Part shown: positions 1 through 64,000 of the stretch, in pieces
Layout: each line of letters opens with the position of its first letter
Position numbering within the stretch: position 1 is the first letter of the stretch
Assembly (NCBI GenBank): GCA_015487235.1
Contig: WFQC01000152.1
Span: 47,751-111,750, forward strand
DNA from: Alteromonadaceae bacterium
GTDB taxonomy: Bacteria; Pseudomonadota; Gammaproteobacteria; Enterobacterales; Alteromonadaceae
Length of the DNA: 64,000 bases
Direction: 5' to 3'
Made by a program: the position numbers and the translations under genes
Notes under the pieces: model-generated
Database searches by the model: none
What the model was told of the DNA's origin: nothing
What the model saw: the letters and a program-made list of their open reading frames with translations, nothing else

Positions 1-371
1 CCACGAACCGTAATTGGGCGTGTAATCTCACCAGACAACATAATTTTTGCTGATACGATATTACGACTTACTAGGTTTGCATCTTTAAGTGCAAAAAGGT
101 CTACAACATCACCTTTAATCAGGTTTAACTCATGTAAACGAACTTCAGCGCGAACTAAAGATTTACGCGAGGTAAAACCAAACTTAGGTAAACGTTGTTT
201 CAATGGCATTTGACCACCTTCAAAACCCGGGCGAACACTACCGCCAGAACGAGACTTCTGACCTTTGTGACCGCGACCACCTGTTTTGCCGAGACCAGAA
301 CCAATACCACGTCCACAACGCTTCTTAGCTTTTTTAGCACCGGGTGCAGGAGATAAAGTATTTAAATGCAT
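1..371 (-). CDS. rplO: 50S ribosomal protein L15 (3' end cut by window edge)
   Basis: Minus-strand translation from the ATG at 369-371 reads [44 protein letters not shown]..., the conserved L15 N-terminus. It lies directly downstream of rpmD, as in spc operons. Confidence 0.95.
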
Positions 372-373
372 TA

Positions 374-559
374 TTAATCCTCCACCTTAACCATATAATA
401 AACCTTGTTAATCATACCACGTACAGACGGAGTATCTTCTAACTCTACTGTATGGTTGATACGACGTAAGCCAAGGCCTTTTAATGTAGCTCTATGCTTC
501 GGTAAACGACCGATAGAGCTCTTAATTTGAGTTACTTTAACTGTTTTAGCCATGCTCAA
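374..559 (-). CDS. rpmD: 50S ribosomal protein L30
   Basis: 61-aa [34 protein letters not shown]... lying between rpsE and rplO. Confidence 0.97.
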
Positions 560-1069
560 TTACCCCAAAATTTCAGCAACGCTTTTGCCACGCTTAGCTG
601 CAACTGCTTCAGGCGAATTCATATTCGTTAAAGCAGAAATAGTAGCGCGAACTACGTTGATTGGGTTAGTAGAACCGTATGCCTTAGACAATACGTTCTG
701 AACGCCTGCAACTTCAAGTACTGCACGCATCGCGCCACCGGCGATGATACCTGTACCTTCAGAAGCTGGTTGCATGTAAACCTTAGAACCAGAATGACGA
801 CCCTTAATTGGGTGTTGAAGTGTTGTACCCTTCAAGTCAATCGTTACTAAGTTACGGCGAGCCTTTTCCATTGCTTTTTGGATTGCAGCAGGCACTTCAC
901 GTGCTTTACCATAACCAAAACCAACGCGGCCATTACCATCACCAACCACTGTTAGTGCAGTAAAACTGAAAATACGACCACCTTTAACCACTTTAGATAC
1001 GCGGTTTACGGCAATCAACTTCTCAGCTAAATCACTTTGTTGTGTATTTTCTACATTAGCCATCATCAA
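560..1069 (-). CDS. rpsE: 30S ribosomal protein S5
   Basis: 169-aa ORF containing [49 protein letters not shown]. There are three consecutive ATGs, so the exact start is uncertain. Confidence 0.97.
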
Positions 1070-1072
1070 CTC

Positions 1073-1426
1073 CTAGAACTGAAGGCCAGCTTCACGAGCT
1101 GCTTCTGCTAACGCTTTAACACGACCATGGTAAAGGAAACCAGAGCGGTCAAAAGCTACTTTAGTAACACCCTTAGCTACCGCTTTTTCAGCAATAGCTT
1201 TGCCCACAGCAGTAGCTGCAGCAATGTTACCTGTTTTTTCCAATTCAGCGCGTAATTCTTTATCTAAAGTAGATACTGCACAGATCACTTCAGAACCTGA
1301 AGCAGCAATTACTTGCGCATAAATATGGCGAGGAGTACGGTTAATAACTAAACGGGTCGCACCCAACTCGCTAATTTTTGCACGAGCGCGTTTAGCGCGG
1401 CGCAAACGAGATGTTTTCTTATCCAT
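1073..1426 (-). CDS. rplR: 50S ribosomal protein L18
   Basis: 117-aa ORF with [16 protein letters not shown]. Position fits spc operon order. Confidence 0.97.
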
Positions 1427-1435
1427 AGTATTACC

Positions 1436-1969
1436 CTACTTCTTCTTAGCTTCTTTACGACGAACATTTTCATCAGCATAACGAATACCTTTACCTTTAT
1501 ACGGCTCAGGCTTGCGATATTCACGAATGTTCGCAGCGGTTTGACCAACTAAATGTTTATCGGCACCTTTCAATACCACTTCAGTTTGGCTTGGTGTTTC
1601 CACAGTAATTCCTTCAGGAATTTCATGGTTGATTGGGTGTGAGAAGCCTAAAGTTAGGTTTAATACTTTACCTTGAGCTTTTGCACGGTAACCAACACCG
1701 TTTAACACTAATTTCTTTTCAAAGCCTTTACTCACACCATTAATCATATTATTGATTAATGCACGTGCAGTACCAGCTTGCGCCCATGCGGTTTTGTGAT
1801 CATTTGCAACTGTTGTTGTAATTACGTTGTCTTCAATAGAAACCGTAACTAAATCATTAATTGTAAAAGACAATTCACCTAATGGACCTTTAACTTTAAA
1901 ATCCTGACCTGATAACGTAACTTCAACGCCAGCAGGAATTTGGACTGGTGCTTTTGCAACACGAGACAT
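1436..1969 (-). CDS. rplF: 50S ribosomal protein L6
   Basis: 177-aa [20 protein letters not shown]... Position fits spc operon order. Confidence 0.97.
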
Positions 1970-1980
1970 ATTTCTGCTCC

Positions 1981-2376
1981 TTAAGCTACGTGACCAATGA
2001 TTTCACCGCCAAGACCCGCATTGCGAGCGGCGCGATCAGTCATTAAACCTTTAGAAGTTGAGACAATCGCAATACCTAAGCCTGCTTGTACTTTAGGTAG
2101 TTCATCACGACCTTTATATACACGTAAACCTGGACGTGAAACACGTTTGATTGTTTCTATTACTTCTTTACCTTCGAAATACTTCAATTCAACCGTTAAC
2201 TGAGGCTTAGCATCAGTTGATACGCTGAAATCTGTAATATAACCTTCTTCTTTAAGCAAGTTAGCAATTGCTACTTTTAACTTAGAAGATGGCATTGTTA
2301 CTGCAGTTTTTGCTGCAGATTGACCGTTGCGAATGCGTGTGAACATATCCGCGATAGGATCAGTCATCATAACCAT
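1981..2376 (-). CDS. rpsH: 30S ribosomal protein S8
   Basis: 131-aa ORF with [16 protein letters not shown] and C-terminal [11 protein letters not shown]. The start within MVMM is ambiguous. Confidence 0.97.
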
Positions 2377-2389
2377 TTACTCCCGTGAA

Positions 2390-2695
2390 TTACCAACTAG
2401 CTTTCTTAAGACCTGGAACTTCACCACGCATTGTTGCTTCACGCAACTTAATACGGCTTAAACCGAATTTACGTAAGTAACCATGTGGACGACCAGTAAC
2501 ATTACAACGGTTACGTTGACGTGAGCTACTTGAATCACGTGGTAAACTTTGAAGTTTCAATACCGCATCCCAACGCTCTTCTTCAGAAGAGTTTACATTT
2601 GAGATGATTTCTTTTAGTGCGCGACGCTTTTCAGCATATTTTGCAACTAGTTTGGTTCGTTTTGCTTCACGAGCCTTCATTGATGATTTAGCCAT
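2390..2695 (-). CDS. rpsN: 30S ribosomal protein S14
   Basis: The track ORF runs to 2770, but S14 homology begins at [13 protein letters not shown] (ATG 2693-2695). That gives 101 aa ending [11 protein letters not shown]. The upstream extension would overlap rplE. Confidence 0.95.
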
Positions 2696-2699
2696 AACT

Positions 2700-3245
2700 C
2701 TATACCTTCTTCTTAAACGGGAAGTTAAAGGCAGCAAGCAAAGCATGACCTTCTTCATCAGATTTCGCACTGGTAGTAATAGTTATATCCATACCACGAA
2801 TTTTATCGATTTTATCATAATCGATTTCAGGAAAAATGATTTGCTCACGTACACCCATACTGTAATTACCACGACCATCGAACGATTTAGGGTTCAAGCC
2901 ACGGAAGTCACGGATACGAGGAATAGAAATTGAGATTAAACGCTCTAAAAATTCCCACATACGCTCACCGCGTAGTGTTACTTTTGCGCCAATCGGGTAG
3001 CCTTCACGAATCTTAAAGCCTGCAACTGATTTGCGCGCTTTAGTGATCATCGGCTTTTGACCTGAGATTGCAGTAAGATCATTCGTGGCGTGCTCTAATA
3101 CTTTTTTATCAGTAATCGCTTCACCAACACCCATGTTAAGGGTGATCTTTTCAATCCGAGGGACTTGCATGACACTGTTATAACCGAACTGTTTTGTTAG
3201 TTCAGCAATAACTGTATCTTTGTAAAAATCATGCAGTTTCGCCAT
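2700..3245 (-). CDS. rplE: 50S ribosomal protein L5
   Basis: 181-aa [13 protein letters not shown]...[19 protein letters not shown], collinear with E. coli L5. Confidence 0.97.
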
Positions 3246-3257
3246 CGTTTACTCCAA

Positions 3258-3572
3258 CTAAACTAATTCATTATTTGATTTGAAAAAACGTACTTTTTTA
3301 CCGTCTTCAAATCGAAATCCAACACGATCAGCCTTGCCTGTAGCAGGGTTTAAAATCGCAACGTTAGATACATCAATAGGTGCTTCTTTTTCAATGATGC
3401 CACCAGCTTGCTGTAACTGAGGTACAGGTTTTTGGTGTTTCTTGACTAAGTTAACGCCTTCTACAAATACTTTGCCTTTAGCAACAAGAACTTTAGTGAC
3501 TTTACCAGTCTTACCCTTGTCTTTGCCAGCTAGTACAATTACTTCATCATCACGACGAATCTTAGATGCCAT
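3258..3572 (-). CDS. rplX: 50S ribosomal protein L24
   Basis: 104-aa [28 protein letters not shown] (KOW motif). Confidence 0.97.
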
Positions 3573-3584
3573 TATTGTGACTCC

Positions 3585-3953
3585 TTATAGTACTTCTGGT
3601 GCAAGTGAAACGATTTTCATGAACTTTTCAGTACGCAGTTCACGTGTCACAGGACCGAAGATACGAGTTCCAATTGGTTGTAAATTTGCATTTAAAATTA
3701 CAGCCGCATTGCCGTCAAAGCGAATGGTTGAGCCATCCGGGCGACGAACACCCTTTTTAGTGCGCACCACTACCGCGTTCATAACATCACCTTTTTTTAC
3801 TTTGCCGCGAGGAATGGCTTCCTTCACTGCAACTTTGATGATGTCACCTATGCGTGCGTAGCGACGGTGCGAGCCACCAAGGACCTTTATACACTGTACA
3901 CGTCGAGCGCCGCTATTATCAGCAACGTCAAGCTGTGATTGCATTTGGATCAT
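3585..3953 (-). CDS. rplN: 50S ribosomal protein L14
   Basis: 122-aa [31 protein letters not shown]. First gene of the spc operon. Confidence 0.97.
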
Positions 3954-4102
3954 TGTTTTGCTCCATTTTATTCTTTTTTATAAAAACTTATAAAAAATCA
4001 TAATTACTATTTAAAATTCAAGGCCAGAAATTAACCCGTCACTGCCTTATTAATCCCGTTTTTAGACGCTAAAAAACAACATCCAAATTAAGCGGGCGCG
4101 AG

Positions 4103-4111
4103 ATTATAACA
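4103..4111 (-). promoter_or_regulatory. Candidate extended -10 promoter of the spc operon
   Basis: The minus strand reads TGTTATAAT (TGnTATAAT extended -10), about 150 nt upstream of the rplN ATG. No good -35 element is visible. Confidence 0.45.
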
Positions 4112-4182
4112 CCAGTTAACAAAAAGTGGTACTTTAATTTAGCTAAAAAATAAACAGAGTGTGAAAAAAATCTGACCACTAA

Positions 4183-4217
4183 CAAAAAAGCCTCACTATT
4201 TACATAGCAAGGCTTTT
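4183..4217 (-). terminator. Hairpin plus U-run downstream of rpsQ (S10 operon end)
   Basis: Minus-strand RNA reads AAAAGCCUUGCUAUGUAAAUAGUGAGGCUUUUUUGUU. The stem AAAAGCCU/AGGCUUUU is followed by a U-run and starts about 30 nt after the rpsQ stop. Confidence 0.5.
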
Positions 4218-4248
4218 AATCTAGGTAACTTCGTTTATATCAAAGCAA

Positions 4249-4497
4249 TTAAGCTTTAGTTACTACGTCAACTAATGTCCAAGACTTGGTCTTAGAAATT
4301 GGTGCGCATTCACGAATTGTTACGATATCACCTTCATTACACTGGTTAGTTTCATCATGTGCTTTCAACTTAGTTGAGCGAGTCATGAACTTTCCGTAAA
4401 TTGGGTGTTTTACACGGCGCTCGATCAGGACAGTAATAGACTTATCCATTTTGTCACTGACAACACGACCTTGTAGTGTACGAATTTTATCGCTCAT
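4249..4497 (-). CDS. rpsQ: 30S ribosomal protein S17
   Basis: 82-aa ORF with [30 protein letters not shown]. Confidence 0.97.
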
Positions 4498-4688
4498 TAC
4501 TTACCAGCCTTTTCAGTTATGATAGTCTTAACGCGCGCAATATTGCGGCGTACCGTTCTAAGCAAGTGTGTTTGAGCTAGCTGACCAGTGCTTGCTTGCA
4601 TGCGATAGTTAAACTGTTCGCGCAATAAGTCTAGTAATTCAGCATTAAGCTCTTCAATGCTTTTTTCTCTCAGTTCGCTAGCTTTCAT
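4497..4688 (-). CDS. rpmC: 50S ribosomal protein L29
   Basis: 63-aa [34 protein letters not shown]. Confidence 0.97.
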
Positions 4689-5101
4689 TACATCACCGTC
4701 CGAGTTACGAAGGTTGTTTTAAACGGAAGTTTAGCTGCCGCTAAAGCAAATGCTTCACGGGCCAATTCTTCTGAAACACCTTCCATTTCATATAAAACAC
4801 GACCAGGAAGAATTTGACAAACCCAATATTCTACTGAACCTTTACCTTTACCCATACGAACCTCAAGAGGCTTTTTAGTAATAGGCTTGTCAGGGAATAC
4901 ACGGATCCAAATTTTACCTTGACGCTTAACGTGGCGAGTCATTGCTCGACGAGCGGCTTCGATTTGACGTGCTGTCATACGACCACGTTCAACCGATTTT
5001 AAGCCGAAAGTACCGAAGCTAACTGTGCTACCTGTGTGTGAAAGACCACGGTTGCGCAGTTTCATTTGCTTACGGAATTTAGTACGTTTTGGTTGTAACA
5101 T
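4688..5101 (-). CDS. rplP: 50S ribosomal protein L16
   Basis: 137-aa [17 protein letters not shown]... Confidence 0.97.
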
Positions 5102-5112
5102 TACTTATTCCT

Positions 5113-5811
5113 CTACTTACTGCCTTTGCCTTTGCCTTTTCTTCTAGGCTTAGGCGCTGGTTGTTCTGCCTGTAACGGCATATTACCAATCACTTCACCT
5201 TTGAAGATCCAGACTTTGATACCAATTACACCATAAGTTGTGTTACCACGAGCAATAGCATAATCAATATCAGCACGTAAGGTATGTAACGGTACACGAC
5301 CTTCACGATACCACTCAGCGCGAGCAATTTCAGCTCCGCCTAAACGACCACTTACTTGTACCTTGATACCTTTTGCGCCTAAACGCATAGCATTTTGTAC
5401 AGCACGTTTCATCGCACGACGGAACATTACGCGGCGTTCTAACTGGCTAGCAATACTGTCTGCTACAAGTTGTGCATCCATTTCTGGCTTGCGAACTTCA
5501 GCAATATTGATTTGCGCAGGAACACCCGCAATTTTAGATACTTGTAAGCGTAATTTTTCTACGTCTTCGCCTTTCTTACCAATAACAACGCCTGGACGGG
5601 CGGTATGGATAGTAACACGAATACTTTTCGCAGGTCGTTCGATAACGATCTTCGACAATGAAGCACGTTTAAGCTTTTCAGATAAAAATTCACGAACTAA
5701 ATGATCGCCTTTTAAGTTATCTGCATAGTCTTTGCTACTTGCAAACCAAGTAGATGCGAAAGGTTTCGTGATACCTAAGCGAATACCAGTAGGATGGACT
5801 TTTTGACCCAT
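5113..5811 (-). CDS. rpsC: 30S ribosomal protein S3
   Basis: 232-aa [17 protein letters not shown]... with a basic C-terminal tail. Confidence 0.97.
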
Positions 5812-5822
5812 TCTAATATCTC

Positions 5823-6155
5823 CTAGTTATCAGACACAATCACAGTAATGTGACTTGTGCGCTTCAATATACGATCCGCGCGACCTTTCGCACGAGGCTT
5901 AATGCGTTTCATTGTTGGACCATCGTCAACCATAATAGTTTTAACGTATAATTCATCAATGTCTGCACCTTCGTTATGCTCAGCATTAGCAATAGCAGAG
6001 TTCAATACTTTCTTAACTAATACGGCAGCAGATTTGTTGCTGTATGTTAAAATTTCTAAAGCTTTCTCTACATTTAAGCCGCGGATTTGATCCACAACCA
6101 AGCGTGCTTTTTGAGCAGAACCGCGGGCAAATTTATGTTTAGCGATTGCTTCCAT
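5823..6155 (-). CDS. rplV: 50S ribosomal protein L22
   Basis: 110-aa ORF with [17 protein letters not shown]. Confidence 0.97.
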
Positions 6156-6166
6156 CTAATTTCCCC

Positions 6167-6460
<294 letters not shown>

Positions 6461-6473
6461 TTAATGAGTACTA

Positions 6474-7298
6474 TTATTTAGTACGACGACGTACGATGAA
6501 TTTATCGGTACGCTTGTTCTTACGAGTTTTATAACCCTTAGTTGGTACACCCCAAGGTGATACCGGATGACGACCGCCTGAAGTTTTACCTTCACCACCA
6601 CCGTGTGGATGGTCAACTGGGTTCATAGCAACACCACGAACAGTTGGACGAACACCACGCCAGCGCTTAGCACCAGCTTTACCTAAGTTGCGAAGCATGT
6701 GTTCAGCGTTACCGATTTCACCTAATGTAGCGCGACAATCAGCTTCAACTTTGCGCATTTCGCCAGAGCGAAGACGTAAAGTTACGTAAGCACCATCTTT
6801 AGCAACTAATTGAGCATAAGCACCAGCAGCACGTGCAAGTTGTGCACCTTTACCTGGCTTTAACTCAATAGCATGAATAACACTACCTAAAGGTATATTA
6901 CGTAATGGTAAAGCATTACCTGCTTTGATCGGTGCATCTACACCAGACTGGATAGTATCTCCAGCTGATACGCCTTTTGGCGCTAAGATGTAACGACGCT
7001 CACCATCTGCATATAACACTAATGCAATGTTAGCACTACGGTTTGGATCATATTCCAAACGTTCTACTTTTGCAGGAATACCGTCTTTAGTACGTTTAAA
7101 GTCAATAATGCGGTAGTGTTGTTTATGTCCACCACCTACATGACGTACCGTAATACGACCCGTATTGTTACGACCACCAGACTTAGATTTAGTATCAAGT
7201 AGTGGAGCGTAAGGCTTACCTTTGTGTAACTCTGGGTTAACCACTTTAACGACGTGACGACGACCCGGAGAAGTAGGTTTACATTTTACAATAGCCAT
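6474..7298 (-). CDS. rplB: 50S ribosomal protein L2
   Basis: 274-aa [22 protein letters not shown]... Confidence 0.97.
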
Positions 7299-7310
7299 TC
7301 TCTAACTCTC

Positions 7311-7613
7311 CTATGCTTCTGCGCCGACGAAGTCGATATCGCTACCTTCTTTAAGAGTAACGTAAGCTTTCTTCCAGTCGCTACGACGACCAAAACGAGC
7401 ACCTGTACGCTTTGTTTTACCCTTAACATTTAGTGTACGAACACCGGTTACTTCAACGTCGAAAAGTTTTTCAACTGCTGCTTTAATTTCAGCTTTATTT
7501 GCATTGGTCGCTACTTTGAAAACAACAGTGTTGTTTGCTTCAGCAGAGATGGTTGCTTTTTCAGAAATGTTCGGTGCCAAAAGCACTTTCAACAAACGTT
7601 CTTCGCTTATCAT
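7311..7613 (-). CDS. rplW: 50S ribosomal protein L23
   Basis: 100-aa ORF lying between rplD and rplB. Confidence 0.95.
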
Positions 7614-8218
7614 GCTAACATCTCCTCAATTTGCTTCACTGCGTCAGCAGTAACCAATACTTTTTCGAAACCGACTAAGCTAACAGGATCAATACCTGCT
7701 ACGTCACGAACATCAACTTTATACAAGTTGCGAGCAGACAAGAATAAATTCTCATCAACTTCTTTCGTTACAATTAAAACATCTTTTAAATCAAGATCTT
7801 TTAATTTAGCTACTAATTCTTTAGTTTTTGGTGTTTCAACAGAAAAATTGTTAACAACGACTAAGCGTTCTTGACGAACTAACTCAGATAAAATGCTGCG
7901 GATTGCACCACGATACATTTTACGGTTAACTTTTTGGCTGTGATCTTGCGGTTTAGCAGCGAATGTTACGCCACCTGAACGCCAGATTGGACCACGAGTT
8001 GTACCAGCACGTGCACGGCCAGTACCTTTTTGACGCCATGGCTTCTTGCCACCGCCGCTAACTTCTGAACGAGTTTTTTGAGCGCGAGTACCTTGACGAG
8101 CACCAGCTGCATAAGCAACTACTACTTGGTGTACTAAAGCTTCATTAAACTCACGTCCAAAGGTTGCTTCGGAAACTTCAAGAGCGCCTGACGCGTCTTT
8201 TAATGCTAATTCCATCAC
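7610..8218 (-). CDS. rplD: 50S ribosomal protein L4
   Basis: 202-aa [16 protein letters not shown]...[27 protein letters not shown]. It overlaps rplW by 4 nt. The second ATG may be the true start. Confidence 0.97.
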
Positions 8219-8233
8219 AAATCTCCTTAGACG

Positions 8234-8872
8234 TTAGGCTTTAACAGCTGGTTTAATGATGACATCGCCGTTAACAGCACCCGGAACTGCACCTTTAATA
8301 AGAAGCAAGTTACGTTCAGCATCAACACGAATCAATTCAAGGTTTTGCGTAGTTACTTTTGCAGCACCCATGTGACCAGACATTTTTTTACCTTTGAAAA
8401 CGCGACCTGGTGTTTGACACTGGCCGATCGAACCGTTTGAACGGTGAGAGATCGAGTTACCATGTGTTGCATCTTGCATGCTAAAGTTCCAGCGTTTAAT
8501 ACCGCCTTGGAAACCTTTACCTTTAGATGTACCAGTTACGTCTACTAATTTAGTGTCTTTGAAAAGCTCAACAGTAATTTCACTGCCAGCCTCTAGACCT
8601 TCACCTTCACCCGCACCTAAGCGGAATTCCCACAAGCCACGGCCTGCTTCGATACCTGCTTTTGCAAAGTGACCAGCGGTTGGTTTGTTAACACGGTTAG
8701 CTTTTTTGCTGCCCGTAGTAACTTGAAGCGCTGAATAACCATCGTTATCTACAGTTTTAACCTGAGCAACGCGGTTGGCTTCAACTTCAAGGACTGTTAC
8801 TGGAACAGAAACGCCATCTTCAGTGAAGATACGAGTCATGCCCACTTTACGTCCAACTAGACCTATAGTCAT
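8234..8872 (-). CDS. rplC: 50S ribosomal protein L3
   Basis: 212-aa [23 protein letters not shown]... Confidence 0.97.
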
Positions 8873-8887
8873 GGTTAAAACCCCCTA

Positions 8888-9273
<386 letters not shown>

Positions 9274-9384
9274 TATCGCTTATTAACAGTCAACTCCCTA
9301 TCGGAGTTGTTGTAGTAAGTTAGTTACGTAATAAATAACTAATCTTTTATTCTCACGCAGGACAAAGCCCAAACGTGGACGCGT

Positions 9385-9412
9385 ATTATACAGATTTTAA
9401 GCACTGGTGCAA
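9385..9412 (-). promoter_or_regulatory. Sigma70-type promoter of the S10 operon
   Basis: The minus strand reads TTGCAC-16 nt-TATAAT (-35 at 9407-9412, -10 at 9385-9390). This gives a leader of about 180 nt. Confidence 0.7.
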
Positions 9413-9433
9413 GCATGTTTTGTAGTCAAAATG

Positions 9434-10087
9434 CTAATCGATTTTTTGAAAAAAATCTTGGAGGTAATTCATAACCAGTATTCTCGCTTCTTCTTTATAA
9501 GCGGGCTTTAATTCACCATGCACATTGAGACAGCGAATATAGACACCTTTCATAACTTCAATACAAAGTGATAGTTTTTCAGGTAGTTGCTCTAAATCAG
9601 ACTTTTTATAAAGCAAGGCAAATTTTTCAGCATACCAAAGACCAAATCGAGTTAAACGTTGCGCACTTAATTCTCTCACCCCGGGTGCTAAATAAATACC
9701 CAGAAAAAGTATTTCACTGATCTTATCTTTATTATAAAAGTCATAAGCGCCATCAACCAATATGGTTGCTAAGTCTCGCCAACTGCGAATGCTCGTATTT
9801 TCAATGGTTTCATTAACCAAATCGAAAGCTTTCACGAAATGCATTTCTGCCATGGTGGAAAACAGCGCTCCCATAGAAGGAAAATACTGATAAACAGACG
9901 CAGGGGGTATTTGCGCGCGCTTGGCAATTTTATGAGGACTTATTTCATCAATACCATCAGCTAAGACCATTTCTTCTGCGATAGCGAGTATTTTATTGAA
10001 ACGCAGCTTACTTCGCGTTTGCACGGGAATTTTTGCCGCGTATCTCACATCTATTTCTTGCATCGTTATTTCTTGCATAATATTCAT
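9434..10087 (-). CDS. TetR/AcrR-family transcriptional regulator
   Basis: The track ORF is 239 aa from a TTG at 10153. The TetR-type HTH is ISPHKIAKRAQIPPASVYQYFPSMGALF. The likely start is one of the ATGs at 10087, 10078 or 10063. It is divergent from the TonB-dependent receptor gene. Confidence 0.85.
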   Translation of the reverse strand: MNIMQEITMQEIDVRYAAKIPVQTRSKLRFNKILAIAEEMVLADGIDEISPHKIAKRAQIPPASVYQYFPSMGALFSTMAEMHFVKAFDLVNETIENTSIRSWRDLATILVDGAYDFYNKDKISEILFLGIYLAPGVRELSAQRLTRFGLWYAEKFALLYKKSDLEQLPEKLSLCIEVMKGVYIRCLNVHGELKPAYKEEARILVMNYLQDFFQKID

Positions 10088-10193
10088 CTTCACTAATGAT
10101 ACCAATGACATTGGTATGATGTTAATCCCTTTCACTAATAAACGCAGTAGCAATCACAGCAACAGATCGTCAGGCGTATTTTTTTGATTATTT

Positions 10194-10216
10194 TTTCAAC
10201 AAAATACTTGTTGAAA
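10194..10216. promoter_or_regulatory. Perfect 9-5-9 inverted repeat, candidate TetR operator
   Basis: TTTCAACAA-AATAC-TTGTTGAAA lies in the 176-bp divergent intergenic region between the TetR gene and the receptor gene. Confidence 0.5.
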
Positions 10217-10329
10217 TGCAAAACATGATATATGTTACGTTTTAAACAAAATAATATGCCAAAAAAAACATTTAAGCTAGGATACTAATTAAAATAATAA
10301 AATTACTTTAAAAATCAAAGGGGAAGGTT

Positions 10330-12702
10330 ATGAATAATACAATAAAAATAATACCACTAACGTTAATAGCATCATCTCTATCACTGGCATTACATGCTGA
10401 AGAAGCCCAAGAGAAGGTAAAAAAAGCCTCGCTTGAAGTTATTGAAGTCACGGCGCAAAAACGTCAAGAAAATGCTCAAGAAACACCGCTCTCACTCAAT
10501 GTATTAACGGCAGATCAACTCAAAGAAGAAAGTATAGAAAAAATAGCCGATTTACAATATTCAGTACCTAACCTGCATATGACAGAAACCGGTATTTCAA
10601 CTCAAATGTATGTTCGCGGTATAGGTACGGGTAACAACCAAGGTTTTGAGCAGTCGGTAGGGCAATATATTGATGGTATTTATTATGGTCGACAACAATT
10701 AATTCGGGCACCTTTTCTTGATCTAGAGCGTGTTGAAGTATTAAAAGGACCACAATCAATTATGTTTGGTAAAAACTCAGTTGCCGGGGCACTCAATATG
10801 ATTTCGGCCAAACCCACACAAGATTTTATGGCCAATATTGATCTTGAATATTTGCCTAAGTTTGGTGCTAAAGAAATAAATGGCGTTATCTCAGGTGGCC
10901 TGACTGATACTTTATCAGCACGTTTAGCGGTTCGTGATTATTCAGAAGATGGTTATATAAAAAATACCTTTAGAGGACGGGATGAAACCATCAGAGATGA
11001 AACTGCTGTACGACTAAGTCTTTTATGGGAACCTAGCGACGAGATGAACTTTCTTCTTAAAGTAGAAAAAGATTCATTCGACGGCACAGGCCGACAAATT
11101 GAAATCATTCGCGATGATGTTGCTTTAGAAGGGGCACCTATTCCCGGGATGAACTTTAGCCAAATACTAGGTATTTTAGGCCATCCAGGGGCGATCACTG
11201 AAAGCGAATTAAATTTTGAACGTCAAGCTGATGATCCTGAATTTAGTCGTAATGACTTAACCAATATTACCCTGACCGGTAACTTTAATTTTGGTGATTA
11301 TACCTTAACCTCTGTTACGGGTTTAGTTTCTTATGAATTTACCGAAGAATGTGACTGTGACTATGTAGCCGCACCAATTTTCAATGCGGGTATTAATGAG
11401 CAATATGACCAATTTAGTCAAGAATTACGTATTATTTCGCCGTTAGGTGAAAAATTTGACTGGGTTGGTGGTTTATTCTATCAAACCAGTGAGCTCGATT
11501 TTGATGATAATATTAAAGTACCTGATAACAGCGTACTGGGTTTATTATCTGGAGGCGCTTTATTACCACTAACCGGTAAGGGTGCAGGGAGAAATTACCA
11601 ACTTGATACCGATATGTGGTCAATATTCTTTCAAGGAAATATTCATTTTACAGAGCAGTTAACCCTAACCTTAGGTGGACGTTATACCAACGAGCAAAAA
11701 ACGGCTAGCCGCTTACTTAATATCACTGATTTAAACTCAGGTAATATCACTCAAGATCCTGTTGCTCCTATTCTTTTTGATGTTGTTTTTGCCATTCAAA
11801 ACCAACAAAGCCCACTTTCTCCTGAAGGCCACAACCTAACAGGTAGTCGTGACGAGTCATCATTTACGCCACTCATTAACTTACAATATAAGTTTTCTGA
11901 TAACGTTATGGCTTATGCTTCAGCAACAACAGGCTTTAAAGCAGGTGGCTTTGACGCTCGAGCAAACAATATAAATTCTTGGGAGTTTGAAGAAGAAGAA
12001 GCAACAGCCTTTGAGTTTGGTATTAAATCAAGCTTATTAGACAATACATTAGAGGCCAATTTATCATTTTACCGCACCGATTATGATAATTTACAAATCA
12101 GTCAGTTTGATGGTGTGCTTGGCTTTAATGTGGGTAATGCCAAGAAAACCGTTGTACAAGGTATTGAGTTAGATGGCCGTTGGTTGTTAGCTGAAACCCT
12201 TACCATGCAATATGCTATTGCTTATTTAGATCATGAATTTACCGATTTTACTAACGGTAACTGCTACAACCGCCAAGTACCTGATGGTGATATTGGCGCA
12301 GATGGTAATCAGTTATGTGATTATACGGGTAAATCTGGTCAATATACGCCTAAGTTTACTGGTAGTTTAGGCTTTGATTACTTTACAGAAATCTCTTTTG
12401 CCGGTTTCGAATACTTTAGAACTTCACTTAATCTATATTACGCTGGCAAGCAAAATGTTGATGTAAACCTTAATCCACTTTATGAGATTGACAGCTACAC
12501 CAAAGTTAATTTGCGTATTGCTCTTGAAGCCGAAAATTGGAACATTGCTTTAGTAGGTCGTAATTTAACCAATGAAGAAATTCTAACCTATGTAGGTAAT
12601 ACACCCTTGTCAGGTGGTACCTTTGGTACCAATACCTTTTATGGCTTTGTCGAACGCCCCAGTGTGATCGGATTACAATTTAGCTATAACTTTTATGACT
12701 AA
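10330..12702 (+). CDS. TonB-dependent outer-membrane receptor
   Basis: 790 aa with a signal peptide (MNNTIKIIPLTLIASSLSLALHA). Plug motifs are EVIEVTAQKR and VEVLKGPQSIMFGKNSVAGALN, followed by a long beta-barrel region. Confidence 0.9.
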   Translation: MNNTIKIIPLTLIASSLSLALHAEEAQEKVKKASLEVIEVTAQKRQENAQETPLSLNVLTADQLKEESIEKIADLQYSVPNLHMTETGISTQMYVRGIGTGNNQGFEQSVGQYIDGIYYGRQQLIRAPFLDLERVEVLKGPQSIMFGKNSVAGALNMISAKPTQDFMANIDLEYLPKFGAKEINGVISGGLTDTLSARLAVRDYSEDGYIKNTFRGRDETIRDETAVRLSLLWEPSDEMNFLLKVEKDSFDGTGRQIEIIRDDVALEGAPIPGMNFSQILGILGHPGAITESELNFERQADDPEFSRNDLTNITLTGNFNFGDYTLTSVTGLVSYEFTEECDCDYVAAPIFNAGINEQYDQFSQELRIISPLGEKFDWVGGLFYQTSELDFDDNIKVPDNSVLGLLSGGALLPLTGKGAGRNYQLDTDMWSIFFQGNIHFTEQLTLTLGGRYTNEQKTASRLLNITDLNSGNITQDPVAPILFDVVFAIQNQQSPLSPEGHNLTGSRDESSFTPLINLQYKFSDNVMAYASATTGFKAGGFDARANNINSWEFEEEEATAFEFGIKSSLLDNTLEANLSFYRTDYDNLQISQFDGVLGFNVGNAKKTVVQGIELDGRWLLAETLTMQYAIAYLDHEFTDFTNGNCYNRQVPDGDIGADGNQLCDYTGKSGQYTPKFTGSLGFDYFTEISFAGFEYFRTSLNLYYAGKQNVDVNLNPLYEIDSYTKVNLRIALEAENWNIALVGRNLTNEEILTYVGNTPLSGGTFGTNTFYGFVERPSVIGLQFSYNFYD

Positions 12703-12761
12703 TTTGTAATATAAAAATAGCGCTTGCCACTGATATTATTAAAAATTCGGTGGTCTTATAC

Positions 12762-12798
12762 GGCAAACAGGTTAATAACACATATTAGCTTGTTTGCC
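12762..12798 (+). terminator. Hairpin downstream of the receptor gene (no clear U-run)
   Basis: GGCAAACA...TGTTTGCC forms an 8-bp stem with a 21-nt loop, 60 nt after the stop codon. Confidence 0.3.
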
Positions 12799-12867
12799 TG
12801 TAAAAACTAGCAAGAATAAATCACCCTATCATTATAAAAAACAACAGCTTCAGCATTAGGAGAACCT

Positions 12868-14487
12868 ATGAAACCTTGGCTCACAAACTATCCTAAAAAT
12901 ATAAATCATCGAGTTGACACAACTCAGTACAATTCGCTTACAGAAATGCTAACAGAAGCTGTCGACACTTATAAAAATAATGTGGCTTATCAAAATTTTG
13001 GCGCAGAACTGTCTTTTAGCGATGTTGAAAAACTTTCTCGTAATTTTGCAGCCTATTTACAACATCAAGCCAACATAAAAAAAGGTGACAGAGTGGCTCT
13101 TATGACGCCAAATACCTTGTGTTTTCCCGTGGCTATGTGGGGTATTCTTCGCGCTGGTGCAGTACAAGTGAATGTTAACCCACTTTATACTGCGCGCGAA
13201 TTAGCACACCAACTTACTGATGCCGATGTAGAAACTATTATTATTTTTTCAGCGGCAATACCCACCTTAGCAAAAATTATTGCAGAAACCTCGGTTAAAC
13301 AAGTTATTGTTATCAATTTAGATGACTTGATTAATAAAGGATTACCTAACCCAGCTATTGATGAAAATTTAGAAAATACGGTACTTTTTACCGATGCTTT
13401 AAACCAAGGCGAAAAGCTTGAATTACAGCCTGTAGATATTAGTCAACAAGATCTGGCTTTTTTACAGTACACCGGTGGTACAACAGGATTATCAAAAGGT
13501 GCCATGCTCACGCACGGCAACATTATCGCCAATATTTTACAATATCAAGAATTCGCTAAGAATGTTTTTGAATACGGTAAAGAGGTTGTGATCACTGCAA
13601 TTCCGATGTATCACATTTTTGCATTAACTGCGAATACACTATGTTACTTCTATTTGGGCGCCAAAAATATTTTAGTTACCAACCCTCGAGATATGGTGGC
13701 ATTTGTCGAGGTATGGCGACATGCCAATGCGACTGTTTTTACAGGCGTTAATACGCTATTTAACGGTTTATTACACACACCCGGATTTGCAGAACTCGAC
13801 TTTTCATCTTTAAAACTTTGTATTGGTGGTGGTGCAGCCGTACAACAAGCCGTTGCAGATAAATGGCAACAGGTAACCGGTGTTCGCCTTAATGAAGGCT
13901 ATGGTTTATCTGAAACTTCTCCTATTTTAACGCTTAACTTTGGTAATGAACAAGAATACGTGCCAGGTATTGGTGTTCCAATCCCCAATACTGATATTTC
14001 TATACGAGACGACGATGGTAATGAATTACCGCAAGGAGAAAGTGGCGAGTTATGCGCAAAAGGCCCTCAAATAATGGCAGGTTATTGGCGAGCACCAGAA
14101 GCAACAGCTAATGCAATGACCAAAGATGGCTATTTTAAAACAGGTGATATTGCTTTACTTGATAATAAAGGTTTTTTCCATATTGTCGATCGTAAAAAAG
14201 ACATGATTTTAGTTTCAGGCTTTAATGTTTACCCTAATGAGATTGAAGCAGAAATAGCCAAAATGCCTGGAATTATAGAATCTGCTTGTATTGGCGTTGA
14301 TGATGCTAAAACAGGTGAAGCTGTTAAAGTCTTTGTCGTTAAAAAAGATCCGCACATAACAGCACAAGACGTTATCGATTTTTGTGCTCAAAATTTAACA
14401 GCTTATAAAATCCCAAAACAAGTCGTTTTTATTGATGAAATCCCTAAATCAAGCGTAGGAAAGCTATTACGTCGTGAATTAAGGTAG
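12868..14487 (+). CDS. fadD: Long-chain-fatty-acid--CoA ligase (FadD-like)
   Basis: 539 aa, collinear with E. coli FadD. AMP-binding signatures are LQYTGGTTGLSKGAMLTH, GYGLSETSP and TGDIALLDNKGFFHIVDRKKDMILVSGFNVYPNEIE. Confidence 0.88.
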   Translation: MKPWLTNYPKNINHRVDTTQYNSLTEMLTEAVDTYKNNVAYQNFGAELSFSDVEKLSRNFAAYLQHQANIKKGDRVALMTPNTLCFPVAMWGILRAGAVQVNVNPLYTARELAHQLTDADVETIIIFSAAIPTLAKIIAETSVKQVIVINLDDLINKGLPNPAIDENLENTVLFTDALNQGEKLELQPVDISQQDLAFLQYTGGTTGLSKGAMLTHGNIIANILQYQEFAKNVFEYGKEVVITAIPMYHIFALTANTLCYFYLGAKNILVTNPRDMVAFVEVWRHANATVFTGVNTLFNGLLHTPGFAELDFSSLKLCIGGGAAVQQAVADKWQQVTGVRLNEGYGLSETSPILTLNFGNEQEYVPGIGVPIPNTDISIRDDDGNELPQGESGELCAKGPQIMAGYWRAPEATANAMTKDGYFKTGDIALLDNKGFFHIVDRKKDMILVSGFNVYPNEIEAEIAKMPGIIESACIGVDDAKTGEAVKVFVVKKDPHITAQDVIDFCAQNLTAYKIPKQVVFIDEIPKSSVGKLLRRELR

Positions 14488-14491
14488 GTTT

Positions 14492-15370
14492 ATGCAAACA
14501 GATTTATTAACGTCGATTATTTTACCCCTTTCATTATTTTTAATTATGTTTGGCATGGGGTTATCATTAAAGCTTGCAGATTTTAAAAGAATCTTCAAAA
14601 ACCCTCATGCAGTCTCTATTGGCTTTTTAGCACAGTTAATTGTGCTACCTTTACTCGCTTTGAGTATCGCAATTTTGCTCAAGTTGCCAGCTGAAATTGC
14701 GGTCGGTTTGATGATTATTGCGCTAGCACCAGGCGGGGCAACCTCTAATATGTTTTCATATTTAGCCAAAGGCGATGTTGCCTTGTCTATCAGCCTTACG
14801 GCTTTAGTGAGTATAGTTACCCCTTTTACCATTCCAATTATTACTGCGCTTACTATTGATTACTTTATGGGTAAATCTGCAAGTTTTGAATTGCCTGTAG
14901 TAAAAACAATCGTGCAATTGTTAGTGATCACTATTGTACCAGTATGTTTAGGTATGATTTTTTCTTCCTTTTTTCCTAAACTCGCCAAGGTGATTGAAAA
15001 TAAGTTAAAGTGGTTTTCGGTTATTTTTATGTTCTTAATTATCACGCTGATCATTATTAAGAATAAAGACAATATGCTGAGTTTTTTTTACCAAGCAGGC
15101 ATTGCCACACTTATTCTAAATTTATTAGCGTTGTTTATTGGTTTTCAACTAGCCAAATTAACAAATTTGTCAGCTAAACAAGCGATCACAATTAGCTTTG
15201 AAGTTGGTATTCAAAATGGGACGTTAGCACTGGTTGTTGCAGGTACACTTATCGGCAATGCTACTATGATGATCCCCGCAGTAACCTATGGTTTATTAAT
15301 GTTTATAACGGGAGCAATGTTCGCTGTTTGGGTAAAAAAAACTAAGCTTTCCTTGTGCCAATCAACATAA
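14492..15370 (+). CDS. Bile acid:Na+ symporter (BASS/SBF) family transporter
   Basis: 292 aa, polytopic, with the ALAPGGATSN motif typical of the family. It starts 4 nt after the fadD stop. Confidence 0.8.
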   Translation: MQTDLLTSIILPLSLFLIMFGMGLSLKLADFKRIFKNPHAVSIGFLAQLIVLPLLALSIAILLKLPAEIAVGLMIIALAPGGATSNMFSYLAKGDVALSISLTALVSIVTPFTIPIITALTIDYFMGKSASFELPVVKTIVQLLVITIVPVCLGMIFSSFFPKLAKVIENKLKWFSVIFMFLIITLIIIKNKDNMLSFFYQAGIATLILNLLALFIGFQLAKLTNLSAKQAITISFEVGIQNGTLALVVAGTLIGNATMMIPAVTYGLLMFITGAMFAVWVKKTKLSLCQST

Positions 15371-15414
15371 TACATTCATTTTACTTAACCGAGGTGTTTT
15401 CTAAACTAATACTC

Positions 15415-15452
15415 ACACCCAAAGCCTTGATAACAGGCGTTGGGTGTTATTT
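15415..15452 (+). terminator. Rho-independent terminator after the BASS gene
   Basis: ACACCCAA...TTGGGTGT forms an 8-bp stem followed by TATTT. Confidence 0.55.
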
Positions 15453-15473
15453 AATTCAGGTCAATTTATTAAC

Positions 15474-15977
15474 TTATTTAGGTAGCCGCGTTTTAAACGC
15501 TTTATTAAACCAGTTTTCAATCATCCGTTTGTCATAACCGAAAGACTCATTGTTATAACGAAGGTTATTGTTGGTGTGTAAGAAGTTCATATCTTTTAAA
15601 TTTTCTTCTCCACTTTCAAGTACCTTTCCTTTTTCATCAATCAATTGATAGGAAAATTTAAAGCGTGGGAAGTAAATATCTTTTACAATACGAATACGAT
15701 TAATACTGCCAAAGTTTACATCACCTGCTAGGTCTACGTCTTTTACCTCTATTTTTAATATTTGCTTTTCTGGTAATTTACTCGCTAATTTAGCAAAGTG
15801 TTTTTCAAAAGTTTTAAAAAGACGCTCTCTGAATGCTTTTCTATTTTCATCGCCAGAATAAATATCACGGTATTTATCTGGGTTTGTCCACTTAACTTCG
15901 ACTTGAGCAGCAGAGACTGCTGGCGAAATAACAGATATAGCAATCAAGCTAGCTAATACCAATAAAATCTTTTTCAT
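15474..15977 (-). CDS. Secreted DUF3016-like protein
   Basis: 167 aa with a signal peptide (MKKILLVLASLIAISVISPAVSA). From memory, the motifs DIYFPRFKFSYQL and NLKDMNFL resemble DUF3016 family members. Confidence 0.7.
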   Translation of the reverse strand: MKKILLVLASLIAISVISPAVSAAQVEVKWTNPDKYRDIYSGDENRKAFRERLFKTFEKHFAKLASKLPEKQILKIEVKDVDLAGDVNFGSINRIRIVKDIYFPRFKFSYQLIDEKGKVLESGEENLKDMNFLHTNNNLRYNNESFGYDKRMIENWFNKAFKTRLPK

Positions 15978-16171
15978 TTTTTTACCCTTTTACATTTTAC
16001 TTTATTTATATATACGATCATGCGCGGGTTAGGCATTCTTAATTGCGATAAAATTGCTGTAACAATGTATCAATAACCCTTTCAGTTCTTTTGAGTTGCT
16101 CTTCTTGATTAAGTTCCTCAGAAACTAATCCTTGTGCAACAGCATGCCAAACTATAGAACATCTTTTAGAC

Positions 16172-16200
16172 AAAAAAATACCAGCAATATCAGCTGGTAT
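16172..16200 (-). terminator. Rho-independent terminator after purD
   Basis: Minus-strand RNA reads AUACCAGC-UGAUAUU-GCUGGUAU followed by a U-run (plus-strand A-run at 16172-16177). Confidence 0.7.
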
Positions 16201-16218
16201 TTAGGTAAGGTTATTATT

Positions 16219-17508
16219 TTACTGATTTTGCTCTCGTGCTATTGCTCGATAAGCAATATCATCACGGTAAAATACGCCTTGCCAGCTAATTTGCTTAGTT
16301 AACCGATAGGCTGATTGTTGCGCTTCGGTAACGGTATTACCCAATGCTGTTGCACACAGTACACGACCACCGGCAGTAACTATTTCCCCATTTTGCAAAG
16401 CGGTACCTGCATGGAAAATTTTTCGATCAGCTGAATCATTGTGTTCAAGCCCCGTAATAACGTCTCCTTTGTTATAACTATTAGGGTAACCACCTGCTGC
16501 AAGTACTACGCCTACCGCGGGGCGAGGATCAAAAGTAATTTCAGCTTGGTCTAGTTTGCCCTGACAGGCGAGTAAACAAAGCTCAACCAGATCAGACTGT
16601 AAGCGCATCATTATCGGTTGTGTTTCAGGATCACCAAAACGGCAGTTATACTCAATAACTTTCGGTGTACCATCTTCTGCAATCATTAGCCCTGCATATA
16701 AAAAACCAGTATAAGGTGCATCTTCTTTGGCCATACCTTCAACCGTTGGCATGATCACTTCGTTAATAATACGCTGGTGAATTTCATCCGTAACAACAGG
16801 CGCAGGCGAGTAAGCGCCCATACCACCAGTGTTTGGCCCTTCGTCGTTGTTATAAGCTCGTTTATGATCTTGACTCGTTGCAAAAGATAAGACATTTTTA
16901 CCGTCAACCATCACAATAAAACTGGCTTCTTCACCACGAAGAAATTCTTCAATAACAACTCGGTGCCCAGCATCACCAAAGGCATTACCCGCAAGCATAT
17001 CTTTTATTGCCGCTTCTGCTTCAGCTAAAGTCATTGCAACAATAACGCCCTTTCCTGCGGCTAAGCCATCTGCTTTAACAACAATGGGTGCCCCTTGCGC
17101 TCTTACATAAGCAAGTGCTGGTTCAATTTCAGTAAAGTTTTGATAAGCTGCTGTGGGAATATGATGACGAGCTAAAAAGTCTTTGGTAAAGGCTTTTGAG
17201 CCTTCTAACTGAGCGGCTTTGGCACTAGGACCAAAAATAGTCAGCCCTTGAGCTTGAAACGCATCAACAACACCATCAACTAAAGGTTGTTCAGGGCCCA
17301 CAATAGTGAGTACAATGTCATTAGCTTGAGCAAATTCAACGAGTTTATCGAGTTCGTTAACGGCTATGGCTATATTTTCTACTTTGTTTTCTGTTGCTGT
17401 TCCTGCGTTACCGGGGGCAACATACACTTTACTTACTTGCGTTGATTGTGCGGCTTTCCACGCTAAAGCATGCTCTCGACCACCGCTACCAATAACTAAA
17501 ACTTTCAT
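16219..17508 (-). CDS. purD: Phosphoribosylamine--glycine ligase
   Basis: 429 aa, MKVLVIGSGGREHALAWK..., with ATP-grasp architecture. Confidence 0.96.
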   Translation of the reverse strand: MKVLVIGSGGREHALAWKAAQSTQVSKVYVAPGNAGTATENKVENIAIAVNELDKLVEFAQANDIVLTIVGPEQPLVDGVVDAFQAQGLTIFGPSAKAAQLEGSKAFTKDFLARHHIPTAAYQNFTEIEPALAYVRAQGAPIVVKADGLAAGKGVIVAMTLAEAEAAIKDMLAGNAFGDAGHRVVIEEFLRGEEASFIVMVDGKNVLSFATSQDHKRAYNNDEGPNTGGMGAYSPAPVVTDEIHQRIINEVIMPTVEGMAKEDAPYTGFLYAGLMIAEDGTPKVIEYNCRFGDPETQPIMMRLQSDLVELCLLACQGKLDQAEITFDPRPAVGVVLAAGGYPNSYNKGDVITGLEHNDSADRKIFHAGTALQNGEIVTAGGRVLCATALGNTVTEAQQSAYRLTKQISWQGVFYRDDIAYRAIAREQNQ

Positions 17509-17579
17509 TACTTACATTCTCATTAATTTAAAATTGATCAATTTAGCGCGTGTTGACCTTACTTCGTAAAAATAACCTG

Positions 17580-18419
17580 CTACTTTGCTGCCGGTTTTAC
17601 AAATTTAAGTGTCATACGATCACTTTCACCTATGGCTAAATATTTCGCTTTGTCTTGCTCACCTAAACGTAATACAGGTGGTAGTGTCCACACTCCTTTA
17701 GGGTGATCGGCACTGTCTTTGGCATTAGCATTGACTTCACTACTGTCTGCTAAGGTAAAACCAGCTTTCTCTGCTAAGCGAATAACCATATTCGTCGGCA
17801 TATAACCACTACGTTGGTTATCTTCCCATTTTTGTGAATTTGGCATACGATGTTCAACAACCCCTAATACGCCACCTTGTTTTAAAGCATTAAAAGCGTC
17901 TTTAAAGACTTGTTCAATACCGGCTTCCCCCCAATTATGTAAATTGCGAAAAGTCAGCACTAAATCAGCACTGTTTGCAGGAGCAAGTTCGCTGGTTTTT
18001 TTCGGGCTAAAATCGGTAATAATCACTTCACTGTACACTGGGTTTGAAGCAACTTTTTTCTCTAAACTTTTGCGTGACTTACTGTAGTAGTCATCTTTTC
18101 CCGTATCAGGATATTGCGCAAGGTAAAGTTTACCCGTGCCTTTGAGTGCTGGCGCAAGGATTTCAGTGTACCAGCCACCACCTGGGGTTATTTCAACAAC
18201 CGTCATGTCAGGGCGAAAACCAAAAAACATCAGGGTTTCTTTAGGATGACGATATTGATCTCGGGCTTTATGCGCATGACTACGATGCTCACCTGATATG
18301 GCTTGATTTAAACGTTCATCTGCTGAATTAGTATTCGCAAATGAGGCAGCAGATAAGCTCAATACTGTTAACGCGAGACCGGCTAATACGGTTATTTTTT
18401 TCATTATTATTTTCTCCAT
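17580..18419 (-). CDS. Exported class I SAM-dependent methyltransferase
   Basis: 279 aa with a signal-like segment KKITVLAGLALTVLSLSAASFA. The SAM motif I-like sequence is VVEITPGGGWYTEIL. The start may be the ATG at 18404. Confidence 0.75.
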   Translation of the reverse strand: MEKIIMKKITVLAGLALTVLSLSAASFANTNSADERLNQAISGEHRSHAHKARDQYRHPKETLMFFGFRPDMTVVEITPGGGWYTEILAPALKGTGKLYLAQYPDTGKDDYYSKSRKSLEKKVASNPVYSEVIITDFSPKKTSELAPANSADLVLTFRNLHNWGEAGIEQVFKDAFNALKQGGVLGVVEHRMPNSQKWEDNQRSGYMPTNMVIRLAEKAGFTLADSSEVNANAKDSADHPKGVWTLPPVLRLGEQDKAKYLAIGESDRMTLKFVKPAAK

Positions 18420-18472
18420 TTATATTAGGGCGTGTTTAAAACAAGCTCAGATTATTTGTACAGTTATAACAG

Positions 18473-18504
18473 AAAAAACCGAGTGACCCTAATAAAGTCA
18501 CTCG
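18473..18504 (-). terminator. Rho-independent terminator after purH
   Basis: CGAGUGAC-loop-GUCACUCG forms an 8-bp stem followed by U6 on the minus strand. Confidence 0.7.
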
Positions 18505-18532
18505 ATTGTTGTAAAAACTGCAATACTGATGA

Positions 18533-20122
18533 TTAATGGCGAAAATGACGCATTCCTGTAAAGACCATTGCCATACCATGCTCGTCTGCCGCGGCAATTA
18601 CTTCATTATCACGCATAGAGCCTCCCGGCTGAATAACCGCAGTAATGCCTGCTTCAGCCGCAGCATCAATGCCATCTCTAAACGGAAAGAAAGCATCTGA
18701 AGCCATCACAGATCCCTTAACTTCTAACCCTTCATCAGCAGCTTTAATACCAGCAACCTTAGCCGAATAAACACGACTCATTTGTCCTGCGCCAACACCA
18801 ATAGTTTCACTGTTTTTAACATAAACAATAGCGTTTGATTTTACATATTTAGCCACAATCCAACAAAATTGTAAGTCGCGCATTTCATCTGGGGTTGGTT
18901 GACGCTTAGTGACTACTTGCAGTTGTTCCGCACTCACTTTTCCTTGATCTCTGTCTTGAATAAGTAAGCCGCCATTTACACGTTTAAAATCAAAACCGGT
19001 TGTTTTGCTTGTCCATTGTCCACATTCAAGCAAGCGAATATTTACTTTGGCCGCAATAACCGCTTTAGCAGCGTCAGACACACTAGGCGCAATAATAACT
19101 TCAACAAACTGACGAGCGATAATGGCGCTAGCGGTATCAGCGTCTAATTCGCGGTTAAAAGCAATAATGCCGCCAAAAGCAGAAGTAGGATCAGTTTTAT
19201 AAGCACCTTCATAAGCCGCTAAAATATTATCACCAATAGCAACACCACAAGGGTTAGCGTGTTTTACAATAACACAAGCGGGTTCAGCAAACTCTTTAAC
19301 ACACTCTAAAGCGGCATCTGTATCGGCAATATTATTATAAGAAAGTGCCTTACCTTGTAATTGTATTGCTGTAGCAACTGAAGCTTCTTCTGGGTTCGCT
19401 TCCACGTAAAAAGCTGCATTTTGATGTGAGTTTTCACCATAGCGCAAGTCTTGCTTTTTAATAAACTGGCTATTAAAGGTACGTGGAAATTTAGTACACG
19501 CGGTAAAGCTGGCTGTTTTTTCACGCTCACACATTGAGCCAAAGTAGTTGGCAATCATGCCATCATAAGCGGCAGTATGTTCATAGGCTGCAATCGCTAA
19601 ATCAAAACGAGTTTGATAGGTTAGTGAACCATTATTAGCCTTCATTTCAGCTAAAACACGATCATAGTCATGGGCATTAACGATAATAGTAACATCTTTA
19701 TGGTTTTTGGCAGCAGCTCGTACCATTGTAGGGCCACCAATATCAATATTTTCAATGGCGTCTTCTAAAGTACAATCATCATTAGCAACCGTTTTGGCAA
19801 ATGGGTATAAATTCACCACCACCATATCAATAGCATCAATATTATTTTCAGCCATCACGGCTTCATCGATACCTCGTCGAGCCAAAATACCACCATGTAC
19901 TTTCGGATGTAAGGTTTTTACACGACCGTCCATAATTTCAGGATGTTTGGTATAGTCAGAAACTTCAGTAACTGCAATACCATGGTCTGCTAATAGTTTT
20001 GCGGTACCACCTGTTGATAAAATATCAATACCTTGTGCCACTAATGCTTTGGCAAAATCAACTATACCGGTTTTATCTGAAACACTTAATAAAGCGCGTT
20101 TTATGGGACGTGGAGTTTCCAT
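18533..20122 (-). CDS. purH: Bifunctional AICAR transformylase / IMP cyclohydrolase
   Basis: 529 aa with [18 protein letters not shown] and C-terminal FTGMRHFRH. Confidence 0.96.
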
Positions 20123-20198
20123 TGTCGTTTCTATACCTATTTATCATTTGTCAGTTTACAAACTTGACTATTTAGTTAAGTTTTCATGTCGCTAAAAT

Positions 20199-20224
20199 GA
20201 AAAAAGCACCCTAAGGTGCTTTTA
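20199..20224 (-). terminator. Rho-independent terminator after fis
   Basis: AAAAGCACC-UUAG-GGUGCUUUU on the minus strand is followed by U residues. A second small hairpin, TGCAGG-ATAA-CCTGCA, lies at 20227-20242. Confidence 0.7.
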
Positions 20225-20247
20225 GTTGCAGGATAACCTGCATTATT

Positions 20248-20535
20248 TTAGTTCATTCCGTATTTTTTTAATTTTTTACGTAATGTACCGCGATTAATGC
20301 CTAATAAGTTAGCAGCACGAGTTTGGTTGCCTCGCGTATACTTCATGACTTCTTCAAGCATTGGCGCTTCAATTTCAGAAAGTACAAGGTCATACATATC
20401 ATCAACGTCATTACCGTTTAATTGTGATAAATAATTACTAATAGCAATTTTCGCTTGTGCACGTAATGGTGACGCTTTGGTTTGCGCTTGTAGATCACCC
20501 GTTACAAATGGAGAAGAAATATTTTGTTCAAACAT
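20248..20535 (-). CDS. fis: DNA-binding protein Fis
   Basis: 95 aa. The C-terminal [29 protein letters not shown] matches the E. coli Fis HTH region. Confidence 0.96.
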
Positions 20536-21517
20536 AAAGTACAGACTCTTTCAAAATTAAATTATCAAAATACATATTTAATGCTTCAAGTTGCTCATTT
20601 GCAGACTCTAAGGCATTAAAACTAGAGCGAAATTGTTTGCCTGATTTATGTGTTTGCATATACCAAGCAACATGTTTACGAGCAATACGAACACCCATAA
20701 ACTCGCCATAAAAAATGTGCAAAGCTTGCACGTGCTCAATAAGTATTGAGCGAATTTCATCCATGCTTGGTGCTGATAATTTATTACCTGTTTTCAAAAA
20801 ATGGTTAATTTCTCGAAATATCCACGGTCGCCCCTGCGCAGCACGACCGATCATAATGGCATCAGCACCAGTATAACTTAACACTTGTTCAGCTTTTTCA
20901 GCTGAGTCAACATCACCATTAGCTACAATGGGAATATCAACACTCTGCTTAATTGCTTTTATAGTGTCGTACTCAGCTTGACCTTTGTAAAAATCATTAC
21001 GAGTACGCCCATGAACAGCTAACGAAGCAATACCATTAGCTGCAGCAATTTTTGCAATTTCAACACCGTTGCGCGTATTTTCACACCACCCTGTACGTAT
21101 TTTTAACGTAACAGGAACAGCCACAGAGTTGACCACTGCTTTCACAATTTGTTCAACTAAAGCAGGTTCTTTTAATAGCGCTGAACCTGCTAGCTTTTTA
21201 TTTACTTTTTTTGCTGGGCAGCCCATATTAATATCAATAATTTGCGCGCCATTTTCAGCATTAACTTGAGCTGCATAAGCAAGCTCTTGCGGATCAGAGC
21301 CTGCAATTTGCACAGCTCGAATACCGGCTTCGCTCGAATGTTGCATTCGCTGTTGAGATTTGTTGCTATGCCATAGTTTGGCATTAGACGAAATCATTTC
21401 AGATACCGCCATACCAGCCCCCATTTGACAACAAAGTTGTCGAAAAGGTTGATCTGTAATTCCCGCCATTGGTGCAAGAATAACATTACTTTTTAACTGA
21501 TAAGAACCGATCTTCAC
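20528..21517 (-). CDS. dusB: tRNA-dihydrouridine synthase B
   Basis: 329 aa from a GTG start, with [15 protein letters not shown]. It is collinear with E. coli DusB and overlaps fis by 8 nt. Confidence 0.95.
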
Positions 21518-21748
21518 GTTGATGCTTTTTTGAGCTAGCTGTCAAAAGGGCGCTAAGTTTACGTGTTTTTTTCACGATTGAAAAGCATATAAATTGAACA
21601 AAAATTGATTTTTTATAGGTTTTTTGTGTTGACATTTTATAAAGTGCTGATGTGTACAGTTTTTGTACAAAAAGAAGTGTATTGAAGTGATAAAGATTTG
21701 TTGAAATATTTAGCATAGCTGTGCTTGGCACTAAGCTTGACAATTAAC

Positions 21749-21786
21749 CTAGCCAGTAGATTCATTTAAATGAGTCTACTGGCTAG
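21749..21786. repeat. 38-bp near-perfect palindrome downstream of prmA
   Basis: CTAGCCAGTAGATTCATTT|AAATGAGTCTACTGGCTAG has 19-nt arms with one mismatch and no spacer. No U-run follows on either strand. Confidence 0.8.
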
Positions 21787-21848
21787 AGCATGTTAATTTT
21801 GGAGTATATTTTTTACAGGTATTAAGTTTATATCAAATCAACAACCAT

Positions 21849-22733
21849 TTATTGCTTTTTATACCCTGAAAGCAGTGCCCATTCATCTTGAATCACAATA
21901 GGATTCATCTTACACCACTGCCCATAAAGTTGCTGTAACGCTTGTGCTTGCTCCTCTAAAATACCCGATAAGGCTAATTGCCCACCTTGAGCAACAAATT
22001 CCATAATTACTGGGGCTAATTCTCGCAATGGGCCCGCTAAAATATTCGCAACAACAACATCGGCTTTTATGCTAGGTTGGTTGGCAGGTAAATATAAGCT
22101 AAGGCGGTCAGCAACATTATTACGCTCAGCATTGGCTTTGCTTGCTTGTAATGCTTGTGGGTCAATATCAATGCCAATAACTTCTTTGGCTCCTAGCTTT
22201 AATGCAGCTAGTGACAAAATACCCGAACCGCAACCAAAATCAACCACTGTTTTATTGCTTAAATCTAGGCTGTCTAACCAAGTTAAACATAATGCGGTGG
22301 TTGGATGCGTACCAGTACCAAACGCCAACCCCGGATCCAGCATTACATTTACCGCTTGAGGATCAGGCACTTCACGCCAGCTCGGACAAATCCATAAACG
22401 TTGGCCAAACTGCATGGGATGAAAGTTATCCATCCACTCTCGTTCCCAGTCTTTATCTTCTAGCTGTTCAAGTTTATATTGCATTGCTGCTTTATCAGGA
22501 TGAATACGCTGTAAATAAGCAATAACTTTATCCATATCATGGCTAGCATCATATAACCCCATCACGACAGTGTCAGACCAATAAATTTGTTCATCTCCAG
22601 GTAAGGGTTCATAAATGGGGGTGTCTTTAGAGTCAATAAAAGTAACCGCTTGTGCACCACAGGCCATTAACCAATCACTATACTTTTCTGCTGTTTCTTC
22701 ATCAGCACTTAACCTAAGTTGGATCCAAGGCAT
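21849..22733 (-). CDS. prmA: Ribosomal protein L11 methyltransferase
   Basis: 294 aa, [13 protein letters not shown]...[18 protein letters not shown], collinear with E. coli PrmA. Confidence 0.95.
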
Positions 22734-22859
22734 TAATTAAATAATCTCTTATATAAAATTTGATCTAAGTTTATCATTCCTTAATAGTTGAGAATAGTCA
22801 TATACAGTGTTATAGATTGATAGTAGGATTAGCCGTAAAGGCATTATGTTATTCTTTGT

Positions 22860-23597
22860 ATGAAAAACTTTTTTTATCTCATATTATTTTTTTGCAGTAT
22901 GAAAGTAGTTGCAGTTGAGCTCAAGTTTGTAACTGAGGATCTGCCTCCCCTGCAATATAACAATCATGACAAGCCCGCAACGGGTGCAATGGTAGAGCTT
23001 GTTCGTTTATTAATCAAAGAAAGCCAATTTTCTGGTAATATTTACATTTACCCTTGGGCGCGCAGTTATCAAATGGCAAAAAATGATGCCAATACCATTA
23101 TTTTTTCAATGTTTCGTTCTCCTGATAGAGAAAAACACTTTCAATGGATAGGAAAAATTTACAGTATTGACTCCTATTTAGTTGCGCTAAAATCACGTCA
23201 AGATATTACCGTAGCCAATCTCAATGATGCCAAAGCCTATACTGTAGGGTCAATTAGAGATGATCTTGCTGAAACCTATTTAAAAGAACGTGGTTTTATT
23301 GAAGATAAGAACCTATATTTAAGTAGTGCTTATCCTGTTTTATGGAAAATGCTCTATAGTGGCAGAACAGATCTCGCCTTTACGAATAGCCTAGTATGGC
23401 AATATGAAATTAAGCACTCAAACTTAGATCCTGATAAGATTAAATTTATTTATAAAATACCTGATATTACTGATGATTTGTATATTGCCGCCAGTTTAAC
23501 CACTGATATAAACATTGTAAAAAAACTACAGCAGGCATTACAACAACTCAAAGCAGATGGCCGTTATCAAAGTATTCTGAAAAAATGGCAACTTTAA
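22860..23597 (+). CDS. Orphan periplasmic solute-binding-protein-like protein (family 3 type)
   Basis: 245 aa with an N-terminal signal-like segment. Size and pattern fit SBP_bac_3-like proteins. No permease or ATPase gene lies nearby. Confidence 0.6.
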   Translation: MKNFFYLILFFCSMKVVAVELKFVTEDLPPLQYNNHDKPATGAMVELVRLLIKESQFSGNIYIYPWARSYQMAKNDANTIIFSMFRSPDREKHFQWIGKIYSIDSYLVALKSRQDITVANLNDAKAYTVGSIRDDLAETYLKERGFIEDKNLYLSSAYPVLWKMLYSGRTDLAFTNSLVWQYEIKHSNLDPDKIKFIYKIPDITDDLYIAASLTTDINIVKKLQQALQQLKADGRYQSILKKWQL

Positions 23598-23612
23598 CCA
23601 AGAGACACCGTA

Positions 23613-24578
23613 ATGAAATATTTTCCCGTATTTATTGATGGCGACAAAATTGATGCCATGGTAATTGGTGGTGGCGATGTTGCAGCACGCAAAATAGAAT
23701 TATTACTAAAATCAACCAATAAAATCACTATTATGGCAGCCCAAATTAATGCCAATGTTTTACGATTAATTGAACATTATCACTTAACTTGGTTAGAACA
23801 TAATTATCGTACGGGCTTGCTTTGTGGTAAAAACTTAGTGATTGCCGCAACCGATAACAGCCAAGTCAATAAAAGTGTTTATGAAGAAGCCGAACAATTA
23901 AACATATTGGTTAATGTAGTAGATCAACCTGATTTATGTACTTACATAACCCCAGCAATAATTGATCGTTCGCCCATGATCATCGCGATTTCTAGCTCAG
24001 GCAGCGCTCCTGTATTAGTACGTATGTTACGTGAACAAATCGACAAAATGTTGCCCGACGGTTATGGCAAACTGGCTAAATTTTCATATAAATTTAGAGA
24101 TCATGTAAAAGCACGTATTAAAGGCGTGCGTAATCGCCGAACTTTTTGGGAAAAAACTCTTAATGGTGTAATTGGGCATACCGTACTCGCAGGCGATATT
24201 AACAAGGCAGAGCAAAAGCTCATTGCCAGCCTAAAACAACAAATCCCTCCCCCTGATGGTGAAATAGTGTTTATTCATACCCTCACAGGTGATCCTGATA
24301 ATTTAACACTCAAAGCTCATCGAGAAATGCAGTTTGCTGATGCCGTATTTTATGATGAGGACGTTAATGACGCCTTAATAGATTATGTAAGACGTGATGC
24401 TGAAAAGTACCCTCAAGCAGTTAGCTCATCTATTTTAGTTAACTATCAACATGCTATTGAGTTAGCACAAACAGGGCAAAAAGTTATTTACTTGCTCGCA
24501 GGCAATGAGCCGTTGCCTAATAATGTTGCTCTACAACAAAGTGGCATACTCACTAAAACGATTTTTTGTGGTGGTTAA
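23613..24578 (+). CDS. CysG-like siroheme synthase N-terminal module with a truncated, degenerate methyltransferase remnant
   Basis: 321 aa. Residues 1-200 align with the precorrin-2 dehydrogenase/ferrochelatase half of CysG (VIGGGDVAARKIELLL, ITPAIIDRSPMIIAISSSGSAPVL). The remaining ~110 aa align to the start of the SUMT domain, but GAGPGD is HTLTGD and GGDPFIFG is AGNEPLPN. The protein ends after about one third of that domain. Confidence 0.75.
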   Translation: MKYFPVFIDGDKIDAMVIGGGDVAARKIELLLKSTNKITIMAAQINANVLRLIEHYHLTWLEHNYRTGLLCGKNLVIAATDNSQVNKSVYEEAEQLNILVNVVDQPDLCTYITPAIIDRSPMIIAISSSGSAPVLVRMLREQIDKMLPDGYGKLAKFSYKFRDHVKARIKGVRNRRTFWEKTLNGVIGHTVLAGDINKAEQKLIASLKQQIPPPDGEIVFIHTLTGDPDNLTLKAHREMQFADAVFYDEDVNDALIDYVRRDAEKYPQAVSSSILVNYQHAIELAQTGQKVIYLLAGNEPLPNNVALQQSGILTKTIFCGG

Positions 24579-25235
24579 TTAAAGTGCACACGCAACGACT
24601 GCTGATCTTTTTTTGTCATTTTACCAACGACCAACCAATAGGAATTGTCCATCATTCGTTCAAGCTCACCGTGAGGAACACTGCCATCTAATATAATGGT
24701 ATTCCATGATTTTTTACACATATGATAGCCGGGAATAATGGCAGGAAAAATATCTCTGAGCATTATAGCTTCGTTAGGATCACATTTTAAATTAAGCCAA
24801 TAATATTTTTTATCCGCTGGTGTTTTATCAACACTTTTAGCGCGCTCACCTAGTGCCAATGTTGCAAACATTTTATTTTTTACTTTATACCCATGATACT
24901 TCAAGATGCGAGTTTCAGGATGCCTGAGCGATTCATGGTCAAGGCGCATCTTTTTATTAATGGTGTTCCCTTAAAAATAGATGCAACGAAGAACATGATT
25001 TGCTCAGGTATCCCCGTAAGGGCTGGTTTATAAACGCTTTATGCTACGTTATTGATTTCAACAAGGGAACAACCATTCTCTTCAATCAATGCCTTGCCTA
25101 AAAGCGTTTCTAATTCCAGCTGAATCCTGTATCTTGAGGTAACATGGGTATAAACACCATAATATCGTCACCAAAAGGATAACCAAGGCTGGTTTCAGGT
25201 TTTGCTAACAAGTACTGTTTAATTTGCGCTAACAT
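24575..25235 (-). pseudogene. MmcQ/YjbR-family gene split by a MITE insertion
   Basis: The N-terminal 28 codons (25152-25235, MLAQIKQYLLAKPETSLGYPFGDDIMVF) and the C-terminal 103 codons (24575-24886, KVKNKMFATL...GYHMCKKSWNTIILDG...) are in frame once the element and one TA are removed. The track ORF 24575-24949 (124 aa) starts with 21 element-encoded residues. Confidence 0.8.
24888..25150. mobile_element. 263-bp MITE-like nonautonomous element with TA target-site duplication
   Basis: The termini are TACCCATGATACTTCAAGATGCGAGTTTCAGG and GCTGAATCCTGTATCTTGAGGTAACATGGGTA. These 32-nt inverted repeats match at 25 of 32 positions and at 18 of the first 20. TA flanks both ends (24886-24887 and 25151-25152). 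The element has no transposase-sized ORF. Confidence 0.8.
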
Positions 25236-25321
25236 TATTTTTCCTCGAATAATAAATTTTATTAATGACAATTATGCTAACAATGGCACAATAGTAACAA
25301 TAATAAAAATAAGGATCTTAA

Positions 25322-26575
25322 ATGAAAGTTGTAATTAGCTTATTGTTATTGTTGTTAAGTAGTTTCAGCCATAGTGCTGAACAAGCGGAACAAATATTTA
25401 ATCAATTAGCGCCTTCACTCTATCAAATTCGCTTAATCGACAAAGCTAGCGGTGAGAAATCATCAATAGGCTCTGGTTTTCAAATTACTGCCGATGGTTT
25501 AATTGCAACCAATTATCATGTGGTTTCTGGTTTTGCGCGTTATCCCCATAAATATCAACTAGAGTATTTAGACAATCAAGGCAATAAAGCTGAATTAACC
25601 TTAGAAAGCGTTGATATTATTAATGATTTGGCCTTAGTAAAACGCGCAACAACCACTAAAATGCCCTATTTTACTATTGCGCAAAAACCCCCTATTAAAG
25701 GGGAAGAAATTTACTCTTTAGGTAATCCTCATGATCTTGGCATGATTGTCGTGCCAGGAACTTATAATGGTTTAAAAATAGAGTCTTTTAGTGACCGAAT
25801 TCATTTTACAGGCGCAGTAAACCCTGGCATGAGCGGTGGCCCTGTAGTTAATGCACAAGCTGAAGTTGTTGGTATTAATGTGGCCACATCAGGTAATCAA
25901 ATAGGTTTTTTGGTACCTCATCAAAAATTAGTTGACCTATTCACGAGTTATCAACAAAGCCCTCCACAAAGCATTGAAAAACAAATGCATGAACAATTAT
26001 TAGCTAACCAACAAGCATTAATTTCTGCTATTTTGGCTGAACCTTGGCAACAGAAACCGCTAGGAAATGCCGTAATTCCTGATTTTAATGTGCCTTTTAT
26101 TCGCTGTTGGGGTGAGTCAAACGCTGATAGAAGTGATGCCTTAGTACTGCTTGTAGTAACAAGTTGTGCGCTTGAAGAAGACACTTATATTGATAACAGT
26201 TTCTCTACTGATGTGGTTGAAATGGAATTTCGCTACATGAAAAGTAAAAAGCTCAATGCATTAAAGTTTTATAATATTTACCAACAACAGTTGTATCGAG
26301 TAGGGCCTGACAATCAAGCGGGTAAAGATGATGTGACTGAATTTCAGTGCCATCATGATCTTGTCACTAACAGTGCTAAGAATACCGACAGCAAAGCTAT
26401 TTTCTGTACTCGTGCTTATAAAAAGTTTCCGCAACTTTATGATGTCCTTTATTTATCAGCTTCTGTTGATAAAAATGATCAAGCTTTAATTAGTCATTTC
26501 ACTTTAGCCGGTGTCACACAAGCATCAGCCGCCGCCTTTACTAAGCAATTTATGGAGGCAGTATCATGGAAATAA
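25322..26575 (+). CDS. Secreted trypsin-like (S1-family) serine protease with a Cys-containing C-terminal domain of unknown function
   Basis: 417 aa with a signal peptide (MKVVISLLLLLLSSFSHSA). Catalytic-triad contexts are ATNYHVV, INDLALVK and NPGMSGGPV. No PDZ-like region is recognisable. The C-terminal ~200 aa contain four Cys. Confidence 0.8.
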   Translation: MKVVISLLLLLLSSFSHSAEQAEQIFNQLAPSLYQIRLIDKASGEKSSIGSGFQITADGLIATNYHVVSGFARYPHKYQLEYLDNQGNKAELTLESVDIINDLALVKRATTTKMPYFTIAQKPPIKGEEIYSLGNPHDLGMIVVPGTYNGLKIESFSDRIHFTGAVNPGMSGGPVVNAQAEVVGINVATSGNQIGFLVPHQKLVDLFTSYQQSPPQSIEKQMHEQLLANQQALISAILAEPWQQKPLGNAVIPDFNVPFIRCWGESNADRSDALVLLVVTSCALEEDTYIDNSFSTDVVEMEFRYMKSKKLNALKFYNIYQQQLYRVGPDNQAGKDDVTEFQCHHDLVTNSAKNTDSKAIFCTRAYKKFPQLYDVLYLSASVDKNDQALISHFTLAGVTQASAAAFTKQFMEAVSWK

Positions 26576-27531
26576 TTATCGAGGAGATCGGTCGCAATAA
26601 AAAACTATTAGCTCGACATAAATTTTTAACGAACAAAGTGACCTTAGGACGCGGCTACAATAATAGCGTTATATTGTCAGATCCTCATATTTGCCCAGAA
26701 CACCTTTCAATAGAGTTTGATGGCGAAAATTGGCTAGTTAAAGACAATAATAGTATCAATGGCAGTTTTTTAGCAGAAAGTAAGCAAAATGCTGATCAAC
26801 ATATTATTCATTCTGGTGATATTATTCGCTTAGGTAAAAGCTTTATTCGCATTATTTTACCTAATCACCCCGTTGAAAGCACCGTACCTTTTAGCTTCTT
26901 TGAAGGTCTTATTGATTTTTTACGAAAGCCACTCATTATTGCGTTCAATATTGCCTTTTTTACGCTTATTGCAGGGTTAATGTTTTATCTAAATCAGCCT
27001 AGCGATGTCAACTTTACACAAGTGATTGTACGCGCCATCGGCATTACTTTAATGTTTGCCACATGGCCTGTAATGATTGCTTTAATATCACACTTTAATA
27101 AACACGAAGCCCGTATTGTTACCCAATTAGCGGTAAGCTTTGCCTTTTTCAATTTAATGTGGTTTAGTGATGTTTTTGAAAGTATCGTCGCTTTTAACCT
27201 CTCTGCAAACTGGTCACTTGATAATCTAATAGCGTTAGTGCCCATTGCTCTCGCATTTTTGATGATTTGGCTCAATTGTTATATCGGCTTTCATATGAGT
27301 AAACGCAAACGTACCATTATTGCGTTATCAATTACTACCGTACTTTTTGGTGGTGGTTACATGATACAGTTGAGTAAACAGCCAGACTTTAGCGTATTGC
27401 CTAATTATGATGCGACAATTATGAATCCGGTATTTAAATTTGCGCCTAGCTCTTCAGTGGATGAATTTATTGAAGATACTAACAGGCTCTTTGAAAAAAC
27501 AGCCAAAGAAGCTCAAAAAAATAAAGAATAG
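26566..27531 (+). CDS. FHA-domain membrane protein (N-terminal FHA, about five TM segments)
   Basis: 321 aa. The FHA pattern is VTLGRGYNNSVILSDPHICPEHLSIEFDGENWLVKDNNSINGSFL, followed by five hydrophobic helices and a charged tail. The start overlaps the protease stop by 10 nt. Confidence 0.8.
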   Translation: MEIIIEEIGRNKKLLARHKFLTNKVTLGRGYNNSVILSDPHICPEHLSIEFDGENWLVKDNNSINGSFLAESKQNADQHIIHSGDIIRLGKSFIRIILPNHPVESTVPFSFFEGLIDFLRKPLIIAFNIAFFTLIAGLMFYLNQPSDVNFTQVIVRAIGITLMFATWPVMIALISHFNKHEARIVTQLAVSFAFFNLMWFSDVFESIVAFNLSANWSLDNLIALVPIALAFLMIWLNCYIGFHMSKRKRTIIALSITTVLFGGGYMIQLSKQPDFSVLPNYDATIMNPVFKFAPSSSVDEFIEDTNRLFEKTAKEAQKNKE

Positions 27532-27547
27532 CAATTAAAATAACCCT

Positions 27548-27578
27548 AAAAAAACGCGGTCACGAGGCCGCGTTTTTT
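27548..27578. terminator. Bidirectional rho-independent terminator
   Basis: AAAAAAACGCGG-TCACGAGG-CCGCGTTTTTT lies between the convergent FHA gene and trpS. Confidence 0.8.
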
Positions 27579-27601
27579 ATTTATTTTAAACTTCCTAAGT
27601 G

Positions 27602-28606
27602 TTACGGACGAGGAATAAAACCAACCGCGTCATATACTGAAGCCAACACCTTACTGGCGCGAATAGAGGCTTTTTCAGCACCCTGTTGCATCACACTATT
27701 TAAGAAAGCTTGATCATGACGGTATTGATGATATTTCATTTGAATGGGTTCAAGCATGGCAACAACGGCATCAGCAACATCAACCTTCAAATGGCCATAC
27801 ATTTTACCTTCATATTTTGGCACTAGATCAGCAATTGGCGTACCGGTAGCACAAGATAATAAAGACAATAAGTTTGAAACACCGGGCTTTTCTTTTACAT
27901 CAAAATAAATACGCGCTTGTTCATCTGAATCAGTTACTGCTCGTTTTATTTTTTTAGCAATTTTTTTAGGATCTTCTAACAAGCCAACAAAATTACCTGT
28001 ATTCACGTCTGATTTTGACATTTTCTTGGTGGGCTCTAATAAACTCATCACCCGTGCCCCATGTTCAGGAATATAAGGATCAGGGATAGTAAATACTTCA
28101 CCGTGTAAATTATTAAAACGTGTGGCAATATCGCGAGCAAGCTCTAAATGCTGTTTTTGATCTTCACCAACAGGTACGCGATCAGCACGATATAATAAAA
28201 TATCAGCGGCCATCAATACCGGATAAGTAAATAAACCTGAATTCATATTAGCTTCAGATTTTTGCGACTTATCTTTGTACTGTGTCATACGGTTTAATTC
28301 ACCCATTTGGGTATAACAGTTTAACACCCAACTAAGTTGTGCATGTTCTGGCACGTGCGATTGAATAAAAATAGTACTTTTATCAGCATCAACACCACAG
28401 GCTAAATAAAGGGCTAACCCATCTAAGGTTGCTTTACGTAAATCATCTGGGTTAGGACGAACAGTAATGGCATGCTGGTCAACCAACATGTAATAGCATT
28501 CATGGCTATCTTGCATATCAACCCATTGCTTCAACGCTCCTAAATAGTTACCTATCGTTAATTCACCCGATGGCTGACAGCCACTTAATACAATCGGTTT
28601 ACTCAT
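27602..28606 (-). CDS. trpS: Tryptophan--tRNA ligase
   Basis: 334 aa with a class I HIGH-region equivalent (TIGNYLG) and an exact KMSKS motif. Confidence 0.96.
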
Positions 28607-28630
28607 GGTTTTCCTAATTTAAACTATTAA

Positions 28631-29302
28631 TTATTTAACTTGAGCCAGTTGCTCACGCATTTTATCGATCACTTGTTTATAATCTGGCTGTGAAAAAATA
28701 GCCGAACCGGCAACAAACATATCAGCCCCTGCCGCCGCTATTTCAGCAATATTGTCAACTTTAACGCCACCATCAACTTCTAAACGAATATTACGACCAC
28801 TGGCTTGTATTTTTTCTTTTACCATACGCAATTTATCGAGCGTACTCGGAATGAAAGACTGCCCACCAAAACCAGGATTTACTGACATTAATAAAATAAT
28901 ATCGAGTTTATCCATAACAAAATCTAAATAATGCAATGGCGTTGCAGGGTTTAATACAATACCTGCTTGGCAACCCTGATCCTTAATGAGTTGTATAGTA
29001 CGATCAAGGTGAATACTGGCTTCAGGATGGAAGGTTATAATACTAGCACCCGCTTTAGCAAACTGCGGGATTAACGCATCAACAGGCTCTACCATCAAGT
29101 GCACATCGATAGGCGCTGTAATACCGTAATCTCTTAATGCTTGGCACACCATGGGGCCAAACGTTAAATTAGGTACAAAATGATTATCCATTACATCAAA
29201 ATGAACAACATCAGCACCTGCGGCAATGACTTTAGCCACATCATCACCTAAACGAGCAAAGTCAGCTGAAAGTATTGAAGGAGCAATTAAATAAGAAGAC
29301 AT
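28631..29302 (-). CDS. rpe: Ribulose-phosphate 3-epimerase
   Basis: 223 aa, [17 protein letters not shown]...[16 protein letters not shown]. Confidence 0.96.
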
Positions 29303-29550
29303 AACACAGCCCTAATAAAATTTTCGCTACTTTACCTAATAGTGCTCAATTATTGAAGTGTTAGCGCTGATATAAGCGTAATTTTATTGCACCATTTTGG
29401 CTGTTCTAGCACTTTTTTTGCGCAATAATATTATTTATTAATAACAAAATAAATCTAATCAACTGTATTTATTACAAAAAACCTCTAGGCACCATCTTTG
29501 CAGAACAAGACATAATTCGAAAAGATTTTATCAACTGTTGAAAAGGAAAT

Positions 29551-30201
29551 ATGATGCATAAGTTATTAAAATTTACTTTGCTAGGTATATCATCACTCTC
29601 TTTGCCTACTCTTGCCGTTGAAGGCTTGTCTGCTAATGTTGGCGTAACCAATAATTATTTATGGCGTGGGGTCACGCAAACGCAAAATGCCGCTGCTATT
29701 TCAGGGGGCGTTGATTATGAAAGAGCTGGCTTTGCCATTGGCGCATGGACATCAAATGCAAGTTGGGCAGAAAATATGAGTTATGAGCTCGACTTATATG
29801 CAAGCTACTCAGGTGATCTTAGTGATAAACTTTCTTATTCACTCGGTTATATTTATTATGATTATGACAGTGCCGCGCAAGCTGATTTTAGTGAAATATT
29901 TGCATCTCTCAGTTATCAAAACTTTACCGTTACCTATAATACACTCGCCGATACACAAGCTGGTGGTAGCTTCGCTGAGGATACTTATATCAGTATAGAT
30001 GCTGAATTTGCCTTAACGTCAGCGCTCAATTTAGCCTTACATGCAGGTAGCTATCAGTTCAAAAATAGCGATAATTATCGTAATTATGCCATCAGCCTAA
30101 CAAAAGATCAGTTTACCGTAAGTTTATCTGATACCGACTTAGCCAACAGTGATGGCGATTTGAATATTCAAGTGTTATATACCATGAGTTTGGATTTATG
30201 A
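29551..30201 (+). CDS. TorF/Gcw_chp-family putative outer-membrane beta-barrel protein
   Basis: 216 aa with a signal peptide. The N-terminal motif GVTNNYLWRGVTQTQNAAAISGGVDYE...GAWTSN is characteristic of the TIGR02001 family as I recall it. Confidence 0.7.
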   Translation: MMHKLLKFTLLGISSLSLPTLAVEGLSANVGVTNNYLWRGVTQTQNAAAISGGVDYERAGFAIGAWTSNASWAENMSYELDLYASYSGDLSDKLSYSLGYIYYDYDSAAQADFSEIFASLSYQNFTVTYNTLADTQAGGSFAEDTYISIDAEFALTSALNLALHAGSYQFKNSDNYRNYAISLTKDQFTVSLSDTDLANSDGDLNIQVLYTMSLDL

Positions 30202-30350
30202 CCGTTTAGACTTAATTTTCAGCATTTGTTTTGGCAATAGTTTACTGTCAAACGATACAAGGCAGAGAGTGTATAAAAAATACTCGTTTATTTTATCTTA
30301 GTGAACATTTTTGTTATACTGCCGCCAAGATAAAAATAGGATAAAAAATT

Positions 30351-30638
30351 ATGCCAGCAAGGAAATCGACAAAGTATATGCTTTTTGCCGCTGCCATTAC
30401 CATCGCTTGGTCAAGCAGCGCGCTTTATCAAAACAAACAAAATACGCACTTAAGTGCGTTAAACGCCTGTATGAAGGTAGATTCAAAGCTACCTTTGAAT
30501 CATGTTAATCATCCATGCCAGCAGTCGGTATCGTCAAATCAAAGCTGGTGGTCATGGCTAAAAGGCGATAGCCCCTCAAGCTATTTACACTTTTTAGATT
30601 TAATCGAGTTATTACATAGCCAAAGCAACCCGAATTAG
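30351..30638 (+). CDS. Hypothetical small exported protein
   Basis: 95-aa ORF with a hydrophobic N-terminus (YMLFAAAITIAWSSSALY). A TGTTATACT extended -10-like sequence lies upstream. No recognisable family. Confidence 0.35.
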   Translation: MPARKSTKYMLFAAAITIAWSSSALYQNKQNTHLSALNACMKVDSKLPLNHVNHPCQQSVSSNQSWWSWLKGDSPSSYLHFLDLIELLHSQSNPN

Positions 30639-30702
30639 TATGCACTAAGGGTTGCATCATACTTGCCATAATAATTAACCTGAGTTTGATAGGGCTGCTT
30701 TC

Positions 30703-30897
30703 ATGACTAAAAAAACTTCATTCAAGCAAACACTGCTCAGTGTAGCCTCTGCTTTTCTTGGCGTACAAAGTGATAAGAACCGTCAACGAGATTTTACCAA
30801 AGGAAAGCTCAGCCATTTTATTATTGCTGGAGTATTAAGCGTAATATTATTTATCACAATATTGATCGCCGTTGTTTCGTGGGTGATCCCTTACTAA
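30703..30897 (+). CDS. DUF2970-like small membrane protein
   Basis: 64 aa. The pattern SAFLGVQSDKNRQRDF followed by one TM helix matches my recollection of DUF2970. The stop overlaps the dam stop by 4 nt (convergent). Confidence 0.6.
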   Translation: MTKKTSFKQTLLSVASAFLGVQSDKNRQRDFTKGKLSHFIIAGVLSVILFITILIAVVSWVIPY

Positions 30898-31727
30898 CGA
30901 TACAAAGCAAGTAATTCCGCCACTTTTTTACGGCTAGCGCCTTTTTGACTGATCGTTCTTGCCACTTGTATTGATTTTAATTTATCGGCATGTTGATAAA
31001 TTTTTCGTGTCCAAATGGTGTCATGATTACTGATCAGAACCGAAACATTACCCTGTTTTATCACCTCTTCAGCAGCATTAGCAAGATCAGCTTGTTCATC
31101 TAATCCAAAGCCATTGCCAGCATAACTAGTAAAGCTTGCCGTTTTGCTTAAAGGCACATAAGGCGGATCACAATAAATAACATCATGTTTTTTTGCTTGC
31201 GTAAACACTTCACGATAGCCTTGGCAGACAAACGTTGCCTTTTGTGATTTTTCAGCAAAAAATTCTAATTCTGCTTCAGGAAAATAAGGCCGTTTATAAC
31301 GCCCAAAAGGCACATTAAAGCCCCCTGATTTATTATAACGACATAAACCGTTATACCCGTGTCGATTCAAATATAAAAAAAGTAATGAACGATAGTAACT
31401 GTCTTTTGACTGATTAAACTCGACACGCAAGTGGTAATAAGTGTCAGGATTATTATTTAGTGCAGAAAAAAGCTTGCGGGCATCACTGATATAGTCTGCT
31501 GATTTATGTTGCAGCGTTTGATAAAGGTTAATAAGATCTTGATTAATATCGTTCAGTAAATAGTGTTGATAATCACTATTTAAAAAAATAGAACCTGCAC
31601 CAACAAAAGGTTCAATTAAGCGCTCACCAGCAGGAAGCATTTTACCAATAACATCACTTAATCCGTATTTTCCGCCAGCCCATTTTAAAAATGCGCGATG
31701 TTTTGTTTTTGCCTTACTTACTGCCAT
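30894..31727 (-). CDS. dam: DNA adenine methyltransferase (GATC)
   Basis: 277 aa with FLKWAGGKY and the DPPY motif (YCDPPYVPL). Confidence 0.93.
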   Translation of the reverse strand: MAVSKAKTKHRAFLKWAGGKYGLSDVIGKMLPAGERLIEPFVGAGSIFLNSDYQHYLLNDINQDLINLYQTLQHKSADYISDARKLFSALNNNPDTYYHLRVEFNQSKDSYYRSLLFLYLNRHGYNGLCRYNKSGGFNVPFGRYKRPYFPEAELEFFAEKSQKATFVCQGYREVFTQAKKHDVIYCDPPYVPLSKTASFTSYAGNGFGLDEQADLANAAEEVIKQGNVSVLISNHDTIWTRKIYQHADKLKSIQVARTISQKGASRKKVAELLALYR

Positions 31728-31793
31728 CTCATCTTATTTATTAATGATAAAAATCAGACGAGGATTGTAGCGGTAAACCTGCGTTAATAGCAA

Positions 31794-33131
31794 TTAATTG
31801 TACTGCTTTAATGTGTTTTGATAATCAATTATCTCTTTTTTGATCACTGATAGTGATTTTATCCAAGGAGATTGTTGTCGGATACTTTCAGGCAAATGAG
31901 TTAGCGCCGCTTTAGCTTGTGCTCGCGTAGGATAAACTCTAGTGGTTAAAATCAGTAATTTATTATTATTTAATAAACGCGAATAACCATAATACTCAGC
32001 TAATGTTAAACGCTCGACAGCATTATCAAACGCCGTTTTATTTACAAGCCCTGCAATTTGAATCACATACCCTTGTGGTTGTGCTAAATAATAAGCTGGA
32101 TTAATACCGTAATCATGGCTATTTAGCGCAATAGCTTTATTGGCTGGTTCAACTTGTTTTTGCTCATTCTCTGCGTTTATGTGAGCTTGATTATGCTCTG
32201 TTATAACTGGTGTAAATTGTGCAAGAGCACTTAAAATATCACTGGGTTGGGCCGTTAATACTTCGGCTTTATCGCTATCGACATTTGCCTGTAATAAAGC
32301 CTGATAAATATCAGCTTGTGTAGCAATATCAATATTATCATGCCCAGTGCTGGTTAATAACTTAGCGTCTTTTTTTACGTTAACAAATTGATCTTTAACC
32401 ACTAAGGGTTCTGACTTATATGAATTATCAGTACTCTCTGTGAATAAATTTATTACTGAGCTTTGCGATAAAAGCAATAAAGTTATCGCCAATAAACTCA
32501 CAAGAGCAATAAAGGTAATAACAAATTTGCGTTGACTTGCACTTAAAAATGCCATTTTTTTCGCGTGAAAAAGCTTATTATCAAGTTTTAGTAACTGCCC
32601 TGATTGTGCATCAACTAAGGCAATTTTATTGTTAAATAAACTTTTTTCTCTAACGATTTTACTGCCTGCACTGTAATCACCCAGCATAACAACATTAATA
32701 GTTAATTTTGCTTTTTTAGCGACTTGAGCAAGGTAAGTTAACTCATGGATCAGCTGAAACGAAAGGTGATGTGCATGATCAATTACAATACTAATCGGCT
32801 GTTTAGAACCTTTAGCTAGCCTTAAAATACTGACTGCAAGTGCTTGTTCAGGATCAAACAAAACATCAGCAAAAAGTTGCTCGATAATACGACAACGAAC
32901 TTGAATATCATTTAATTTTACAGAAGCGGCAACGTATGAAGCATTATGCTCAGCGGGTAAGTTACCCAGAAATAAACTACCAATACGCGAGTAGTCGGCA
33001 TCAGTTTCGCCAACAACAAGCACAGCCTGTTTATTAAAACGAAGAATATAATCAATACGAGCATTAGTGCTAATAGCAGCAACAGAGCTAGATTCTGCAC
33101 TCATTTCATTGACTGTAACAGCTATGGACAT
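31794..33131 (-). CDS. damX: DamX-like SPOR-domain membrane protein with ExeA-like N-terminal region
   Basis: 445 aa lying between aroB and dam. It has a single TM segment (FVITFIALVSLLAITLLLL) and a C-terminal SPOR-like segment (YVIQIAGLVNKTAF...). The N-terminal region resembles an ExeA/MshM-type NTPase, but the P-loop position reads GETDADYS. Confidence 0.7.
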   Translation of the reverse strand: MSIAVTVNEMSAESSSVAAISTNARIDYILRFNKQAVLVVGETDADYSRIGSLFLGNLPAEHNASYVAASVKLNDIQVRCRIIEQLFADVLFDPEQALAVSILRLAKGSKQPISIVIDHAHHLSFQLIHELTYLAQVAKKAKLTINVVMLGDYSAGSKIVREKSLFNNKIALVDAQSGQLLKLDNKLFHAKKMAFLSASQRKFVITFIALVSLLAITLLLLSQSSVINLFTESTDNSYKSEPLVVKDQFVNVKKDAKLLTSTGHDNIDIATQADIYQALLQANVDSDKAEVLTAQPSDILSALAQFTPVITEHNQAHINAENEQKQVEPANKAIALNSHDYGINPAYYLAQPQGYVIQIAGLVNKTAFDNAVERLTLAEYYGYSRLLNNNKLLILTTRVYPTRAQAKAALTHLPESIRQQSPWIKSLSVIKKEIIDYQNTLKQYN

Positions 33132-33152
33132 TACTCACCTTCTGAAAATTAA

Positions 33153-34217
33153 TTACAGAATTTGCTTGAGTAACTCCTCACTAATATCATCGCGAATTTC
33201 AGTACGACCAATAGCGGTTGGAATAATTAACCTTAATTTTCCAGCCAGATTTTTTTTATCACGGCGCATATGAATTAAAAATTCATTAAAGCCCATATCT
33301 GCTGGTGCATTTAGCGGTAAATCAAAATAACTAAGCAGATTTTCAATACGACGAAGATCTGACACTTCAAGCAAATTCATAGTTACTGCTAGTTTGGCAG
33401 CAAGTACCATGCCAGTAGCTACAGCTTCGCCATGTAACCATGCACCATAACCTTGCTCAGCCTCAATAGCATGGCCAAAGGTATGTCCGAGATTAAGTAA
33501 AGCGCGTATATTGGCTTCTTTTTCATCAGCAGCCACAATGTCTGCTTTACATTGACAACAACGAGCGATCATTTCAACGAGAGTTTCTTCATCATTATTT
33601 TTGATCTTCTGACGATTTTGCTCAAGCCAGCTAAAAAAATCTTTATCCGCCAAAATACCGTACTTAATGACTTCAGCCATGCCTGCATTAAACTCTCTAA
33701 CAGGCAAAGTTTTTAGACTATGGGTATCAATCAATACGGCTTGAGGTTGATAAAAAGCCCCGATCATATTTTTACCCAGAGGATGATTTACAGCCGTTTT
33801 TCCACCAACTGAAGAGTCTACTTGAGACAATAAGGTTGTTGGTATTTGAATAAAGTGAATGCCTCGTTGATAGCAAGCAGCAGCAAAACCTGTTATATCA
33901 CCAATAACTCCCCCACCTAAAGCAATAAGGGTTGAGTCACGGCCATGCCCATTAGCCAACATGTGTGACATTATTTTGTCAAAATTAGCTAAGCTTTTTT
34001 CTGCTTCCCCATCGGGCAAAATAATCTCATCAAGCAGATAGCCTGTTAAAATGTTTTTTAGCTTAGTTAGGTATAACGGCGCAATAATATCATTCGTAAC
34101 AATGCATAAACGCTTTGCGGGAATATGTTGTAAGACAGGGCTATTATGACTTAATAGCCCTGCGCCAATATAGATAGGATAACTACGATCATTGAGATCG
34201 ACGTTAAGCGTGATCAT
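33153..34217 (-). CDS. aroB: 3-dehydroquinate synthase
   Basis: 354 aa with [18 protein letters not shown] and HTFGHAIE. Confidence 0.95.
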
Positions 34218-34219
34218 GA

Positions 34220-34738
34220 TTAAAAATCAATGCGTTCAATAATTTTGTTCGCAACCACTTTTGCACTTTGATCATCCGTTGGAACAATCACATCGGCAAT
34301 TTCTTCATAAAGTGGGTTACGCTCTAACGCTAATCTTTCTAATACTTTACGAGGCTCTTCTGAGGTTTGTAATAAAGGACGACGACGATCCCTTTGTGTA
34401 CGAGCCACTTGCTTATCAATCGTTGTTTCAAGATAAACGACAATACCGCGAGCCGATAAACGGTTACGAATTTGGCTGCTGATCACTGAACCACCACCTG
34501 TAGCAAGTACAATACCTTGCTTTTCAGTGAGATCATTAATAACGCCTTCTTCACGTTTTCTAAAGCCTTCTTCACCTTCTAAATCAAATACCCAAGCGAT
34601 ATCTGCGCCGGTACGACGTTCAATTTCTTGGTCTGAATCATAAAAATCAAGATGAAGCTTTTCAGCTAGCTCTCTACCGATAGTGCTTTTGCCGGCACCC
34701 ATTGGGCCTACAAGGAAAATGTTACGTTTTTCTGCCAT
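34220..34738 (-). CDS. aroK: Shikimate kinase
   Basis: 172 aa, with P-loop [12 protein letters not shown]. Confidence 0.95.
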
Positions 34739-34894
34739 GAGACTTACTTAATACTCGTAATATAATTGCGTTAATAGGTCAAACCAAATGGATTAAGCAA
34801 ACATAAAATGCTGCGAACTATCCTTTTGATACAGTCAGAGGTCTCCCTCAAAATTTTTAAGGGCGTAATTATCGCAATTGTTCGCTATAGATTG

Positions 34895-34936
34895 CAAGTA
34901 TGTGAGCAATATTAAACTCACATACTTGTATTTTTT
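34895..34936. terminator. Strong 12-bp hairpin between pilQ and aroK
   Basis: The stem is CAAGTATGTGAG-CAATATTAAA-CTCACATACTTG. The T-run follows on the plus strand, whereas on the transcribed minus strand an A-run precedes the stem. Its function as a terminator is therefore uncertain. Confidence 0.4.
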
Positions 34937-34946
34937 CAGTTATAGG

Positions 34947-36992
34947 TTAAAAGTTTTCTGTAATAATGCGTGGTGTAACAAAGATAAGTAATTCTTTTTT
35001 CTCATTAAAGTTATTAGTATTTCTAAATAACCAGCCAAAATAAGGTACGTCGCCTAATACAGGTACTTTTGACACTGTACTAATAACCGCTTGTTGATAT
35101 ATACCACCAAGCACAATTGTTTCGCCATTATTAACTAACACTTGGGTACCAATGCGTTGTGTATCAACCGCTGGCGCATTACCACTTTGCACTTCAGACA
35201 CAGTATCTTGTGTCACAACCAAGTCCAAAATAATACGATCATCAGGCGTGATATGCGGTGTTACGGTTAAACTTAATACGGCTTTTTTAAATTGTACGGC
35301 AGTAGCACCACTAGATGCTGCTTGTTGATAAGGAATTTCTACACCCTGTTCAATATAGGCTTCTTTTTGGTTAGCCGTAGTAATACGCGGACTCGCAATA
35401 ATTTCGCCTTTATTTTCTTTTTCTAAAGCACTTAACTCTAAATCAAGAATGGTACCATCAGCTAAACGTGCCACCTGAAACGCAATGCTACCAGCACCAG
35501 CGCCTGCAGGTAGGTTTACATTCATACGATCACCAAGCGCAGGAGTAACTCCTCTACCCGCACTGTTAGCACCTTCTAACGTACCCGCACTTGAATATTC
35601 ACCATCCGTATTCGTTACGCCCCAACGAATGCCAAGCTCTTCATTAACATTATCTTTTACCGTCACCATACGCGCTTCAATAACAACTTGTCGAACTGGA
35701 ATATCAAGTACGCTGATCATACGTTTAATATCTTCAATACTTTTTGCCGTATCACGAATTAACAAAATATTAGTACGTTCATCAACTGTTACAGAACCTC
35801 GTGGAGATAGAATACTGGTTTCTTCATTTTTAACTAAATTAGCAATATCAGCTGCTTTAGCATAATTAACTTGCACATATTCTGAATAAAGAGGTGCTAG
35901 TTCTGCAACTTGTTGGCGTGCTTTTAAATCTTTTGCTTCTCTCGCAGCCAGCTCATCACTCGGGGCAACCATTAAAATATTGCCATCCATGCGCTTATCA
36001 AGGCCTTTAACTTTTAGTATAATATCAAGGGCTTGATCCCACGGCACACCGTCTAAGCGCAACGTAATATTACCCGCCACAGTATCACTGGTAACTAAGT
36101 TAAACCCGTTATAGTCAGCAATAATCTGTAAGACAGTACGTACTGGAATATCTTGGAAGTTCAACGAGATTGCACGGCCTGAAAAATCATCATCATCGCC
36201 CAAATAACCCGGCTTTTTAACTTTTTCTTCTACCGTTAATGAAAATACATTGTTTGCTTGTTGGTGCTTAAAGGTAAAGTCGCCATTAACATCAATCACT
36301 AAACGGGCATTATTACCTTCTTTAAATGTTTCAATGGCCGCAATATTAGTACCAAAATCAGTAACATCAAGCTTGTATAAAAGATCATCTTTAATGTTAG
36401 TATTGTGAAATTCAACATAGATCTTTCCTAACTTATCACTTACATCAACAGCCACCATACTGTCATCAAGGTAAACAAATACTTGCCCTGCACCTTCATC
36501 ATTACGGCGAAAATCAATACCATTGATAGTGTTAATAAAAGTACTACTCACTGGAGATAATTTTGCGAGAGCTGCATTTTTATGTGTCGCATTTAAGATC
36601 AGTGATAATTCATTACCTTGTTGCTTAATATCAAAGACTGATAATTTTTTAAGGTTAACCGTAGCGACAATTTTTCCCGCTAATTTTTGTAAACGAATAT
36701 CATTAACACCAGCATGCTCTACAGGCACTTGTGCTAATTTCTCGTCAAACTGATCGGCATCAAAGGTTATTTCGATACGAGCGGGGGTAACTGATGTTTT
36801 AATGCTTGGCTGTGTCACCATAGGCTCAGAAAGCGTAAACACTAATTCAATTTCATCATTTTCTATGGTGTTATATTTAACACCTGTGATACTAGCAGAA
36901 TAAGCTAGTGATGCAGTTACTAATAAGCCCACAAAAGTTGTTAGCTTTATTGTATATTGTTTAAATTTTTTCATCGTCTTAAATTGCAACAT
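34947..36992 (-). CDS. pilQ: Type IV pilus secretin
   Basis: 681 aa. The secretin C-terminus has VPVLGDVPYFGWLFR, and the N-terminal region is AMIN-like. The start may be the ATG at 36974. Confidence 0.93.
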   Translation of the reverse strand: MLQFKTMKKFKQYTIKLTTFVGLLVTASLAYSASITGVKYNTIENDEIELVFTLSEPMVTQPSIKTSVTPARIEITFDADQFDEKLAQVPVEHAGVNDIRLQKLAGKIVATVNLKKLSVFDIKQQGNELSLILNATHKNAALAKLSPVSSTFINTINGIDFRRNDEGAGQVFVYLDDSMVAVDVSDKLGKIYVEFHNTNIKDDLLYKLDVTDFGTNIAAIETFKEGNNARLVIDVNGDFTFKHQQANNVFSLTVEEKVKKPGYLGDDDDFSGRAISLNFQDIPVRTVLQIIADYNGFNLVTSDTVAGNITLRLDGVPWDQALDIILKVKGLDKRMDGNILMVAPSDELAAREAKDLKARQQVAELAPLYSEYVQVNYAKAADIANLVKNEETSILSPRGSVTVDERTNILLIRDTAKSIEDIKRMISVLDIPVRQVVIEARMVTVKDNVNEELGIRWGVTNTDGEYSSAGTLEGANSAGRGVTPALGDRMNVNLPAGAGAGSIAFQVARLADGTILDLELSALEKENKGEIIASPRITTANQKEAYIEQGVEIPYQQAASSGATAVQFKKAVLSLTVTPHITPDDRIILDLVVTQDTVSEVQSGNAPAVDTQRIGTQVLVNNGETIVLGGIYQQAVISTVSKVPVLGDVPYFGWLFRNTNNFNEKKELLIFVTPRIITENF

Positions 36993-37528
36993 TACTTCCT
37001 TTGCCCCTCTGCACCTGGCTCAACCATGGTAATTATAGTTTCGCGTTCCACCCAGCAACCAGCGCCATCTGGAATTAATTCAATCACTTTCACTTCACTC
37101 TCATTCACTTCTGTAATACGACCATTATATAAGCCTAAATAATTACCCACCGTTACTCTATGTAAGGTGCCATCTGAGGCCTCAACTAATGCCCAAACCA
37201 CCCCTAATTCACCTAAGGTTCCTCGCATAGATAAATTATCTAAAGCAAATTTTTCTAGCGGTTGCTTCCGACGACGAGGATCAGGGCTTAAACAACCCGA
37301 CATTTGCTGAATTTTTTCTTGGATCGCTTCAGGCTTCGGTGCAACAAAAGGACTACGCAAAGCACTTGCTGAATAATCATAATGACTAAAACGTGATATT
37401 TCAGGCATAGGTTCAATATAGTTTGACGTATTTTGTTGAACCTTGGCAATATATTCCTTTAAATCACTGGTATCATCAAAACAAGCTGTTAAGAACAATA
37501 CCGACAACAGGATAGCTAATTTTTTCAT
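36992..37528 (-). CDS. pilP: Type IV pilus assembly lipoprotein PilP
   Basis: 178 aa with a lipobox (LFLTAC). Position fits pilMNOPQ order. Confidence 0.88.
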   Translation of the reverse strand: MKKLAILLSVLFLTACFDDTSDLKEYIAKVQQNTSNYIEPMPEISRFSHYDYSASALRSPFVAPKPEAIQEKIQQMSGCLSPDPRRRKQPLEKFALDNLSMRGTLGELGVVWALVEASDGTLHRVTVGNYLGLYNGRITEVNESEVKVIELIPDGAGCWVERETIITMVEPGAEGQRK

Positions 37529-38127
37529 TATTTGCCCCCCTGTTCTTGATAACGGTATGTTTTAGCTTGCAACTTCAAATTCAATTGATTAGGGTTCTTT
37601 CTATCTTCCTCTATCACAAAATCGTGCACTGTTACTATACGAGGTAGTGCTGCAATTCTACTAACAAAGTTACCAAAGTCATGGTAAGACCCTACTACAT
37701 CAATCTCAATAGGCAACTCAATATATATTTCTTTCACAATTTCAGGTTGCCAATTAATGTTAGTAAAATCTAGGCCACTGGTTGTACCCACAAACGTTAT
37801 ATCATCTAATAAACCGGGAGTTTCATGGCTATTAGGTAAACTTTTAAGCTGCGTTGCAAATAATTCTTCGGCTTCTACCATTTGCTGTTGAAATAACTCC
37901 AAATTAGCCGCAACGTGATATTTATTCTGATATTCTTGCTTTAATGTGGCTTCTTTTTTGGTAATTGAGTCTAATTGAGACATTTTATCGCTAATAATAG
38001 CAATATAACCAAAGCCTAAGGTAACAATAAACAGAAAAATGGCCAGTACAACTTTTGCAGCCGTTGGCCATTGGCCGATATTATCAAGTTCTAAGTCATC
38101 AAATTGGGATAAGTCAATATTCATCAT
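37528..38127 (-). CDS. pilO: Type IV pilus assembly protein PilO
   Basis: 199 aa with a single TM segment and a coiled coil. Position in the operon supports the call. Confidence 0.88.
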   Translation of the reverse strand: MMNIDLSQFDDLELDNIGQWPTAAKVVLAIFLFIVTLGFGYIAIISDKMSQLDSITKKEATLKQEYQNKYHVAANLELFQQQMVEAEELFATQLKSLPNSHETPGLLDDITFVGTTSGLDFTNINWQPEIVKEIYIELPIEIDVVGSYHDFGNFVSRIAALPRIVTVHDFVIEEDRKNPNQLNLKLQAKTYRYQEQGGK

Positions 38128-38708
38128 TTATCCTCCTTTGCTGGCTTTTTATCTAGCTCAGTATCAATTAATCCTTTAATGCGTACTTTCATTTTAAAAT
38201 CACTTAATAATTTACTTTTTGCATCATTATTTGATATTGACTCTAAAATTGCATCGCTTAATAAATTAGAGCTTTCAATAGCACGGATCATATTAGCTAA
38301 ATGGTTATTCGATTCACTTTTACCGACAATGAAAAGCGTATTACCTTTCTTCTCTAATTTAGTTAAATAAATACCCGCTGGAACAATTTTAGCAATTTCA
38401 TCTAAAACTTGCGTACCAACATTTCGGCTACGTTGCAACTGTTCAATAACGCGAATACGTTGTTGTAATGCTTGTTTTTTTTCTTTTAAGGTTTTGATTT
38501 CACCAATACGCAAATCAAGCTTTTTAATTTCATTGCTTAAATATTGATTACGCACATTTTGCCCGTCAATGCGTGCTTGATAATACTGATTAATCGCAAA
38601 AACGATAATAAACGCAAAAATAACAATGGCTGTAAGCAGTGTAAAAAATAATTGTTGCTTTGCTTTTTGCGCTTCTTCTCGCCAAGGAAGTAAATTTATA
38701 TGTGCCAT
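38124..38708 (-). CDS. pilN: Type IV pilus assembly protein PilN
   Basis: 194 aa with the conserved N-terminus MAHINLLPWRE. Confidence 0.9.
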   Translation of the reverse strand: MAHINLLPWREEAQKAKQQLFFTLLTAIVIFAFIIVFAINQYYQARIDGQNVRNQYLSNEIKKLDLRIGEIKTLKEKKQALQQRIRVIEQLQRSRNVGTQVLDEIAKIVPAGIYLTKLEKKGNTLFIVGKSESNNHLANMIRAIESSNLLSDAILESISNNDAKSKLLSDFKMKVRIKGLIDTELDKKPAKEDK

Positions 38709-39742
38709 GGTGAAAAGCTCCTTAATGCTAAGCCCGTTGCCACCATAAACTGTGGAGCTATTTTTGCCAATTCATCTTCATCTATTGATTCTGCAATTTC
38801 CATTTCGGCAAAAGGTTTGGCAATTATTGTATAAATACCCAACTCATCAGCAAGTAACTGTTCTACACCTTCAACAAGCGCGGTTCCTCCTGAGATAACA
38901 AGGTAGTCTATTTTTTCTTTACCGCTTGAGGTTAAAAACATTTGAATAGCACGACGCACTTGCTGAACAAGTACGGTATGAAAAGGTGCCAATACTTCAA
39001 AAGTGTAATTAGGCGGTAAATCACCATTTATTTTCGCTAATTCGGCTTCTTCAAACGAAACATTATAATAAGACACAATAGAACGTGTATATTGTTCGCT
39101 GCCAAATAGCTGATCGCGACTATAGATTTCTCTACCCGATTGCGTGGCAGAAAATAGCGTCATTGTGGCGCCAATATCAACAATAGCTACAAGTTTGTCT
39201 GCTGCATCATCAGGAAGATTAGCTAAAATAAGATCATTCACGCGGCTCAGAGTATAAGCTTCTACATCAATCACTTTAGCGGTAAAACCGCCGGCTTCAA
39301 GAGCCGCTACTCTGGCTTCAATAGATTCAGTACGTGCCGCACTTAACAACACATTAACTTTGGTTGGATCAGACTCATTCGCTTCAAGCACTTCAAAATC
39401 AAGGCTAACTTCGTCAAGTGGATAAGGGATCAAGCTATCAGCTTCAATTTCAATTTGGCTATTGAGTTCTTCTTCTGAAAGCGATGCATCCATGTAAATA
39501 ACTTTGGTAATAACCGTTTGCCCGGAAACTGCAGCCGCCGCTTCTTTAACCGATGCCGTTATTTTTTTACGTATTTTAGCCATGACATTACCCACAGCCT
39601 CAATATCTTGAATTTCTCTGTCAATCACTGCGCCTCTAGGCATAGGTTCAATAGCTATCGCTTCAAGCTTATAACCATTTATTCCTTGACTCAGTAAAGC
39701 AGCTTTTACAGAATGAGAGCCGATATCAATCCCGACCATCAT
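38696..39742 (-). CDS. pilM: Type IV pilus assembly ATPase-fold protein PilM
   Basis: 348 aa with an actin-like fold signature (GIDIGSHSVKAALL). An in-frame stop 6 codons upstream fixes the short N-terminus. Confidence 0.92.
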   Translation of the reverse strand: MMVGIDIGSHSVKAALLSQGINGYKLEAIAIEPMPRGAVIDREIQDIEAVGNVMAKIRKKITASVKEAAAAVSGQTVITKVIYMDASLSEEELNSQIEIEADSLIPYPLDEVSLDFEVLEANESDPTKVNVLLSAARTESIEARVAALEAGGFTAKVIDVEAYTLSRVNDLILANLPDDAADKLVAIVDIGATMTLFSATQSGREIYSRDQLFGSEQYTRSIVSYYNVSFEEAELAKINGDLPPNYTFEVLAPFHTVLVQQVRRAIQMFLTSSGKEKIDYLVISGGTALVEGVEQLLADELGIYTIIAKPFAEMEIAESIDEDELAKIAPQFMVATGLALRSFSPWHI

Positions 39743-39908
39743 TGGTGTTTTATTTTTCTATAAACTGGGTAGCATAACGTCCTACAAAATCAGTTTTTAA
39801 TAACAATATTAGACATAATATACATAGAAATATATTTATTACATTGTTTTACACGATATACTTCTATTTATAAACATTTTTTTAACTAAATTTTTCAATT
39901 TTATTAGG

Positions 39909-42533
39909 TTGTCTGTGAAAAAACTTATAAAAATAGTCTTACTTTTATCATTTTTAGCCTTTTTGGCATTAATTGCAATTTATATCAGCTTAAAAGATGA
40001 CTTACCAAGTGTCGAGTCGCTTAAAGAAATAAAATGGCAAACACCAATGCAAATATACAGTGCCGACGGTAAGCTAATTTCTCAATTCGGTGAGAAAAAG
40101 CGTATTCCCTTAAAACTAGCGCAAATGCCACAGCAACTTATCAATGCAGTATTGGCAACAGAAGATGATCGTTTTTATTTTCACTTTGGTGTTGACCCTA
40201 TCGGTATGGGGCGTGCAATTTTAGGGCAGTTAATGGGGCAAAATAAAGGTGGCGCCAGTACAATTACCATGCAAGTTGCCCGTAACTTTTTTCTCTCACG
40301 CGAGCAAACCTATCTACGTAAAATTAAAGAAATATTTATTTCGTTTCACATTGAAAATCTCTTGACTAAAGATGAAATTCTAGAGCTTTATATGAACAAA
40401 ATAGCCTTAGGACACCGCGCCTATGGCTTTGGTGCCGCCGCACAAGTGTATTATGGCAAAGACGTAAAAGAGTTAACACTAGCACAAATTGCTGTGCTAG
40501 CTGGGCTGCCTAAAGCACCGTCAACAATGAACCCAATTAGTCGCCCAGAGCGAGCTAAAGCGCGAAGGGCTGTTGTTTTACAACGAATGTTTGTTAGTGG
40601 TTATATAACATCAGAAGAGCTTGAACAAGCGAATAAAGCGCCCATAACCGCTAAACGTCATGGTGCAGAAATTGAATTAAATGCGCCTTACGTTGCAGAA
40701 ATGGCTCATCAAAAAATACTTGAGCAATACTCAAAAGAAGATGCTTATACAAGCGGTTTCAAAGTATTTACAACCATTTCATCAAAGCGTCAAACAGCCG
40801 CACAGCAGGCGGTTGTAGAGAACCTAAAAGATTATGACCAACGTCATGGCTATCGAGGCCCAATACAACAATTACGTTCTACCGACGAATCAGACAGTAT
40901 TAATAACGAGGATACAACAACCGCAGAAAAGGTTATTCCTCAGTTAACGACAGAAGAAATGTTATCGGCGCTAAGTCAGATCAAAAGCTATCAAAATTTA
41001 CTTCCTGCCGTAGTGGTAGATATTCAAGAAAATCAAGCCATTATCAAACTTAAAGCTAAAAAAGATACATTAAAAGAAGGCATTATTACTTGGCAAGCAA
41101 TGGCATGGGCAAGAGCTTATATTAGTGACCAAAAACAAGGCCCTGCGCCAACTAAAGCAGAAGAAATATTACATTATGGCGATATAGTGTATGTTGAGGC
41201 TGTTAAAAATACCGGTGCCAACCAAAATATAACCAACCAAGAAATAGCTAACACGATGGCCTCGTATTACAAGCTAAGCCAATTACCACAAGCAAGTTCA
41301 GCATTGGTGGCATTATCACCCGACAATGGCGCAATTGAAGCATTAGTAGGTGGTTTTAGCTTTAAACAAAGTCAGTACAACAGAGCCATACAAGCAAAAC
41401 GCCAAGTAGGCTCAAATATAAAACCTTTTATTTATTCTGCCGCTTTAGACAATGGTTATACACTTGCTTCTCTGATTAACGACGCCCCAATTAACCAGTG
41501 GGATAGAAGCTCTGGTTTAGTTTGGCGACCTAAAAATTCGCCACCGACTTACGTTGGCCCAATTCGTATTCGTCTTGCACTGGCGCAATCAAAAAATGTT
41601 ATTGCAGTGCGCTTATTACGTAAAGTGGGCTTAGATAAAATGATCAATTATCTATCACTTTTTGGTTTTGCCCCTGATGAATTACCTCACAATGAATCAC
41701 TGGCTTTAGGATCAGCTTCGTTAACACCATTAGAAGTAGCAACGGGCTTTGCGACTTTTGCCAATGGAGGTTTTTTGATAGAACCTTACCTAATTGAAAG
41801 AATTGAAGATTCCTTTGGTAATATTATATACCAAGCAAATCCTGCAATAGCCTGTGATGATTGTGAGCAACACCAAACCTTAACGACAGCAGAAACGACT
41901 AAAGAAAATCCCCCTAACCTAGCCATCCAACCAAGCGTGACTAAAGCTGAACGCGTTATTAGCAAACAGAATGCTTTTTTGATCACCGAAGCATTAAACT
42001 CAGCTATTTGGGGGGCTGATTGGTCAATTAAGCCTGGTTGGCAAGGTACAGGTTGGCGCGCTCGAGTATTAAAAAGACGTGATATTGCAGGGAAAACAGG
42101 CACAACCAATGAAGCTAAAGATGCCTGGTTTTCAGGGTTTAGCCGACGTATTGTCGCCACAACATGGATTGGTTTTGATAATCCACAACGGAATTTAGGC
42201 CAAACTAGCTACAATAAAAACTTAGGTAAACACCAAATTACGGGTAAAGAATTTGGTGCGAAGTCAGCACAACCTGCTTGGATACGCTTTATGAAAGTGG
42301 CCTTGAGTGATCTAGCTGTTGAACCTTTTCAACAACCAGAAGGGGTTATCTCTGTTCGTATAGACAAAGCAACAGGAAAACTAACCAATAAAACCGATAA
42401 AACCAGCCTATTTGAATATTTTATAAAAGGCACAGAACCAACAGAATATGTGAGTCAAGATAATAGTAGTGATATTTTTAATAGTGAAACTAAAACTAAC
42501 GAAACAGAGCAACAAGAAGAGGATATTTTTTAA
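39909..42533 (+). CDS. mrcA: Penicillin-binding protein 1A
   Basis: 874 aa with the glycosyltransferase motif EDDRFYFHFGVDP and a transpeptidase SxxK (GSNIKPF). It is divergent from pilM, as in many gammaproteobacteria. The start is the TTG at 39909 or the GTG at 39915. Confidence 0.93.
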   Translation: MSVKKLIKIVLLLSFLAFLALIAIYISLKDDLPSVESLKEIKWQTPMQIYSADGKLISQFGEKKRIPLKLAQMPQQLINAVLATEDDRFYFHFGVDPIGMGRAILGQLMGQNKGGASTITMQVARNFFLSREQTYLRKIKEIFISFHIENLLTKDEILELYMNKIALGHRAYGFGAAAQVYYGKDVKELTLAQIAVLAGLPKAPSTMNPISRPERAKARRAVVLQRMFVSGYITSEELEQANKAPITAKRHGAEIELNAPYVAEMAHQKILEQYSKEDAYTSGFKVFTTISSKRQTAAQQAVVENLKDYDQRHGYRGPIQQLRSTDESDSINNEDTTTAEKVIPQLTTEEMLSALSQIKSYQNLLPAVVVDIQENQAIIKLKAKKDTLKEGIITWQAMAWARAYISDQKQGPAPTKAEEILHYGDIVYVEAVKNTGANQNITNQEIANTMASYYKLSQLPQASSALVALSPDNGAIEALVGGFSFKQSQYNRAIQAKRQVGSNIKPFIYSAALDNGYTLASLINDAPINQWDRSSGLVWRPKNSPPTYVGPIRIRLALAQSKNVIAVRLLRKVGLDKMINYLSLFGFAPDELPHNESLALGSASLTPLEVATGFATFANGGFLIEPYLIERIEDSFGNIIYQANPAIACDDCEQHQTLTTAETTKENPPNLAIQPSVTKAERVISKQNAFLITEALNSAIWGADWSIKPGWQGTGWRARVLKRRDIAGKTGTTNEAKDAWFSGFSRRIVATTWIGFDNPQRNLGQTSYNKNLGKHQITGKEFGAKSAQPAWIRFMKVALSDLAVEPFQQPEGVISVRIDKATGKLTNKTDKTSLFEYFIKGTEPTEYVSQDNSSDIFNSETKTNETEQQEEDIF

Positions 42534-42671
42534 ACTTTTATTATTTTGTAGCCGTATAAACTTTAAACAAAAAACACTTAAATAAAGCCAAAAAATACAA
42601 ATAGCGACTATACTTAATTTGATGATGAGAGTACGCGCTCCATTAAAAATAATAACTATATTGCTATTTAT

Positions 42672-44270
42672 ATGAAACTAGCTAATAAAATCATATTATT
42701 TCCTGTCGTAATTATAGTCACTATATTTACGCTGGGAATATTTGCCCTTGAAGCACAAATTGCACACACGTTAGATAAACATTTAACAGATGAATTAACG
42801 TCTTTATCAACTATAAGCCTATCTTCAGCAAAGCTAATCACACCAACCGAGCAACAAAAATATACCGAGCAACTGAACTTTCTTGCTCAACAAATCGCGC
42901 AAGCAAGCCATGCAAGCGTTTACTACTATTCGCTTAGCGGAGAAAGACTGGCCGGCTCAGATAACTTACTTAGTGATAAATTCTTAAAAATTAATAATAA
43001 TCAGGATAACCCCTTGGCAAATTACCAGTTACGTTATTTAAACCTACCTGAAACGGGACAAACTTGGGTTTTGCTTAGTCAACAAGATAACCAACTAGGT
43101 TTAATAAGTCAGGTTGCGCTACCACAAAACTATTATAAGAGCACACTTTTGGGTATGCGTTGGGGCATCTCAATTATTGGCGTGATCATCTTATTTGCTA
43201 TTGTTATTTTCGCTAGCATCGCGATTAAACTCATTGATTACGTTATTCAACGCGAAAGAGGAAAAATTGAAGAGAAAGTTTCTGCAAAAACCAAAGAAAT
43301 AACACTTATTCAAGCCATGGTTACTATGGTAAATAGTGCGAATTCTGTAAAAAGTGCAGGGATCATGCTCACCACAATACTACCTCGACTTTTACCCGGC
43401 TACAGCGGTGCTATTTACTTGTCAAAAGTCCCTGAAAAAAAACTCAATTTATTGAATTATTGGGGTGATGAAACCTTTAGACATATTCAAGCCTATTTAC
43501 GTAGTGATCATGACGAAATACGCTATGAACTTGAATTTCCTTCCTGCTTTCAATTAAGTGATGAGTTCAAAGAGCGCTCTGTGCAAGTTAACTTAAAAAA
43601 TAAAAAGGGGCATTTTGGCGTTGCTTTTTTCTTCAACCCTAAAGGTAAGTTAACCATAAAAGCCAGAGAGACTATCGAGCAGCTTTCAAAACATATGAGT
43701 GATGCTTTAGCTAACGTACTCTTAACCGAGCAATTAAGAAGCCAAGCGACAAAAGATCCACTAACTAATTTGTATAATCGCCGATTTATGCAAGAATTTT
43801 TAGCCAAAGTAGTACATAGAGCTGAACGCCATCATGGTTGTGTCGCAGTGCTAATGATAGATCTTGATCATTTCAAATCTTTTAACGACAAATTTGGTCA
43901 TGAAGCAGGTGATCTTATTTTAGCCAATGTTGCCCAAGCGTTGATGATCAACATACGCTTAGAAGATATTGCCTGTCGTTATGGTGGTGAAGAATTTTGT
44001 ATTATTTGCCCTGATACACAGCTTGTTGATGCTTATCACTTAGCAGAAAAATTACGGATCAAAATCAGCAAACTGTCACTAACATACCAAAATCAACAAC
44101 TTGACAATATAACCATGTCTGTTGGCATTGCTATTTATCCCAATCATGCGCCGTCATGCCAAGTACTCATTCTAAAAGCAGATCAGGCATTATATCAAGC
44201 CAAAGCCCAAGGCAGAAATCGCAGTGTAGTAATCGCTAACGATATCAGCGAAAATACGGCAAGTTTATAA
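42672..44270 (+). CDS. Membrane-bound diguanylate cyclase (GGDEF)
   Basis: 532 aa. Two TM segments bracket a periplasmic region. The C-terminal GGDEF domain has an intact RYGGEEF motif and an RLED I-site. Confidence 0.9.
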   Translation: MKLANKIILFPVVIIVTIFTLGIFALEAQIAHTLDKHLTDELTSLSTISLSSAKLITPTEQQKYTEQLNFLAQQIAQASHASVYYYSLSGERLAGSDNLLSDKFLKINNNQDNPLANYQLRYLNLPETGQTWVLLSQQDNQLGLISQVALPQNYYKSTLLGMRWGISIIGVIILFAIVIFASIAIKLIDYVIQRERGKIEEKVSAKTKEITLIQAMVTMVNSANSVKSAGIMLTTILPRLLPGYSGAIYLSKVPEKKLNLLNYWGDETFRHIQAYLRSDHDEIRYELEFPSCFQLSDEFKERSVQVNLKNKKGHFGVAFFFNPKGKLTIKARETIEQLSKHMSDALANVLLTEQLRSQATKDPLTNLYNRRFMQEFLAKVVHRAERHHGCVAVLMIDLDHFKSFNDKFGHEAGDLILANVAQALMINIRLEDIACRYGGEEFCIICPDTQLVDAYHLAEKLRIKISKLSLTYQNQQLDNITMSVGIAIYPNHAPSCQVLILKADQALYQAKAQGRNRSVVIANDISENTASL

Positions 44271-44288
44271 TTTATTGAGTACTCATTT

Positions 44289-44747
44289 TTGGATAAAATT
44301 TTGATCAGTGCCTGCTTTTTGGGCGAAAAAGTACGCTATAACGGTGAAGTAAAAAGACTTTCGCATCCTTTAATTACCCAATGGAGCAAACAAGGTAGGC
44401 TGATCAGCCTTTGCCCTGAAAGCGCAGGAGGTTTACCAACACCAAGACCACCAGCCGAAAAGCAACCTAATGGGCAAATAATCATGACAACAGGTCGTAA
44501 TGTTACCCAAGCATTTCTTAGCGGAGCTCAACGTGCTTTAGCATTATGCCAACAATATCAAATAAAATATGCACTACTAAAAGAGTCTAGCCCATCTTGT
44601 GGAAGCTCTACCGTATATGACGGTTCTTTTACAAATAAAAAAATAGCAGGTCAAGGCGTTACCACCGAACTATTACGACACCACAATATATTAGTGTTCT
44701 CAGAGAATAATATTGAACATTTAGCCAAACTACTTAAAACGGGGTAA
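44289..44747 (+). CDS. DUF523-family protein (YbbK/TudS-like)
   Basis: 152 aa from a TTG start. ILISACFLGEKVRYNG and SPSCGS are Cys motifs typical of DUF523. Confidence 0.75.
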   Translation: MDKILISACFLGEKVRYNGEVKRLSHPLITQWSKQGRLISLCPESAGGLPTPRPPAEKQPNGQIIMTTGRNVTQAFLSGAQRALALCQQYQIKYALLKESSPSCGSSTVYDGSFTNKKIAGQGVTTELLRHHNILVFSENNIEHLAKLLKTG

Positions 44748-44833
44748 TTTAGCCAAGAGAGCCAATTCATTACTTTATTCAGAGGCTTTGCCATGATAAT
44801 TTAGTCGCTATGCACCATAAAAATTAAAATATC

Positions 44834-46648
44834 ATGCTTAAACTGCTTACTCATTTATTTTTAATACTAACGCTATTTGCCTGTACGCAAACTGCTTCAG
44901 TACAGCAACAAAAAACATCAACAGCACAGGCAAAATTAACACAGCTTATTCAAGATGAAGCGCTTTTTAGAAAATCAGCAAGCCCTTTTAATCGGTTAGA
45001 AGTTGGGGGAAGTAATGCTCAACTACCTGATTTGTCTGCTGAAAAACTTGCCGACAACCACCAAAAGCTCAATAAAATTTATCAACAGTTAACACAAATT
45101 AATGCCCAAGCACTCCCCTTAGCTTCGCAAATTGACTTATCAGTACTGTTATACAAATTGAAAAATGAATTAGACAGCTATAACAACCATGAACATTATA
45201 TGCCCTTAACGGCAGAGTCTGGTTTTCATGTTTGGATCGCTAATATTAATAAACGCGTTAAGATGAAAACTGAGCAAGATTATCAAGACTACCTTGCGCG
45301 CTTACATGCTTTACCTCAGTATTTTGAGCAACAAATAGCATGGATGAATAAAGGCATTGCAGCAGGTATAACACAACCTCAAGTTGTTTTAAAAGGGTTC
45401 GAACAATCAATTTTGGCTTTTATTAAAAACACTCCTGAAGAAAGTAGTTACTACCAACCTTTCAAACAGTTTCCCGCACATTTTACTCATGCACTGCAAG
45501 CAAAATTGCAACAACAAGGCAAACAAGCCATTAAAGAAAAAGTATTTCCAAGTTATAAAAAATACTATCACTTTATGGTTGAACATTATCAACCGATGGC
45601 ACGTAAAAATATTGCTGCCACTTCATTACCTAAGGGTAAAAATTATTACCAAAATCGCGTACAACATTACACAACGTTACCCATATCAGCAGATGAAATT
45701 CATCAAATAGGTCTAAACGAAGTTGCTCGCATTAAAAAAGACATGCTGACTATTATTACTGAATTGGGCTTCGACGGAAGTTTTGCTGATTTTATTCAAG
45801 ACCTGCGTACAGATCCGCAGTTTTATGCTAAAACCCCCAAAGCATTATTAAAAGAAGCTGCTTATTTAGCGAAAAAAATGGATGGCAAATTACCAAAATT
45901 ATTTAAAACATTACCAAGAACGCCCTATAGTGTTGACCCAGTACCCGCCAACATTGCTCCTAAATACACAACAGGGCGCTATTCTCCACCAAACAGAGAA
46001 GATCAAGCGGGTAGTTATTGGGTGAACACTTACCGTTTAGATCGTCGCCCACTTTATGTTTTACCAGCCTTAACCCTACACGAAGCCGTACCAGGCCATC
46101 ATTTACAAGGTTCTATCGCAAAAGAAATGAACAATGTAGCTGAATTTCGCAACAACACTTATATATCTGCGTTTGGTGAAGGTTGGGGGCTTTATGCTGA
46201 ATATTTAGGTATTGAAGCCGGTATGTATGAAACGCCCTACCAACAATTTGGGCGCTTAACTTATGAAATGTGGCGAGCATGCCGATTAGTCGTTGATACC
46301 GGTATTCACAGTAAAGGTTGGACTCGCCAACAAGCCATTAATTATCTAGCAGAAAATACCGCCCTTTCATTACACAATGTGACCACTGAAATAGATAGGT
46401 ATATCTCATGGCCAGCACAAGCTTTGTCTTATAAGATGGGTGAAATTACCATCAAAAAACTGCGTAACAAAGCCGAAAAAGCGCTAGGCGAGTATTTTGA
46501 TCTACGTATATTTCACGATAAAATACTTGAAAATGGCTCTATGCCATTGTCTATGTTAGAGAAAGTTATATCTAAATATATTGAACAAGAGAGTAGAAAA
46601 ATAAAGGAGAAGGGAAGGCACGCAAAGTTAACCACAGAGAAACCTTAA
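44834..46648 (+). CDS. DUF885-family lipoprotein (putative metallopeptidase-like)
   Basis: 604 aa with a lipobox-like N-terminus (LTLFAC) and the HEAVPGHH motif of DUF885. Confidence 0.8.
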   Translation: MLKLLTHLFLILTLFACTQTASVQQQKTSTAQAKLTQLIQDEALFRKSASPFNRLEVGGSNAQLPDLSAEKLADNHQKLNKIYQQLTQINAQALPLASQIDLSVLLYKLKNELDSYNNHEHYMPLTAESGFHVWIANINKRVKMKTEQDYQDYLARLHALPQYFEQQIAWMNKGIAAGITQPQVVLKGFEQSILAFIKNTPEESSYYQPFKQFPAHFTHALQAKLQQQGKQAIKEKVFPSYKKYYHFMVEHYQPMARKNIAATSLPKGKNYYQNRVQHYTTLPISADEIHQIGLNEVARIKKDMLTIITELGFDGSFADFIQDLRTDPQFYAKTPKALLKEAAYLAKKMDGKLPKLFKTLPRTPYSVDPVPANIAPKYTTGRYSPPNREDQAGSYWVNTYRLDRRPLYVLPALTLHEAVPGHHLQGSIAKEMNNVAEFRNNTYISAFGEGWGLYAEYLGIEAGMYETPYQQFGRLTYEMWRACRLVVDTGIHSKGWTRQQAINYLAENTALSLHNVTTEIDRYISWPAQALSYKMGEITIKKLRNKAEKALGEYFDLRIFHDKILENGSMPLSMLEKVISKYIEQESRKIKEKGRHAKLTTEKP

Positions 46649-46670
46649 AAATAGTGCACTGAAAAATCCA

Positions 46671-46772
46671 GATAAGCCCCCACTATATCTAAATTCGGCA
46701 GTCCCGCTATCATAGGTTTCCCCTTAGACCGGTAACTTTGCGTCTCTAACTTTCGTTAGATTTGCCCTTATC
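46671..46772 (-). promoter_or_regulatory. c-di-GMP-I (GEMM-I) riboswitch aptamer
   Basis: The minus strand reads GATAAGGGCAAATCTAACGAAAGTTAGAGACGCAAAGTTACCGGTCTAAGGGGAAACCTATGATAGCGGGACTGCCGAATTTAGATATAGTGGGGGCTTATC. In order it contains GGGCAAA, a 6-bp hairpin with a GAAA tetraloop, GACGCAAAG, a hairpin with a CUAAG/UAUG receptor-like loop, and AGCGGGACUGCC. This is collinear with the V. cholerae Vc2 aptamer. A GAUAAG/CUUAUC helix closes the element. Confidence 0.85.
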
Positions 46773-46794
46773 GAGCTTTAGTAGCTCATTTGCA

Positions 46795-46822
46795 ATTATA
46801 GTTATTGCGCTACGATTGTAAA
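46795..46822 (-). promoter_or_regulatory. Sigma70-type promoter driving the riboswitch
   Basis: The minus strand reads TTTACA-16 nt-TATAAT (-35 at 46817-46822, -10 at 46795-46800), 23 nt upstream of the aptamer. A small 5' hairpin, GAGCU-ACUAA-AGCUC, lies between the promoter and the aptamer. Confidence 0.65.
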
Positions 46823-46892
46823 CAAAAATTTTTCAAGTTGACTAAATTAATTTATTCAACTGAAATAAAACCAAAAAAGAGACTTACATTTG

Positions 46893-48743
46893 ATGATCAA
46901 AAGATATTTCTGGCTAGCCCTTGCTGTTTATTTCATTAGCGTACCTGCTGTTTTTGCAGCTTTAGCACCAAGTAATGATCAAAAGATAGAAGAAAATATT
47001 GCTCTTATTAACAGTTTTTATCGGTATAAAGGTGAAGTGCCGCCCTATAGCCAAATTGTTACTCTTGCCACAACCGTGATCAAAAACAGTAAAAGTTACA
47101 ATGATACCATCATAGCAAAAGCCTATGTTTTACTTGCCGATGCTGCGATTTATCAAGGAGATACGGCAAAAGCAGTGCAATTTTCTCAAGATGGCTTAAC
47201 GCAAGGCATGATTGATACCGATGTAAAACTTAATTTATTAATGAAAGTAAGCGCTGGTTTTTACATTCAGAGTAATTATCAAGCGGTATTAAAAACTATT
47301 GAACAAGTACTTGAGTTAGCCGTAGGTGAAAAATATTTAAAATATCGACTCAGCGCTTTTGGTTATCAAGCCACTATTCATGCCTTAGCTGGCGAATACG
47401 AAAAAGCCTATAAGCGATTAAAAGACATTGATATTATATTAGATAAAAACCCTCGTTTTACTGATCAAATTGAATTATTACAAATACTGGCTTTGGCTAA
47501 TCATAATTTAAGAGATTTTGAAACTTCACTGGCACTACACCTTAAATTATTACAAATTCAATTTAACTTAAATTTGAAAGAAAACATTGAACGTACTTAT
47601 TACTATTTAGCGCAAGCCTACCTTAAATTAGCGCGCTATGATGATGCTTATAATACTTTTTGGCAGGTAAAACTCTTAGCAGAAAAAAAATCTGCGCCTA
47701 TTTTACTCGCTTATGCTGAATTAGGTATTGGCGAAACCCTTTATGAACAAGGTGACTACGACGTTGCTTATTCGTCGTTAATCAAAGCGGAAAAATTATT
47801 TCGAGGTAAAAATTTAACCAAACTTTACCTTACTAACTTAATTGTATTGTCTAAAGCAGCCAAACAAACAGGGCGTACTATTTTTGCCTCACAATTACTG
47901 CAAAAGGCTGAAGAATTATCAACAAAAGCAGAGCTCGATCCTGATCAAATAATTCTTTACCAAATGCTTGCCCACAAATACCAGCATCAAGGTGATTACC
48001 AAAAAGCATTAAGCTTGTTAACCAAGTATGTAAGTGCAACAGAAAAACTAAAAGGTGAAGAGCTTGCCAAAGCAAAACTGCCTAAAAATGCAAAACAAGC
48101 TTCACAAAAAAGTAAAGACTTGGCGTTAAAGTTATCAGAGAAAGGTACTTTATATGCCGACTATAATAAAAACCATCAACGACTTATATCATATATTTGG
48201 GGGTTAGTTGCGCTGGTGGCAATACTAGCCATTGCGATGATATTTATTTGGTTAAAGTATCGTAATTACCGACTACGGGTTGAATATAATGAAATTGAAG
48301 CGCCCAAAGATTATTTACCATCGCCAGTAAAAACCAAAAATATTTATCAACAACAGTATAAAGAAGCGCGCAAATTTGAGTACCCTATTACCATTGTCTA
48401 TATTCTGGTACGCAACTGGCACGATCTATCTCATCATTTTACAAAAAGAGTGATGAAAGATGTGCACAAAGCTATAGCACAGCTAATTAACGAAAATATT
48501 AGTGAATTTGAAATTGCTGGTTGCCTTAATGAAGGTGAATATATCATTTTATTTCCTCATCGCACCAAGCAAGCGTTAACTGCCGAATTATCACAATTAT
48601 CACAGGCAATCAAAACAAGGTTTTTTGCCAATTTAGGTGAGTTTTCTGTTATCATTGAAATGTCGGCACAAACGCCCGATATACAAGACATTGACCCTTT
48701 TGTTTTCTTAGCTCAGCTAACTGAACAGCTAAAAAGCAAATAA
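46893..48743 (+). CDS. TPR-repeat protein with TM segment and degenerate GGDEF-like C-terminal domain
   Basis: The track ORF starts at the TTG at 46890, and an ATG follows at 46893. The protein has a signal peptide or anchor, about 380 aa of TPR-like repeats and a TM segment (LISYIWGLVALVAILAIAMIFIW). Its C-terminal domain aligns to GGDEF, but the active-site motif reads NEGEY and the RxxD position reads SEFE. Confidence 0.75.
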   Translation: MIKRYFWLALAVYFISVPAVFAALAPSNDQKIEENIALINSFYRYKGEVPPYSQIVTLATTVIKNSKSYNDTIIAKAYVLLADAAIYQGDTAKAVQFSQDGLTQGMIDTDVKLNLLMKVSAGFYIQSNYQAVLKTIEQVLELAVGEKYLKYRLSAFGYQATIHALAGEYEKAYKRLKDIDIILDKNPRFTDQIELLQILALANHNLRDFETSLALHLKLLQIQFNLNLKENIERTYYYLAQAYLKLARYDDAYNTFWQVKLLAEKKSAPILLAYAELGIGETLYEQGDYDVAYSSLIKAEKLFRGKNLTKLYLTNLIVLSKAAKQTGRTIFASQLLQKAEELSTKAELDPDQIILYQMLAHKYQHQGDYQKALSLLTKYVSATEKLKGEELAKAKLPKNAKQASQKSKDLALKLSEKGTLYADYNKNHQRLISYIWGLVALVAILAIAMIFIWLKYRNYRLRVEYNEIEAPKDYLPSPVKTKNIYQQQYKEARKFEYPITIVYILVRNWHDLSHHFTKRVMKDVHKAIAQLINENISEFEIAGCLNEGEYIILFPHRTKQALTAELSQLSQAIKTRFFANLGEFSVIIEMSAQTPDIQDIDPFVFLAQLTEQLKSK

Positions 48744-48772
48744 TAATATAAACACAGCAGACGCTTAATTTT

Positions 48773-49291
48773 ATGATTTTTATTATTGCCATCATCATTA
48801 TTTTCTTTGTGCTTATTGTTTACTTATATTTTCGTACTGAAAAGTTACAACTTTCTTTAAGAAAAGCACAATCAGCTGACAGAAATAGCAGAAAAGAAAA
48901 TAAAGCCTTGCTCGAAACGCTTATGCTGGTTGCCAATACACAAGAAACGTTTGTTAAAATACGTCTACAAAATTTAAAAGATAGTTTTGTTAATGATAAA
49001 ACAATTAGCCAAGAGTTAGATTTACTCAGCCCTCTTATTAATAATTATGCCATTATTTTTACTGCTTGCTTAAAGGGTAAAGGGCAATTATCTATTATGA
49101 CTAAGCGATGTTATGAAAGCTTAGATAAAAACAGCTACAAAAAGTTTATCGTTTTTATTAATCAACAAGATCAAAAAACTAAGCGTATGTGGAATAGCAA
49201 TACTTTATCTGGATATATTTCACTGACAGAAACATTATTACAGAAATTTGAGCAATTACCTGAAAAGAAAAAGCTTGCCGAAGCAAGCTAG
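48773..49291 (+). CDS. Hypothetical membrane-anchored protein
   Basis: 172 aa with an N-terminal TM segment (IFIIAIIIIFFVLIVYLYF) followed by a predicted helical region. It starts 29 nt after the TPR gene. Confidence 0.6.
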   Translation: MIFIIAIIIIFFVLIVYLYFRTEKLQLSLRKAQSADRNSRKENKALLETLMLVANTQETFVKIRLQNLKDSFVNDKTISQELDLLSPLINNYAIIFTACLKGKGQLSIMTKRCYESLDKNSYKKFIVFINQQDQKTKRMWNSNTLSGYISLTETLLQKFEQLPEKKKLAEAS

Positions 49292-49301
49292 AGTTTCTCG
49301 T

Positions 49302-49553
49302 TTAACGAATTGATATACCTGGTGATGTGTTAATATCACCATCGCTAGCCACTGTAGCGATTTCATCATCTCGCACTAAAACAGCTAAACTACCAGTACC
49401 GCCACTGCGGATAAAAGCCAGATCATATCCGTATTGATTCAAGCTACTTGCAGCAAACTTTTGTGCCAAAGACAATTTATCCCATAATGCTGATTGATCT
49501 GGGTTATACTGTCTTCTTTCTAACAGAACTTCTCGTTTTGATGCAGCTAACAT
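49302..49553 (-). CDS. Hypothetical small protein
   Basis: 83-aa ORF of non-repetitive composition, convergent with the 172-aa gene (10-nt gap). No family recognised. Confidence 0.5.
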   Translation of the reverse strand: MLAASKREVLLERRQYNPDQSALWDKLSLAQKFAASSLNQYGYDLAFIRSGGTGSLAVLVRDDEIATVASDGDINTSPGISIR

Positions 49554-49799
49554 AGCCTTTCTCTATTAATAAAAAATATTATGATTAAGCAGCTAAAACT
49601 AAATAATAATCTACAAATTGTTACTATCTAGTCACGCTCTCTTCGAAAATATCCTAACTAGTTCAATATTTCAACAAAAAGATCATTTTAGATCTTGTTA
49701 AATTGTTAAAAACTGTCAATTGCTTTGTTTTTTCACACTATTACGTATAATTACACTCTACGATCACGCCTCATTCATTGGAATATAAAGGTAAATAAC

Positions 49800-50657
49800 A
49801 TGAGTCAAGTTTTAGATGAATTACTCGCCTTATTAAAGCTAGAAGTAATTGAGCAAGGTATTTATCGAGGCCAAAGCCAAGATCTAGGTTTTAAAGCCTT
49901 ATTTGGCGGACAAGTAATGGGGCAAGCACTTTCAGCAGCCAAAGAAACCGTAACCGAAGGACGCTTTGTTCATTCGCTACATTCATACTTTTTACGTGCC
50001 GGTGATGCACAAAAACCTGTTGTCTATGAAGTAGAAAAAATTCGCGATGGTAAAAGCTTTAGCACTCGCCGCGTACAGGCAATACAAAATGGTCAAGCAA
50101 TTTTCTATATGACCGCTTCTTTTCAGATACAAGAGCAAGGTTTTGATCATCAAGATCAAATGCCCAATGTGCCAGCACCAGAAGATATTCCAAGCTACAG
50201 TGATTTTATTAAACAAAATCAACACTTTTTACCTGAAAATATGCGTAATAAGTTTTTAGCCGAACGTCCGATAGAAATTCGCCCCATCGAGCAATATAAC
50301 TGGGTAGATCCTAAACCAGCTCCCGCAGTCTGTAATATGTGGATAAAAGCCAATGGCAATATGCCAGACGATTTAAGAATTCACATGTATATGCTTGCAT
50401 ACACCTCAGATTTTCACTTTTTACCAACTGCTTTATATCCTCATGGTGTAAGTCATTGGCACCCTAATTTTCAAATTGCCACAATAGATCATGCCATGTG
50501 GTTTCATCGCCCTTTTCGCTTTGACGACTGGCTACTTTATTCAATGCAAAGCCCTAGTGCTTCAAATGGGCGAGGTTTAGTAAGAGGCCAGATATTTGAT
50601 CGTCAAGGACGCTTAGTTGCTTCAACAATACAAGAAGGTGTGATCAGACAACGTTAA
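49800..50657 (+). CDS. tesB: Acyl-CoA thioesterase II
   Basis: Homology to E. coli TesB starts at MSQVLDELLALLKLE (ATG at 49800, 285 aa). The track extension to 49725 has no counterpart. Confidence 0.92.
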   Translation: MSQVLDELLALLKLEVIEQGIYRGQSQDLGFKALFGGQVMGQALSAAKETVTEGRFVHSLHSYFLRAGDAQKPVVYEVEKIRDGKSFSTRRVQAIQNGQAIFYMTASFQIQEQGFDHQDQMPNVPAPEDIPSYSDFIKQNQHFLPENMRNKFLAERPIEIRPIEQYNWVDPKPAPAVCNMWIKANGNMPDDLRIHMYMLAYTSDFHFLPTALYPHGVSHWHPNFQIATIDHAMWFHRPFRFDDWLLYSMQSPSASNGRGLVRGQIFDRQGRLVASTIQEGVIRQR

Positions 50658-51435
50658 ATGACAATATTGTTCGGTAACCCTGAAGTAAATACTGCCAATC
50701 AGCATCTTGCCAATAAAAAGAGTTAAGTTTAGTTTTTTCTTTACGAAAAGAACGTAATAAACGCGCCATATTTTGCTGTAACCATGAAACGTTTAACGCT
50801 CGTTGCTCGCCACGATCAAAATCAATGAGCCATACTTTTTCTTGGTTATCTAGCAAAATGTTATGCGCATTTAAGTCATGATGATAAATACCTTGTTGAT
50901 GAAATTTCGCAATAGTTACACCGATCTTACGCCATATATCAGCAGATAAGGGTTGTTGAGTTAATAAAGCAACTAGATCATGCGCATTTTCAATGCGCTG
51001 GCTTAATAAATCAGCACGATAAAAAATGCCAGAACGCATAATACGACACGCAATAGGAGCTGGTGCAGGTAAGGCTAAACGCTGCATTAACTGCAACAAA
51101 GTAAATTCTTGTATCGCTCGTGTTTTTTCCAGACCCAAAAATAAATAACTGTCTTTAATTAATCGACCAACTAAACCACCTCGGTAATAATGTCTTAAAA
51201 CCCACTGTTGGCTTTTATGGGCAATAAACCAAGTGGTGCCGCGTCCTTGTGCACTGCCAACAATAGCATCATGCTGTTGCCAATAGTCACCATCCAGCAT
51301 TTTAGGGCTAAAATGAGCAATGGCATTAGCATCATACAAACAATAAAGTTTACCTTGTTGATAAACTTTTAGCTGACAGGGTTTTACAATTGCAGACAGG
51401 TTCAAGATAATACGCCTAGATAATTTACTTTCCAA
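50644..51435 (-). CDS. kdkA: 3-deoxy-D-manno-octulosonic acid (Kdo) kinase
   Basis: 263 aa with a kinase-like catalytic loop (YHHDLNAHNILL) and IDFDRG. It sits in the LPS-core gene neighbourhood. The N-terminal boundary is uncertain. Confidence 0.8.
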   Translation of the reverse strand: MESKLSRRIILNLSAIVKPCQLKVYQQGKLYCLYDANAIAHFSPKMLDGDYWQQHDAIVGSAQGRGTTWFIAHKSQQWVLRHYYRGGLVGRLIKDSYLFLGLEKTRAIQEFTLLQLMQRLALPAPAPIACRIMRSGIFYRADLLSQRIENAHDLVALLTQQPLSADIWRKIGVTIAKFHQQGIYHHDLNAHNILLDNQEKVWLIDFDRGEQRALNVSWLQQNMARLLRSFRKEKTKLNSFYWQDADWQYLLQGYRTILSFNVV

Positions 51436-51458
51436 ACCACTATTTTGGTGATTTCTCT

Positions 51459-52529
51459 ATGACGAGTCAAATAACTAAGCCCAAAAGCTTATGTATATTA
51501 CGTTTATCTGCCATCGGTGATGTTTGCCATGCGGTTGCTATGGTACAACAAATACAACGGCAATATCCCGATTTACCTATTACATGGATTATCGGTAAAG
51601 TGGAAGCCAGTTTATTGGCTGATTTACCCGGTGTCGATTTTGTAATTTTTGACAAACGCGCCGGTTGGAAAGGTTATCAAGCGTTAAAAGAGCAATTAAA
51701 AGGGCGAAAATTTGATATTTTATTACACATGCAAGTTGCTTTACGCGCTAGTATTGCCAGTTTATTTATACCAGCAAAAATAAAAATTGGCTTTGATAAG
51801 CAACGTGCAAAAGAAGGTCAATGGTTATTTACCAACCACAAAATTAGTGCTCAAACTAAACCACACGTACTCGATGGCTTTCTCGCTTTTGCCCAAGAAA
51901 TCGGTGTAAAAATCACACCTCCCACTTGGTTTATGCCAATGACAGAACAAGATCGACTCTGGGCAAGTAAGCAATTACTTACTAAAAAGCCTGTTGCGGT
52001 TATATCACCAGCGGCAAGCAAAGCAGAAAGAAACTGGCATATTCAAGGCTATGCAGAAATCGCAGATTATTTAGCCGAGCAAGGTTTTTACGTGGTACTT
52101 TGTGGTGGCCCAACAGCAATAGAGCAACAGCTTGCTAATAACATTATTGCACAAGCGCAAAGTGAAATTAAAAATTTAGTTGGTAAAACGACACTAAAAC
52201 AACTGCTATGTGTATTAGATATCGCTCATCTTGTTATCGCACCAGATACAGGCCCTGCACACATGGCCGTCACGGTTGGAACACCTGTTGTTGGCTTATA
52301 TGCGCACAGTAATCCATTACGCACAGGTCCGTATTTATACCAAAAATATGTTGTCAATTATTATCAACAAGCTATTGAAACACAACATAAAAAATCGTTA
52401 TCAGAATTACCTTGGGGAGTACGCGCTAAAGGTAGCGATTTAATGGCAAATATAACTATAGCGCAAGTAAAAGAAAAAATAGCACTACTGATTGCAGATC
52501 ATTATCCTTCATTGAAAAACAAACAGTGA
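51459..52529 (+). CDS. Glycosyltransferase family 9 (LPS heptosyltransferase-like)
   Basis: 356 aa. LCILRLSAIGDVCHAVAMV and APDTGPAHMA are typical GT9 motifs. Confidence 0.85.
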   Translation: MTSQITKPKSLCILRLSAIGDVCHAVAMVQQIQRQYPDLPITWIIGKVEASLLADLPGVDFVIFDKRAGWKGYQALKEQLKGRKFDILLHMQVALRASIASLFIPAKIKIGFDKQRAKEGQWLFTNHKISAQTKPHVLDGFLAFAQEIGVKITPPTWFMPMTEQDRLWASKQLLTKKPVAVISPAASKAERNWHIQGYAEIADYLAEQGFYVVLCGGPTAIEQQLANNIIAQAQSEIKNLVGKTTLKQLLCVLDIAHLVIAPDTGPAHMAVTVGTPVVGLYAHSNPLRTGPYLYQKYVVNYYQQAIETQHKKSLSELPWGVRAKGSDLMANITIAQVKEKIALLIADHYPSLKNKQ

Positions 52530-52634
52530 AACAACTGTAGGCTAAATTTTGGTAAGAACAACGTGCTGGGGCAATCAATATACGCCGTAATGTGCTCGGC
52601 GATAAAAAATATCACAATGAGATATTAACAATCT

Positions 52635-53924
52635 TTAATTGATTAGCTCAATAAGCTTAGAGAGTGAACGCTTACTTGCACCTTGATTAGCGATAACTAC
52701 TTGATATGCTTGTTCACCTAATAATTGTGCTACGTTATAATTATCAAATAACAGCTTCACTATTTCAGCTAAATCTTCACTAACGTTTTGGTTATCAGTT
52801 AGCTGTTTCACTGCATTTTTTTGCTTTAATTGCACCATAACTTCATTAAAATTTGCCATATCAGCACCGAGCACAATAGGCTTTTTAAACAGTGCAGCTT
52901 CCAAGGGATTATGACCACCAATATGGCTAAAAGTACCCGCAATAGTGACAATGTCAGCAAGACTATATGCCGCCACTAATTCTCCCAATGTATCGAGTAA
53001 CCATACATCTTGTTGCTTGGTCACTAATTGCTCTTGGCTACGCCGAGCAATGTTAAACCCTTGGGCACCACAAAGTGCAGCTACTTCATCAAAACGTTCA
53101 GGATGGCGCGGAACCAATAATAATAATAAATCTGGTAACTGTTGTTTTAGATTTTTAAATGCTGTCAATACCAACTCATCATCACCTTCATGGGTACTAG
53201 CAACAAGCCATATTCGACGCGGGAAACGAACAAACTGTGCTAATAATGATGATTTTTCAACGATATCATCACTCAGGCTAATATCATATTTTAAGTTACC
53301 TGATACGCTACATTTTTGTGCCAGAGCACCTAAACGCATAAAGTTTTTTTGATGTTCATCACTTTGCGTAAAAATATGATCAAAGCCTTGTAGGCAAGGT
53401 TGTATTAATGCTGATACTTTTTGATATTGACGACAAGATTTACTCGAGAGGCGACCATTAATTAATAATAGCGGAATTTTTTTAGCTGTAATTTGCGCCA
53501 CTAAGTTAGGCCAAAGCTCAGTTTCCATAAACACCATCGCTTTGGGCTGCAATTTTCGCAAAAAAAGCCAAGTACTGATAAAATTGTCTAAAGGCAAATA
53601 ACAATGTTGAACACGCTGTTTAAAGAGCTTTTTAACTTGCGCTGAACCCGTTGGTGTAAACGTAGTAATAGTAACAGCGTGTTGTGGATACTGCATTAAT
53701 AGTAGTTCAACAAAATGCTTAATCGCAATCACTTCACCTACACTAGCAGCATGGATCACAACAGTATTTTTGCGTAAGTTGCTTTCTAAAAAGCCCAAGC
53801 GTTCTAATAACCGTTGACGATAAAGCGGGTTTGTTTTTGAACGCCAAATAAAAGCAATTAACACAACGGGCGTTAGTAATAAAAAAACAATTCGATATAA
53901 AAATAACGCAAAAAAAGATTTCAC
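52635..53924 (-). CDS. waaA: Kdo transferase
   Basis: 429 aa with the IHAASVGEV motif and overall WaaA length. Confidence 0.9.
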   Translation of the reverse strand: MKSFFALFLYRIVFLLLTPVVLIAFIWRSKTNPLYRQRLLERLGFLESNLRKNTVVIHAASVGEVIAIKHFVELLLMQYPQHAVTITTFTPTGSAQVKKLFKQRVQHCYLPLDNFISTWLFLRKLQPKAMVFMETELWPNLVAQITAKKIPLLLINGRLSSKSCRQYQKVSALIQPCLQGFDHIFTQSDEHQKNFMRLGALAQKCSVSGNLKYDISLSDDIVEKSSLLAQFVRFPRRIWLVASTHEGDDELVLTAFKNLKQQLPDLLLLLVPRHPERFDEVAALCGAQGFNIARRSQEQLVTKQQDVWLLDTLGELVAAYSLADIVTIAGTFSHIGGHNPLEAALFKKPIVLGADMANFNEVMVQLKQKNAVKQLTDNQNVSEDLAEIVKLLFDNYNVAQLLGEQAYQVVIANQGASKRSLSKLIELIN

Positions 53925-54134
53925 ATCAATACTCTAACGGCTAGGATGCTATTATTATACGCAAACGAAAGTTATTTTGTTATGGTTTTAGTAGGTATTG
54001 ATATTAGCATCTCTTTTTTAAACGGTTTGTTAACTCTTGAGAACACTACACTTGAAAATCAACCTAGCCTGTAAAGCAAAGTGGTATAATTGCAACAGTT
54101 GCATGTAATCGCAAAAAAGAAACAGAGAAAACTT

Positions 54135-54914
54135 ATGTTTAAAACTCATCATTTATGCTTTTTTTTACTTATTTCTGTGGTGATAACCTTCAATAGTTAT
54201 GCCCAAAGTAAATTTTTTAAGACGCCTGTAGATATTAGTAAAATCAGCATTACCACGTTAGATAAATTTCAACTGAATGGGCATTACTACGCTGGTGAAC
54301 AGCACAGTGGTGGTGTATTACTATTACATGGCTGTAATAGCGATCAAAAAGCCTATCAAGATTTAATTACATTATTAAAAAAGAACAACTTACATATTCT
54401 TAGCTATGATTTTAGAGGTTATGGTGAAAGTCAAAGCAAACGTTTTTCAAAAGAACAATTAAGAAAAGCAGCCGACAGTATTTTGGCTTACCAAACAGCT
54501 ATGGCAAGCTTAACCTCATATTGGCAAAGTGATGCACTAACCGCTTTTGAATGGTTACGCAAAAAAGTGGCTAAAAATAAACAAATCGCCATTGTGAGTG
54601 TGGGGTGTGCAAGCCGATATGCAGTTGCGATTGCAGAAGCAATGCATGTAGATAGTTTGATCATGGTAACACCTGTCATGGATCACAGTGATAAAGAACA
54701 TTATAAAAATCTTGCCGACAAACCCACCTATTTTATTAGCACTATGCACCAATTAGAAAGCTATAAAACAGCCAAAGAGTTATTTGAATGGAATGGTTCT
54801 TTACGCTCTAAAATGCAAATATTTAAAGGCAGCTACGTTGATCATGCTTTAATAAAAAAGCAAAAAGGATTAATTTATGACATGGCTCGTTGGCTAACAA
54901 ATAACCTAAACTAA
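54135..54914 (+). CDS. Secreted alpha/beta-hydrolase-fold protein
   Basis: A signal peptide starts at MFKTHHLCFFLLISVVITFNSYA (ATG at 54135). The protein contains LLLHGCNSDQKAY and YDFRGYGES. The nucleophile-elbow position reads VGCAS rather than GxSxG, so the catalytic residue is uncertain. Confidence 0.65.
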   Translation: MFKTHHLCFFLLISVVITFNSYAQSKFFKTPVDISKISITTLDKFQLNGHYYAGEQHSGGVLLLHGCNSDQKAYQDLITLLKKNNLHILSYDFRGYGESQSKRFSKEQLRKAADSILAYQTAMASLTSYWQSDALTAFEWLRKKVAKNKQIAIVSVGCASRYAVAIAEAMHVDSLIMVTPVMDHSDKEHYKNLADKPTYFISTMHQLESYKTAKELFEWNGSLRSKMQIFKGSYVDHALIKKQKGLIYDMARWLTNNLN

Positions 54915-55026
54915 GTAAAGTTTACAGGTAAACGACAGGCATTATCTCCCTTTAGTTTTACCCTCTTTTATATTGAGCTAAAATATGCCTCAATATTTAT
55001 TAATCAACAAACAGAGGCACATGTTT

Positions 55027-56232
55027 ATGCCACAAGCAAATAATCACAGCTTTTATCAACAGTTACAAGCACAAATAAATCAAGTAAAAGAAGACGGCTT
55101 ATATAAAGCAGAGCGTATCATTACCACAGCCCAACAAGCACAAATAGCAGTTAATTCTGGCGAAGAAGTTATTAATTTTTGCGCTAACAATTATTTAGGT
55201 TTAGCCAATCACCCCCGTCTAATTGCCGCCGCTAAAAAAGGCTTAGACGAACACGGTTTTGGTATGGCTTCAGTACGCTTTATTTGTGGCACACAAGACA
55301 TTCACAAAACCTTAGAGCAAAAATTAAGTCAATTTTTAGGTATGGAAGATACTATTTTATATTCGTCATGTTTTGATGCTAATGCCGGCTTATTTGAAAC
55401 GCTATTAACGCATGAAGATGCGATTATCAGTGATGCCTTAAATCATGCATCTATTATAGATGGAGTACGTTTATGTAAAGCCAAGCGCTATCGTTATGCT
55501 AATAATGATATGGCTGATCTTGAAGCACAATTAATTGCTGCTGATAAAGCGGGTGCTCGCTTTAAACTTATTGCTACCGATGGTGTATTTTCAATGGACG
55601 GCGTTATTGCAAATTTAAAAGGCATTTGTGATCTAGCTGATAAATATAACGCTTTAGTAATGGTTGACGATTCTCATGCTGTTGGTTTTGTCGGTGATAA
55701 AGGCCGTGGTAGCCATGAATATTGTGAGGTAATGGGACGAGTCGATATTATTACAGGTACTTTAGGCAAAGCTATGGGTGGCGCTTCAGGTGGCTACACC
55801 GCGGCAAAAAAAGAAGTGGTTGAATGGCTTCGTCAACGTTCGCGCCCTTATTTGTTTTCAAATTCATTAGCGCCTGCCATAGTAAATGCTTCTATTGAAG
55901 TACTCAATTTATTGGCCGACGGTGATGATTTACGTAAAAAGCTTAAAGACAATGCTCACTATTTTCGATCGCAAATGGAAGCAGCCGGCTTTACCTGTGC
56001 AGGTGCTGACCATGCCATTGTGCCGGTTATGTTAGGTGATGCGAAAATTGCCAGTGAAATGGCAGATCGCTTACTTGCTGAAGGCATTTATGTAATTGGT
56101 TTTTCTTTCCCTGTTGTGCCCAAAGGACAAGCTCGTATTCGCACACAAATATCAGCAGCGCATACCCAAGCTCAGCTTGATAAAGCCATCGCCGCCTTTA
56201 CCCGTATTGGTAAAGAAATGGCGGTAATTTAA
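55027..56232 (+). CDS. kbl: 2-amino-3-ketobutyrate CoA ligase
   Basis: Collinear with E. coli Kbl from [13 protein letters not shown], with very high similarity (e.g. [30 protein letters not shown]). The track extension to 54985 is unsupported. Confidence 0.95.
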
Positions 56233-56257
56233 TAATAATTTAAGGTTAAGAAATACA

Positions 56258-57283
56258 ATGAAATCTCTCGCAAAACTCAAAGCTGAACCCGGCATTTGGA
56301 TGACCGATAGCCCTAAGCCCGTAATAGGACATAACGATCTCTTGATCAAAATTAAGAAAACGGCTATTTGTGGTACTGATATTCATATTTATAACTGGGA
56401 CGAATGGTCGCAAAAAACCATTCCTGTTCCTATGGTAGTTGGTCACGAATACGCGGGTGAAGTAGTAGAGATTGGGCAAGAGGTTAAAGGCTTTAATATT
56501 GGTGACCGTGTTTCAGGTGAAGGTCATATTACCTGTGGCCATTGCCGAAATTGTCGAGCTGGCCGTACACATTTATGCCGAAATACTATTGGTGTTGGCG
56601 TCAACAGAGCAGGCTGTTTTGCTGAATACTTAGTTATTCCAGCGTTTAACGCATTTAAATTGCCCGATGAAATTTCTGATGAATTAGCCGCAGTATTTGA
56701 CCCCTTTGGCAATGCTGTTCATACAGCTCTATCATTTGATTTAGTAGGTGAAGATGTCTTAATTACGGGCGCTGGCCCTATTGGTATCATGGCTGCTGCC
56801 GTAGCTAAGCATGTAGGTGCTCGCCATGTAGTGATCACCGATGTTAATGAATATCGCTTAAATTTAGCACAAAAAATGGGAGCAACCCGCACCGTTAATG
56901 TCAGTAAAGAAAATTTAAATGCGGTAATGAAAGCGCTCGGTATGACCGAAGGGTTTGATATTGGTCTCGAAATGTCTGGCGTACCAGCCGCTTTTACCAG
57001 CATGCTTGACAGCATGAATAACGGCGGAAAAATAGCGATGTTAGGTATTCCGGGTAAAGATATGGCCATCGATTGGAGTCAGGTTATTTTTAAAGGCTTA
57101 ACCATTAAAGGTATCTATGGTCGGGAAATGTTTGAGACTTGGTACAAAATGGCAAGTTTAATTCAATCAGGTCTTGATATTAGCCCGATTATTACTCATC
57201 AATTTAACATTGATGATTTTCAACAAGGTTTTGACATTATGCGTTCAGGACAATCAGGAAAAGTCATTTTAGACTGGACATAG
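56258..57283 (+). CDS. tdh: L-threonine 3-dehydrogenase
   Basis: 341 aa with the zinc-ADH pattern [12 protein letters not shown]. Operon partner of kbl. Confidence 0.95.
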
Positions 57284-57306
57284 CAATATTAAAATATGCT
57301 AATATA

Positions 57307-57331
57307 GGGGTAAGTTAATTACCCCTTTTTT
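57307..57331 (+). terminator. Rho-independent terminator after tdh
   Basis: GGGGTAA-GTTAA-TTACCCC followed by TTTTTT. Confidence 0.85.
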
Positions 57332-57351
57332 GATAACTAAGAGAGTCAATA

Positions 57352-57681
57352 ATGTCTAATACCTTTAAACATATGCAAGTAAATGAATTAGCACAACAAT
57401 TAGAGCAAGGTGCTGTCGTAGTTGCCGATATTCGAGATGCGGGTTCATATCAAGCAGGTCATATTAAAGGCGCAGTACATTTAACGAACGAAACGTTAAG
57501 TGATTTTATCCGCAACACCGATATAGATGCGCCTGTAGTCGTGTGCTGTTATCATGGCAACGCTAGCCAACAAGCGGCACAATTTTTGGCAAGCCAAGAC
57601 TTTACCAATGTTTATTCGCTAGATGGTGGTTTTAGTGCATGGCAATTACAACACCCTGATAAAGTTGAACACTTAGCATAA
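57352..57681 (+). CDS. glpE: Thiosulfate sulfurtransferase (rhodanese) GlpE
   Basis: 109 aa with the active-site loop CYHGNAS, collinear with E. coli GlpE. Confidence 0.9.
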
Positions 57682-57700
57682 ATTAGGCAGCCCTATATAC

Positions 57701-58564
57701 ATGAAGCAAATCACAATGAGCCCTTTGGTGAATGTTAGCCAGCATAACATTGCCTTATTGTTTACAACCTACTTAAAAGCACAACATATTGCTGCTGAGG
57801 TAAGGCCAGCGGCACAGGGTTTTGATATTTATTGCCAAACAGATAAAACAGCACAAGCTAAACAATTATTTAGTGAATTTATTCGCAACCCTTTCGCCGA
57901 AAAATATCAACAAACCGCTTGGCAACAAGGTGAGTTAACCGCAATAAAAACTCAAGAGCCTAATTTGCTGAGTGTTTTTAAACAGCAATTTTTAGCTCAT
58001 GCTGGTTGGTTTACCCTCACTATTTTTGTTGCCTGCTGGTTAATATTTTTATTCTCTTTATTGGGCTATGGCTTAACACTTTTTAAGCAATTGCAGTTTT
58101 TTCCACAATTAAGTGTCAAGGCTTTATTGGCTGAACCTTGGCGTTTAATTGGCCCTGCGCTTTTTCATTTTTCATGGCTACACATTGTTTTTAATACCTT
58201 ATGGTGGTGGCAACTTGGCGGAGAAATTGAAAAAAAGCTTGCCAGTACCACGTTAATACAGGTGTTTTTTATCACCGCTATTATCTCAAATTTAGGCCAG
58301 TATTTAGTTTCGGGGGCTAATTTTGGTGGTTTATCAGGCGTCGTTTATGGTCTGGTTGGCTTTATCTGGTGGCTGGGTTACTTAGCACCTGAAAAAGGGC
58401 TGGCTATGCCCAAACCTTTAATTGCCATGCTATTAATATGGATGCTACTAGGCTTTATTGATGTACTACCGATGAATATGGCCAATACCGCTCATTTACT
58501 CGGCCTAATAAGCGGTTGTTTTTTGGCATGGTTTACCGCAGGACAGTTAAAAGCTAAAAACTAA
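57701..58564 (+). CDS. glpG: Rhomboid protease GlpG
   Basis: 287 aa with the rhomboid motifs GGLSGVVYGL and HIVFN. It follows glpE. Confidence 0.9.
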   Translation: MKQITMSPLVNVSQHNIALLFTTYLKAQHIAAEVRPAAQGFDIYCQTDKTAQAKQLFSEFIRNPFAEKYQQTAWQQGELTAIKTQEPNLLSVFKQQFLAHAGWFTLTIFVACWLIFLFSLLGYGLTLFKQLQFFPQLSVKALLAEPWRLIGPALFHFSWLHIVFNTLWWWQLGGEIEKKLASTTLIQVFFITAIISNLGQYLVSGANFGGLSGVVYGLVGFIWWLGYLAPEKGLAMPKPLIAMLLIWMLLGFIDVLPMNMANTAHLLGLISGCFLAWFTAGQLKAKN

Positions 58565-58628
58565 CCACAAAGGCGTATTGACAAAATTTTTAATCGTAGC
58601 GGTTCTACCACCCCTAATAGAATTGGTA

Positions 58629-59009
58629 TCAATCGTCTAACCACTGGGTAAAGAGTAATTTTTTAATAAGCTCTTGCCCTGTTTCTTGCTTTAATAGGCT
58701 TTTCACTTTTTCTTCACATTGCTTACGAATTTCGTTTCGCCCTTTAATTGATTTAATTTTTGCTTCTGGTTGTTTACCAATAATATCAATAATCGCATCG
58801 CGTAATAACGGTGCATGATGTTCAACCACTTCTAAGTTGTCACCGTCTGCCACCATTAATTCAACACTAAGTCGCACATAGCCCAGCTTTTTTTTGGTTG
58901 CTACATAGTTGGTTACAATTTGAGGTTCAAAACCAAAATACGCATAATCTGCTGCTTGCACAGTAGGAAATAACAACAAACAACACACAAAGGTTACGAC
59001 TTTTTTCAT
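58629..59009 (-). CDS. FliL-like membrane/periplasmic protein (orphan)
   Basis: The likely start is MKKVVTFVCCLLLF (ATG at 59009). The body, FEPQIVTNYVATKKKLGYVRLSVELMVAD...APLLRDAIIDIIG...LFTQW, follows the FliL-family pattern. No flagellar genes are adjacent. Confidence 0.6.
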   Translation of the reverse strand: MKKVVTFVCCLLLFPTVQAADYAYFGFEPQIVTNYVATKKKLGYVRLSVELMVADGDNLEVVEHHAPLLRDAIIDIIGKQPEAKIKSIKGRNEIRKQCEEKVKSLLKQETGQELIKKLLFTQWLDD

Positions 59010-59284
59010 CTTAGTACTCTCTAAAAACAACTGAAGCTAATATATTCACCTGAAGGTGCCCGTTTCAGGTTGAATGAATACCTTATAATAACCCGAATTG
59101 TAAAAATTTTAGTAAATTTTTATAAAATAATGCAAAAAACAAGATAATTATTAACTGCTAATATGAATACAAATTATTAATTTTCAAGCTTGATAAAATT
59201 CAACTTGCCGACATATAAATGATAGCAGCAGTTAACAATAATTCCTGATATTATATAGCGCATTCAAAAATAGCGACTTTATCT

Positions 59285-59857
59285 ATGAGTTCTGTGACAA
59301 CATTATTTCCTATTACACTGCCTGCTACTTGGCAACAATCGGTAAACACTCTTTCGAGCACCTTAGCAGATTGGCTTTATGATCCCACCTCTTTAACCGC
59401 TCGTTTAAAACAGCATTGCCAAGATTTTCGCGTAGAATTAATTGGCCAACATATTGAACCTTGCCACTCAAATGAAGCAAAAGGTAATATTAGTGCAGGC
59501 GAACAAGTATTAGTGCGTGAAGTACTACTTTATTGCGATAACACACCTCAAGTATTTGCTCGCAGTTTACTTCCCCTAACAAGTTTAACCGGAGAGCAAC
59601 AACAGTTGGCACATTTAGGTACACAACCACTTGGGCAAGTATTATTTAATCACCCTAATTTAGCGCGTCAATCATTTGAAGTCGCTGAATTTTTACCCCA
59701 TAGCAGTGTAGGCAAGCTAGCAAAACAATTGAATTTACCAATGACGCATAATTTGTGGGGACGACGTTCTGTGTTTATTTTAGCTGAAAAGCCCATTATG
59801 GTCGCTGAAGTTTTTTTACCTAATGCATTTGCATATCAGCATGGAGTATATGGTTAA
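59285..59857 (+). CDS. ubiC: Chorismate pyruvate-lyase
   Basis: 190 aa. It abuts ubiA as in ubiCA operons and contains the LREVLL-type core ([11 protein letters not shown]). Confidence 0.85.
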
Positions 59858-60717
59858 TGGCAAGCATTGCACAAAAATGGCAAGGGTTTATACAAATAAC
59901 CCGCATGGACAAACCCATCGGCACCTATTTATTGTTATGGCCGACTTATTGGGCATTGTGGATTGCGGCTGATGGTTTTCCTCCTTTACATTTACTGTTT
60001 ATTTTTACCTTAGGGGTTTTTTTAATGCGTAGTGCTGGCTGCGTGATTAATGATATTGCCGATCGAAAAGTTGATGGACAAGTTAAACGTACCCAAGCGA
60101 GACCCTTGGTTTCAGGTTTATTAACGACCCACGATGCTATTTTTATTTTTATGATGTTAATTGCAGCTGCATTTGGCTTAGCCACATCATTACACAGCAA
60201 TACCTTAAAACTTGCAGTTGTAGCTTTGTTGTTAGCCAGTGCTTATCCCTTTATGAAGCGTTATACGAATCTACCACAAGTTGTACTAGGCGCAGCTTTT
60301 AGCTGGGGCATGATCATGGCATTTGCTGAAATTACAGGCAAAGTACCTACCATCGCTTGGTTATTATTTGCGGCTAATTTATTATGGACAGTAGCTTACG
60401 ACACCATGTATGCCATGGTGGATCGTGATGACGATATAAATATTGGTGTTAAATCTACCGCGATTTTATTCGGCCAATATGATAAGCGAATTATCGGCTT
60501 ACTACAGTTATTAGTATTGAGTTTATTATTTTTAATCGGCGAAATTTTAGCTTTTGGTTGGCCTTATCAACTTAGCCTGGTGATCACCGCGGGGCTATTT
60601 GCTTATCAACAAATGTTAATTGTTAATCGAGATCGAGCACGTTGTTTTAAGGCTTTTTTAAACAATCACTGGGTAGGATTGGTTATTTTTATGGGAATTT
60701 TCATCGAGTTATTATAA
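59857..60717 (+). CDS. ubiA: 4-hydroxybenzoate octaprenyltransferase
   Basis: 286 aa with the prenyltransferase motif NDIADRKVD. Polytopic. Confidence 0.95.
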   Translation: MASIAQKWQGFIQITRMDKPIGTYLLLWPTYWALWIAADGFPPLHLLFIFTLGVFLMRSAGCVINDIADRKVDGQVKRTQARPLVSGLLTTHDAIFIFMMLIAAAFGLATSLHSNTLKLAVVALLLASAYPFMKRYTNLPQVVLGAAFSWGMIMAFAEITGKVPTIAWLLFAANLLWTVAYDTMYAMVDRDDDINIGVKSTAILFGQYDKRIIGLLQLLVLSLLFLIGEILAFGWPYQLSLVITAGLFAYQQMLIVNRDRARCFKAFLNNHWVGLVIFMGIFIELL

Positions 60718-60728
60718 TAGCCAAAGAA

Positions 60729-60774
60729 GTTGATCTTTAAAATAGGCAACCCTATTCAAACAAAAAAGATCAAC
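60729..60774. terminator. Bidirectional hairpin between ubiA and plsB
   Basis: GTTGATCTTT...AAAGATCAAC forms a 10-bp outer stem enclosing AATAGG-CAAC-CCTATT. Confidence 0.6.
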
Positions 60775-60793
60775 ATCACTCTCGGCAAGTATT

Positions 60794-63238
60794 TTATTGC
60801 AAATGAATACTTTGCAGAACGTCAATATCGACAAGCGTTTCAATTAATTGCTGCAAATGAGTAAAACCTTCATTGGTGACTAATTTACTTTGCTCATTAT
60901 TATCAATATAACCTTCATCTTTCATCGCATTAATTAAAGTTGTTTGCGCTTTTTTATCTGTAAATTCAGGTGCTTTAACATGATTAATAACCGCTAATCG
61001 CTTCGCGACTACCACAGCTTCTTTTTCTAACTCATTGCGGGTGATCGGCGCTTTGTCAGCTAATAAGCCCGTTAAAATCGCAAAACGTTGTAGGGTTTCA
61101 TTAATAGATAAACTGATCAAGCGCACTTTTGCTTTGGCTTCAGCATCATCAACTAACGATAGAAAACCAGCATTGCTTTGCTTAGCAATACCCGCTTGCA
61201 AGAGCAATTCAATAACTTGTGTTACTTGCTGCTCAACATCATCACTTGTTTGCCACAAAAATAAATCTTTTTTAATCAAGCTCACTAACACTTTAATATC
61301 AGCTAACAACTGTGCTTGAGTCACTTTACTGTGATGAGTGAGCATGCTACACACCAGTGCTGGCACTACATAAGTATGTAAGATGTTATTACGGTAATAA
61401 CTCATTTCTAAAGCATTTTTACCTGTTAGTGAAATCACTTCACCGTAACTATCTGTGGTAATTGTTACTTTATTTAATTCTATAACACTTGCTAATAAGG
61501 CAGCTCCTGAGCAATCAGGTAAAGTTGATAATTCACTATAAGGCGCCTGCTGTTGTATCGCCAAAAAGAAATCAAGCTGCTTGATCAACTCAGTTTTGGT
61601 TAAAGCGTGATGCTCTGAAGAAAGTAACACTAAAGCTACTAATGCTACACCACTAATCGCAGCTGACTTATTCACTTGCGTCATCACCTGGTTAGCTAAA
61701 AGATTAACCGTTGGCGTTAACCAACTCGGTTTTTGTGGATCAATAGGGTCAATAAAATCTTTCCAATCAGGTACTTGAGTGGTTAAAAACTGATTTAAAT
61801 TAAGCGGCTCACCAAAATTAACATAACCATTACCATAATTACGTAAATTGCGAATAGCTTTTATAACTCCAAAAATAGACTCTTTTTGTTTTTTGCTACC
61901 ACTCAATTCTTTATGATAAGTTGCAACTTCCATAACATGCTCGTACCCCAAATAAACTGGTACAATACTTAATGGGCGGTGTATGCCTCGCAACATACTT
62001 TGCAACGTCATAGCAAACATACCTGTTTTGGGTGGAAGAATTTTCCCTGTTCGACTTCGGCCACCTTCTGCATAATATTTAACGGGATAGCCGCGTTCAA
62101 ACAATAAACCCAGATATTCACGAAATATTGTTGAATATAAACGATTTCCTCCAAAGCTACGGCGAATAAAAAAAGCCCCCGCTTTGCGAAAAATAGGCCC
62201 TGCTGGCCAAAAATTTAAGTTAATGCCCGCTGCAATTCTCGGTGTAACTAAGCCTTGATGATAAATAATATAAGTTAACAGTAAATAATCCATGTGACTG
62301 CGATGGCAAGGCACATAAATAATTTCGTGACCATCTTGTGCTAGTTGACGTAACGTTTCAGCATTACTGACTTTAATTGTGCGATATAAGCGTTTAAATA
62401 GCCAAGTAAGTACTCTTTCACCAAAACGAATAGCTGACTCGCGATAATCACCGGCAATTTCATCCATAATAGCGAGTGCCTGCTTTTTAGCTTTCTCTAA
62501 ACTGATTTCTTTGGCTTTCGCTTCTTCTTCAATAGCTCGAGCAACAGAAGGGTTAGCGAGCAATGCCATAAACATTTGTTGGCGATGCATTAATCTTGGC
62601 CCTGTTGCGGCAATAGTTTGTTTATAAAAATGAAAACGAGCTACTCGTAATAATTTTCGCGCAGTTTTTTCATTTACACCATGCTGATCGGCCATGTAAC
62701 GAAAAGAAACGGCATTACTAAAACGTACTAAGGTGTGTCTGCCTAAAAACAACACAATAAAAAATTTACGTAACCAATTAGGAGACTCTTGATCAGCTAG
62801 CAACGTGCCTACATTGGCATTGTTTTTTTCTTTTGCTGGCGCTCTTCCCCATGTCATATTCACAGGAATCAGCTGCGCATCTAATTTATCATTCAGTTGA
62901 TGTTGCTCTAATATCGCTAAACCTTCAGCAATAGCATTGGTTTTAGAACGTTTGTGCCAAGAAAATAGTGAACTAGGTTTTGCTAAACATAACGTACGCT
63001 GAAATTTTTTACCTTCAATTTCAACAGGCGCTAACGGATCAGGTAATTTTAATTGCTGACACGCTTTTTGTAGCGTTAATAAATCACTTGCCGATTGATA
63101 GCGAATAACATAAAAAATAGGCTGGGCTAAATTCAGTGCTGTAGCTTCAATTAAGTTATCGGGAATAATTTTACAGCGCACCAATAATCGTACGGGCCAT
63201 TTTAATAACGTATAAACAAGAGTTCTTAATACTGACAT
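60794..63238 (-). CDS. plsB: Glycerol-3-phosphate acyltransferase
   Basis: 814 aa with the HX4D acyltransferase motif (PCHRSHMDYLLL). Length and order are as in E. coli PlsB. Confidence 0.95.
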   Translation of the reverse strand: MSVLRTLVYTLLKWPVRLLVRCKIIPDNLIEATALNLAQPIFYVIRYQSASDLLTLQKACQQLKLPDPLAPVEIEGKKFQRTLCLAKPSSLFSWHKRSKTNAIAEGLAILEQHQLNDKLDAQLIPVNMTWGRAPAKEKNNANVGTLLADQESPNWLRKFFIVLFLGRHTLVRFSNAVSFRYMADQHGVNEKTARKLLRVARFHFYKQTIAATGPRLMHRQQMFMALLANPSVARAIEEEAKAKEISLEKAKKQALAIMDEIAGDYRESAIRFGERVLTWLFKRLYRTIKVSNAETLRQLAQDGHEIIYVPCHRSHMDYLLLTYIIYHQGLVTPRIAAGINLNFWPAGPIFRKAGAFFIRRSFGGNRLYSTIFREYLGLLFERGYPVKYYAEGGRSRTGKILPPKTGMFAMTLQSMLRGIHRPLSIVPVYLGYEHVMEVATYHKELSGSKKQKESIFGVIKAIRNLRNYGNGYVNFGEPLNLNQFLTTQVPDWKDFIDPIDPQKPSWLTPTVNLLANQVMTQVNKSAAISGVALVALVLLSSEHHALTKTELIKQLDFFLAIQQQAPYSELSTLPDCSGAALLASVIELNKVTITTDSYGEVISLTGKNALEMSYYRNNILHTYVVPALVCSMLTHHSKVTQAQLLADIKVLVSLIKKDLFLWQTSDDVEQQVTQVIELLLQAGIAKQSNAGFLSLVDDAEAKAKVRLISLSINETLQRFAILTGLLADKAPITRNELEKEAVVVAKRLAVINHVKAPEFTDKKAQTTLINAMKDEGYIDNNEQSKLVTNEGFTHLQQLIETLVDIDVLQSIHLQ

Positions 63239-63786
63239 GCCGGTTTCGCTCAGAAAAAATAGACGACCATTTTAGCCTTATTTGTTGTAGTTATCAAAAT
63301 CTCTCAACTTTAGCACAATATAAAGTGGCTAAAAGACAATACCCTAACTCAAAAAATAGCTCAGTGATGTGATATTCAACTATGAAAACTCAGCAGTGCT
63401 AGTGTGATTTATTCTTTAATCATTTAGTCAACTTTTTATTATGGCTAAATAAAATACCGAATAATATTAATATTTTTGTCATTAATGCTTAACATTTGAC
63501 CCGTAATTTAGTTGACACAAAGATCAACTAAACCTTGTAAATATTAGATTAATAAAGACTATAAATAGATAAAATAGCTTATATAACAACTAGTTTTTCG
63601 GTTTTGCAAATTTTAATTGTTATGCTAAGTTTGATAAGTTGTTAGTGGTTTATTAATAATCTATAAGGATTTGGTTAGCAATAAAAATAACATTTAAGCA
63701 TAACACCTACTTTGACTATTTGGTCAGCATTAACTAACTAGTCAAAAGAAGGATAAATAACTATAGATAACAAAAAGGAAAAACCT

Positions 63787-64000
63787 TTGAAAACATTTAC
63801 TAAAAAAAATGCGCTAGCGTTACTAGCGCTCACCAGTTTTTGGGCGAACGGTGAAGTTGCTAATGGTAGCTTTGAAACTTGGTCTAATGGTGCTCCAACA
63901 AATTGGACCACAATAGATTCAGGTATTAGTGTTAATCAAAACACTAGTATTGTGAAAGAAGGGCTGAATTCAGCGGCAATTACCGTAAATACTGCTTCAC
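63787..64000 (+). CDS. Secreted protein, N-terminal fragment (continues past window end)
   Basis: A TTG start lies 7 nt after AAGGA. It translates as (M)KTFTKKNALALLALTSFWANGEVANGSFETWSNGAPTNWTT... with a signal peptide and remains open to the window edge. An in-frame stop 11 codons upstream excludes an earlier start. Confidence 0.55.
   Translation, partial: MKTFTKKNALALLALTSFWANGEVANGSFETWSNGAPTNWTTIDSGISVNQNTSIVKEGLNSAAITVNTAS

Follow-up and report, generated by a model that had tools for sequence, protein, structure and literature searches.

The gene interrupted in the window (the whole 64,000-nt stretch of DNA that was analyzed) lies on the minus strand of a Colwellia-like marine bacterium and encodes a protein of the YjbR family (PF04237; yjbR/mmcQ). 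The coding sequence is now divided between two minus-strand ORFs (Table 1). The first, at 25110..25271, reads ...MLAQIKQYLLAKPETSLGYPFGDDIMVF and then enters a 263-bp element with 5' end TACCCATGATACTTCAAGAT and 3' end ATCTTGAGGTAACATGGGTA. The second, a 124-aa ORF at 24575..24949, has its start inside the element (MRLDHESLRHPETRILKYHGY), takes about 21 codons from it and then continues as KVKNKMFATL.... A repeat search of the window recovered the ends of the element as inverted arms at 24884-24918 and 25120-25154 (35 nt, 83% complementary). When the 20-nt terminus was searched for throughout the 64 kb with up to three mismatches, the two element ends were the only matches (chance expectation 0.01; two or more matches in 0 of 100 shuffles), and neither a second copy of the element nor a transposase gene was found in the window. 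The longest ORF located wholly within the element spans 46 aa; it was discarded as a real gene, its ATG lying inside the terminal inverted repeat (TIR) variant of the window copy and the ORF not being conserved. The first-pass annotation of this DNA had delimited the same 263 bp with a TA on each side, had counted 25 matches over 32-nt TIR arms, a figure reproduced by a count made by hand, and had noted the lack of any transposase-sized ORF and of a second copy in the window, all of which holds.

Table 1. Features of the split yjbR/mmcQ gene and of the element inserted in it (window coordinates).
Feature	Position	Strand	Basis or remark
yjbR/mmcQ 3' fragment, KVKNKMFATL... to stop	24575..24887	-	ORFs, Pfam, P0001 alignment
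Target TA, left copy	24886..24887	none	sequence; single TA in empty allele L121
263-bp MITE	24888..25150	+	+ defines the family reference orientation (conserved 20-mer as CAATCAATGCCTTGCCTAAA)
Left terminal inverted repeat	24888..24919	+	TACCCATGATACTTCAAGATGCGAGTTTCAGG; repeat search
Internal hairpin 1, ~96 nt	24918..25013	+	inverted repeat I3; sequence varies between subfamilies, pairing kept
Small central hairpin CCC-GTAA-GGG	25013..25022	+	in both single-strand folds
Internal hairpin 2, ~100 nt, invariant core	25021..25121	+	inverted repeat I2
Conserved 20-mer CAATCAATGCCTTGCCTAAA	25083..25102	+	family-wide; genome-scan query
Right terminal inverted repeat	25119..25150	+	...GCTGAATCCTGTATCTTGAGGTAACATGGGTA; 25/32 vs left arm
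Target TA, right copy	25151..25152	none	sequence and L121 empty allele
yjbR/mmcQ 5' fragment (MLAQIKQYLLAKPETSLGYPFGDDIMVF)	25151..25235	-	same as N-terminus of intact P0001

Deletion of 263 + 2 bp yields a 131-aa protein matching the Pfam YjbR model over positions 1-88 of 88 (E 1.4e-27), compared to positions 17-88 only for the 124-aa ORF. The database protein P0001, which reads ...GDDIMVFKVKNKMFATL, is 99% identical to the restored product across all 131 aa. A total of 1,289 homologues were identified at E <= 1e-10, and the four sequences inspected among them (one of them 99% identical) are all colinear without the 265 bp. In addition, a metagenomic contig (L121) carries the gene uninterrupted (131 aa). 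At the exact insertion point it reads ...ATGGTGTT-TA-AAGTAAAA, with one TA in place of the TA, 263 bp and TA of the window. The flanks of this contig are approximately 98-99% identical to the window over a wider region and identical within the junction alignment, and its gene order is that of the window (trypsin-like protease, YjbR, CysG, SBP_bac_3). At the level of sequence comparison, L121 represents the empty site and demonstrates that the element inserted into yjbR with duplication of a TA. The element landed on the TA spanning codons 28/29 of yjbR/mmcQ and left a 28-codon head and a tail devoid of the first part of the YjbR domain; so split, the gene is in all likelihood a null allele. 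As the uninterrupted gene is present in a nearly identical strain, the insertion is either recent or polymorphic. The proposals that the element splits an MmcQ/YjbR gene, that its removal together with one TA joins both halves in frame, and that the 124-aa ORF is a truncated remnant borrowing its first 21 codons from the element had been made from the window alone, and they are borne out by the restored domain, by the colinearity of P0001, L121 and the inspected homologues, and by the empty site.

The distribution of the element was analyzed by scanning species-representative genomes for exact instances of the family-wide 20-mer CAATCAATGCCTTGCCTAAA, which returned at least 118 stretches from at least 8 genera. 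Overall, more than 120 copies were found, in Colwellia, Pseudoalteromonas, Shewanella, Motilimonas, Thalassotalea, Litorilituus, Endozoicomonas and one Methylophagaceae genome. The 99 full copies extracted conserve the ends TACCC...GGGTA and have flanks that are unrelated between copies; a TA adjoins each given end in 71 of 82 copies, and both ends in 64 of 82. Copies are predominantly intergenic (78 of 87 scorable copies, ~90%) and are inserted in either orientation relative to genes. Pseudoalteromonas sp. NBT06-2 harbors at least 15 near-identical copies in one genome, and the nearest other copy to that of the window, with 94.7% identity, is found in Colwellia sp. 39_35 (L105). Two additional pairs of filled and empty sites were identified (L088/L034 and L114/L018). 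No copy was detected in the viral contigs searched. The first-pass annotation had proposed a family possibly not yet catalogued for this lineage, and a literature search returned no paper mentioning the family or its sequences. Although the kind of element is well known, the family has a large membership, occurs widely among marine gammaproteobacteria and folds unusually well. The designation as a MITE, given in the first-pass annotation on the basis of a single copy, fits what is now a short, TIR-bounded, non-coding and mostly intergenic element with TACCC...GGGTA ends and TA flanks, present in multiple copies across several genera.

An autonomous partner was sought among insertion sequences (ISs). 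No partner emerged from TIR pairs 1-5 kb apart in 120 MITE loci, from MITE copies without a left end, from an all-against-all megablast of the MITE loci for repeated ISs, or from a tblastn search of these loci with IS630 itself. The partner was found instead via an IS630 tblastn match in a Vibrio plasmid. The IS in V. vulnificus pC4602-1, TACCCGTGATCATTGAAGATGC...GCATCTTCGAGTTGAGCGGGTA with a TA outside each end, encodes a 342-aa HTH_33/HTH_29/DDE_3 transposase annotated as IS630 family (Pfam DDE_3, 3e-39, plus HTH_33/29/23), and its ends are the same as those of ISVa15. ISVa15-like ISs, of approximately 1.09-1.12 kb, follow the pattern TACCC-N8-T.AAGATGC....GGGTA between flanking TAs, have right ends of the form ...CTGCATCTT.A.GT.......GGGTA, and are flanked by TA on both sides in all of ~65 distinct insertions. 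The left TIR of the MITE follows the TACCC-N8-T.AAGAT pattern common to the ends of these ISs, in agreement with the IS630-type assignment made earlier from the TA flanks. Between the right end of the Shewanella IS and the end of the Shewanella MITE, 23 of 24 nt agree; the agreement is 22 of 24 nt between the Endozoicomonas IS and the L030/L071 MITE subfamily, and a Colwellia MAG IS has GTTGTTTGGGTA in common with Colwellia MITEs. Matches of 22-23/24 nt to IS ends were obtained for the Shewanella, Motilimonas and L030/L071 subfamilies, versus only 18-19/24 nt for the TIR variant of the window copy against the best sampled IS end. Similarity between MITEs and ISs ends after 25-40 terminal nt; as judged from these alignments, the interior of the element is not derived from the ISs.

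Several MITE hosts also encode ISVa15-like transposases. In one locus (L219) the MITE abuts an IS of the same terminus, and in the burst genome, Pseudoalteromonas sp. NBT06-2, it adjoins a truncated ISVa15-like transposase gene (L010), which was the one copy returned by a tblastn search of the MITE loci with ISVa15-like proteins. Such transposases were likewise found in the L219 contig, in a Colwellia MAG (L224) and in Endozoicomonas (L225), and were absent, at E <= 1e-60, from the Pseudoalteromonas chromids in PLSDB. ISVa15 and related ISs of Vibrio, Shewanella, Colwellia and Endozoicomonas, the presumed autonomous partners, share with the MITEs the architecture TACCC-N8-T.AAGATGC ... GCATCTT.A-N8-GGGTA between TAs. 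They differ in encoding an HTH + DDE_3 transposase within 1.09-1.12 kb, whereas the element has 263 bp and encodes nothing, and in their N7-8 block, which differs between the two ends of the ISs and is complementary in the MITE.

TA duplication is the hallmark of the IS630/Tc1-mariner superfamily and of the MITEs mobilized by it. Sequence comparison documents both the match of the termini to IS630-family ISs and the co-residence of the MITEs with such ISs in other genomes, and the window element is very probably a non-autonomous MITE of a large family mobilized in trans by ISVa15-like IS630 (Tc1/mariner) DDE transposases. By analogy with this superfamily, for which cut-and-paste chemistry is established, the transposase would recognize the ~30-nt TIRs (TACCC-N8-T.AAGATGC...), and the element would be cut out and pasted into a TA, which would then be duplicated on both sides. 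Since the 64-kb window holds no transposase and no second copy, we infer from the other genomes that the window copy was moved by an ISVa15-like transposase acting in its own genome. Cut-and-paste of double-stranded DNA does not by itself account for internal hairpins maintained by compensatory change.

RUP of Streptococcus pneumoniae, other IS630-derived bacterial MITEs and the plant Stowaway elements (Tc1/mariner) are likewise small elements without coding capacity, bounded by TIRs and present in many copies. Their insertion at a TA duplicates it, and an IS630/Tc1-mariner transposase presumably mobilizes them in trans. The present family shares these traits without any sequence relationship, is larger than RUP (about 107 bp), and differs in having two separately folded hairpins and an invariant core shared across several orders. 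The Correia (NEMIS) elements of Neisseria and the ERIC elements of enterobacteria are TA-flanked or intergenic palindromic repeats that form long hairpins when transcribed, and to our knowledge they have no transposase partner. The present family differs from both in that a partner is evident and in that it shows no orientation bias pointing to use at the RNA level. Correia elements start, as the present element does, with a TA next to a TA, and where they have an IHF site the present element has a perfect, candidate match to the IHF consensus. The IHF site and the RNase processing of Correia elements are covered in a review (PMC10969869).

The interior of the element consists of two inverted copies of a ~95-nt hairpin, with shared motifs CGTT...AAGGGAAYAACCAT...GCCTTG located ~55 nt from each end. 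For the window copy, the fold has a free energy of -112.5 kcal/mol (z = -10.9); its two single-strand folds have z = -7.9 and -10.9, the + strand being favored by 17 kcal/mol. In the family as a whole, the strands differ by -2.6 kcal/mol on average, and 42 of 59 copies have the more stable fold on the + strand. Pairing holds for 95.6% of the cells of the family alignment, versus 78.9% in shuffled and 34-43% in slid alignments, and double changes are observed in 44 of 72 pairs. Helices 2-4, which make up hairpin 1, show compensatory double changes in 22 of 27 pairs. In hairpin 2, the outer helices 5-6 covary and the core (columns 159-224) shows no change in any of 59 copies. Hairpin 1 differs at about half its positions between subfamilies, whereas the core of hairpin 2 stays the same from Colwellia to Methylophagaceae; it also retains unpaired blocks, and invariant G.U pairs occupy columns 142/243 and 170/213. 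The small central hairpin recurs as CCC-N4-5-GGG in most subfamilies of alignment A2, outside the alifold consensus. The IHF consensus, which we take to be WATCAANNNNTTR, is matched perfectly at 25084-25096, inside the invariant 20-mer. This candidate site is treated as a lead only. The chance expectation of the pattern is 7.4 matches per 64 kb (~0.03 per element); the left-hand module has no full IHF consensus.

These properties could indicate that the interior is a functional, selected nucleic-acid module absent from the parent ISs, a reading that we put forward tentatively. With low confidence, such a module may aid the propagation of a very short element, for example as an architectural or host-factor site close to both ends, or may make the transcribed element harmless. 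One possibility is an IHF-like architectural or host-factor platform for synapsing both ends of a 260-bp DNA; another is a folded single strand needed for mobilization. If the module reading is true, an IS630/Tc1-mariner passenger would depend on structure in addition to TIR sequence.

It is possible, though doubtful, that the hairpins are unselected, the arms of a quasi-palindrome being homogenized by template switching and the invariant core reflecting recent horizontal spread. In E. coli, quasi-palindromes are established sites of template-switch mutation, pairing is kept alike on both strands, as expected for a symmetric process acting on DNA, and the family has crossed genus and order boundaries. 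However, the internal loops and mismatches of the core persist instead of being perfected, and a variable hairpin 1 is found beside the invariant core of hairpin 2, which points to constraint rather than recency.

An unlikely alternative is that the interior acts as a functional structured RNA, either an sRNA or an RNA-stability or processing element of the kind proposed for ERIC and Correia, and has been retained and has spread for the effect of its transcript. The strong fold (z = -7.9 and -10.9), the 44 pairs with compensatory changes and the invariance of the core across orders are all compatible with it, as is an excess of G-U over A-C at paired positions of the reference strand (85 vs 24 in 17 representatives), an excess that is, however, partly built into structure prediction. 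On the other hand, the two strands fold about equally well family-wide, and orientation relative to co-directional flanking genes shows no significant bias (29 vs 19). A promoter and terminator scan of the element revealed no terminator-like site and a sole, weak promoter-like site (9/12), facing outward at the right end. A search of Rfam 15 returned as best hit in the element Flavo-1 (20.7 bits, below the gathering score of 42; E 0.12), with no match in nine other loci carrying copies and none for any subfamily. Strand specificity was considered as evidence for an RNA and was dropped, because the + strand preference of the window copy is not shared by the family.

The flanks of the 82 copies are unusual for a plain duplication of 2 bp. 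The base directly next to the element is A on the left (L-1) and T on the right (R+1) in 82 of 82 copies, and the outer flank base deviates in 11 of 82 copies per side, never as matching dinucleotides. An improbable reading of this pattern is that the mobile unit has 265 bp (A-TACCC...GGGTA-T) and is inserted between T and A without duplication by the same transposase family or, in equivalent wording, that the element moves together with the inner base of each flanking TA; that the ISVa15-like clade carries this base along is a possibility linked to that of a functional interior. The comparison of the window with L121 fits this register and TA duplication equally well, and the terminal 5 nt decay at merely ~2% per site. 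At L088, comparison with the empty site L034 restores an open codon under the 265-bp register (GTT CCG ATC), where a mutated TA duplication would imply a stop (GTT TAG ATC). Against it, TA duplication is established for IS630/Tc1-mariner elements, and the ~65 distinct IS insertions and the young burst copies are all TA/TA. Copies without TA flanks are older, with a median nearest-neighbor identity of 92.0% vs 96.9% (p = 0.003), and the orthologous copies L053 and L081 show TA changing to TT by mutation. A further pair, L033/L107, is too rearranged to decide the register of the flanks.

Mobilization as single-stranded DNA by an HUH/Y1 transposase, as an IS200/IS605-type PATE or within a REPIN/RAYT system, is very improbable. 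The hairpins kept by compensatory substitutions do resemble those of REPINs and of IS200/IS605 ends. REPINs and PATEs, however, are moved as single strands by Y1 transposases without TIRs or target duplications, with hairpins in subterminal position and strand-specific insertion beside a fixed tetra- or pentanucleotide, whereas the present element has long TIRs, symmetric TA flanks and IS630-type ends, and its folding shows no strand asymmetry. The 265 bp have next to no chance of being a self-splicing intron or of belonging to the gene itself, as a highly structured interruption of a coding sequence might suggest, given the colinear homologues inspected (four of 1,289, including the 99% identical one), the ~90% of copies that are intergenic, insertion in either orientation and the lack of any Rfam intron or ribozyme match.

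Assignment of the element to a MITE family mobilized by ISVa15-like transposases leaves unchanged what is known of how IS630-type MITEs work. It ties one defined clade of transposases (ISVa15-like IS630) to a passenger that has crossed several marine gammaproteobacterial orders, and the recent burst in at least one genome makes the family usable as a marker of recent transposition and strain polymorphism. The covarying, conserved interior offers a cheap and concrete way to find out whether transposition of very short Tc1/mariner-type passengers requires architectural or structural help. As to annotation, what is listed as a 124-aa 'gene' is a piece of a disrupted yjbR, and the 263 bp call for masking as a mobile element. 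So do hundreds of copies in the genomes of Colwellia, Pseudoalteromonas, Shewanella and their relatives, whose assemblies the repeat also breaks.

The boundaries of the element and the TA dinucleotide at each end were read from the sequence as the first-pass annotation had placed them, and a direct count confirmed that its 32-nt terminal inverted repeats (TIRs) match at 25 of 32 positions; with the flanks included, an inverted-repeat search returned terminal arms of 35 nt with 83% complementarity. Across the 64-kb window, the 20-nt terminus was present only at the element's two ends when up to three mismatches were allowed (chance expectation 0.01 matches), and a low-stringency blastn search of the element against the window returned no other match, in agreement with the claim of a single copy. 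The absence of a transposase-sized ORF was likewise borne out, the largest ORF within the element being 46 aa long.

On the minus strand, the interrupted gene reads MLAQIKQYLLAKPETSLGYPFGDDIMVF and then enters the element, and the 124-aa ORF (24575-24949) starts inside the element before continuing as KVKNKMFATL... without the first 16 positions of the Pfam YjbR model. Excision of 263 + 2 bp fuses both gene parts in frame into a 131-aa protein spanning the entire Pfam YjbR model (positions 1-88 of 88, E 1.4e-27), so that the proposal of a split MmcQ/YjbR-family gene holds and the 124-aa ORF represents an incomplete domain. The protein database contained 1,289 YjbR homologues at E <= 1e-10, and the alignment with an intact homologue that had been suggested as a check gave as best match P0001, a 131-aa protein 99% identical and uninterrupted across ...GDDIMVFKVKNKMFATL.... 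This protein is encoded on L121, an ENA metagenome assembly contig with the same gene neighbours as the window (trypsin-like protease, YjbR, CysG and SBP_bac_3 protein) and 98-99% identity to it across 8.6 kb. The empty site that had been called for was found there: with identical flanks in the junction alignment, L121 reads ...ATGGTGTT-TA-AAGTAAAA at the very position of TA-[263 bp]-TA in the window. The two sequences thus form a filled and empty pair, which identifies the 263 bp as an insertion, with TA once before it and twice after it; judged by this pair, the insertion is recent or polymorphic in this population. The closest organism-named YjbR homologues are from Colwellia, as is the MITE copy closest to that of the window (94.7% identical, Colwellia sp. 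39_35), and the window therefore derives from a Colwellia-like organism. In both L121 and the window, the stop codons of cysG and yjbR overlap tail to tail, by 4 bp in the window (24575-24578; cysG on the plus strand ending at 24578, yjbR on the minus strand ending at 24575).

When the element was compared by blastn with plasmid and chromid records, its right half matched intergenic stretches of Pseudoalteromonas second chromosomes with about 80% identity, and the copies there have the same overall architecture as the window element. Further copies beyond the window, which the first-pass annotation had proposed to count, were sought by scanning one genome per species for the 20-mer CAATCAATGCCTTGCCTAAA, common to the window and Pseudoalteromonas copies. 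The scan returned at least 118 stretches, often many per genome, with hosts among the matches listed including Colwellia, Pseudoalteromonas, Shewanella, Motilimonas, Thalassotalea, Litorilituus, Pseudocolwellia, Endozoicomonas and one Methylophagaceae genome. The 99 full copies extracted start with TACCC and finish with GGGTA; the main size cluster is 261-263 bp, and smaller groups measure about 275 and about 310 bp. Most scorable copies are intergenic (78/87) and 9/87 lie inside ORFs. Among the 82 copies with exact ends, TA is found on the left in 71, on the right in 71 and on both sides in 64.

First searches of the MITE loci revealed no autonomous element in them. A tblastn search with an IS630 transposase (a query that the search showed to be 100% identical to Shigella sonnei IS630) identified, on plasmid pC4602-1 of Vibrio vulnificus, a distantly related gene of the IS630 family. 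Its product of 342 aa carries HTH_23/29/33 and DDE_3 domains, and the insertion sequence (IS) is bounded by TA|TACCCGTGATCATTGAAGATGC ... GCATCTTCGAGTTGAGCGGGTA|TA, which is the MITE terminal pattern. Relatives include ISVa15 and elements of Shewanella, Psychrobacter, Photobacterium, Psychromonas, Endozoicomonas and Colwellia. About 65 distinct IS insertions of 1,091-1,118 bp were collected from a scan of metagenomes and from contigs retrieved for single transposases. All are flanked by TA on both sides, with a nearly constant left end and a right end that varies in the 7-8 nt after TACCC. In the MITE subfamilies both ends carry variants matching particular IS ends, as listed in the table below, and the similarity between MITE and IS ends after 25-40 nt. 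Co-residence of MITE and IS was seen directly at two places. On the marine metagenome contig L219, a diverged MITE right end (...CATTTTCAAGTAGCACGGGTA) runs through TATA into the left end of an IS that is complete and whose right end has the same terminal 14 nt as the adjoining MITE end. In Pseudoalteromonas sp. NBT06-2, a genome with at least 15 near-identical copies, an ISVa15-like transposase gene truncated at its 5' end is immediately preceded by a further copy, which may have inserted into the IS.

Features of the window element, its predicted fold, and the MITE and IS loci compared with it
Feature	Location	Detail or counterpart	Basis or match
MITE	24888-25150	5' end TACCCATGATACTTCAAGAT, 3' end ATCTTGAGGTAACATGGGTA	sequence
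TA flanks of element	24886-24887 and 25151-25152	canonical TA	sequence
Terminal stem of window copy		paired TIRs	predicted fold
Hairpin 1	24918-25013		predicted fold
Hairpin 2	25021-25121		predicted fold
Tiny hairpin CCC-GTAA-GGG	between hairpins 1 and 2		predicted fold
Shewanella MITEs	L063, L088	Shewanella MAG IS end (L123)	23/24 nt
Motilimonas MITE	L015	IS end of L181	23/24 nt
MITE subfamily	L030/L071	Endozoicomonas montiporae IS end (L225)	22/24 nt
Colwellia MITEs	L032, L033	Colwellia MAG IS end (L224)	GTTGTTTGGGTA in common
Window's own MITE variant		best sampled IS ends	18-19/24 nt
Diverged MITE right end and complete IS	L219, 130-214 and 219-1335
MITE copy and 5'-truncated ISVa15-like transposase gene	L010 (Pseudoalteromonas sp. 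NBT06-2), 7284-7547 and 7626-8000

The reading as an IS630-type MITE consequently stands, on the TA flanks, the family copies and the ends matching IS630-family ISs. Every criterion tested at the sequence level points to a MITE, and the TA flanks and the termini in common with ISs bearing a DDE_3 transposase are those of an IS630-family passenger. By analogy, the element would work in the manner of RUP, of further bacterial MITEs derived from IS630 and of the Stowaway elements of plants. Its fold and possible IHF site resemble those of Correia and ERIC repeats (for the Correia IHF site, PMC10969869). No description of this MITE family was found in the literature searched. The finding would not surprise a specialist, but it is useful for annotation, and the conserved interior is moderately interesting.

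The flanks of the family copies are asymmetric. The inner flanking base is invariant (A left and T right, 82/82 copies from loci L001-L120), whereas the outer base deviates in 11/82 copies per side, and in deviating copies the two dinucleotides are never equal; a 2-bp duplication of a non-TA target would make them equal. Neutral decay should affect inner and outer bases equally, so that the asymmetry is not explained by a plain duplication of TA that then decayed neutrally. The alternative is insertion of a 265-bp unit at T^A by a different mechanism, without duplication. In its favour, in the one usable case, the L088 copy compared with the empty locus L034, the codon is open again once 265 bp are excised in the T^A register, where a decayed TA duplication would imply a stop. 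This mechanism has, however, a low probability, given that TA flanks both sides of every IS insertion and every young copy, that copies with non-TA flanks are significantly older (median nearest-neighbour identity 92.0% versus 96.9%, p = 0.003) and that one orthologous pair documents a change from TA to TT by mutation. We treat the flank pattern as decay with an unexplained bias, perhaps arising from the survival of copies that are no longer excisable.

The window copy is predicted to fold at -112.5 kcal/mol on the plus strand (z = -10.9 versus shuffles) and at -95.3 kcal/mol on the minus strand (z = -7.9). The fold proves real and conserved when 59 distinct copies of 255-268 bp are aligned: the consensus structure comprises 72 pairs, 44 of which show two-sided pair-keeping changes, and 95.6% of its cells are paired, against 78.9% with partners shuffled and 34-43% with partners slid. 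The sequence of hairpin 1 is very different between subfamilies; that of hairpin 2 has an invariant core, TTTATGC.GCGTTATTGATTT ... CAATCAATGCCTTGCCTAAA, only the second half of which was imposed by the scan 20-mer. The reverse complement of hairpin 1 and hairpin 2 have the blocks CGTT, AAGGGAACA(A)CCAT and GCCTTG in common, and the interior thus seems to consist of one module present twice in inverted orientation, with a common motif about 55 nt from each end. Several causes could underlie the conserved fold: so short an element may need it to propagate, transcripts that are harmless or useful may be selected for, or template switching may homogenise the arms of the palindromes.

A strand-specific RNA is not the reading that the evidence favours. 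Both strands fold about equally across the family (mean difference -2.6 kcal/mol, plus strand better in 42/59 copies), and although G-U outnumbers A-C at paired positions (85 versus 24 in 17 representatives), this excess is partly inherent in structure prediction. Between co-directional neighbouring genes, copies lie in one orientation in 29 cases and in the other in 19, which is not a significant bias, no Rfam family matched the element or nine other loci with copies, a scan of the element found no terminator-like site, and its only promoter-like site is weak (9/12). Within the invariant 20-mer lies a perfect match to the IHF consensus WATCAANNNNTTR (about 0.03 per element expected by chance); this putative IHF site is a lead and not a finding. 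In the whole window, WATCAANNNNTTR occurs 16 times versus 7.4 expected, a number reached by 1 of 100 shuffles.

Several variant forms accompany the full copies. Short forms of 155-191 bp occur at L044 (upstream of its 20-mer copy), L039, L028 and L031 and may be deletion derivatives or an ancestral single-module form; in the L044 form, as read from its sequence, the TIRs are retained but one of the two hairpins is missing. At locus L033, a 42-bp element (4646-4687) consists of a TIR pair only (TACCAAGCGAAC...GGTCGCTTGGTA) 2 bp from a full copy, and the orthologous site at L107 is without both. At L005, a terminus of the same type (TATACCCGTTACCATTGAAGATGCAGGTTTCAG, from 2753) precedes an unrelated interior, which points to another MITE family associated with the same IS clade. 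A repeat of the form AAACG.TGTCC.A.GGATTCGGCTAAAG ... GAG.AGTATTT.CTTAGAATG takes the place of the left part of truncated MITE copies in one Colwellia and one Motilimonas genome (L055, about 2500-2660; L065, minus strand, upstream of its 20-mer). Finally, Colwellia copies can harbour a nested mini-element, ACGCTACATGGATGTAGCTTATTAGAGAATGCAGGAGCATATTCTCCT, 48-49 nt long and folding into two small hairpins. It lies at the apex of hairpin 1 (in reverse orientation) or of hairpin 2, in the loop, with AAGG before it and GAAYAAC after it, and accounts for the size class of about 310 bp (L003, 5769-5816; also L007, L018, L030, L032, L036, L037, L054, L071, L079, L093, L094, L109 and L114). The same mini-element is present in loops of another kind of hairpin repeat (L028, L030), and seems to be a tiny mobile element in its own right, with hairpin loops as its target.

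Follow-up and report, generated by a model that had tools for sequence, protein, structure and literature searches.

A conserved two-gene module encoding a predicted periplasmic HtrA-type protease and an FHA-domain inner-membrane protein in Alteromonadaceae and other Gammaproteobacteria

Background

HtrA proteases play a central part in the quality control of envelope proteins and in stress signalling, and what is understood of their regulation relates almost wholly to PDZ domains. The HtrA (S1C) proteases DegP, DegQ and DegS of E. coli, HtrA of M. tuberculosis and human HTRA1-3 have such PDZ domains in addition to a protease domain of chymotrypsin fold with a His-Asp-Ser triad. In the sigma-E pathway, DegS has as its counterpart the inner-membrane protein RseA, which consists of a cytoplasmic anti-sigma domain, one transmembrane (TM) helix and a periplasmic tail. 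MarP (Rv3671c) of M. tuberculosis is a periplasmic S1 protease whose own chain includes a polytopic segment of four TM helices that anchors it in the cytoplasmic membrane. Cytoplasmic FHA domains are carried on membrane proteins by FhaB/FipA (Rv0019c), the ABC transporter Rv1747 and FhaA of M. tuberculosis, all linked to PknB- or PknF-type kinases, and by YscD, EscD and PrgH of type III secretion systems (T3SS), in which an N-terminal cytoplasmic FHA fold (PF16697) is followed by one TM helix and periplasmic ring-building domains.

The locus described here encodes an HtrA subfamily in which an uncatalogued domain stands in place of the PDZ domain, together with an obligate membrane partner that has a cytoplasmic FHA domain. 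It lies in a window of 64,000 nucleotides, the whole stretch of DNA that was analysed, from an Alteromonadaceae bacterium (assembly GCA_015487235.1, contig WFQC01000152.1); all coordinates below are those of the window. A full-text literature search found no publications on the pair, and neither profile nor PDB searches matched it to a characterised system, which a preliminary description of the window, made from its letters alone, had likewise been unable to do.

Gene layout and transcription signals

The two genes were delimited from the list of open reading frames (ORFs), profile searches and structure models. The first (25322..26575, + strand) encodes a predicted exported HtrA-type (S1C) serine protease of 417 aa, and the second (26566..27531, + strand) its inner-membrane partner of 321 aa with an FHA domain and five TM helices; both ORFs and their 10-nt overlap are exactly as the preliminary description had them, and the strong bidirectional terminator that it had placed at the end of the pair was recovered by folding on either strand. 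The overlap (ATGGAAATAA, 26566..26575, + strand) sets the start of the FHA gene over Trp416-Lys417-stop of the protease, and the Shine-Dalgarno sequence of the FHA gene (GGAGG, 26554..26558, + strand) lies within the protease coding sequence. The ribosome-binding site of the protease gene was read from the sequence as AAGGA (25311..25315, + strand), and an aGGA motif ahead of the protease ATG is conserved in aligned upstream regions.

A promoter scan identified a putative sigma-70 promoter (25265..25292, + strand) with a -35 element ATGACA (25265-25270), a 16-nt spacer and an extended -10 element TGGCACAAT (25284-25292). Of 78 upstream regions, 33 contain the extended -10 element letter-for-letter; these are without exception from records of the Colwellia/Thalassotalea group, and 27 of the copies sit 36-40 nt before the ATG; ATGACAA is kept in 23 of the 78. 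The putative promoter ahead of the pair is conserved across Colwelliaceae. A sigma-54 promoter was considered and rejected: no -12 TTGC element comes after the conserved TGGCAC, which fits a sigma-70 promoter of the extended -10 type instead. A search of the 78 upstream regions for a sigma-E-type promoter gave none. The intrinsic terminator (27549..27578, both strands), which the pair has in common with the convergent trpS gene, is a hairpin followed by a U-run on each strand, with folding energies of -18.6 kcal/mol (z -5.1) on the + strand and -18.2 kcal/mol (z -3.5) on the - strand.

Distribution of the pair

About 140 loci were compared, taken from Colwelliaceae and other Alteromonadaceae, from further families of Gammaproteobacteria and from one more class of the phylum; in these, the protease with this C-terminal domain (C-domain) is always followed directly by the membrane partner. 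In relatives with a full-length protease, the FHA-TM gene abuts it in 18 cases out of 18, and relatives that lack one gene of the pair also lack the other. Both genes are present at all 78 assessable loci of GTDB species genomes, where they overlap by 10 or 13 nt; over all loci the overlap is usually one of these two lengths and ranges from 4 to 28 nt, the full range being seen in distant members, in which overlaps were counted after correction of ORF starts that had been placed too far upstream. In an even sample of 400 genomes of Gammaproteobacteria, 27 (about 7%) encode the C-domain protease, and the FHA-TM gene is found at 23 of the 24 assessable loci; at the remaining one, the homologue of the membrane protein has no FHA domain. 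The pair is also found in members of another class of the phylum. A reciprocal search with a profile of the TM region and tail recovered the same loci and one more, at which the protease is present too. Named hosts among the distant representatives are Cellvibrionaceae, Thiothrix, Candidatus Reidiella (a Solemya symbiont), Arenicella and a 'Pseudomonadota bacterium'.

The preliminary description had proposed that phylogenetic co-occurrence and gene fusion be looked for. The pair proved to be strictly co-conserved, and no natural fusion of protease and FHA-TM protein occurs among the best 150 of the C-domain representatives, the longer proteins among these having N-terminal extensions or insertions. 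The flanking genes are trpS, rpe, yjbR and a cysG-like gene in the window and unrelated genes elsewhere, and clustering of the flanking ORFs of 80 loci revealed no third gene common across clades. Because the flanks vary by clade and only these two genes travel together, the pair appears to be a self-contained two-gene module. It is scarcely credible that two unrelated genes became neighbours by chance, given their near-perfect reciprocal co-occurrence and conserved overlap at some 140 loci of two classes with varying flanks.

In family f219, the protease and its membrane partner are kept and the FHA domain has been lost (G242) or is degenerate (G398). Since one lineage thus retains both proteins without a working FHA domain, this domain looks like a regulatory accessory to a function exercised in the periplasm, and less like the centre of the module.

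The protease and its C-terminal domain

The protease chain is divided into a signal peptide (about aa 1-19), an N-helix (20-32), a protease domain (33-212) and a family-specific C-domain (218-413). Pfam assigns residues 50-185 to Trypsin_2 (PF13365, E 8.4e-23), and the motifs NYHVV (64-68), NDLALV (101-106) and GMSGGP (169-174) contain an intact catalytic triad, His66/Asp102/Ser171, of which each residue is kept in 104-105 of 105 orthologues; judged by its sequence, the protease should be catalytically active. The N-terminus resembles a signal peptide, as it does by a crude test in 71 of 79 orthologues. The preliminary account of an exported S1-type protease with a His/Asp/Ser triad and no recognisable PDZ domain was borne out in both respects. 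The top NCBIfam matches are HtrA/DegP/DegS models, every one far under its cut-off (TIGR02037, 79.3 versus 416.2 bits; DegS, 45.5 versus 423; DegP, 41.6 versus 720), and PDB profile matches were obtained to HTRA1/2/3, DegP, DegQ and DegS, the best being HTRA1 (E 3e-22). The best Foldseek match of the structure model, likewise of HtrA type, had an E-value of 7e-16 and a TM-score of about 0.8 on the target.

The protease domain also matches the PADLOC models RT-Protease_XI, PDC-M35A, Avs1b and LmuA, as might be expected if the pair were a conflict or defence module directed against phages or other bacteria. However, these matches span only the generic trypsin fold, the FHA protein has no PADLOC match of any kind, the protease is predicted to be exported, and the pair occurs in single copy per genome, next to housekeeping genes (trpS, rpe, cysG-like, tyrS, dps) in positions that are stable within families; we consider a defensive role highly improbable.

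As to the PDZ domain, Pfam gave no match in residues 205-417 even at an E-value of 10, and none in 27 protease orthologues; PDB sequence-profile matches end at about residue 243; and Foldseek alignment to full-length M. tuberculosis HtrA including its PDZ domain had an rmsd of 11-13 A without raising the TM-score. The C-terminal region instead forms an unclassified domain (codons for aa 218-417 at 25973..26572, + strand), the four-Cys domain of roughly 200 aa noted before, and all four of its cysteines (C262, C282, C343 and C362) are present in 105 of 105 protease orthologues. R364, D374 and W416 are also invariant. The domain is probably held by two disulfides. It belongs to no Pfam family and has no PDB sequence match beyond residue 243 or so, and Foldseek with the full-length protease model returned HtrA protease-domain matches only. 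AlphaFold2 models it as 3 helices and 9 strands, and the pTM of 0.80 for the whole chain indicates that its packing against the protease domain is fixed. At 50% identity it forms 665 clusters, in which it was found in no architecture other than the C-terminus of such proteases; almost all full-length members, which are about 415-445 aa long, have it at the C-terminus.

The membrane partner

The partner gene encodes, in order, an FHA part (aa 1-97; 26566-26856, + strand), a conserved HPV linker with an interfacial helix (aa 98-121), TM helices 1-5 (aa 122-269; 26929-27372, + strand) and a predicted periplasmic tail (aa 270-321; 27373..27528, + strand). The AlphaFold2 model places the helices at residues 122-143, 150-177, 184-211, 216-242 and 246-269, followed by a tail of 52 aa, in line with the five helices and charged tail of about 50 aa that had been predicted earlier. 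In 101 orthologues, the mean number of K+R per loop is 1.6 and 2.4 for the cytoplasmic loops versus 0.58 and 0.31 for the periplasmic loops. Model and loop charges fit an N-in/C-out topology, in which the FHA domain would be cytoplasmic and the tail would share the periplasm with the protease, as the preliminary description had reasoned; with this arrangement, an interaction of the partner with the protease stays plausible.

Foldseek with the full-length partner model gave FHA matches only and none for the TM bundle. The five-TM Yip1 domain (PF04893) matches the TM domain of the window protein weakly (E 0.086) and 2 of 27 members (best E 0.0055), all scored matches being below the 28.6-bit cut-off; precomputed matches to it exist for two distant homologues. 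One homologue has been named by JGI as a PrsW (M82) membrane protease. This assignment was rejected for the family, as PF13367 is absent from 27 members at an E-value of 0.05 and the TM region has no invariant or near-invariant column, hence no conserved catalytic residues.

Column frequencies from 101 orthologues define a tail motif, F275-x3-P279-x-[YF]281-[ND]-x-T-[LI]-[ML]-x-P288-x-[FY]290, which is followed by an amphipathic helix (F301, L308, F309). The motif region is disordered in the AlphaFold2 model (pLDDT <50 at residues 278-295), and the conservation of the tail is level with that of the TM helices (0.288 versus 0.258). Conservation of a motif in a tail that is modelled as disordered is characteristic of segments that become folded upon binding a partner.

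The FHA domain and phosphothreonine reading

The N-terminal FHA domain, already recognised in the preliminary description, matches PF00498 at residues 25-90 (E 1.8e-12; 47.9 bits versus a cut-off of 20.7), and Foldseek relates its fold to ArnA, FhaA, GarA and OdhI with target TM-scores of 0.7-0.87. The nearest solved relatives, GarA/OdhI, Rv1747 and FhaA, are true phosphothreonine readers. In the binding pocket, G28, R29 and N65 are present in 101 of 101 orthologues and H46 in 96, and the position of the phosphate-binding Ser is occupied by Cys43 in the window protein and, among the 101 orthologues, by Cys (67), Ser (17), Ala (9), Asn (4), Asp (3) or Gly (1). The domain also scores just above the cut-off of PF16697, the phospho-independent YscD cytoplasmic domain (35.1 versus 33.2 bits), a model that overlaps the general FHA model and matches 27 of 27 aligned members at E <= 0.05. 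Because the Ser is replaced by Cys and the YscD-type model is passed, phosphothreonine reading is uncertain; the pocket, as far as its residues tell, is only partly canonical.

The source genome encodes a single FHA domain, that of the partner, and three Hanks kinases. No protein Ser/Thr kinase is located near the pair, as noted earlier, the sole kinase-like match in the window being a Kdo-kinase-like ORF (50644-51435). Hanks kinases are encoded by all pair-positive relatives searched and also by pair-negative relatives of the same family; since they occur with and without the pair, their co-distribution is uninformative. No kinase or phosphatase was found to be linked to the pair or co-distributed with it.

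This lack of a linked or co-distributed kinase or phosphatase would be accounted for if the FHA domain were a phospho-independent structural or oligomerisation domain, as in YscD/EscD/PrgH, and the pair a constitutive, membrane-anchored quality-control or processing protease without a kinase link. The same may be said of the occupation of the Ser position by Cys, Ala, Asn or Asp in 83% of orthologues and of the match to PF16697, which is above the cut-off in the window protein and general among the aligned members. However, Arg29 and Asn65 never vary, the former being the chief ligand of the phosphate and no structural residue; the best matches in both sequence and structure are genuine phosphothreonine readers, Ser is kept in 17% of orthologues including distant members, and every pair-positive relative searched has Hanks kinases. 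A purely scaffolding role for the FHA domain is, in our estimation, rather improbable.

Proposed mechanism and significance

This analysis has established the gene structure, domain content, topology, catalytic competence as judged by sequence, strict co-inheritance and absence from known families. We infer whether the two proteins touch, which of them controls the other, what is cut and what the module does for the cell: the pair may be a periplasmic protease that its partner tethers to the membrane and regulates, with the cytoplasmic FHA domain as its input, a reading that we prefer while allowing it slightly less than an even chance of being correct. The first gene would yield a periplasmic HtrA-clan serine protease, in which the family-specific C-domain replaces the usual regulatory PDZ domain, and the second would be translated from the same mRNA by way of the conserved start/stop overlap to give the FHA/five-TM inner-membrane protein. 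The two proteins would be joined in a complex on the periplasmic side of the inner membrane, where the tail and periplasmic loops of the partner would dock on the C-domain, which would assume the role of a PDZ domain; docking would tether the protease and gate its activity. From inside the cell, a cytoplasmic ligand of the FHA domain, either a phosphothreonine protein from a cellular Hanks kinase or an acidic mimic, would modulate the module. The pair is co-conserved and its topology is as the preliminary description had reasoned; the proteolysis-linked transmembrane signalling or quality control suggested there is still a proposal.

The conserved tail might just as well be cut as serve for docking. 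The partner would then be the dedicated substrate of the protease, which, once activated by an envelope signal, would cut its tail; the partner would be destabilised or remodelled, and FHA cargo would be released or changed, so that a signal would pass from outside to inside as in DegS-RseA. HtrA proteases prefer aliphatic residues, in which the conserved, disordered periplasmic tail is rich; the order of cytoplasmic binding domain, membrane span and periplasmic tail is that of RseA; and strict co-inheritance with 1:1 co-translation would suit a protease and its substrate. However, synthesis in a fixed 1:1 ratio from overlapping genes is more in keeping with a stable complex than with a substrate used for signalling, and the pair has no linked gene for a site-2 protease, sigma factor or transcription factor. 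Five TM helices would be hard to release by intramembrane cleavage, and if the module existed for its cytoplasmic output, it would be difficult to see why family f219 keeps the pair after loss of the FHA output. We regard this outside-to-inside reading as unlikely, though worth keeping in mind.

Within the preferred reading of a partner-regulated protease, a specific form of control would be an inside-out switch, in which the phosphorylation state of a cytoplasmic protein, read by the sole FHA domain, would gate the protease by way of a five-helix (possibly Yip1-like) transducer, the tail and the PDZ-replacing domain. We think it doubtful that the switch takes precisely this form; if it did, Ser/Thr kinase signalling would directly control periplasmic proteolysis in Gram-negative bacteria. 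If the proteins work as proposed more generally, the pair would be a compact means of linking the state of the cytoplasm to proteolysis in the periplasm, with HtrA gating of a new kind, in hosts that include abundant marine heterotrophs and sulfur-oxidising symbionts. With only two genes the module is easy to test, and the lineage with natural loss of the FHA domain offers a built-in comparison.

Comparison with known systems

The protease shares with the HtrA (S1C) proteases their fold, their triad and, by prediction, their periplasmic location, but it falls under every HtrA family cut-off, has an obligate membrane-partner gene, and carries in place of PDZ a four-Cys domain of about 200 aa with no Pfam or PDB sequence match. 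The pair resembles DegS-RseA in joining an HtrA-type periplasmic protease to an inner-membrane protein that has a cytoplasmic binding domain and a periplasmic tail; it differs in having five TM helices and an FHA domain where RseA has one TM helix and an anti-sigma domain, in having no PDZ sensor, no linked sigma factor or RseP gene and no sigma-E-type promoter upstream (0 of 78), and in its overlapping, co-translated genes. Like MarP, it would place a periplasmic S1 protease at the cytoplasmic membrane by polytopic means, but MarP has no FHA domain, the membrane part is here a separate protein, the protease chain has a signal peptide only, and its score against the MarP model NF033740 is 45.1 bits versus a cut-off of 250. 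FhaB/FipA, Rv1747 and FhaA have the FHA sequences and structures closest to that of the partner, which shares with them a cytoplasmic FHA domain on a membrane protein; in contrast to the pair, they have no periplasmic protease partner, whereas the kinase linkage seen for them is absent here and most members of this family have Cys in place of the pocket Ser. The partner is comparable with YscD/EscD/PrgH in its N-terminal FHA fold and ensuing membrane span, but its TM helices number five, only a short tail follows them where those proteins have periplasmic ring-building domains, and its phosphate-binding Arg is invariant; secretion-system or T3SS genes were absent from the flanks of the pair. 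With the Fha/TagH proteins of type VI secretion systems (TIGR03354) the likeness is smaller, the partner scoring 34.1 bits versus a cut-off of 120.25 and having housekeeping genes as its neighbours.

A conserved gene pair

The preliminary description reported two overlapping open reading frames, and its coordinates agree with those obtained here: a protease gene (25322-26575, + strand; 417 aa) and a gene for a membrane partner with an FHA domain (FHA-TM; 26566-27531, + strand; 321 aa) that share 10 nt (ATGGAAATAA, 26566-26575), with GGAGG located 7 nt upstream of the partner's ATG. The source of the window is a Colwelliaceae-type marine gammaproteobacterium, whose nearest named relatives are Colwellia, Thalassotalea and Thalassomonas. 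The pair and the convergent trpS gene have a shared end at a strong bidirectional terminator, also noted previously, which is a 13-bp GC-rich hairpin (27549-27578, both strands) with an A-run and a T-run at its sides; its folding energies of -18.6 kcal/mol (+ strand) and -18.2 kcal/mol (- strand) were unmatched by any shuffled sequence.

A full-length protease is encoded by 18 of 40 relatives, with the FHA-TM gene directly downstream in all 18, and relatives without one gene are also without the other; among these are seven same-family genomes with a completeness of 99-100%. Scanning GTDB species genomes turned up over 592 candidate loci; of the best 80, which were examined, 78 have both genes with an overlap of 10 or 13 nt, and the remaining two run off the end of a contig. 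An even sample of the class contained the protease, recognized by its family-specific C-terminal domain (C-domain), in 27 of 400 genomes, and FHA-TM overlaps it downstream at 23 of 24 assessable loci; a sample of the phylum added members from another class, identically arranged. The reverse search, with a profile of the transmembrane (TM) region and tail alone, returned identical loci plus one extra, where the protease is also present. The pair is flanked by trpS and rpe in Colwelliaceae, by TANGO2 and aminotransferase genes in Paraglaciecola, and by methyltransferase and response regulator genes in Rheinheimera, and it lies directly after tyrS and before dps in the gammaproteobacterial family f219; only the two genes travel together, and their neighbours vary between clades. 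This pairing exceeds chance: the conserved overlap and the two-way co-occurrence effectively exclude accidental adjacency. The co-occurrence that the preliminary description proposed to test was borne out; fusion of protease to FHA-TM, raised with it, was not found among the best 150 C-domain representatives of 665 clusters.

Three Alteromonadaceae-like copies of the pair carry the labels Phenylobacterium MAG (L066), Flavobacterium sp. W21_SRS_FM6 (L084) and Klebsiella pneumoniae MAG (L100). Their proteases are 44-54% identical to that of the window, and the assemblies are probably mis-binned or mislabelled.

An HtrA clan protease with a distinct C-terminal domain

The protease matches Trypsin_2 of Pfam (E 8.4e-23, residues 50-185), and 104-105 of the 105 orthologues retain its triad (H66, D102, S171). 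A profile built from 27 of these sequences' family matched HTRA1-3, M. tuberculosis HtrA, DegP, DegQ and DegS in the PDB, all matches ending by residue ~243. In the AlphaFold2 model (pLDDT 84.5, pTM 0.80), the protease domain (33-212) precedes an alpha/beta C-domain of three helices and nine strands (218-413); HtrA protease domains were the sole Foldseek matches, and the fit was unimproved in alignments that take in a PDZ domain. The protease domain is of the HtrA clan, and the protein lacks the PDZ domain that defines HtrA, as previously described and as Pfam, the PDB profile and Foldseek agree, and it falls below all curated family cut-offs, NCBIfam giving only sub-threshold matches to HtrA/DegP/DegQ/DegS/MarP models.

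The C-domain has no Pfam match even at E 10, either here or in the 27 orthologues. Searching 1.84 billion representatives with its profile gave 665 clusters (50% identity); almost all are proteins of 415-445 aa that end in this domain. The four cysteines noted earlier (C262, C282, C343, C362) are conserved in 105 of 105 orthologues, and those of each pair are ~20 residues apart on neighbouring strands of the model, a spacing that would fit two disulfides and a periplasmic location. The N-terminus is signal-peptide-shaped, as in 71 of 79 orthologues by a crude test.

The membrane partner

The FHA domain (PF00498, E 1.8e-12) and five TM helices ascribed to the partner were both recovered. Its AlphaFold2 model (pLDDT 83.4) comprises the FHA domain (1-97), a short interfacial helix, TM helices at 122-143, 150-177, 184-211, 216-242 and 246-269, a stretch with pLDDT <50 (278-295) and a terminal amphipathic helix (298-320). 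Short loops predicted to be cytoplasmic average 1.6 and 2.4 Lys+Arg over 101 orthologues, and those predicted to be periplasmic 0.58 and 0.31; this pattern places the FHA domain inside and the tail outside, on the protease side, as the preliminary description had proposed. Though it looks disordered, the tail equals the TM helices in conservation and has the motif F275-x3-P279-x-[YF]-[ND]-x-T-[LI]-[ML]-x-P288-x-[FY] followed by F301, L308 and F309.

The TM region contains no invariant polar residue and has no significant match to any membrane-protein family searched. Several members, P0464 and P0466 among them, repeatedly give weak matches of the five-TM domain (26929-27372 in the window) to Yip1 (PF04893), and this domain may represent a distant Yip1-like fold in bacteria.

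On the best-supported reading, a tentative one, the pair constitutes an HtrA-type periplasmic protease that is tethered to the membrane and regulated by its partner. The C-domain would stand in for PDZ as a regulatory and docking domain, its ligand would be the partner's conserved tail and loops, and the gene overlap would secure co-production of both proteins. The main rival, that the partner is to the protease as the substrate RseA is to DegS, is considered unlikely.

The FHA domain and possible phosphorylation-dependent signalling

If the pair is a partner-regulated protease, the FHA domain would supply its cytoplasmic input. The FHA pocket is partly degenerate. G28/R29 and N65 never vary among the 101 orthologues, 96 of which have H46; where canonical domains have the phosphate-binding Ser, the window protein has Cys, and the orthologues have Cys (67), Ser (17), Ala (9) or other residues (8). 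A second, orthogonal rival, in which the FHA domain acts independently of phosphorylation, would suit the replaced serine and leave the invariant pocket residues to be explained; it is considered unlikely.

Two genomes of family f219 have departed further. In G242 (L133, G242:C1:1496483-1500091) the partner is 213 aa long and has no FHA domain, and in G398, of a sister genus (L149, G398:C12:3800-8200), an FHA-like N-terminus is without the GR and NG motifs; both retain the protease, its four cysteines, the overlap, the membrane part and a tail of like flavour. This one lineage points to a core function in the periplasm, between protease and membrane protein; the FHA domain would then be an accessory regulatory part.

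The partner's FHA domain is the only one in the genome at E <= 0.001. The genome encodes three Hanks-type kinases, two being PP2C-kinase fusions just downstream of transporter genes and the third a cytoplasmic protein of 611 aa (GTG start) that adjoins a patatin-like gene. At least one Hanks kinase is encoded by all pair-positive relatives, but also by pair-negative ones of the same family, so that no cognate kinase can be named. The two fusions are paralogous, each with a C-terminal TM helix (G000:C158:26094-29810, L103; G000:C56:5848-9480, L104), and the transporters are of the NarK-like nitrate/nitrite type, in what looks like a conserved arrangement. The sole kinase-fold match in the window, a 263-aa ORF (50644-51435, - strand), resembles a kinase for Kdo (LPS core) rather than one for protein Ser/Thr residues.

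Transcription signals

An 85-nt spacer separates the protease gene from a divergent upstream yjbR gene. Promoter scanning and conservation among loci identified a putative -35 element (25265-25270, + strand) and extended -10 element (TGGCACAAT, 25284-25292, + strand). The exact 9-mer is found upstream of the protease gene in 33 Colwellia/Thalassotalea-group loci: 27 have it 36-40 nt ahead of the ATG, and it lies farther upstream where an insert is present; ATGACAA, 16 nt upstream of it, is common to 23. Together they fit a sigma-70 promoter of the extended -10 type, from which a short leader and a single bicistronic mRNA are predicted. None of 78 upstream regions has a sigma-E-like motif, and the -12 element of a sigma-54 promoter is missing.

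The yjbR/mmcQ gene is split (24575-25271, - strand; N-terminal part ~25110-25236, C-terminal part 24575-24949), and the putative promoter is located just past its start. The intergenic sequence around the 9-mer (25265-25292; loci L023-L064) is otherwise divergent, and the conservation of the 9-mer exceeds the needs of a plain -10 element; an ACAAT repeat spaced by about two helical turns could also be a regulator site. At the overlap, Trp416 of the protease, whose TGG codon gives the TG of the partner's ATG, is invariant at overlaps of 10 or 13 nt and missing where the genes share just the 4 nt ATGA; the overlapping start codon may account for part of its conservation.

Comparison with known systems

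A defence role was effectively excluded, PADLOC models giving only generic trypsin-fold matches, and a full-text literature search found no description of the pair. The pair is uncharacterised and a good experimental subject; its components, an HtrA protease and a membrane FHA protein, whose FHA domain has GarA/OdhI, Rv1747, FhaA and ArnA as closest solved relatives, are of known kinds.

Follow-up and report, generated by a model that had tools for sequence, protein, structure and literature searches.

The riboswitch on the minus strand of the window, by which we mean the whole 64,000-nucleotide stretch of DNA analysed, is a conserved, self-promoted c-di-GMP-I transcription unit, and the 11-nt complement of its aptamer core, which lies in the 3' half of this unit, is genuine and forms the heart of a conserved anti-aptamer. 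The unit is about 190 nt long and has a fixed order of promoter, 5' hairpin, aptamer, hairpin H1 and a 3' strand of about 55 nt; its length falls between 177 and 197 nt in 72 of 73 sequences.

The promoter is of the sigma-70 type (TTTACA-16-TATAAT, 46795..46822, minus strand) and matches 11 of 12 consensus positions. Across 76 related loci at least 10 of the 12 positions are matched in 73, with TTTACA in 67, TATAAT in 66 and the 16-nt spacer in 70. Just 3' of the likely transcription start is the 5' hairpin P0, GAGCU-ACUAA-AGCUC (46773..46787, minus strand), which appears in every fold, is paired in 90% of alignment cells and shows changes on both sides at three of its five pairs. The c-di-GMP-I (GEMM-I) aptamer follows (46694..46776, minus strand); it matches Rfam family RF01051 over model positions 1-87 of 87 with 82.7 bits, where the gathering score is 35, and by this match the window RNA is predicted to bind c-di-GMP. 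Its helices covary across 72 relatives (five of the six P2 pairs have changes on both sides), the junction GGCAAA ... GACGCAAAG ... CUGCC is invariant in all 72, and the GNRA-class features, a GAAA loop and a CUAAG/UAUG receptor, are both found. No other Rfam family was found in the platform at E values up to 5. No co-directional gene follows the aptamer in the window, where the next gene is a convergent DUF885 gene, so that the 5'-leader position of RF01051 is lacking here but is found in about 33 related loci with a GGDEF gene behind the aptamer. The window unit does have what marks the small-RNA type, its own promoter and no coding sequence.

Of the 301 family genomes searched, 98 carry the unit, spread over 31 of 59 genera, Colwellia, Cognaticolwellia and Thalassotalea among them. 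Other families of the order match the aptamer only, and matches to the H1 motif outside Colwellia and Thalassotalea fall in scattered taxa, as chance predicts for a 16-mer. The downstream context varies. At type-A loci (about 33 of those fetched) the unit stands before a co-directional GGDEF gene whose start lies 133-349 nt beyond the anti-aptamer box, while at type-B loci (about 40, the window included) it faces the convergent DUF885 gene; still other contexts exist, for example at loci L053, L055 and L015. The A and B arrangements have been exchanged at least 5-8 times with the unit intact throughout. The unit is 83-89% identical through its tail, while the DUF885 coding sequence next to it reaches about 72%, and in both locus types similarity between relatives stops right after the tail. 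The unit sits on the strand opposite DUF885, where that gene ends, a placement conserved among orthologs, as is expected of an antisense riboswitch. Nevertheless, because in several type-B genomes (six or more loci) a terminator hairpin separates the unit from DUF885, antisense control of DUF885 can hardly be the general selected function, and, given that the unit leads GGDEF in about 33 loci, DUF885 may not be the selected target.

The complementarity itself was as described in an earlier note on this DNA. The aptamer core ACGCAAAGTTA (46743-46733) has an exact reverse complement, TAACTTTGCGT (46630-46620), on the same minus strand, and a repeat search reports the pair. The complement is part of a longer anti-aptamer box, GG-U-UAACUUUGCGU (46620..46633, minus strand), which is the complement of aptamer ACGCAAAGUUA-CC (46743-46731). 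All 72 distinct relatives keep the TTTGC core of the box unchanged and at least 90% have the flanking C, with variable surroundings; the six central box:core pairs can form in all 72 sequences. When full-length RNAs were folded, the minimum free energy structure paired the aptamer core with the CUUUGCG box in 73 of 73 distinct sequences, whereas with shuffled 3' segments this pairing arose in only 11.6% of folds (85/730) and shuffling cost 10.3 kcal/mol, in agreement with the earlier judgement that such an inverted repeat is unlikely to arise by chance. As both core and box are invariant, the central helix cannot show covariation, and the proposed covariation check succeeds only at the flanks: L007 combines aptamer GUCACC with box GGUGAC, and L073 combines aptamer GUAACC with box GGUUUAU, the 3' strand of the aptamer itself being changed to match. 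Conservation, these few flanking compensations and thermodynamic prediction are thus what support the anti-aptamer, and together they uphold, across 31 genera, the predicted pairing of the downstream 11-mer with the aptamer core in ligand-free RNA. The box is not a by-product of DUF885 coding, being present at type-A loci, which lack DUF885, and at 37 of 39 type-B loci where the stop codon lies downstream of it.

Between aptamer and box stands hairpin H1 (46663..46696, minus strand), AGAUA-UAGUGGGGGCU-UAUCU followed by GGAUUUUU at 46690-46663, with a core stem of 46690-46686 paired with 46674-46670 that is extended in the window. The core stem is paired in 98.9% of cells, and two of its pairs have changes on both sides. 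The hairpin at 46691-46662 had been taken for a weak terminator; it is indeed present, conserved and covarying, but the terminator role is not supported. The U-run that follows it is not conserved, several loci, L009, L057, L085 and L088 included, having none; the A/U-rich stem has a core of only 5 bp, unlike an intrinsic terminator, and a terminator scan makes no call; and the hairpin persists at read-through length, where 70 of 73 full-length ligand-free folds place it at the tip of the alternative rod. Competition between its 3' arm and a GAUAAG:CUUAUC helix, which had also been pointed out, exists in the sequence, but this alternative helix has moderate support: 85.7% of cells are paired, the middle pair is unpaired in 28 of 72 sequences, and the shared column pairs better within H1. 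The H1 loop, UAGUGGGGGCU (46685-46675), is invariant in 72 of 72 sequences. It could pair with the 3' arm of P0 in the window, but variants of P0 such as AAACUC are uncompensated and we discarded this pairing. We note that the invariant loop has no role in the riboswitch model favoured below.

The ligand-free RNA is predicted to fold as a single long rod that is capped by H1 and has lost the aptamer. Folding RNAs of different lengths bears this out, in that RNAs ending after H1 retain the aptamer in 42 of 73 cases and full-length RNAs in none of 73. The 3' strand is complementary, step by step, to the aptamer 3' strand, the P3 tip, the ligand-binding core and, via its C-rich tail, the 5'-edge AAGGG. 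In folds of the window RNA the first part of this strand, a spacer and anti-P3 strand (46636..46660, minus strand), pairs through CAGUGCACUAU with the aptamer 3' strand and through AGGUUUCUCU (46645-46636) with the P3 apical segment GGGGAAACCU; a GUUUCC-like segment occurs at the spacer position in most relatives, in an alignment too gapped for pair counts. The last part is a C/U-rich, G-poor tail, GCCUUCCCUUCUCCUUUAUUUUUCU (46595..46619, minus strand), whose CCCUU pairs with AAGGG at the aptamer 5' edge in the ligand-free fold. Among the relatives 58 of 71 ligand-free folds join the tail to the 5' GAUAAGGG segment, and 82% of cells are paired at fixed columns. As the window RNA grows, P3 is lost stepwise once about nt 138 is reached, and the junction follows at nt 174. 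The rod lies 14.8 +/- 4.8 kcal/mol below the aptamer state in free energy, equally in both locus types, and the binding energy of c-di-GMP is of the same order as this difference. In the window the rod is favoured by 24.6 kcal/mol and is thus unusually stable, for which reason this copy might be hard to switch. At type-A loci, where no opposite-strand gene confounds the composition, the C-rich, G-poor tail is seen as well, with a C/G ratio of 2.5 in the 80 nt after the box and 0.96 in the next 80 nt.

We favour, as the most probable single reading although with only moderate confidence, a self-unfolding c-di-GMP-I unit in which the ligand would decide between zipper and aptamer and Rho-type termination would take place in the C-rich tail. 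H1 would nucleate the alternative fold, and the 3' strand, as it is made by RNA polymerase, would zip down from there and strip the aptamer layer by layer. An aptamer locked by c-di-GMP would resist the zipping and so leave box and tail unpaired, and the stretch of roughly 77 nt that separates box from aptamer would give a slow ligand time to bind; a longer expression platform has been argued to raise ligand sensitivity under kinetic control (argument relayed by PMC9262584). We suggest, tentatively and from base composition alone, that Rho could load on the free C-rich, G-poor tail and end the transcript. High c-di-GMP would then mean a short RNA and low c-di-GMP read-through. In sister genomes the read-through would enter the gene for the GGDEF protein, a diguanylate cyclase, and so provide negative feedback; in the window, where GGDEF is replaced by the convergent DUF885, it would run antisense to the DUF885 3' end.

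A less probable but still credible reading is that the unit is a stand-alone gene for a c-di-GMP-binding RNA, consisting of promoter, sensor and effector strand, for which the downstream gene is irrelevant. The ligand would block the internal zipper and expose an effector element (box, C/U-rich tail or G-rich H1 loop) for action in trans on other RNAs or proteins, or else the RNA would serve as a c-di-GMP buffer. The same boundaries recur whether GGDEF, DUF885 or something else lies downstream, three contexts at the least, and have survived the 5-8 or more exchanges of downstream gene, some type-B loci place a terminator before DUF885, similarity ends exactly after the tail, and the invariant H1 loop suggests an interaction partner; there is precedent in the Vc2-containing small RNAs, whose abundance depends on c-di-GMP (10.1101/617340). 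A free-standing RNA would also explain why about a third of the sampled Colwellia-family genomes keep the unit unchanged while its downstream gene is repeatedly swapped. Against this, no conserved intrinsic terminator fixes the 3' end of the unit (5 of 58 folds have a strong U-tract behind the closing helix), and a hairpin with a U-run lies between the unit and the GGDEF start at only 4 of 31 type-A loci, as would be expected of a leader. The sole target tried, the translation start region of the TPR gene, which is a near-constant neighbour of the unit, showed no excess complementarity (mean z = -0.18, mononucleotide shuffles only) and was set aside. Another GEMM-I riboswitch in the same cell is a speculative target, proposed because the box complements the universal GEMM-I core.

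Returning to the self-unfolding riboswitch, its sign could conceivably be reversed. In the window the AAGGG:CCCUU closure of the rod is followed by CUUUAUUUUU, with 8 U in 10 nt, which could terminate transcription of the ligand-free RNA. Generalised, the ligand-free rod with its U-run would be an intrinsic terminator, and c-di-GMP, by keeping AAGGG within the aptamer, would allow read-through and act as an ON signal, the sign put forward in the earlier note. This we regard as improbable, even though the pairing of the 5' GAUAAGGG segment with the tail in most ligand-free folds fits it. Only the 5 of 58 folds just mentioned have 7 or more U among the 10 nt that follow, and 17 of 58 have 4 or more U in succession, so a rod plus U-run is not a general, conserved terminator; the U-run of the window is the complement of Lys/Ile codons in an extended DUF885 tail; and it would be unusual for a terminator stem to enclose about 150 nt of branched RNA.

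That extended tail also bears on whether the window copy is a mere relic, a leader left behind when DUF885 replaced GGDEF and now without a selected role. The DUF885 gene (44834-46648, plus strand; Pfam DUF885, E = 8e-169) ends at 46648, its 3' end (46596..46648) meeting the unit, and the Pfam domain ends at residue 578 of 604. In the window the last 14 or so codons of the gene are complementary to the tail, the box and some of the spacer. There the stop is found 20 nt upstream of the box, and in L004 it is 3 nt upstream, as against 20-260 nt downstream of the box start at the other type-B loci, and the C-terminal tail of the window protein is the longest in the set. DUF885 having grown across box and tail, the unusually stable window rod, the absence of a co-directional gene and the lack of a type-A GGDEF ortholog in the window genome (best match 28% identity) would all suit a relic. 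We nevertheless think this quite improbable, more so than a reversed sign, since promoter, aptamer, H1 loop, box and tail are kept equally well in types B and A, deep all-B clades of 8 and 11 genomes exist whose TPR proteins are 0.2-1 changes per site apart, and the window aptamer still scores 82.7 bits.

The earlier note had proposed that a hydrophobic 40-aa peptide is translated under the control of the core:box pairing. The frame concerned, found in the window frame list, starts with a GTG and runs from 46635 to 46513 (46513..46635, minus strand). Because DUF885 ends at 46648, this frame and the box are antisense to its last codons. A nearby in-frame start followed by at least 30 codons occurs at 3 of 39 type-B loci and at 3 of 32 type-A loci, where the opposite strand lacks DUF885; the start codon is absent in L004, of the same genus, in L009 and L011, and in others. 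GTG, AAGG and open frame are not conserved and the peptide has no Pfam match, so we reject the frame as a gene: it is a chance frame, antisense to DUF885 codons, just the shadow of the sense gene that the note had itself allowed for. That the box masks the GTG start and c-di-GMP turns on translation is accordingly very unlikely, despite the AAGG placed 7 nt upstream of the GTG in the window, all the more as the same box precedes GGDEF genes in about 33 loci. For annotation, the 40-codon frame should not be called a gene, and the C-terminus of the window DUF885 protein should be seen as extending across an RNA element.

The unit offers a natural experiment, one and the same RNA facing a diguanylate cyclase gene or the end of DUF885 in close relatives and equally conserved in both. 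It gives a rationale for the length of the platform, extra time for a slow-binding ligand, and divides the platform into parts that can be mutated, namely the H1 nucleation hairpin, the stepwise anti-aptamer strand and the C-rich tail. As culturable strains such as C. psychrerythraea 34H carry the unit, its action as antisense, free RNA or leader, and as an ON or OFF switch, is directly testable.

Antisense-acting riboswitches are known from the SAM riboswitch behind ubiG-mccBA in Clostridium acetobutylicum and the B12 riboswitch/AspocR of Listeria. In the catalogue of such arrangements by Serrano-Gutierrez & Merino 2023 the c-di-GMP class is the most enriched for backwards orientation, with 152 cases (P = 5e-62), and its supplementary tables list c-di-GMP-I behind DUF885/COG4805 in Colwellia sp. 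Arc7-D, PAMC 21821, MT41 and Arc7-635, as well as in C. psychrerythraea 34H (CPS_4378) and Cognaticolwellia beringensis (PMC9943018). The placement at the 3' end of an opposite-strand gene is the same as in the window and is thus already catalogued, but the catalogue gives positions only, without the expression platform or a check of relatives in which the unit precedes a gene (PMC9943018). The analysis of the platform is new. To our knowledge, none of the 152 backwards c-di-GMP cases has been explained.

In Rho-dependent riboswitches, such as the Mg2+ riboswitch of mgtA in Salmonella and the FMN riboswitch of ribB in E. coli, the ligand state sets the access of Rho to a C-rich, unstructured stretch. 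We know of no c-di-GMP example. The present unit differs from these in that the action of Rho is suggested by the tail C/G ratio of 2.5.

The Vc2 riboswitch of Vibrio cholerae, upstream of tfoY, is likewise a gammaproteobacterial GEMM-I RNA in a long untranslated region, and there c-di-GMP sets the abundance of short riboswitch-bearing RNAs that are not made by intrinsic termination (10.1101/617340). In Vc2, however, the aptamer sits at the 3' end of the small RNA and protects it from degradation, with no long-range anti-aptamer described (10.1101/617340), whereas in the window unit the aptamer is followed by about 100 conserved nt that are predicted to be able to unfold it. The Bc1 c-di-GMP-I riboswitch of the Bacillus cereus group is likewise conserved and shares an unusually long platform with alternative structures, and the effect of c-di-GMP on its downstream genes is difficult to detect (PMC11218506). 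It has two canonical rho-independent terminators 28 bp apart, in contrast to the window platform, which has an anti-aptamer strand and no conserved terminator. The Cd1 riboswitch of C. difficile, an OFF switch, and the pilM riboswitch of Geobacter, an ON switch, both GEMM-I and studied during transcription, have in common with the mechanism proposed here kinetic control, strand exchange of the aptamer with a competitor further downstream, and a poly-U pause candidate behind the aptamer (PMC9262584). Those riboswitches use compact terminator/antiterminator pairs next to P1, whereas the competitor in the window unit is at a distance of about 100 nt and is predicted to invade P3 and the ligand-binding core as well as P1.

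On the minus strand of the window, 46776–46694 matches the c-di-GMP-I (GEMM-I) aptamer over its full length (Rfam RF01051; 82.7 bits, gathering score 35). The aptamer occupies part of the 244-nt gap separating two plus-strand genes, DUF885 (44834–46648; Pfam E = 8e-169) and a TPR protein gene (46890–48743). The plus strand also encodes, further upstream, a GGDEF protein and a DUF523/2-thiouracil desulfurase. A near-consensus promoter, TTTACA-16-TATAAT (46822–46795, minus strand; 11 of 12 consensus positions), and this gene layout indicate that the riboswitch is self-promoted, has no co-directional gene behind it and is aimed into the 3′ end of DUF885. On the same strand, the aptamer core 11-mer ACGCAAAGTTA (46743–46733) has an exact complement, TAACTTTGCGT, at 46630–46620, a pair also recovered by a repeat search; between them stands the hairpin AGAUA-UAGUGGGGGCU-UAUCU followed by GGAUUUUU (H1, 46690–46663), and a GTG-started ORF occupies 46635–46513. 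An earlier note had listed these items, all of which were found in the sequence at 46743–46513, and had proposed an ON switch for the ORF. The minimum-free-energy fold of 46790–46500 (z = -4.3) uses the 11-mer helix together with a second long-range helix, GGGGAAACCU:AGGUUUCUCU. A 21-nt imperfect palindrome (81% complementary) at 46829–46868, between the divergent riboswitch promoter and the TPR gene start, could be an operator or a hairpin. The same genome has a second c-di-GMP-I riboswitch (L002, contig C111:13820–13921, minus strand; 61.6 bits) in a conventional position, with a 118-aa ORF about 67 nt downstream and a longer one after it.

When 46900–46450 was compared with relatives by BLAST, the segment from the promoter to about 46600 was 83–89% identical in other genera, as against about 72% for the neighbouring DUF885 coding sequence; matches in the order's other families were limited to the aptamer. 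The unit is carried by 98 of 301 genomes and 31 of 59 genera of the family (Colwellia, Cognaticolwellia, Thalassotalea and related MAGs), counts that come from related genomes and thus not from independent samples. The order of parts is fixed in the 76 loci fetched: promoter (at least 10 of 12 consensus positions in 73), 5′ hairpin, aptamer, H1, a spacer of 25–45 nt that is variable in sequence and often forms a hairpin, a GUUUCC-like segment, GGUA, CUUUGCG(UGC), and a C/U-rich tail, directly past which similarity among loci ends. The H1 loop UAGUGGGGGCU (46675–46685, minus strand) is invariant in all 72 aligned sequences, from many genera, and the RNA, taken from its presumed start to 22 nt beyond the CUUUGCG box, measures 177–197 nt in 72 of 73 distinct sequences. 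Besides the aptamer's own, no Rfam family matched the platform. Two lineage-specific insertions leave the unit otherwise intact: about 33 nt in the P3 apical loop of the aptamer at one locus (L015), and 13 nt, AUACGCUUAAUAG, between aptamer and H1 at four loci of one genus (L014, L096, L099 and L100).

Most loci belong to one of two types. In type A (about 33 loci), a GGDEF gene of about 340 aa lies behind the unit in the same orientation, its start 133–349 nt beyond the box, and a convergent DUF523 gene comes next; in type B (about 40 loci, the window included), a convergent DUF885 gene fills this slot between the unit and the DUF523 gene. A few loci (L015, L053, L055) are arranged otherwise, and in 72 of the 76 the gene upstream is a divergent TPR gene. 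Type-A loci such as L037, L041, L062 and L066 also share a conserved block containing a pair of CTAG cores (GCTAGCACTTT, 10–12 nt, TTGCTAGAGAAT), 60–80 nt upstream of the GGDEF start and well downstream of the unit, which may serve that gene as a promoter or operator of its own.

The complementarity of box and core is real and conserved, and the anti-aptamer role that had been proposed for it is borne out by folding: at least 9 of 13 core positions pair with the box in full-length folds of all 73 distinct sequences, and the aptamer is kept in none, while RNAs ending just past H1 give the aptamer fold in 42 of 73. With the segment after H1 shuffled, the core paired downstream in 11.6% of 730 folds, at a mean loss of 10.3 kcal/mol. 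The six central box:core pairs are present in all 72 sequences of the alignment, and because both sides are invariant they cannot covary. The few flanking positions that vary do so in step: aptamer GUCACC is matched by box GGUGAC in L007, and GUAACC by GGUUUAU in L073, where the 3′ strand of the aptamer itself has changed to compensate. Covariation is seen in the aptamer helices and in H1 (98.9% paired), with 15 pairs changed on both sides; the spacer alignment is too gapped for reliable pair counts. The longest exact complement of the core is 7–13 nt across the family (mode 8–9), so that the perfect 11-mer of the window falls in the upper tail and is not unique. It is the core of a conserved, functional-looking anti-aptamer, a structural claim that draws on conservation, on a handful of compensatory changes and on nearest-neighbour folding, in which neither ligand nor tertiary contacts are taken into account.

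Folding of the window RNA at increasing lengths gave the aptamer as the best structure at 96 nt and again at 114–120 nt, after which H1 forms. Starting near nt 138, the nascent strand pairs with the aptamer 3′ strand, at 156–168 nt it takes the P3 tip, and at 174 nt, with the box complete, the junction pairs are gone. This ends in a rod, with the unfolded aptamer as its 5′ arm and H1 at its tip; in 58 of 71 sequences, AAGGG at the aptamer's 5′ edge is paired as well, with the C-run of the tail. Against the best structure that retains the aptamer, the rod is favoured by 14.8 ± 4.8 kcal/mol, equally in both locus types, and by 24.6 kcal/mol in the window. Binding of c-di-GMP by GEMM-I aptamers is slow, and its energy is of the order of the average gap. 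A co-transcriptional zipper nucleated by H1 could invade the aptamer, and would be blocked by one already loaded with ligand; the delay of about 77 nt, possibly prolonged by a pause at the U-rich stretch that follows H1, would widen the time for ligand binding. A longer platform has been argued to give more sensitivity under kinetic control, and a poly-U pause candidate is noted in the Cd1 switch (PMC9262584). If the aptamer is kept locked, 47 of 73 folds join the H1 loop's G-run to the C-rich tail by pairing; nothing there is able to covary.

The 40-codon ORF, whose start the earlier note had tentatively taken as the gated site, is not a gene. It has no family match, its GTG is missing in L004, of the same genus, and in L009, L011 and others, and an in-frame start within 30 nt opening at least 30 codons occurs at equal rates in type-B loci (3/39) and in loci without DUF885 opposite (3/32). 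Nor is the box a by-product of DUF885 coding, since DUF885 crosses it only in the window and in L004, with stops 20 and 3 nt upstream of the box, respectively; at all other type-B loci the stop is 20–260 nt downstream of the box start. The DUF885 C-terminal tail of the window is the longest of the set (38 aa past the NGSMPL motif, against 21–33 elsewhere), and its last 14 or so codons (KEKGRHAKLTTEKP, 46596–46648, plus strand) are complementary to the RNA tail, to the box and to a stretch of the spacer. In the window, coding sequence seems to have grown into the RNA element.

H1, previously read as a terminator, is conserved and forms the tip of the rod, and the terminator reading is probably wrong. 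No conserved canonical terminator was found: at least seven U in the 10 nt past the closing helix occur in 5 of 58 folds, the window among them, and there the U-run lies opposite codons of the extended DUF885 tail. In type A, the 80 nt past the box, with nothing encoded opposite, are rich in C and poor in G (C 18.4, G 7.3; C/G = 2.5, against 0.96 in the following 80 nt), as would be expected where Rho loads, and a hairpin with a U-run of any kind precedes the GGDEF start in only 4 of 31 leaders. For these reasons we favour, with low confidence, a model in which ligand-locked RNA would leave box and tail single-stranded for Rho (OFF), and ligand-free RNA would bury them in the rod and be read through. 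The outcome would be negative feedback on the diguanylate cyclase in type A, and antisense transcription into DUF885 at low c-di-GMP in the window.

Antisense control of DUF885 cannot be a universal function, as several type-B genomes have a DUF885 terminator hairpin between the unit and the gene. Where the unit lies 58–128 nt from the DUF885 stop (L056, L076, L079 and L080), hairpins of -10 to -23 kcal/mol with U-runs, on both strands or, in L076, on the riboswitch strand only, would terminate the DUF885 mRNA and the riboswitch RNA alike, short of any overlap between them. This separation keeps alive the view that the unit acts as a stand-alone RNA; a first test of trans pairing with one target, the TPR start region, was negative. 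A switch of the sign opposite to Rho-dependent OFF is also possible. That the window holds a decaying relic is argued against by the equally intact state of the unit in both types, deep all-B clades included.

Both types are found within single genera, and the TPR protein tree requires at least eight changes of type, five of them forced by strongly supported branches. Neither type has a close ortholog of the other's gene in its genome: the best match to the type-A GGDEF protein in the window's genome is 28% identical, and DUF885 homologs elsewhere in type-A genomes are only 42–56% identical. This evolutionary pattern, with GGDEF or DUF885 behind the same riboswitch, is informative.

In the survey by Serrano-Gutierrez and Merino (PMC9943018), no class was more enriched in antisense position than c-di-GMP riboswitches (152 cases), and their supplementary tables place c-di-GMP-I behind DUF885/COG4805 in five Colwellia genomes, including C. 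psychrerythraea 34H, and in Cognaticolwellia beringensis, the same arrangement as in the window, but as positions only. The Vc2 riboswitch of V. cholerae gives c-di-GMP-dependent sRNAs without intrinsic termination (10.1101/617340), and in the Bacillus cereus group the long platform of Bc1 contains two terminators (PMC11218506). Neither a conserved long-range anti-aptamer of this kind nor the alternation of sense GGDEF and antisense DUF885 behind one riboswitch unit is described in these three reports. The riboswitch class and its catalogued antisense position are known already; what is new is the description of the conserved platform.

Follow-up and report, generated by a model that had tools for sequence, protein, structure and literature searches.

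A predicted non-coding RNA gene combining a c-di-GMP-I riboswitch aptamer with a conserved anti-aptamer arm, convergent to DUF885 in Alteromonadales

Introduction

What does a riboswitch control when no gene follows it? The role of such elements is largely an open question. Where the ligand is cyclic di-GMP (c-di-GMP), we know of only two described cases, namely merRNA, the function of which is unproven, and the small RNAs (sRNAs) that end in Vc2.

The first of these, merRNA of Bdellovibrio bacteriovorus, is 445 nt long, is massively expressed and shows no conservation beyond Bdellovibrio; it is proposed to serve as a sponge (PMC3627812). In Vibrio cholerae, Vc2 lies at the 3' end of sRNAs before tfoY, and binding of the ligand protects those sRNAs from degradation (10.1101/617340). 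With another ligand, an S-box (SAM-I) riboswitch of Clostridium acetobutylicum sits on the downstream side of the ubiG-mccBA operon, in convergent orientation (PMC2566862).

The locus considered here lies in a 64,000-nt stretch of an Alteromonadaceae contig, referred to below as the window. A preliminary description of this DNA had pointed to an orphan c-di-GMP-I (GEMM-I) aptamer transcribed from its own promoter towards the end of a string of genes that begins with a diguanylate cyclase, and had offered two readings: a stand-alone c-di-GMP-sensing RNA, or a feedback loop acting on the cyclase operon. We ask below what this RNA consists of, how far it and its gene order are conserved, and what its output may be.

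Materials and Methods

Related loci were collected along two lines. Eleven were reached via homologs (41-83% identity) of the TPR protein encoded beside the RNA, independently of the RNA itself; to judge by the names these homologs bear, the window's organism is one of the Alteromonadales and akin to Thalassotalea. In addition, metagenomes were scanned with the pattern GGCAAA-N6-GAAA-N6-GACGCAAAG-N(92-120)-CTTTGCGTG, which returned 100 loci; a high-GC match among them (L088) was discarded as an unrelated, ordinary riboswitch with a terminator. A set of 91 non-redundant RNAs was used for alignment and folding. Since the search pattern demanded both the aptamer strand ACGCAAAG and its downstream complement CUUUGCGUG, decayed copies would have been missed, and in the metagenome set the invariance of the helix ACGCAAAG:CUUUGCGU follows from ascertainment; it holds as well in the 11 independently found loci, which are free of this bias. 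Owing to the poor alignment of the arm's spacer, RNAalifold arrived at a mixed, partial structure for the 91 aligned sequences, and per-sequence folds and named helices were used instead. Comparison of the window's DUF885 protein with genome contigs yielded distant homologs only (at most 59% identity), of which the seven scanned contained no riboswitch and are uninformative for synteny.

Results

A c-di-GMP-I aptamer behind a conserved promoter

On the minus strand of the window, GGGCAAA, the hairpin UCUAAC-GAAA-GUUAGA, GACGCAAAG, a second hairpin and AGCGGGACUGCC can be seen by eye. A cmscan against all 4227 Rfam families assigned positions 46776-46694 to RF01051 (c-di-GMP-I) over the full length of the model (1-87) with a score of 82.7 bits (gathering score 35, E 8.9e-15), and this was the sole Rfam match in the 64-kb window; a permissive local scan of the window added no further credible match, and none to c-di-GMP-II. 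The earlier identification of a GEMM-I aptamer is thereby upheld, both in the elements listed, all of which are present on the minus strand, and in the covariance-model comparison that had been suggested as a check, where the score exceeds the RF01051 threshold and the c-di-GMP-II model goes unmatched. Its extent requires correction: the element had been drawn down to 46671, and the aptamer stops at 46694, the remainder being part of the next hairpin.

The model alignment recovers the hallmarks of the family, i.e. two hairpins, a GNRA tetraloop on the first, and the junction strands GGCAAA, GACGCAAAG and CUGCC. Within the aptamer, P1a with its GAAA tetraloop occupies 46760-46745, the junction strand ACGCAAAG, a strand of the ligand pocket, 46743-46736, and P2 approximately 46735-46700. 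A G rather than an A precedes CAAA, as in the c-di-GMP-specific members; the individual ligand contacts we take to be those of the published Vc2 structures. Junction strands and tetraloop are invariant or nearly so in the 91 relatives, and P1a covaries (column pair 41/48, for example, is G-C in 45 sequences and A-U in 41). By these sequence measures, the element is a genuine c-di-GMP-I riboswitch aptamer and a member of RF01051.

Upstream on the same strand lies a sigma-70-type promoter, TTTACA-16-TATAAT, at 46822-46795 (-35 at 46822-46817, -10 at 46800-46795). It agrees with the consensus at 11 of 12 positions and is the best site in a 1-kb region, in which the total of four promoter-like sites is near the shuffle mean of 3.3. 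Both hexamers are kept in 88 of the 91 relatives, and the 16-nt spacing in 87, which bears out the near-consensus promoter proposed previously and would place the start of transcription near 46788. Fold and alignment agree on a hairpin directly downstream (H0, GAGCU-ACUAA-AGCUC, 46787-46773), three of whose five pairs have changed on both sides in the 91-sequence alignment. Beyond the aptamer, a further hairpin, H4 (46696-46664), is likewise indicated by fold and alignment; its UGGGGG loop (46682-46677) is invariant in the 91 sequences, and in the window it is followed by a run of five U residues (46666-46662).

Taken at the level of sequence, the locus is a self-contained gene, comprising promoter, H0, aptamer, H4 and a 3' arm of ~70 nt, and is predicted to encode a non-coding RNA of ~190 nt (46788-46597, minus strand), its 5' end being set by the promoter and its 3' end by the limit of conservation. 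No minus-strand ORF of at least 60 aa follows the aptamer, as had been noted; the largest, of 40 and 55 aa, are both antisense inside DUF885. A 22-aa ORF starting from an AUG in the aptamer was rejected, since its start is ACG, AGG or AAG in several relatives. The locus thus departs from the classical cis-regulatory riboswitch of a 5' UTR, having no same-strand gene, no conserved U-tract terminator and no Shine-Dalgarno (SD) sequestration.

An arm complementary to the aptamer

The preliminary description had presented the aptamer as lacking an expression platform. This view is incomplete: the aptamer is followed by a conserved arm of ~70 nt (46676-46607, minus strand) that is complementary to the RNA's whole 5' half, covering the two pocket strands, GGGC and ACGCAAAG, as well as both P2 strands, and that in the window is antisense to the last ~17 codons of DUF885. 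The complementarity is laid out in order along the minus strand. A spacer between H4 and CUUUGCGUG matches both strands of P2; CUUUGCGUG (46627-46619) matches ACGCAAAG, with the segment CUUUGCGU (46627-46620) pairing the junction strand at 46743-46736; and GCC plus a pyrimidine tract (46618-46603) completes the arm, GCC(U) pairing with GGGC and the tract with the purine-rich 5' flank GAUAAGGG (46772-46765).

Because the arm complements the entire 5' half, the ligand-free RNA of ~190 nt is predicted to form a long rod. Folding of 46790-46600 on the minus strand indeed returns the rod and not the aptamer (-67.3 kcal/mol, z -5.2), with H4 at its tip and P1a kept as a side branch. An RNA with two mutually exclusive folds therefore follows from the complementarity. 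The first predicted fold contains the aptamer and leaves the C-rich 3' arm unpaired; in the second, the rod, the binding pocket is predicted to be gone. The arm is, on these models, the predicted expression platform of the riboswitch.

Several observations among the relatives support this architecture. The unconstrained minimum free energy (MFE) structure was the rod with the ACGCAAAG:CUUUGCGU helix in all 91 RNAs, at a mean of -57.3 kcal/mol as against -41.4 kcal/mol with the aptamer locked. One pair in H4 covaries (A-U in 62 sequences, G-C in 28, U-G in one), and the pair that joins the varying Y of GAYAG in the aptamer to the arm is U-A in 36, C-G in 30 and U-G in six. Among the helices whose columns are reliable, pairing cells make up 86.5%, and in slid controls 35-55%; in covariation, these helices outscore 500 of 500 shuffles. 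The energies of cognate and non-cognate arms (-36.1 vs -34.8 kcal/mol) barely discriminate, since the 5' arm hardly varies. A candidate extension of P1, pairing CUCGAUAAGG with CCGAAUUUAG, was rejected by eye, as a common change from CGAU to CGAC at the fourth base is uncompensated.

The folding of successively longer prefixes suggests when the two structures would compete. In the window, P2 leaves the MFE structure at approximately nt 142; in 21 of 23 other RNAs, comprising every fourth of the set, it is lost at a median of 6 nt before CUUUGCGUG. The interval available for ligand capture, from the end of the aptamer to the point at which the rod becomes more stable, is thus ~45-70 nt.

These folds bear directly on the notion of a stand-alone sensor. 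An orphan aptamer behind a near-consensus promoter could be a sponge or store for c-di-GMP, as proposed for merRNA (PMC3627812), or an RNA stabilised by its ligand, as are the Vc2-terminated sRNAs (10.1101/617340). A pure binder of this kind fits poorly with an RNA that is predicted to destroy its own pocket in every finished, ligand-free molecule (91 of 91 folds), and we consider such a role very doubtful on that account.

Gene order and conservation among relatives

In the window, the RNA converges on a DUF885 gene (44834-46648, plus strand; PF05960, E 8e-169), the translation of which suggests a lipoprotein with an HExxH motif. Upstream of it on the same strand lie a GGDEF cyclase gene (42672-44270; PF00990), with GGEEF and an RxxD I-site, and, between the two, a 2-thiouracil desulfurase gene (44289-44747). 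This layout, including the DUF885 stop at 46648 and the GGDEF cyclase at the head of the string, agrees with what had been described. On the other side, divergent from the RNA, a gene for a TPR, transmembrane and degenerate-GGDEF-like protein (46893-48743, plus strand) is the conserved upstream neighbour. The degenerate GGDEF domain attributed to this protein is plausible as a description and weak as a match, its C-terminus scoring 18.9 bits under a cut-off of 23.8. The surroundings of the RNA are in general rich in c-di-GMP genes, with GGDEF cyclases, the degenerate-GGDEF TPR protein and orn represented.

All 11 loci reached through the TPR protein share the order DUF885, intergenic region, TPR, with RF01051 on the minus strand of that intergenic region at 78.8-83.9 bits. 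Their flanking proteins are 41-83% (TPR) and 67-81% (DUF885) identical. Aligned, the loci are near-invariant through promoter, 5' hairpin, aptamer, H4 with its UGGGGG loop and CUUUGCGUGCC; the pyrimidine tract comes next, and conservation ends there. Altogether the RNA was found in more than 100 loci of related marine bacteria, across diverged Alteromonadales. DUF885 is convergent to it in approximately 90 loci of the metagenome set, and the TPR gene lies upstream in nearly all loci with enough sequence.

The loci were classed by what lies downstream of the RNA. In 43 (class B), the convergent DUF885 is followed by a small GGDEF gene, here GGDEF325, on the strand of the RNA; in 20 (class C) it is followed by orn, and in 24 by the end of the contig. 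The window, L028 and L029 form class D, in which DUF885, the desulfurase and the window's type of cyclase (GGDEF532) are all convergent. GGDEF325 stands directly downstream on the RNA's strand in nine loci (class A), orn is convergent in two (class C2) and the desulfurase in three (class E); eight loci are unclassified. The class-A loci are polyphyletic and fall nested among those of class B, the other class-A clusters being nearer to class-B loci than to each other; the class-A locus L074 and the class-B locus L093, for example, share GGDEF325 proteins that are 92% and TPR proteins that are 76% identical. Because of this nesting, the direct arrangement with GGDEF325 appears secondary, produced by loss of DUF885, and the convergent layout with DUF885 and no ORF is, to judge from these sequences, probably the older or ancestral one. 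The orphan, convergent arrangement is accordingly conserved among relatives and not an accident of the window's genome.

In a different reading, the RNA would be the long regulated leader of GGDEF325, running antisense through DUF885 in the manner of an excludon, with the window as a case where the cyclase gene was lost and the riboswitch left over. GGDEF325 does lie on the RNA's strand, ~2 kb downstream in the 43 class-B loci and 160-620 nt downstream in the nine of class A, and no terminator was detected in the gaps examined. However, GGDEF325 has a conserved promoter-like motif of its own, 40-66 nt before its start in both classes, and the direct layout is secondary, as argued above. An untranslated antisense leader of 1.8 kb would moreover be a target of Rho. 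Finally, clades C and D have no GGDEF325 and keep the RNA at 91-92% identity. We judge a leader function to be distinctly improbable.

The same two clades, which carry no same-strand gene, are informative regarding selection. Over the relatives, RNA identity is 83-92%, compared with 60-70% for flanking DNA; in the comparisons within C and D that give 91-92% for the RNA, the TPR proteins are on average only 65-69% identical (down to 55% within class C). The preservation of the RNA beside diverged TPR proteins and flanks argues for selection on the RNA itself.

Past CUUUGCGUG, the distance on to the DUF885 stop has a median of 24 nt in class B, and in class D the stop and the arm overlap, so that even an RNA of ~190 nt would be antisense to the 3' end or 3' UTR of DUF885. 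Class C shows a gap of 31-439 nt (median 156) before the stop. The feedback loop onto a cyclase operon that had been proposed fits the window, L028 and L029, and only these, for elsewhere DUF885 is mostly not downstream of that cyclase; in most relatives, it is divergent from the small GGDEF gene or followed by orn. As far as gene order can indicate, the conserved partner of the RNA is DUF885 and not the cyclase string.

The RNA is nevertheless retained in the 14 loci of classes A, C2 and E, from which DUF885 has been deleted, and, in L050, L097, L102 and L115, without the TPR gene. Persistence without DUF885 argues for a function that is not tied to it, and this brings in the main rival to the explanation that we prefer below: a c-di-GMP-gated sRNA acting in trans, whose rod would be inactive and whose ligand would free the 3' arm, or alter the exposure of UGGGGG, for an mRNA or protein, the position of DUF885 being inherited synteny. 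Such a role would suit an independent transcription unit with a conserved promoter, whose conservation ends at the pyrimidine tract as in sRNA genes, and whose UGGGGG loop, invariant in 91 sequences, is not clearly accounted for by any intramolecular pairing. A precedent is provided by SAM riboswitch RNAs acting in trans (10.1101/803072). Against it, complements of UGGGGG are not enriched in the window (six matches vs 8.0 expected, with a single exact one, that of the RNA gene itself), the sequence of the arm's spacer varies between lineages, which is unusual in a seed region, and there is no Hfq-type terminator with a U-tail. On balance, we regard action in trans as possible and somewhat unlikely.

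Retention without DUF885 also weighs against the proposal that the main role of the inverted repeat is on the plus strand, as 3' structure or terminator of the DUF885 mRNA, or that the locus is a decaying relic. The plus strand does fold as a rod (-51.6 kcal/mol, z -4.0), and DUF885 has no other evident terminator. Yet the strand of the RNA folds better than its opposite in 85 of 91 cases, with 11% of inter-arm pairs being G-U and hence lost on the other strand; the aptamer scores 79-84 bits everywhere, the promoter is conserved, and the RNA stays where DUF885 is absent and is conserved well above its flanks. Either version would seem highly improbable.

Search for a read-out element

No single terminator was found to serve the family. 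For the base of the rod as an intrinsic terminator, a U-run of at least four within 15 nt occurred in 22 of the 91 RNAs, as against a background of 15%, and in none of class C; as a family feature it is not supported. Nor is H4 with its U-run a feature of the family: the window and many RNAs of class B have it, while class C and some others lack it. No intrinsic terminator was present in class C in the stretch that separates the RNA from the convergent gene. The 3' arm is C-rich and G-poor, with a median C/G ratio of 1.9 against a background of 1.0 (approximately the 90th-95th percentile). This composition is compatible with a Rho loading site that would be exposed in the ligand-bound fold only, and would be equally explained by complementarity to a G-rich partner.

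Measured against regulation of the S-box/ubiG type, the locus has both an own promoter and a position convergent to the target gene. As regards termination, the exclusive folds are well supported, the candidate terminators (H4 and the base of the rod) are not conserved, and the rut-like composition is moderate.

Discussion

The explanation we prefer, tentatively and at rather less than an even chance, is that the locus makes an antisense or non-coding RNA, gated by c-di-GMP, with the convergent DUF885 transcript as its target. The choice of fold would be kinetic, c-di-GMP being captured while polymerase covers the ~45-70 nt past the aptamer; failing capture, the emerging arm would unzip P2. 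With no ORF for it to govern, and with its gene ancestrally adjoining DUF885 at the 3' end, the RNA would most likely have as its output antisense control of the convergent DUF885 transcript, which in the lineage of the window would include the desulfurase and cyclase as well.

Two routes to such control may be envisaged. Firstly, the bound fold could leave the arm, which is a perfect complement, exposed to the 3' end of the DUF885 mRNA. Secondly, the fold could set the reach of minus-strand transcription into DUF885 through access of Rho to the C-rich arm, Rho being a likely player here because the host is a gammaproteobacterium. The convergently placed S-box downstream of ubiG, which yields a regulated antisense RNA, serves as precedent (PMC2566862).

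A more specific version would make the anti-aptamer arm itself the output domain. Capture of c-di-GMP would then leave ~60-70 nt of C-rich arm free to base-pair, either in cis with the 3' end of the DUF885 mRNA or in trans with the ACGCAAAG core of the cell's GEMM-I aptamers. Pairing with other aptamers is conceivable because the invariant CUUUGCGU exactly complements this shared core, and would amount to a riboswitch regulating other riboswitches. We consider the arm improbable in this capacity.

Comparison with known systems helps to locate the preferred antisense reading. AspocR of Listeria is an antisense RNA under the control of a B12 riboswitch. The RNA described here resembles AspocR and the S-box RNA of ubiG in having its own promoter, a place on the 3' side of an opposite-strand gene or operon, and no ORF; in those systems, the antisense RNA is ligand-dependent. 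Relative to S-box/ubiG, the ligand here is c-di-GMP, no intrinsic terminator is conserved, an arm of ~70 nt would unzip the whole aptamer, and antisense action is a prediction. With merRNA, it shares a c-di-GMP-I riboswitch within a non-coding RNA that has no conserved downstream ORF. By description rather than by comparison of sequences, it is set apart from merRNA by its length (~190 nt), its occurrence in more than 100 loci of diverged Alteromonadales and its anti-aptamer arm. The likeness to the Vc2 sRNAs is that a gammaproteobacterial c-di-GMP-I aptamer would set the fate of a non-coding RNA and not only downstream translation; in our case, the aptamer is at the 5' end, the anti-aptamer arm is next and no gene follows.

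Canonical GEMM-I riboswitches of 5' UTRs, such as Vc2 and Bc1 (PMC11218506), have the same aptamer, GAAA tetraloop and junction strands and also use a competing alternative pairing. The present RNA differs from them in that it is not part of a 5' UTR, in that its competitor covers the entire aptamer-proximal half instead of only P1 or the 3' strand, and in lacking a terminator or SD sequestration. By analogy, then, the closest counterpart in logic is S-box/ubiG, and the closest in ligand are merRNA and the Vc2-terminated sRNAs; the case differs in ligand from S-box and AspocR and in architecture from merRNA and the Vc2 sRNAs.

The RNA forms a compact family of more than 100 loci, with a clear predicted two-state architecture, and is present in cultivable relatives such as Thalassotalea, with T. 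montiporae at locus L038. Should its action prove to be ligand-gated, whether as antisense or in trans, c-di-GMP signalling would gain a branch in which the output passes from RNA to RNA, and the family would illustrate that a kinetic switch may use a whole aptamer as one of its arms.

Convergent genes and reading frames at the riboswitch RNA

The riboswitch RNA, a predicted non-coding RNA of some 190 nt (46597-46788, minus strand) comprising a c-di-GMP-I aptamer and a 3' anti-aptamer arm, converges with the DUF885 peptidase gene (44834-46648, plus strand), such that approximately 17 codons of the DUF885 ORF overlap the 3' arm on the opposite strand (46597-46648). Among relatives of class B, in which a convergent DUF885 gene and then a GGDEF gene lie downstream of the RNA, the DUF885 stop codon falls approximately 24 nt past CUUUGCGUG. 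The RNA gene may have shaped the C-terminal tail encoded in the window, which could have arisen as an extension by read-through. A rod is likewise the predicted fold of the plus strand of the RNA gene (46597-46790; -51.6 kcal/mol, z -4.0), and, since no other terminator is evident for DUF885, its mRNA probably runs through this plus-strand structure.

A 22-aa ORF, MIAGLPNLDIVGAYLDFSVHYF (46645-46713, minus strand), starts at an AUG within the aptamer. It was rejected as a conserved ORF, as this AUG is replaced by ACG, AGG or AAG in several relatives.

A high-GC metagenome match to the search pattern (L088, 11937-12074) was set aside as an unrelated, ordinary c-di-GMP-I riboswitch preceding an 843-aa PAS-type protein; there, CTTTGCGTG forms part of the U-tract of a normal terminator. 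The locus from Thalassotalea montiporae (L038) carries an ordinary TPP riboswitch (RF00059, 68.2 bits; 133-231, minus strand) 5' of thiC.

Neighbouring genes

Upstream of the RNA, and divergent from it, lie a gene for a TPR, transmembrane and GGDEF-like protein and a second gene encoding a 172-aa protein (together 46893-49291, plus strand), a pair conserved beside the RNA in nearly all loci. The TPR protein reads NEGEY where GGDEF would be expected and its match to the Pfam GGDEF family is sub-threshold; the 172-aa protein matched no Pfam family. In Vibrio, TPR protein pairs have been described which tune a cyclase (RcbAB, PMC12282931). A possible promoter of the TPR gene, TTGACT-17-TGAAAT (46843-46871, plus strand), was read by eye and is absent from the list returned by the promoter scan; its -35 element lies only about 20 bp from that of the opposite-strand RNA promoter.

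Elsewhere on the minus strand of the window, at 560-9199 and 34220-39742, we noted closely packed runs of short ORFs resembling a ribosomal-protein operon, and a pilM-containing cluster adjoining a PBP1A gene; the Pfam check of these runs covered pilM and PBP1A only.

A promoter-like motif, TAGATATTTG...CTAGAGAATAG, is conserved 40-66 nt upstream of the GGDEF gene of approximately 325 aa (L074, L078, L052, L093 and other loci of classes A and B). It is kept both with DUF885 between this gene and the RNA and without it, as in class A, where the GGDEF gene follows the RNA directly on the same strand.

The oligoribonuclease gene orn lies just past DUF885 in loci of classes C and C2 (e.g. L043, L056, L068 and L135), and in L068 and L135 orn and the RNA converge directly. 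Breakdown of c-di-GMP yields pGpG, which Orn in turn degrades; the neighbourhood is thus repeatedly c-di-GMP-related.
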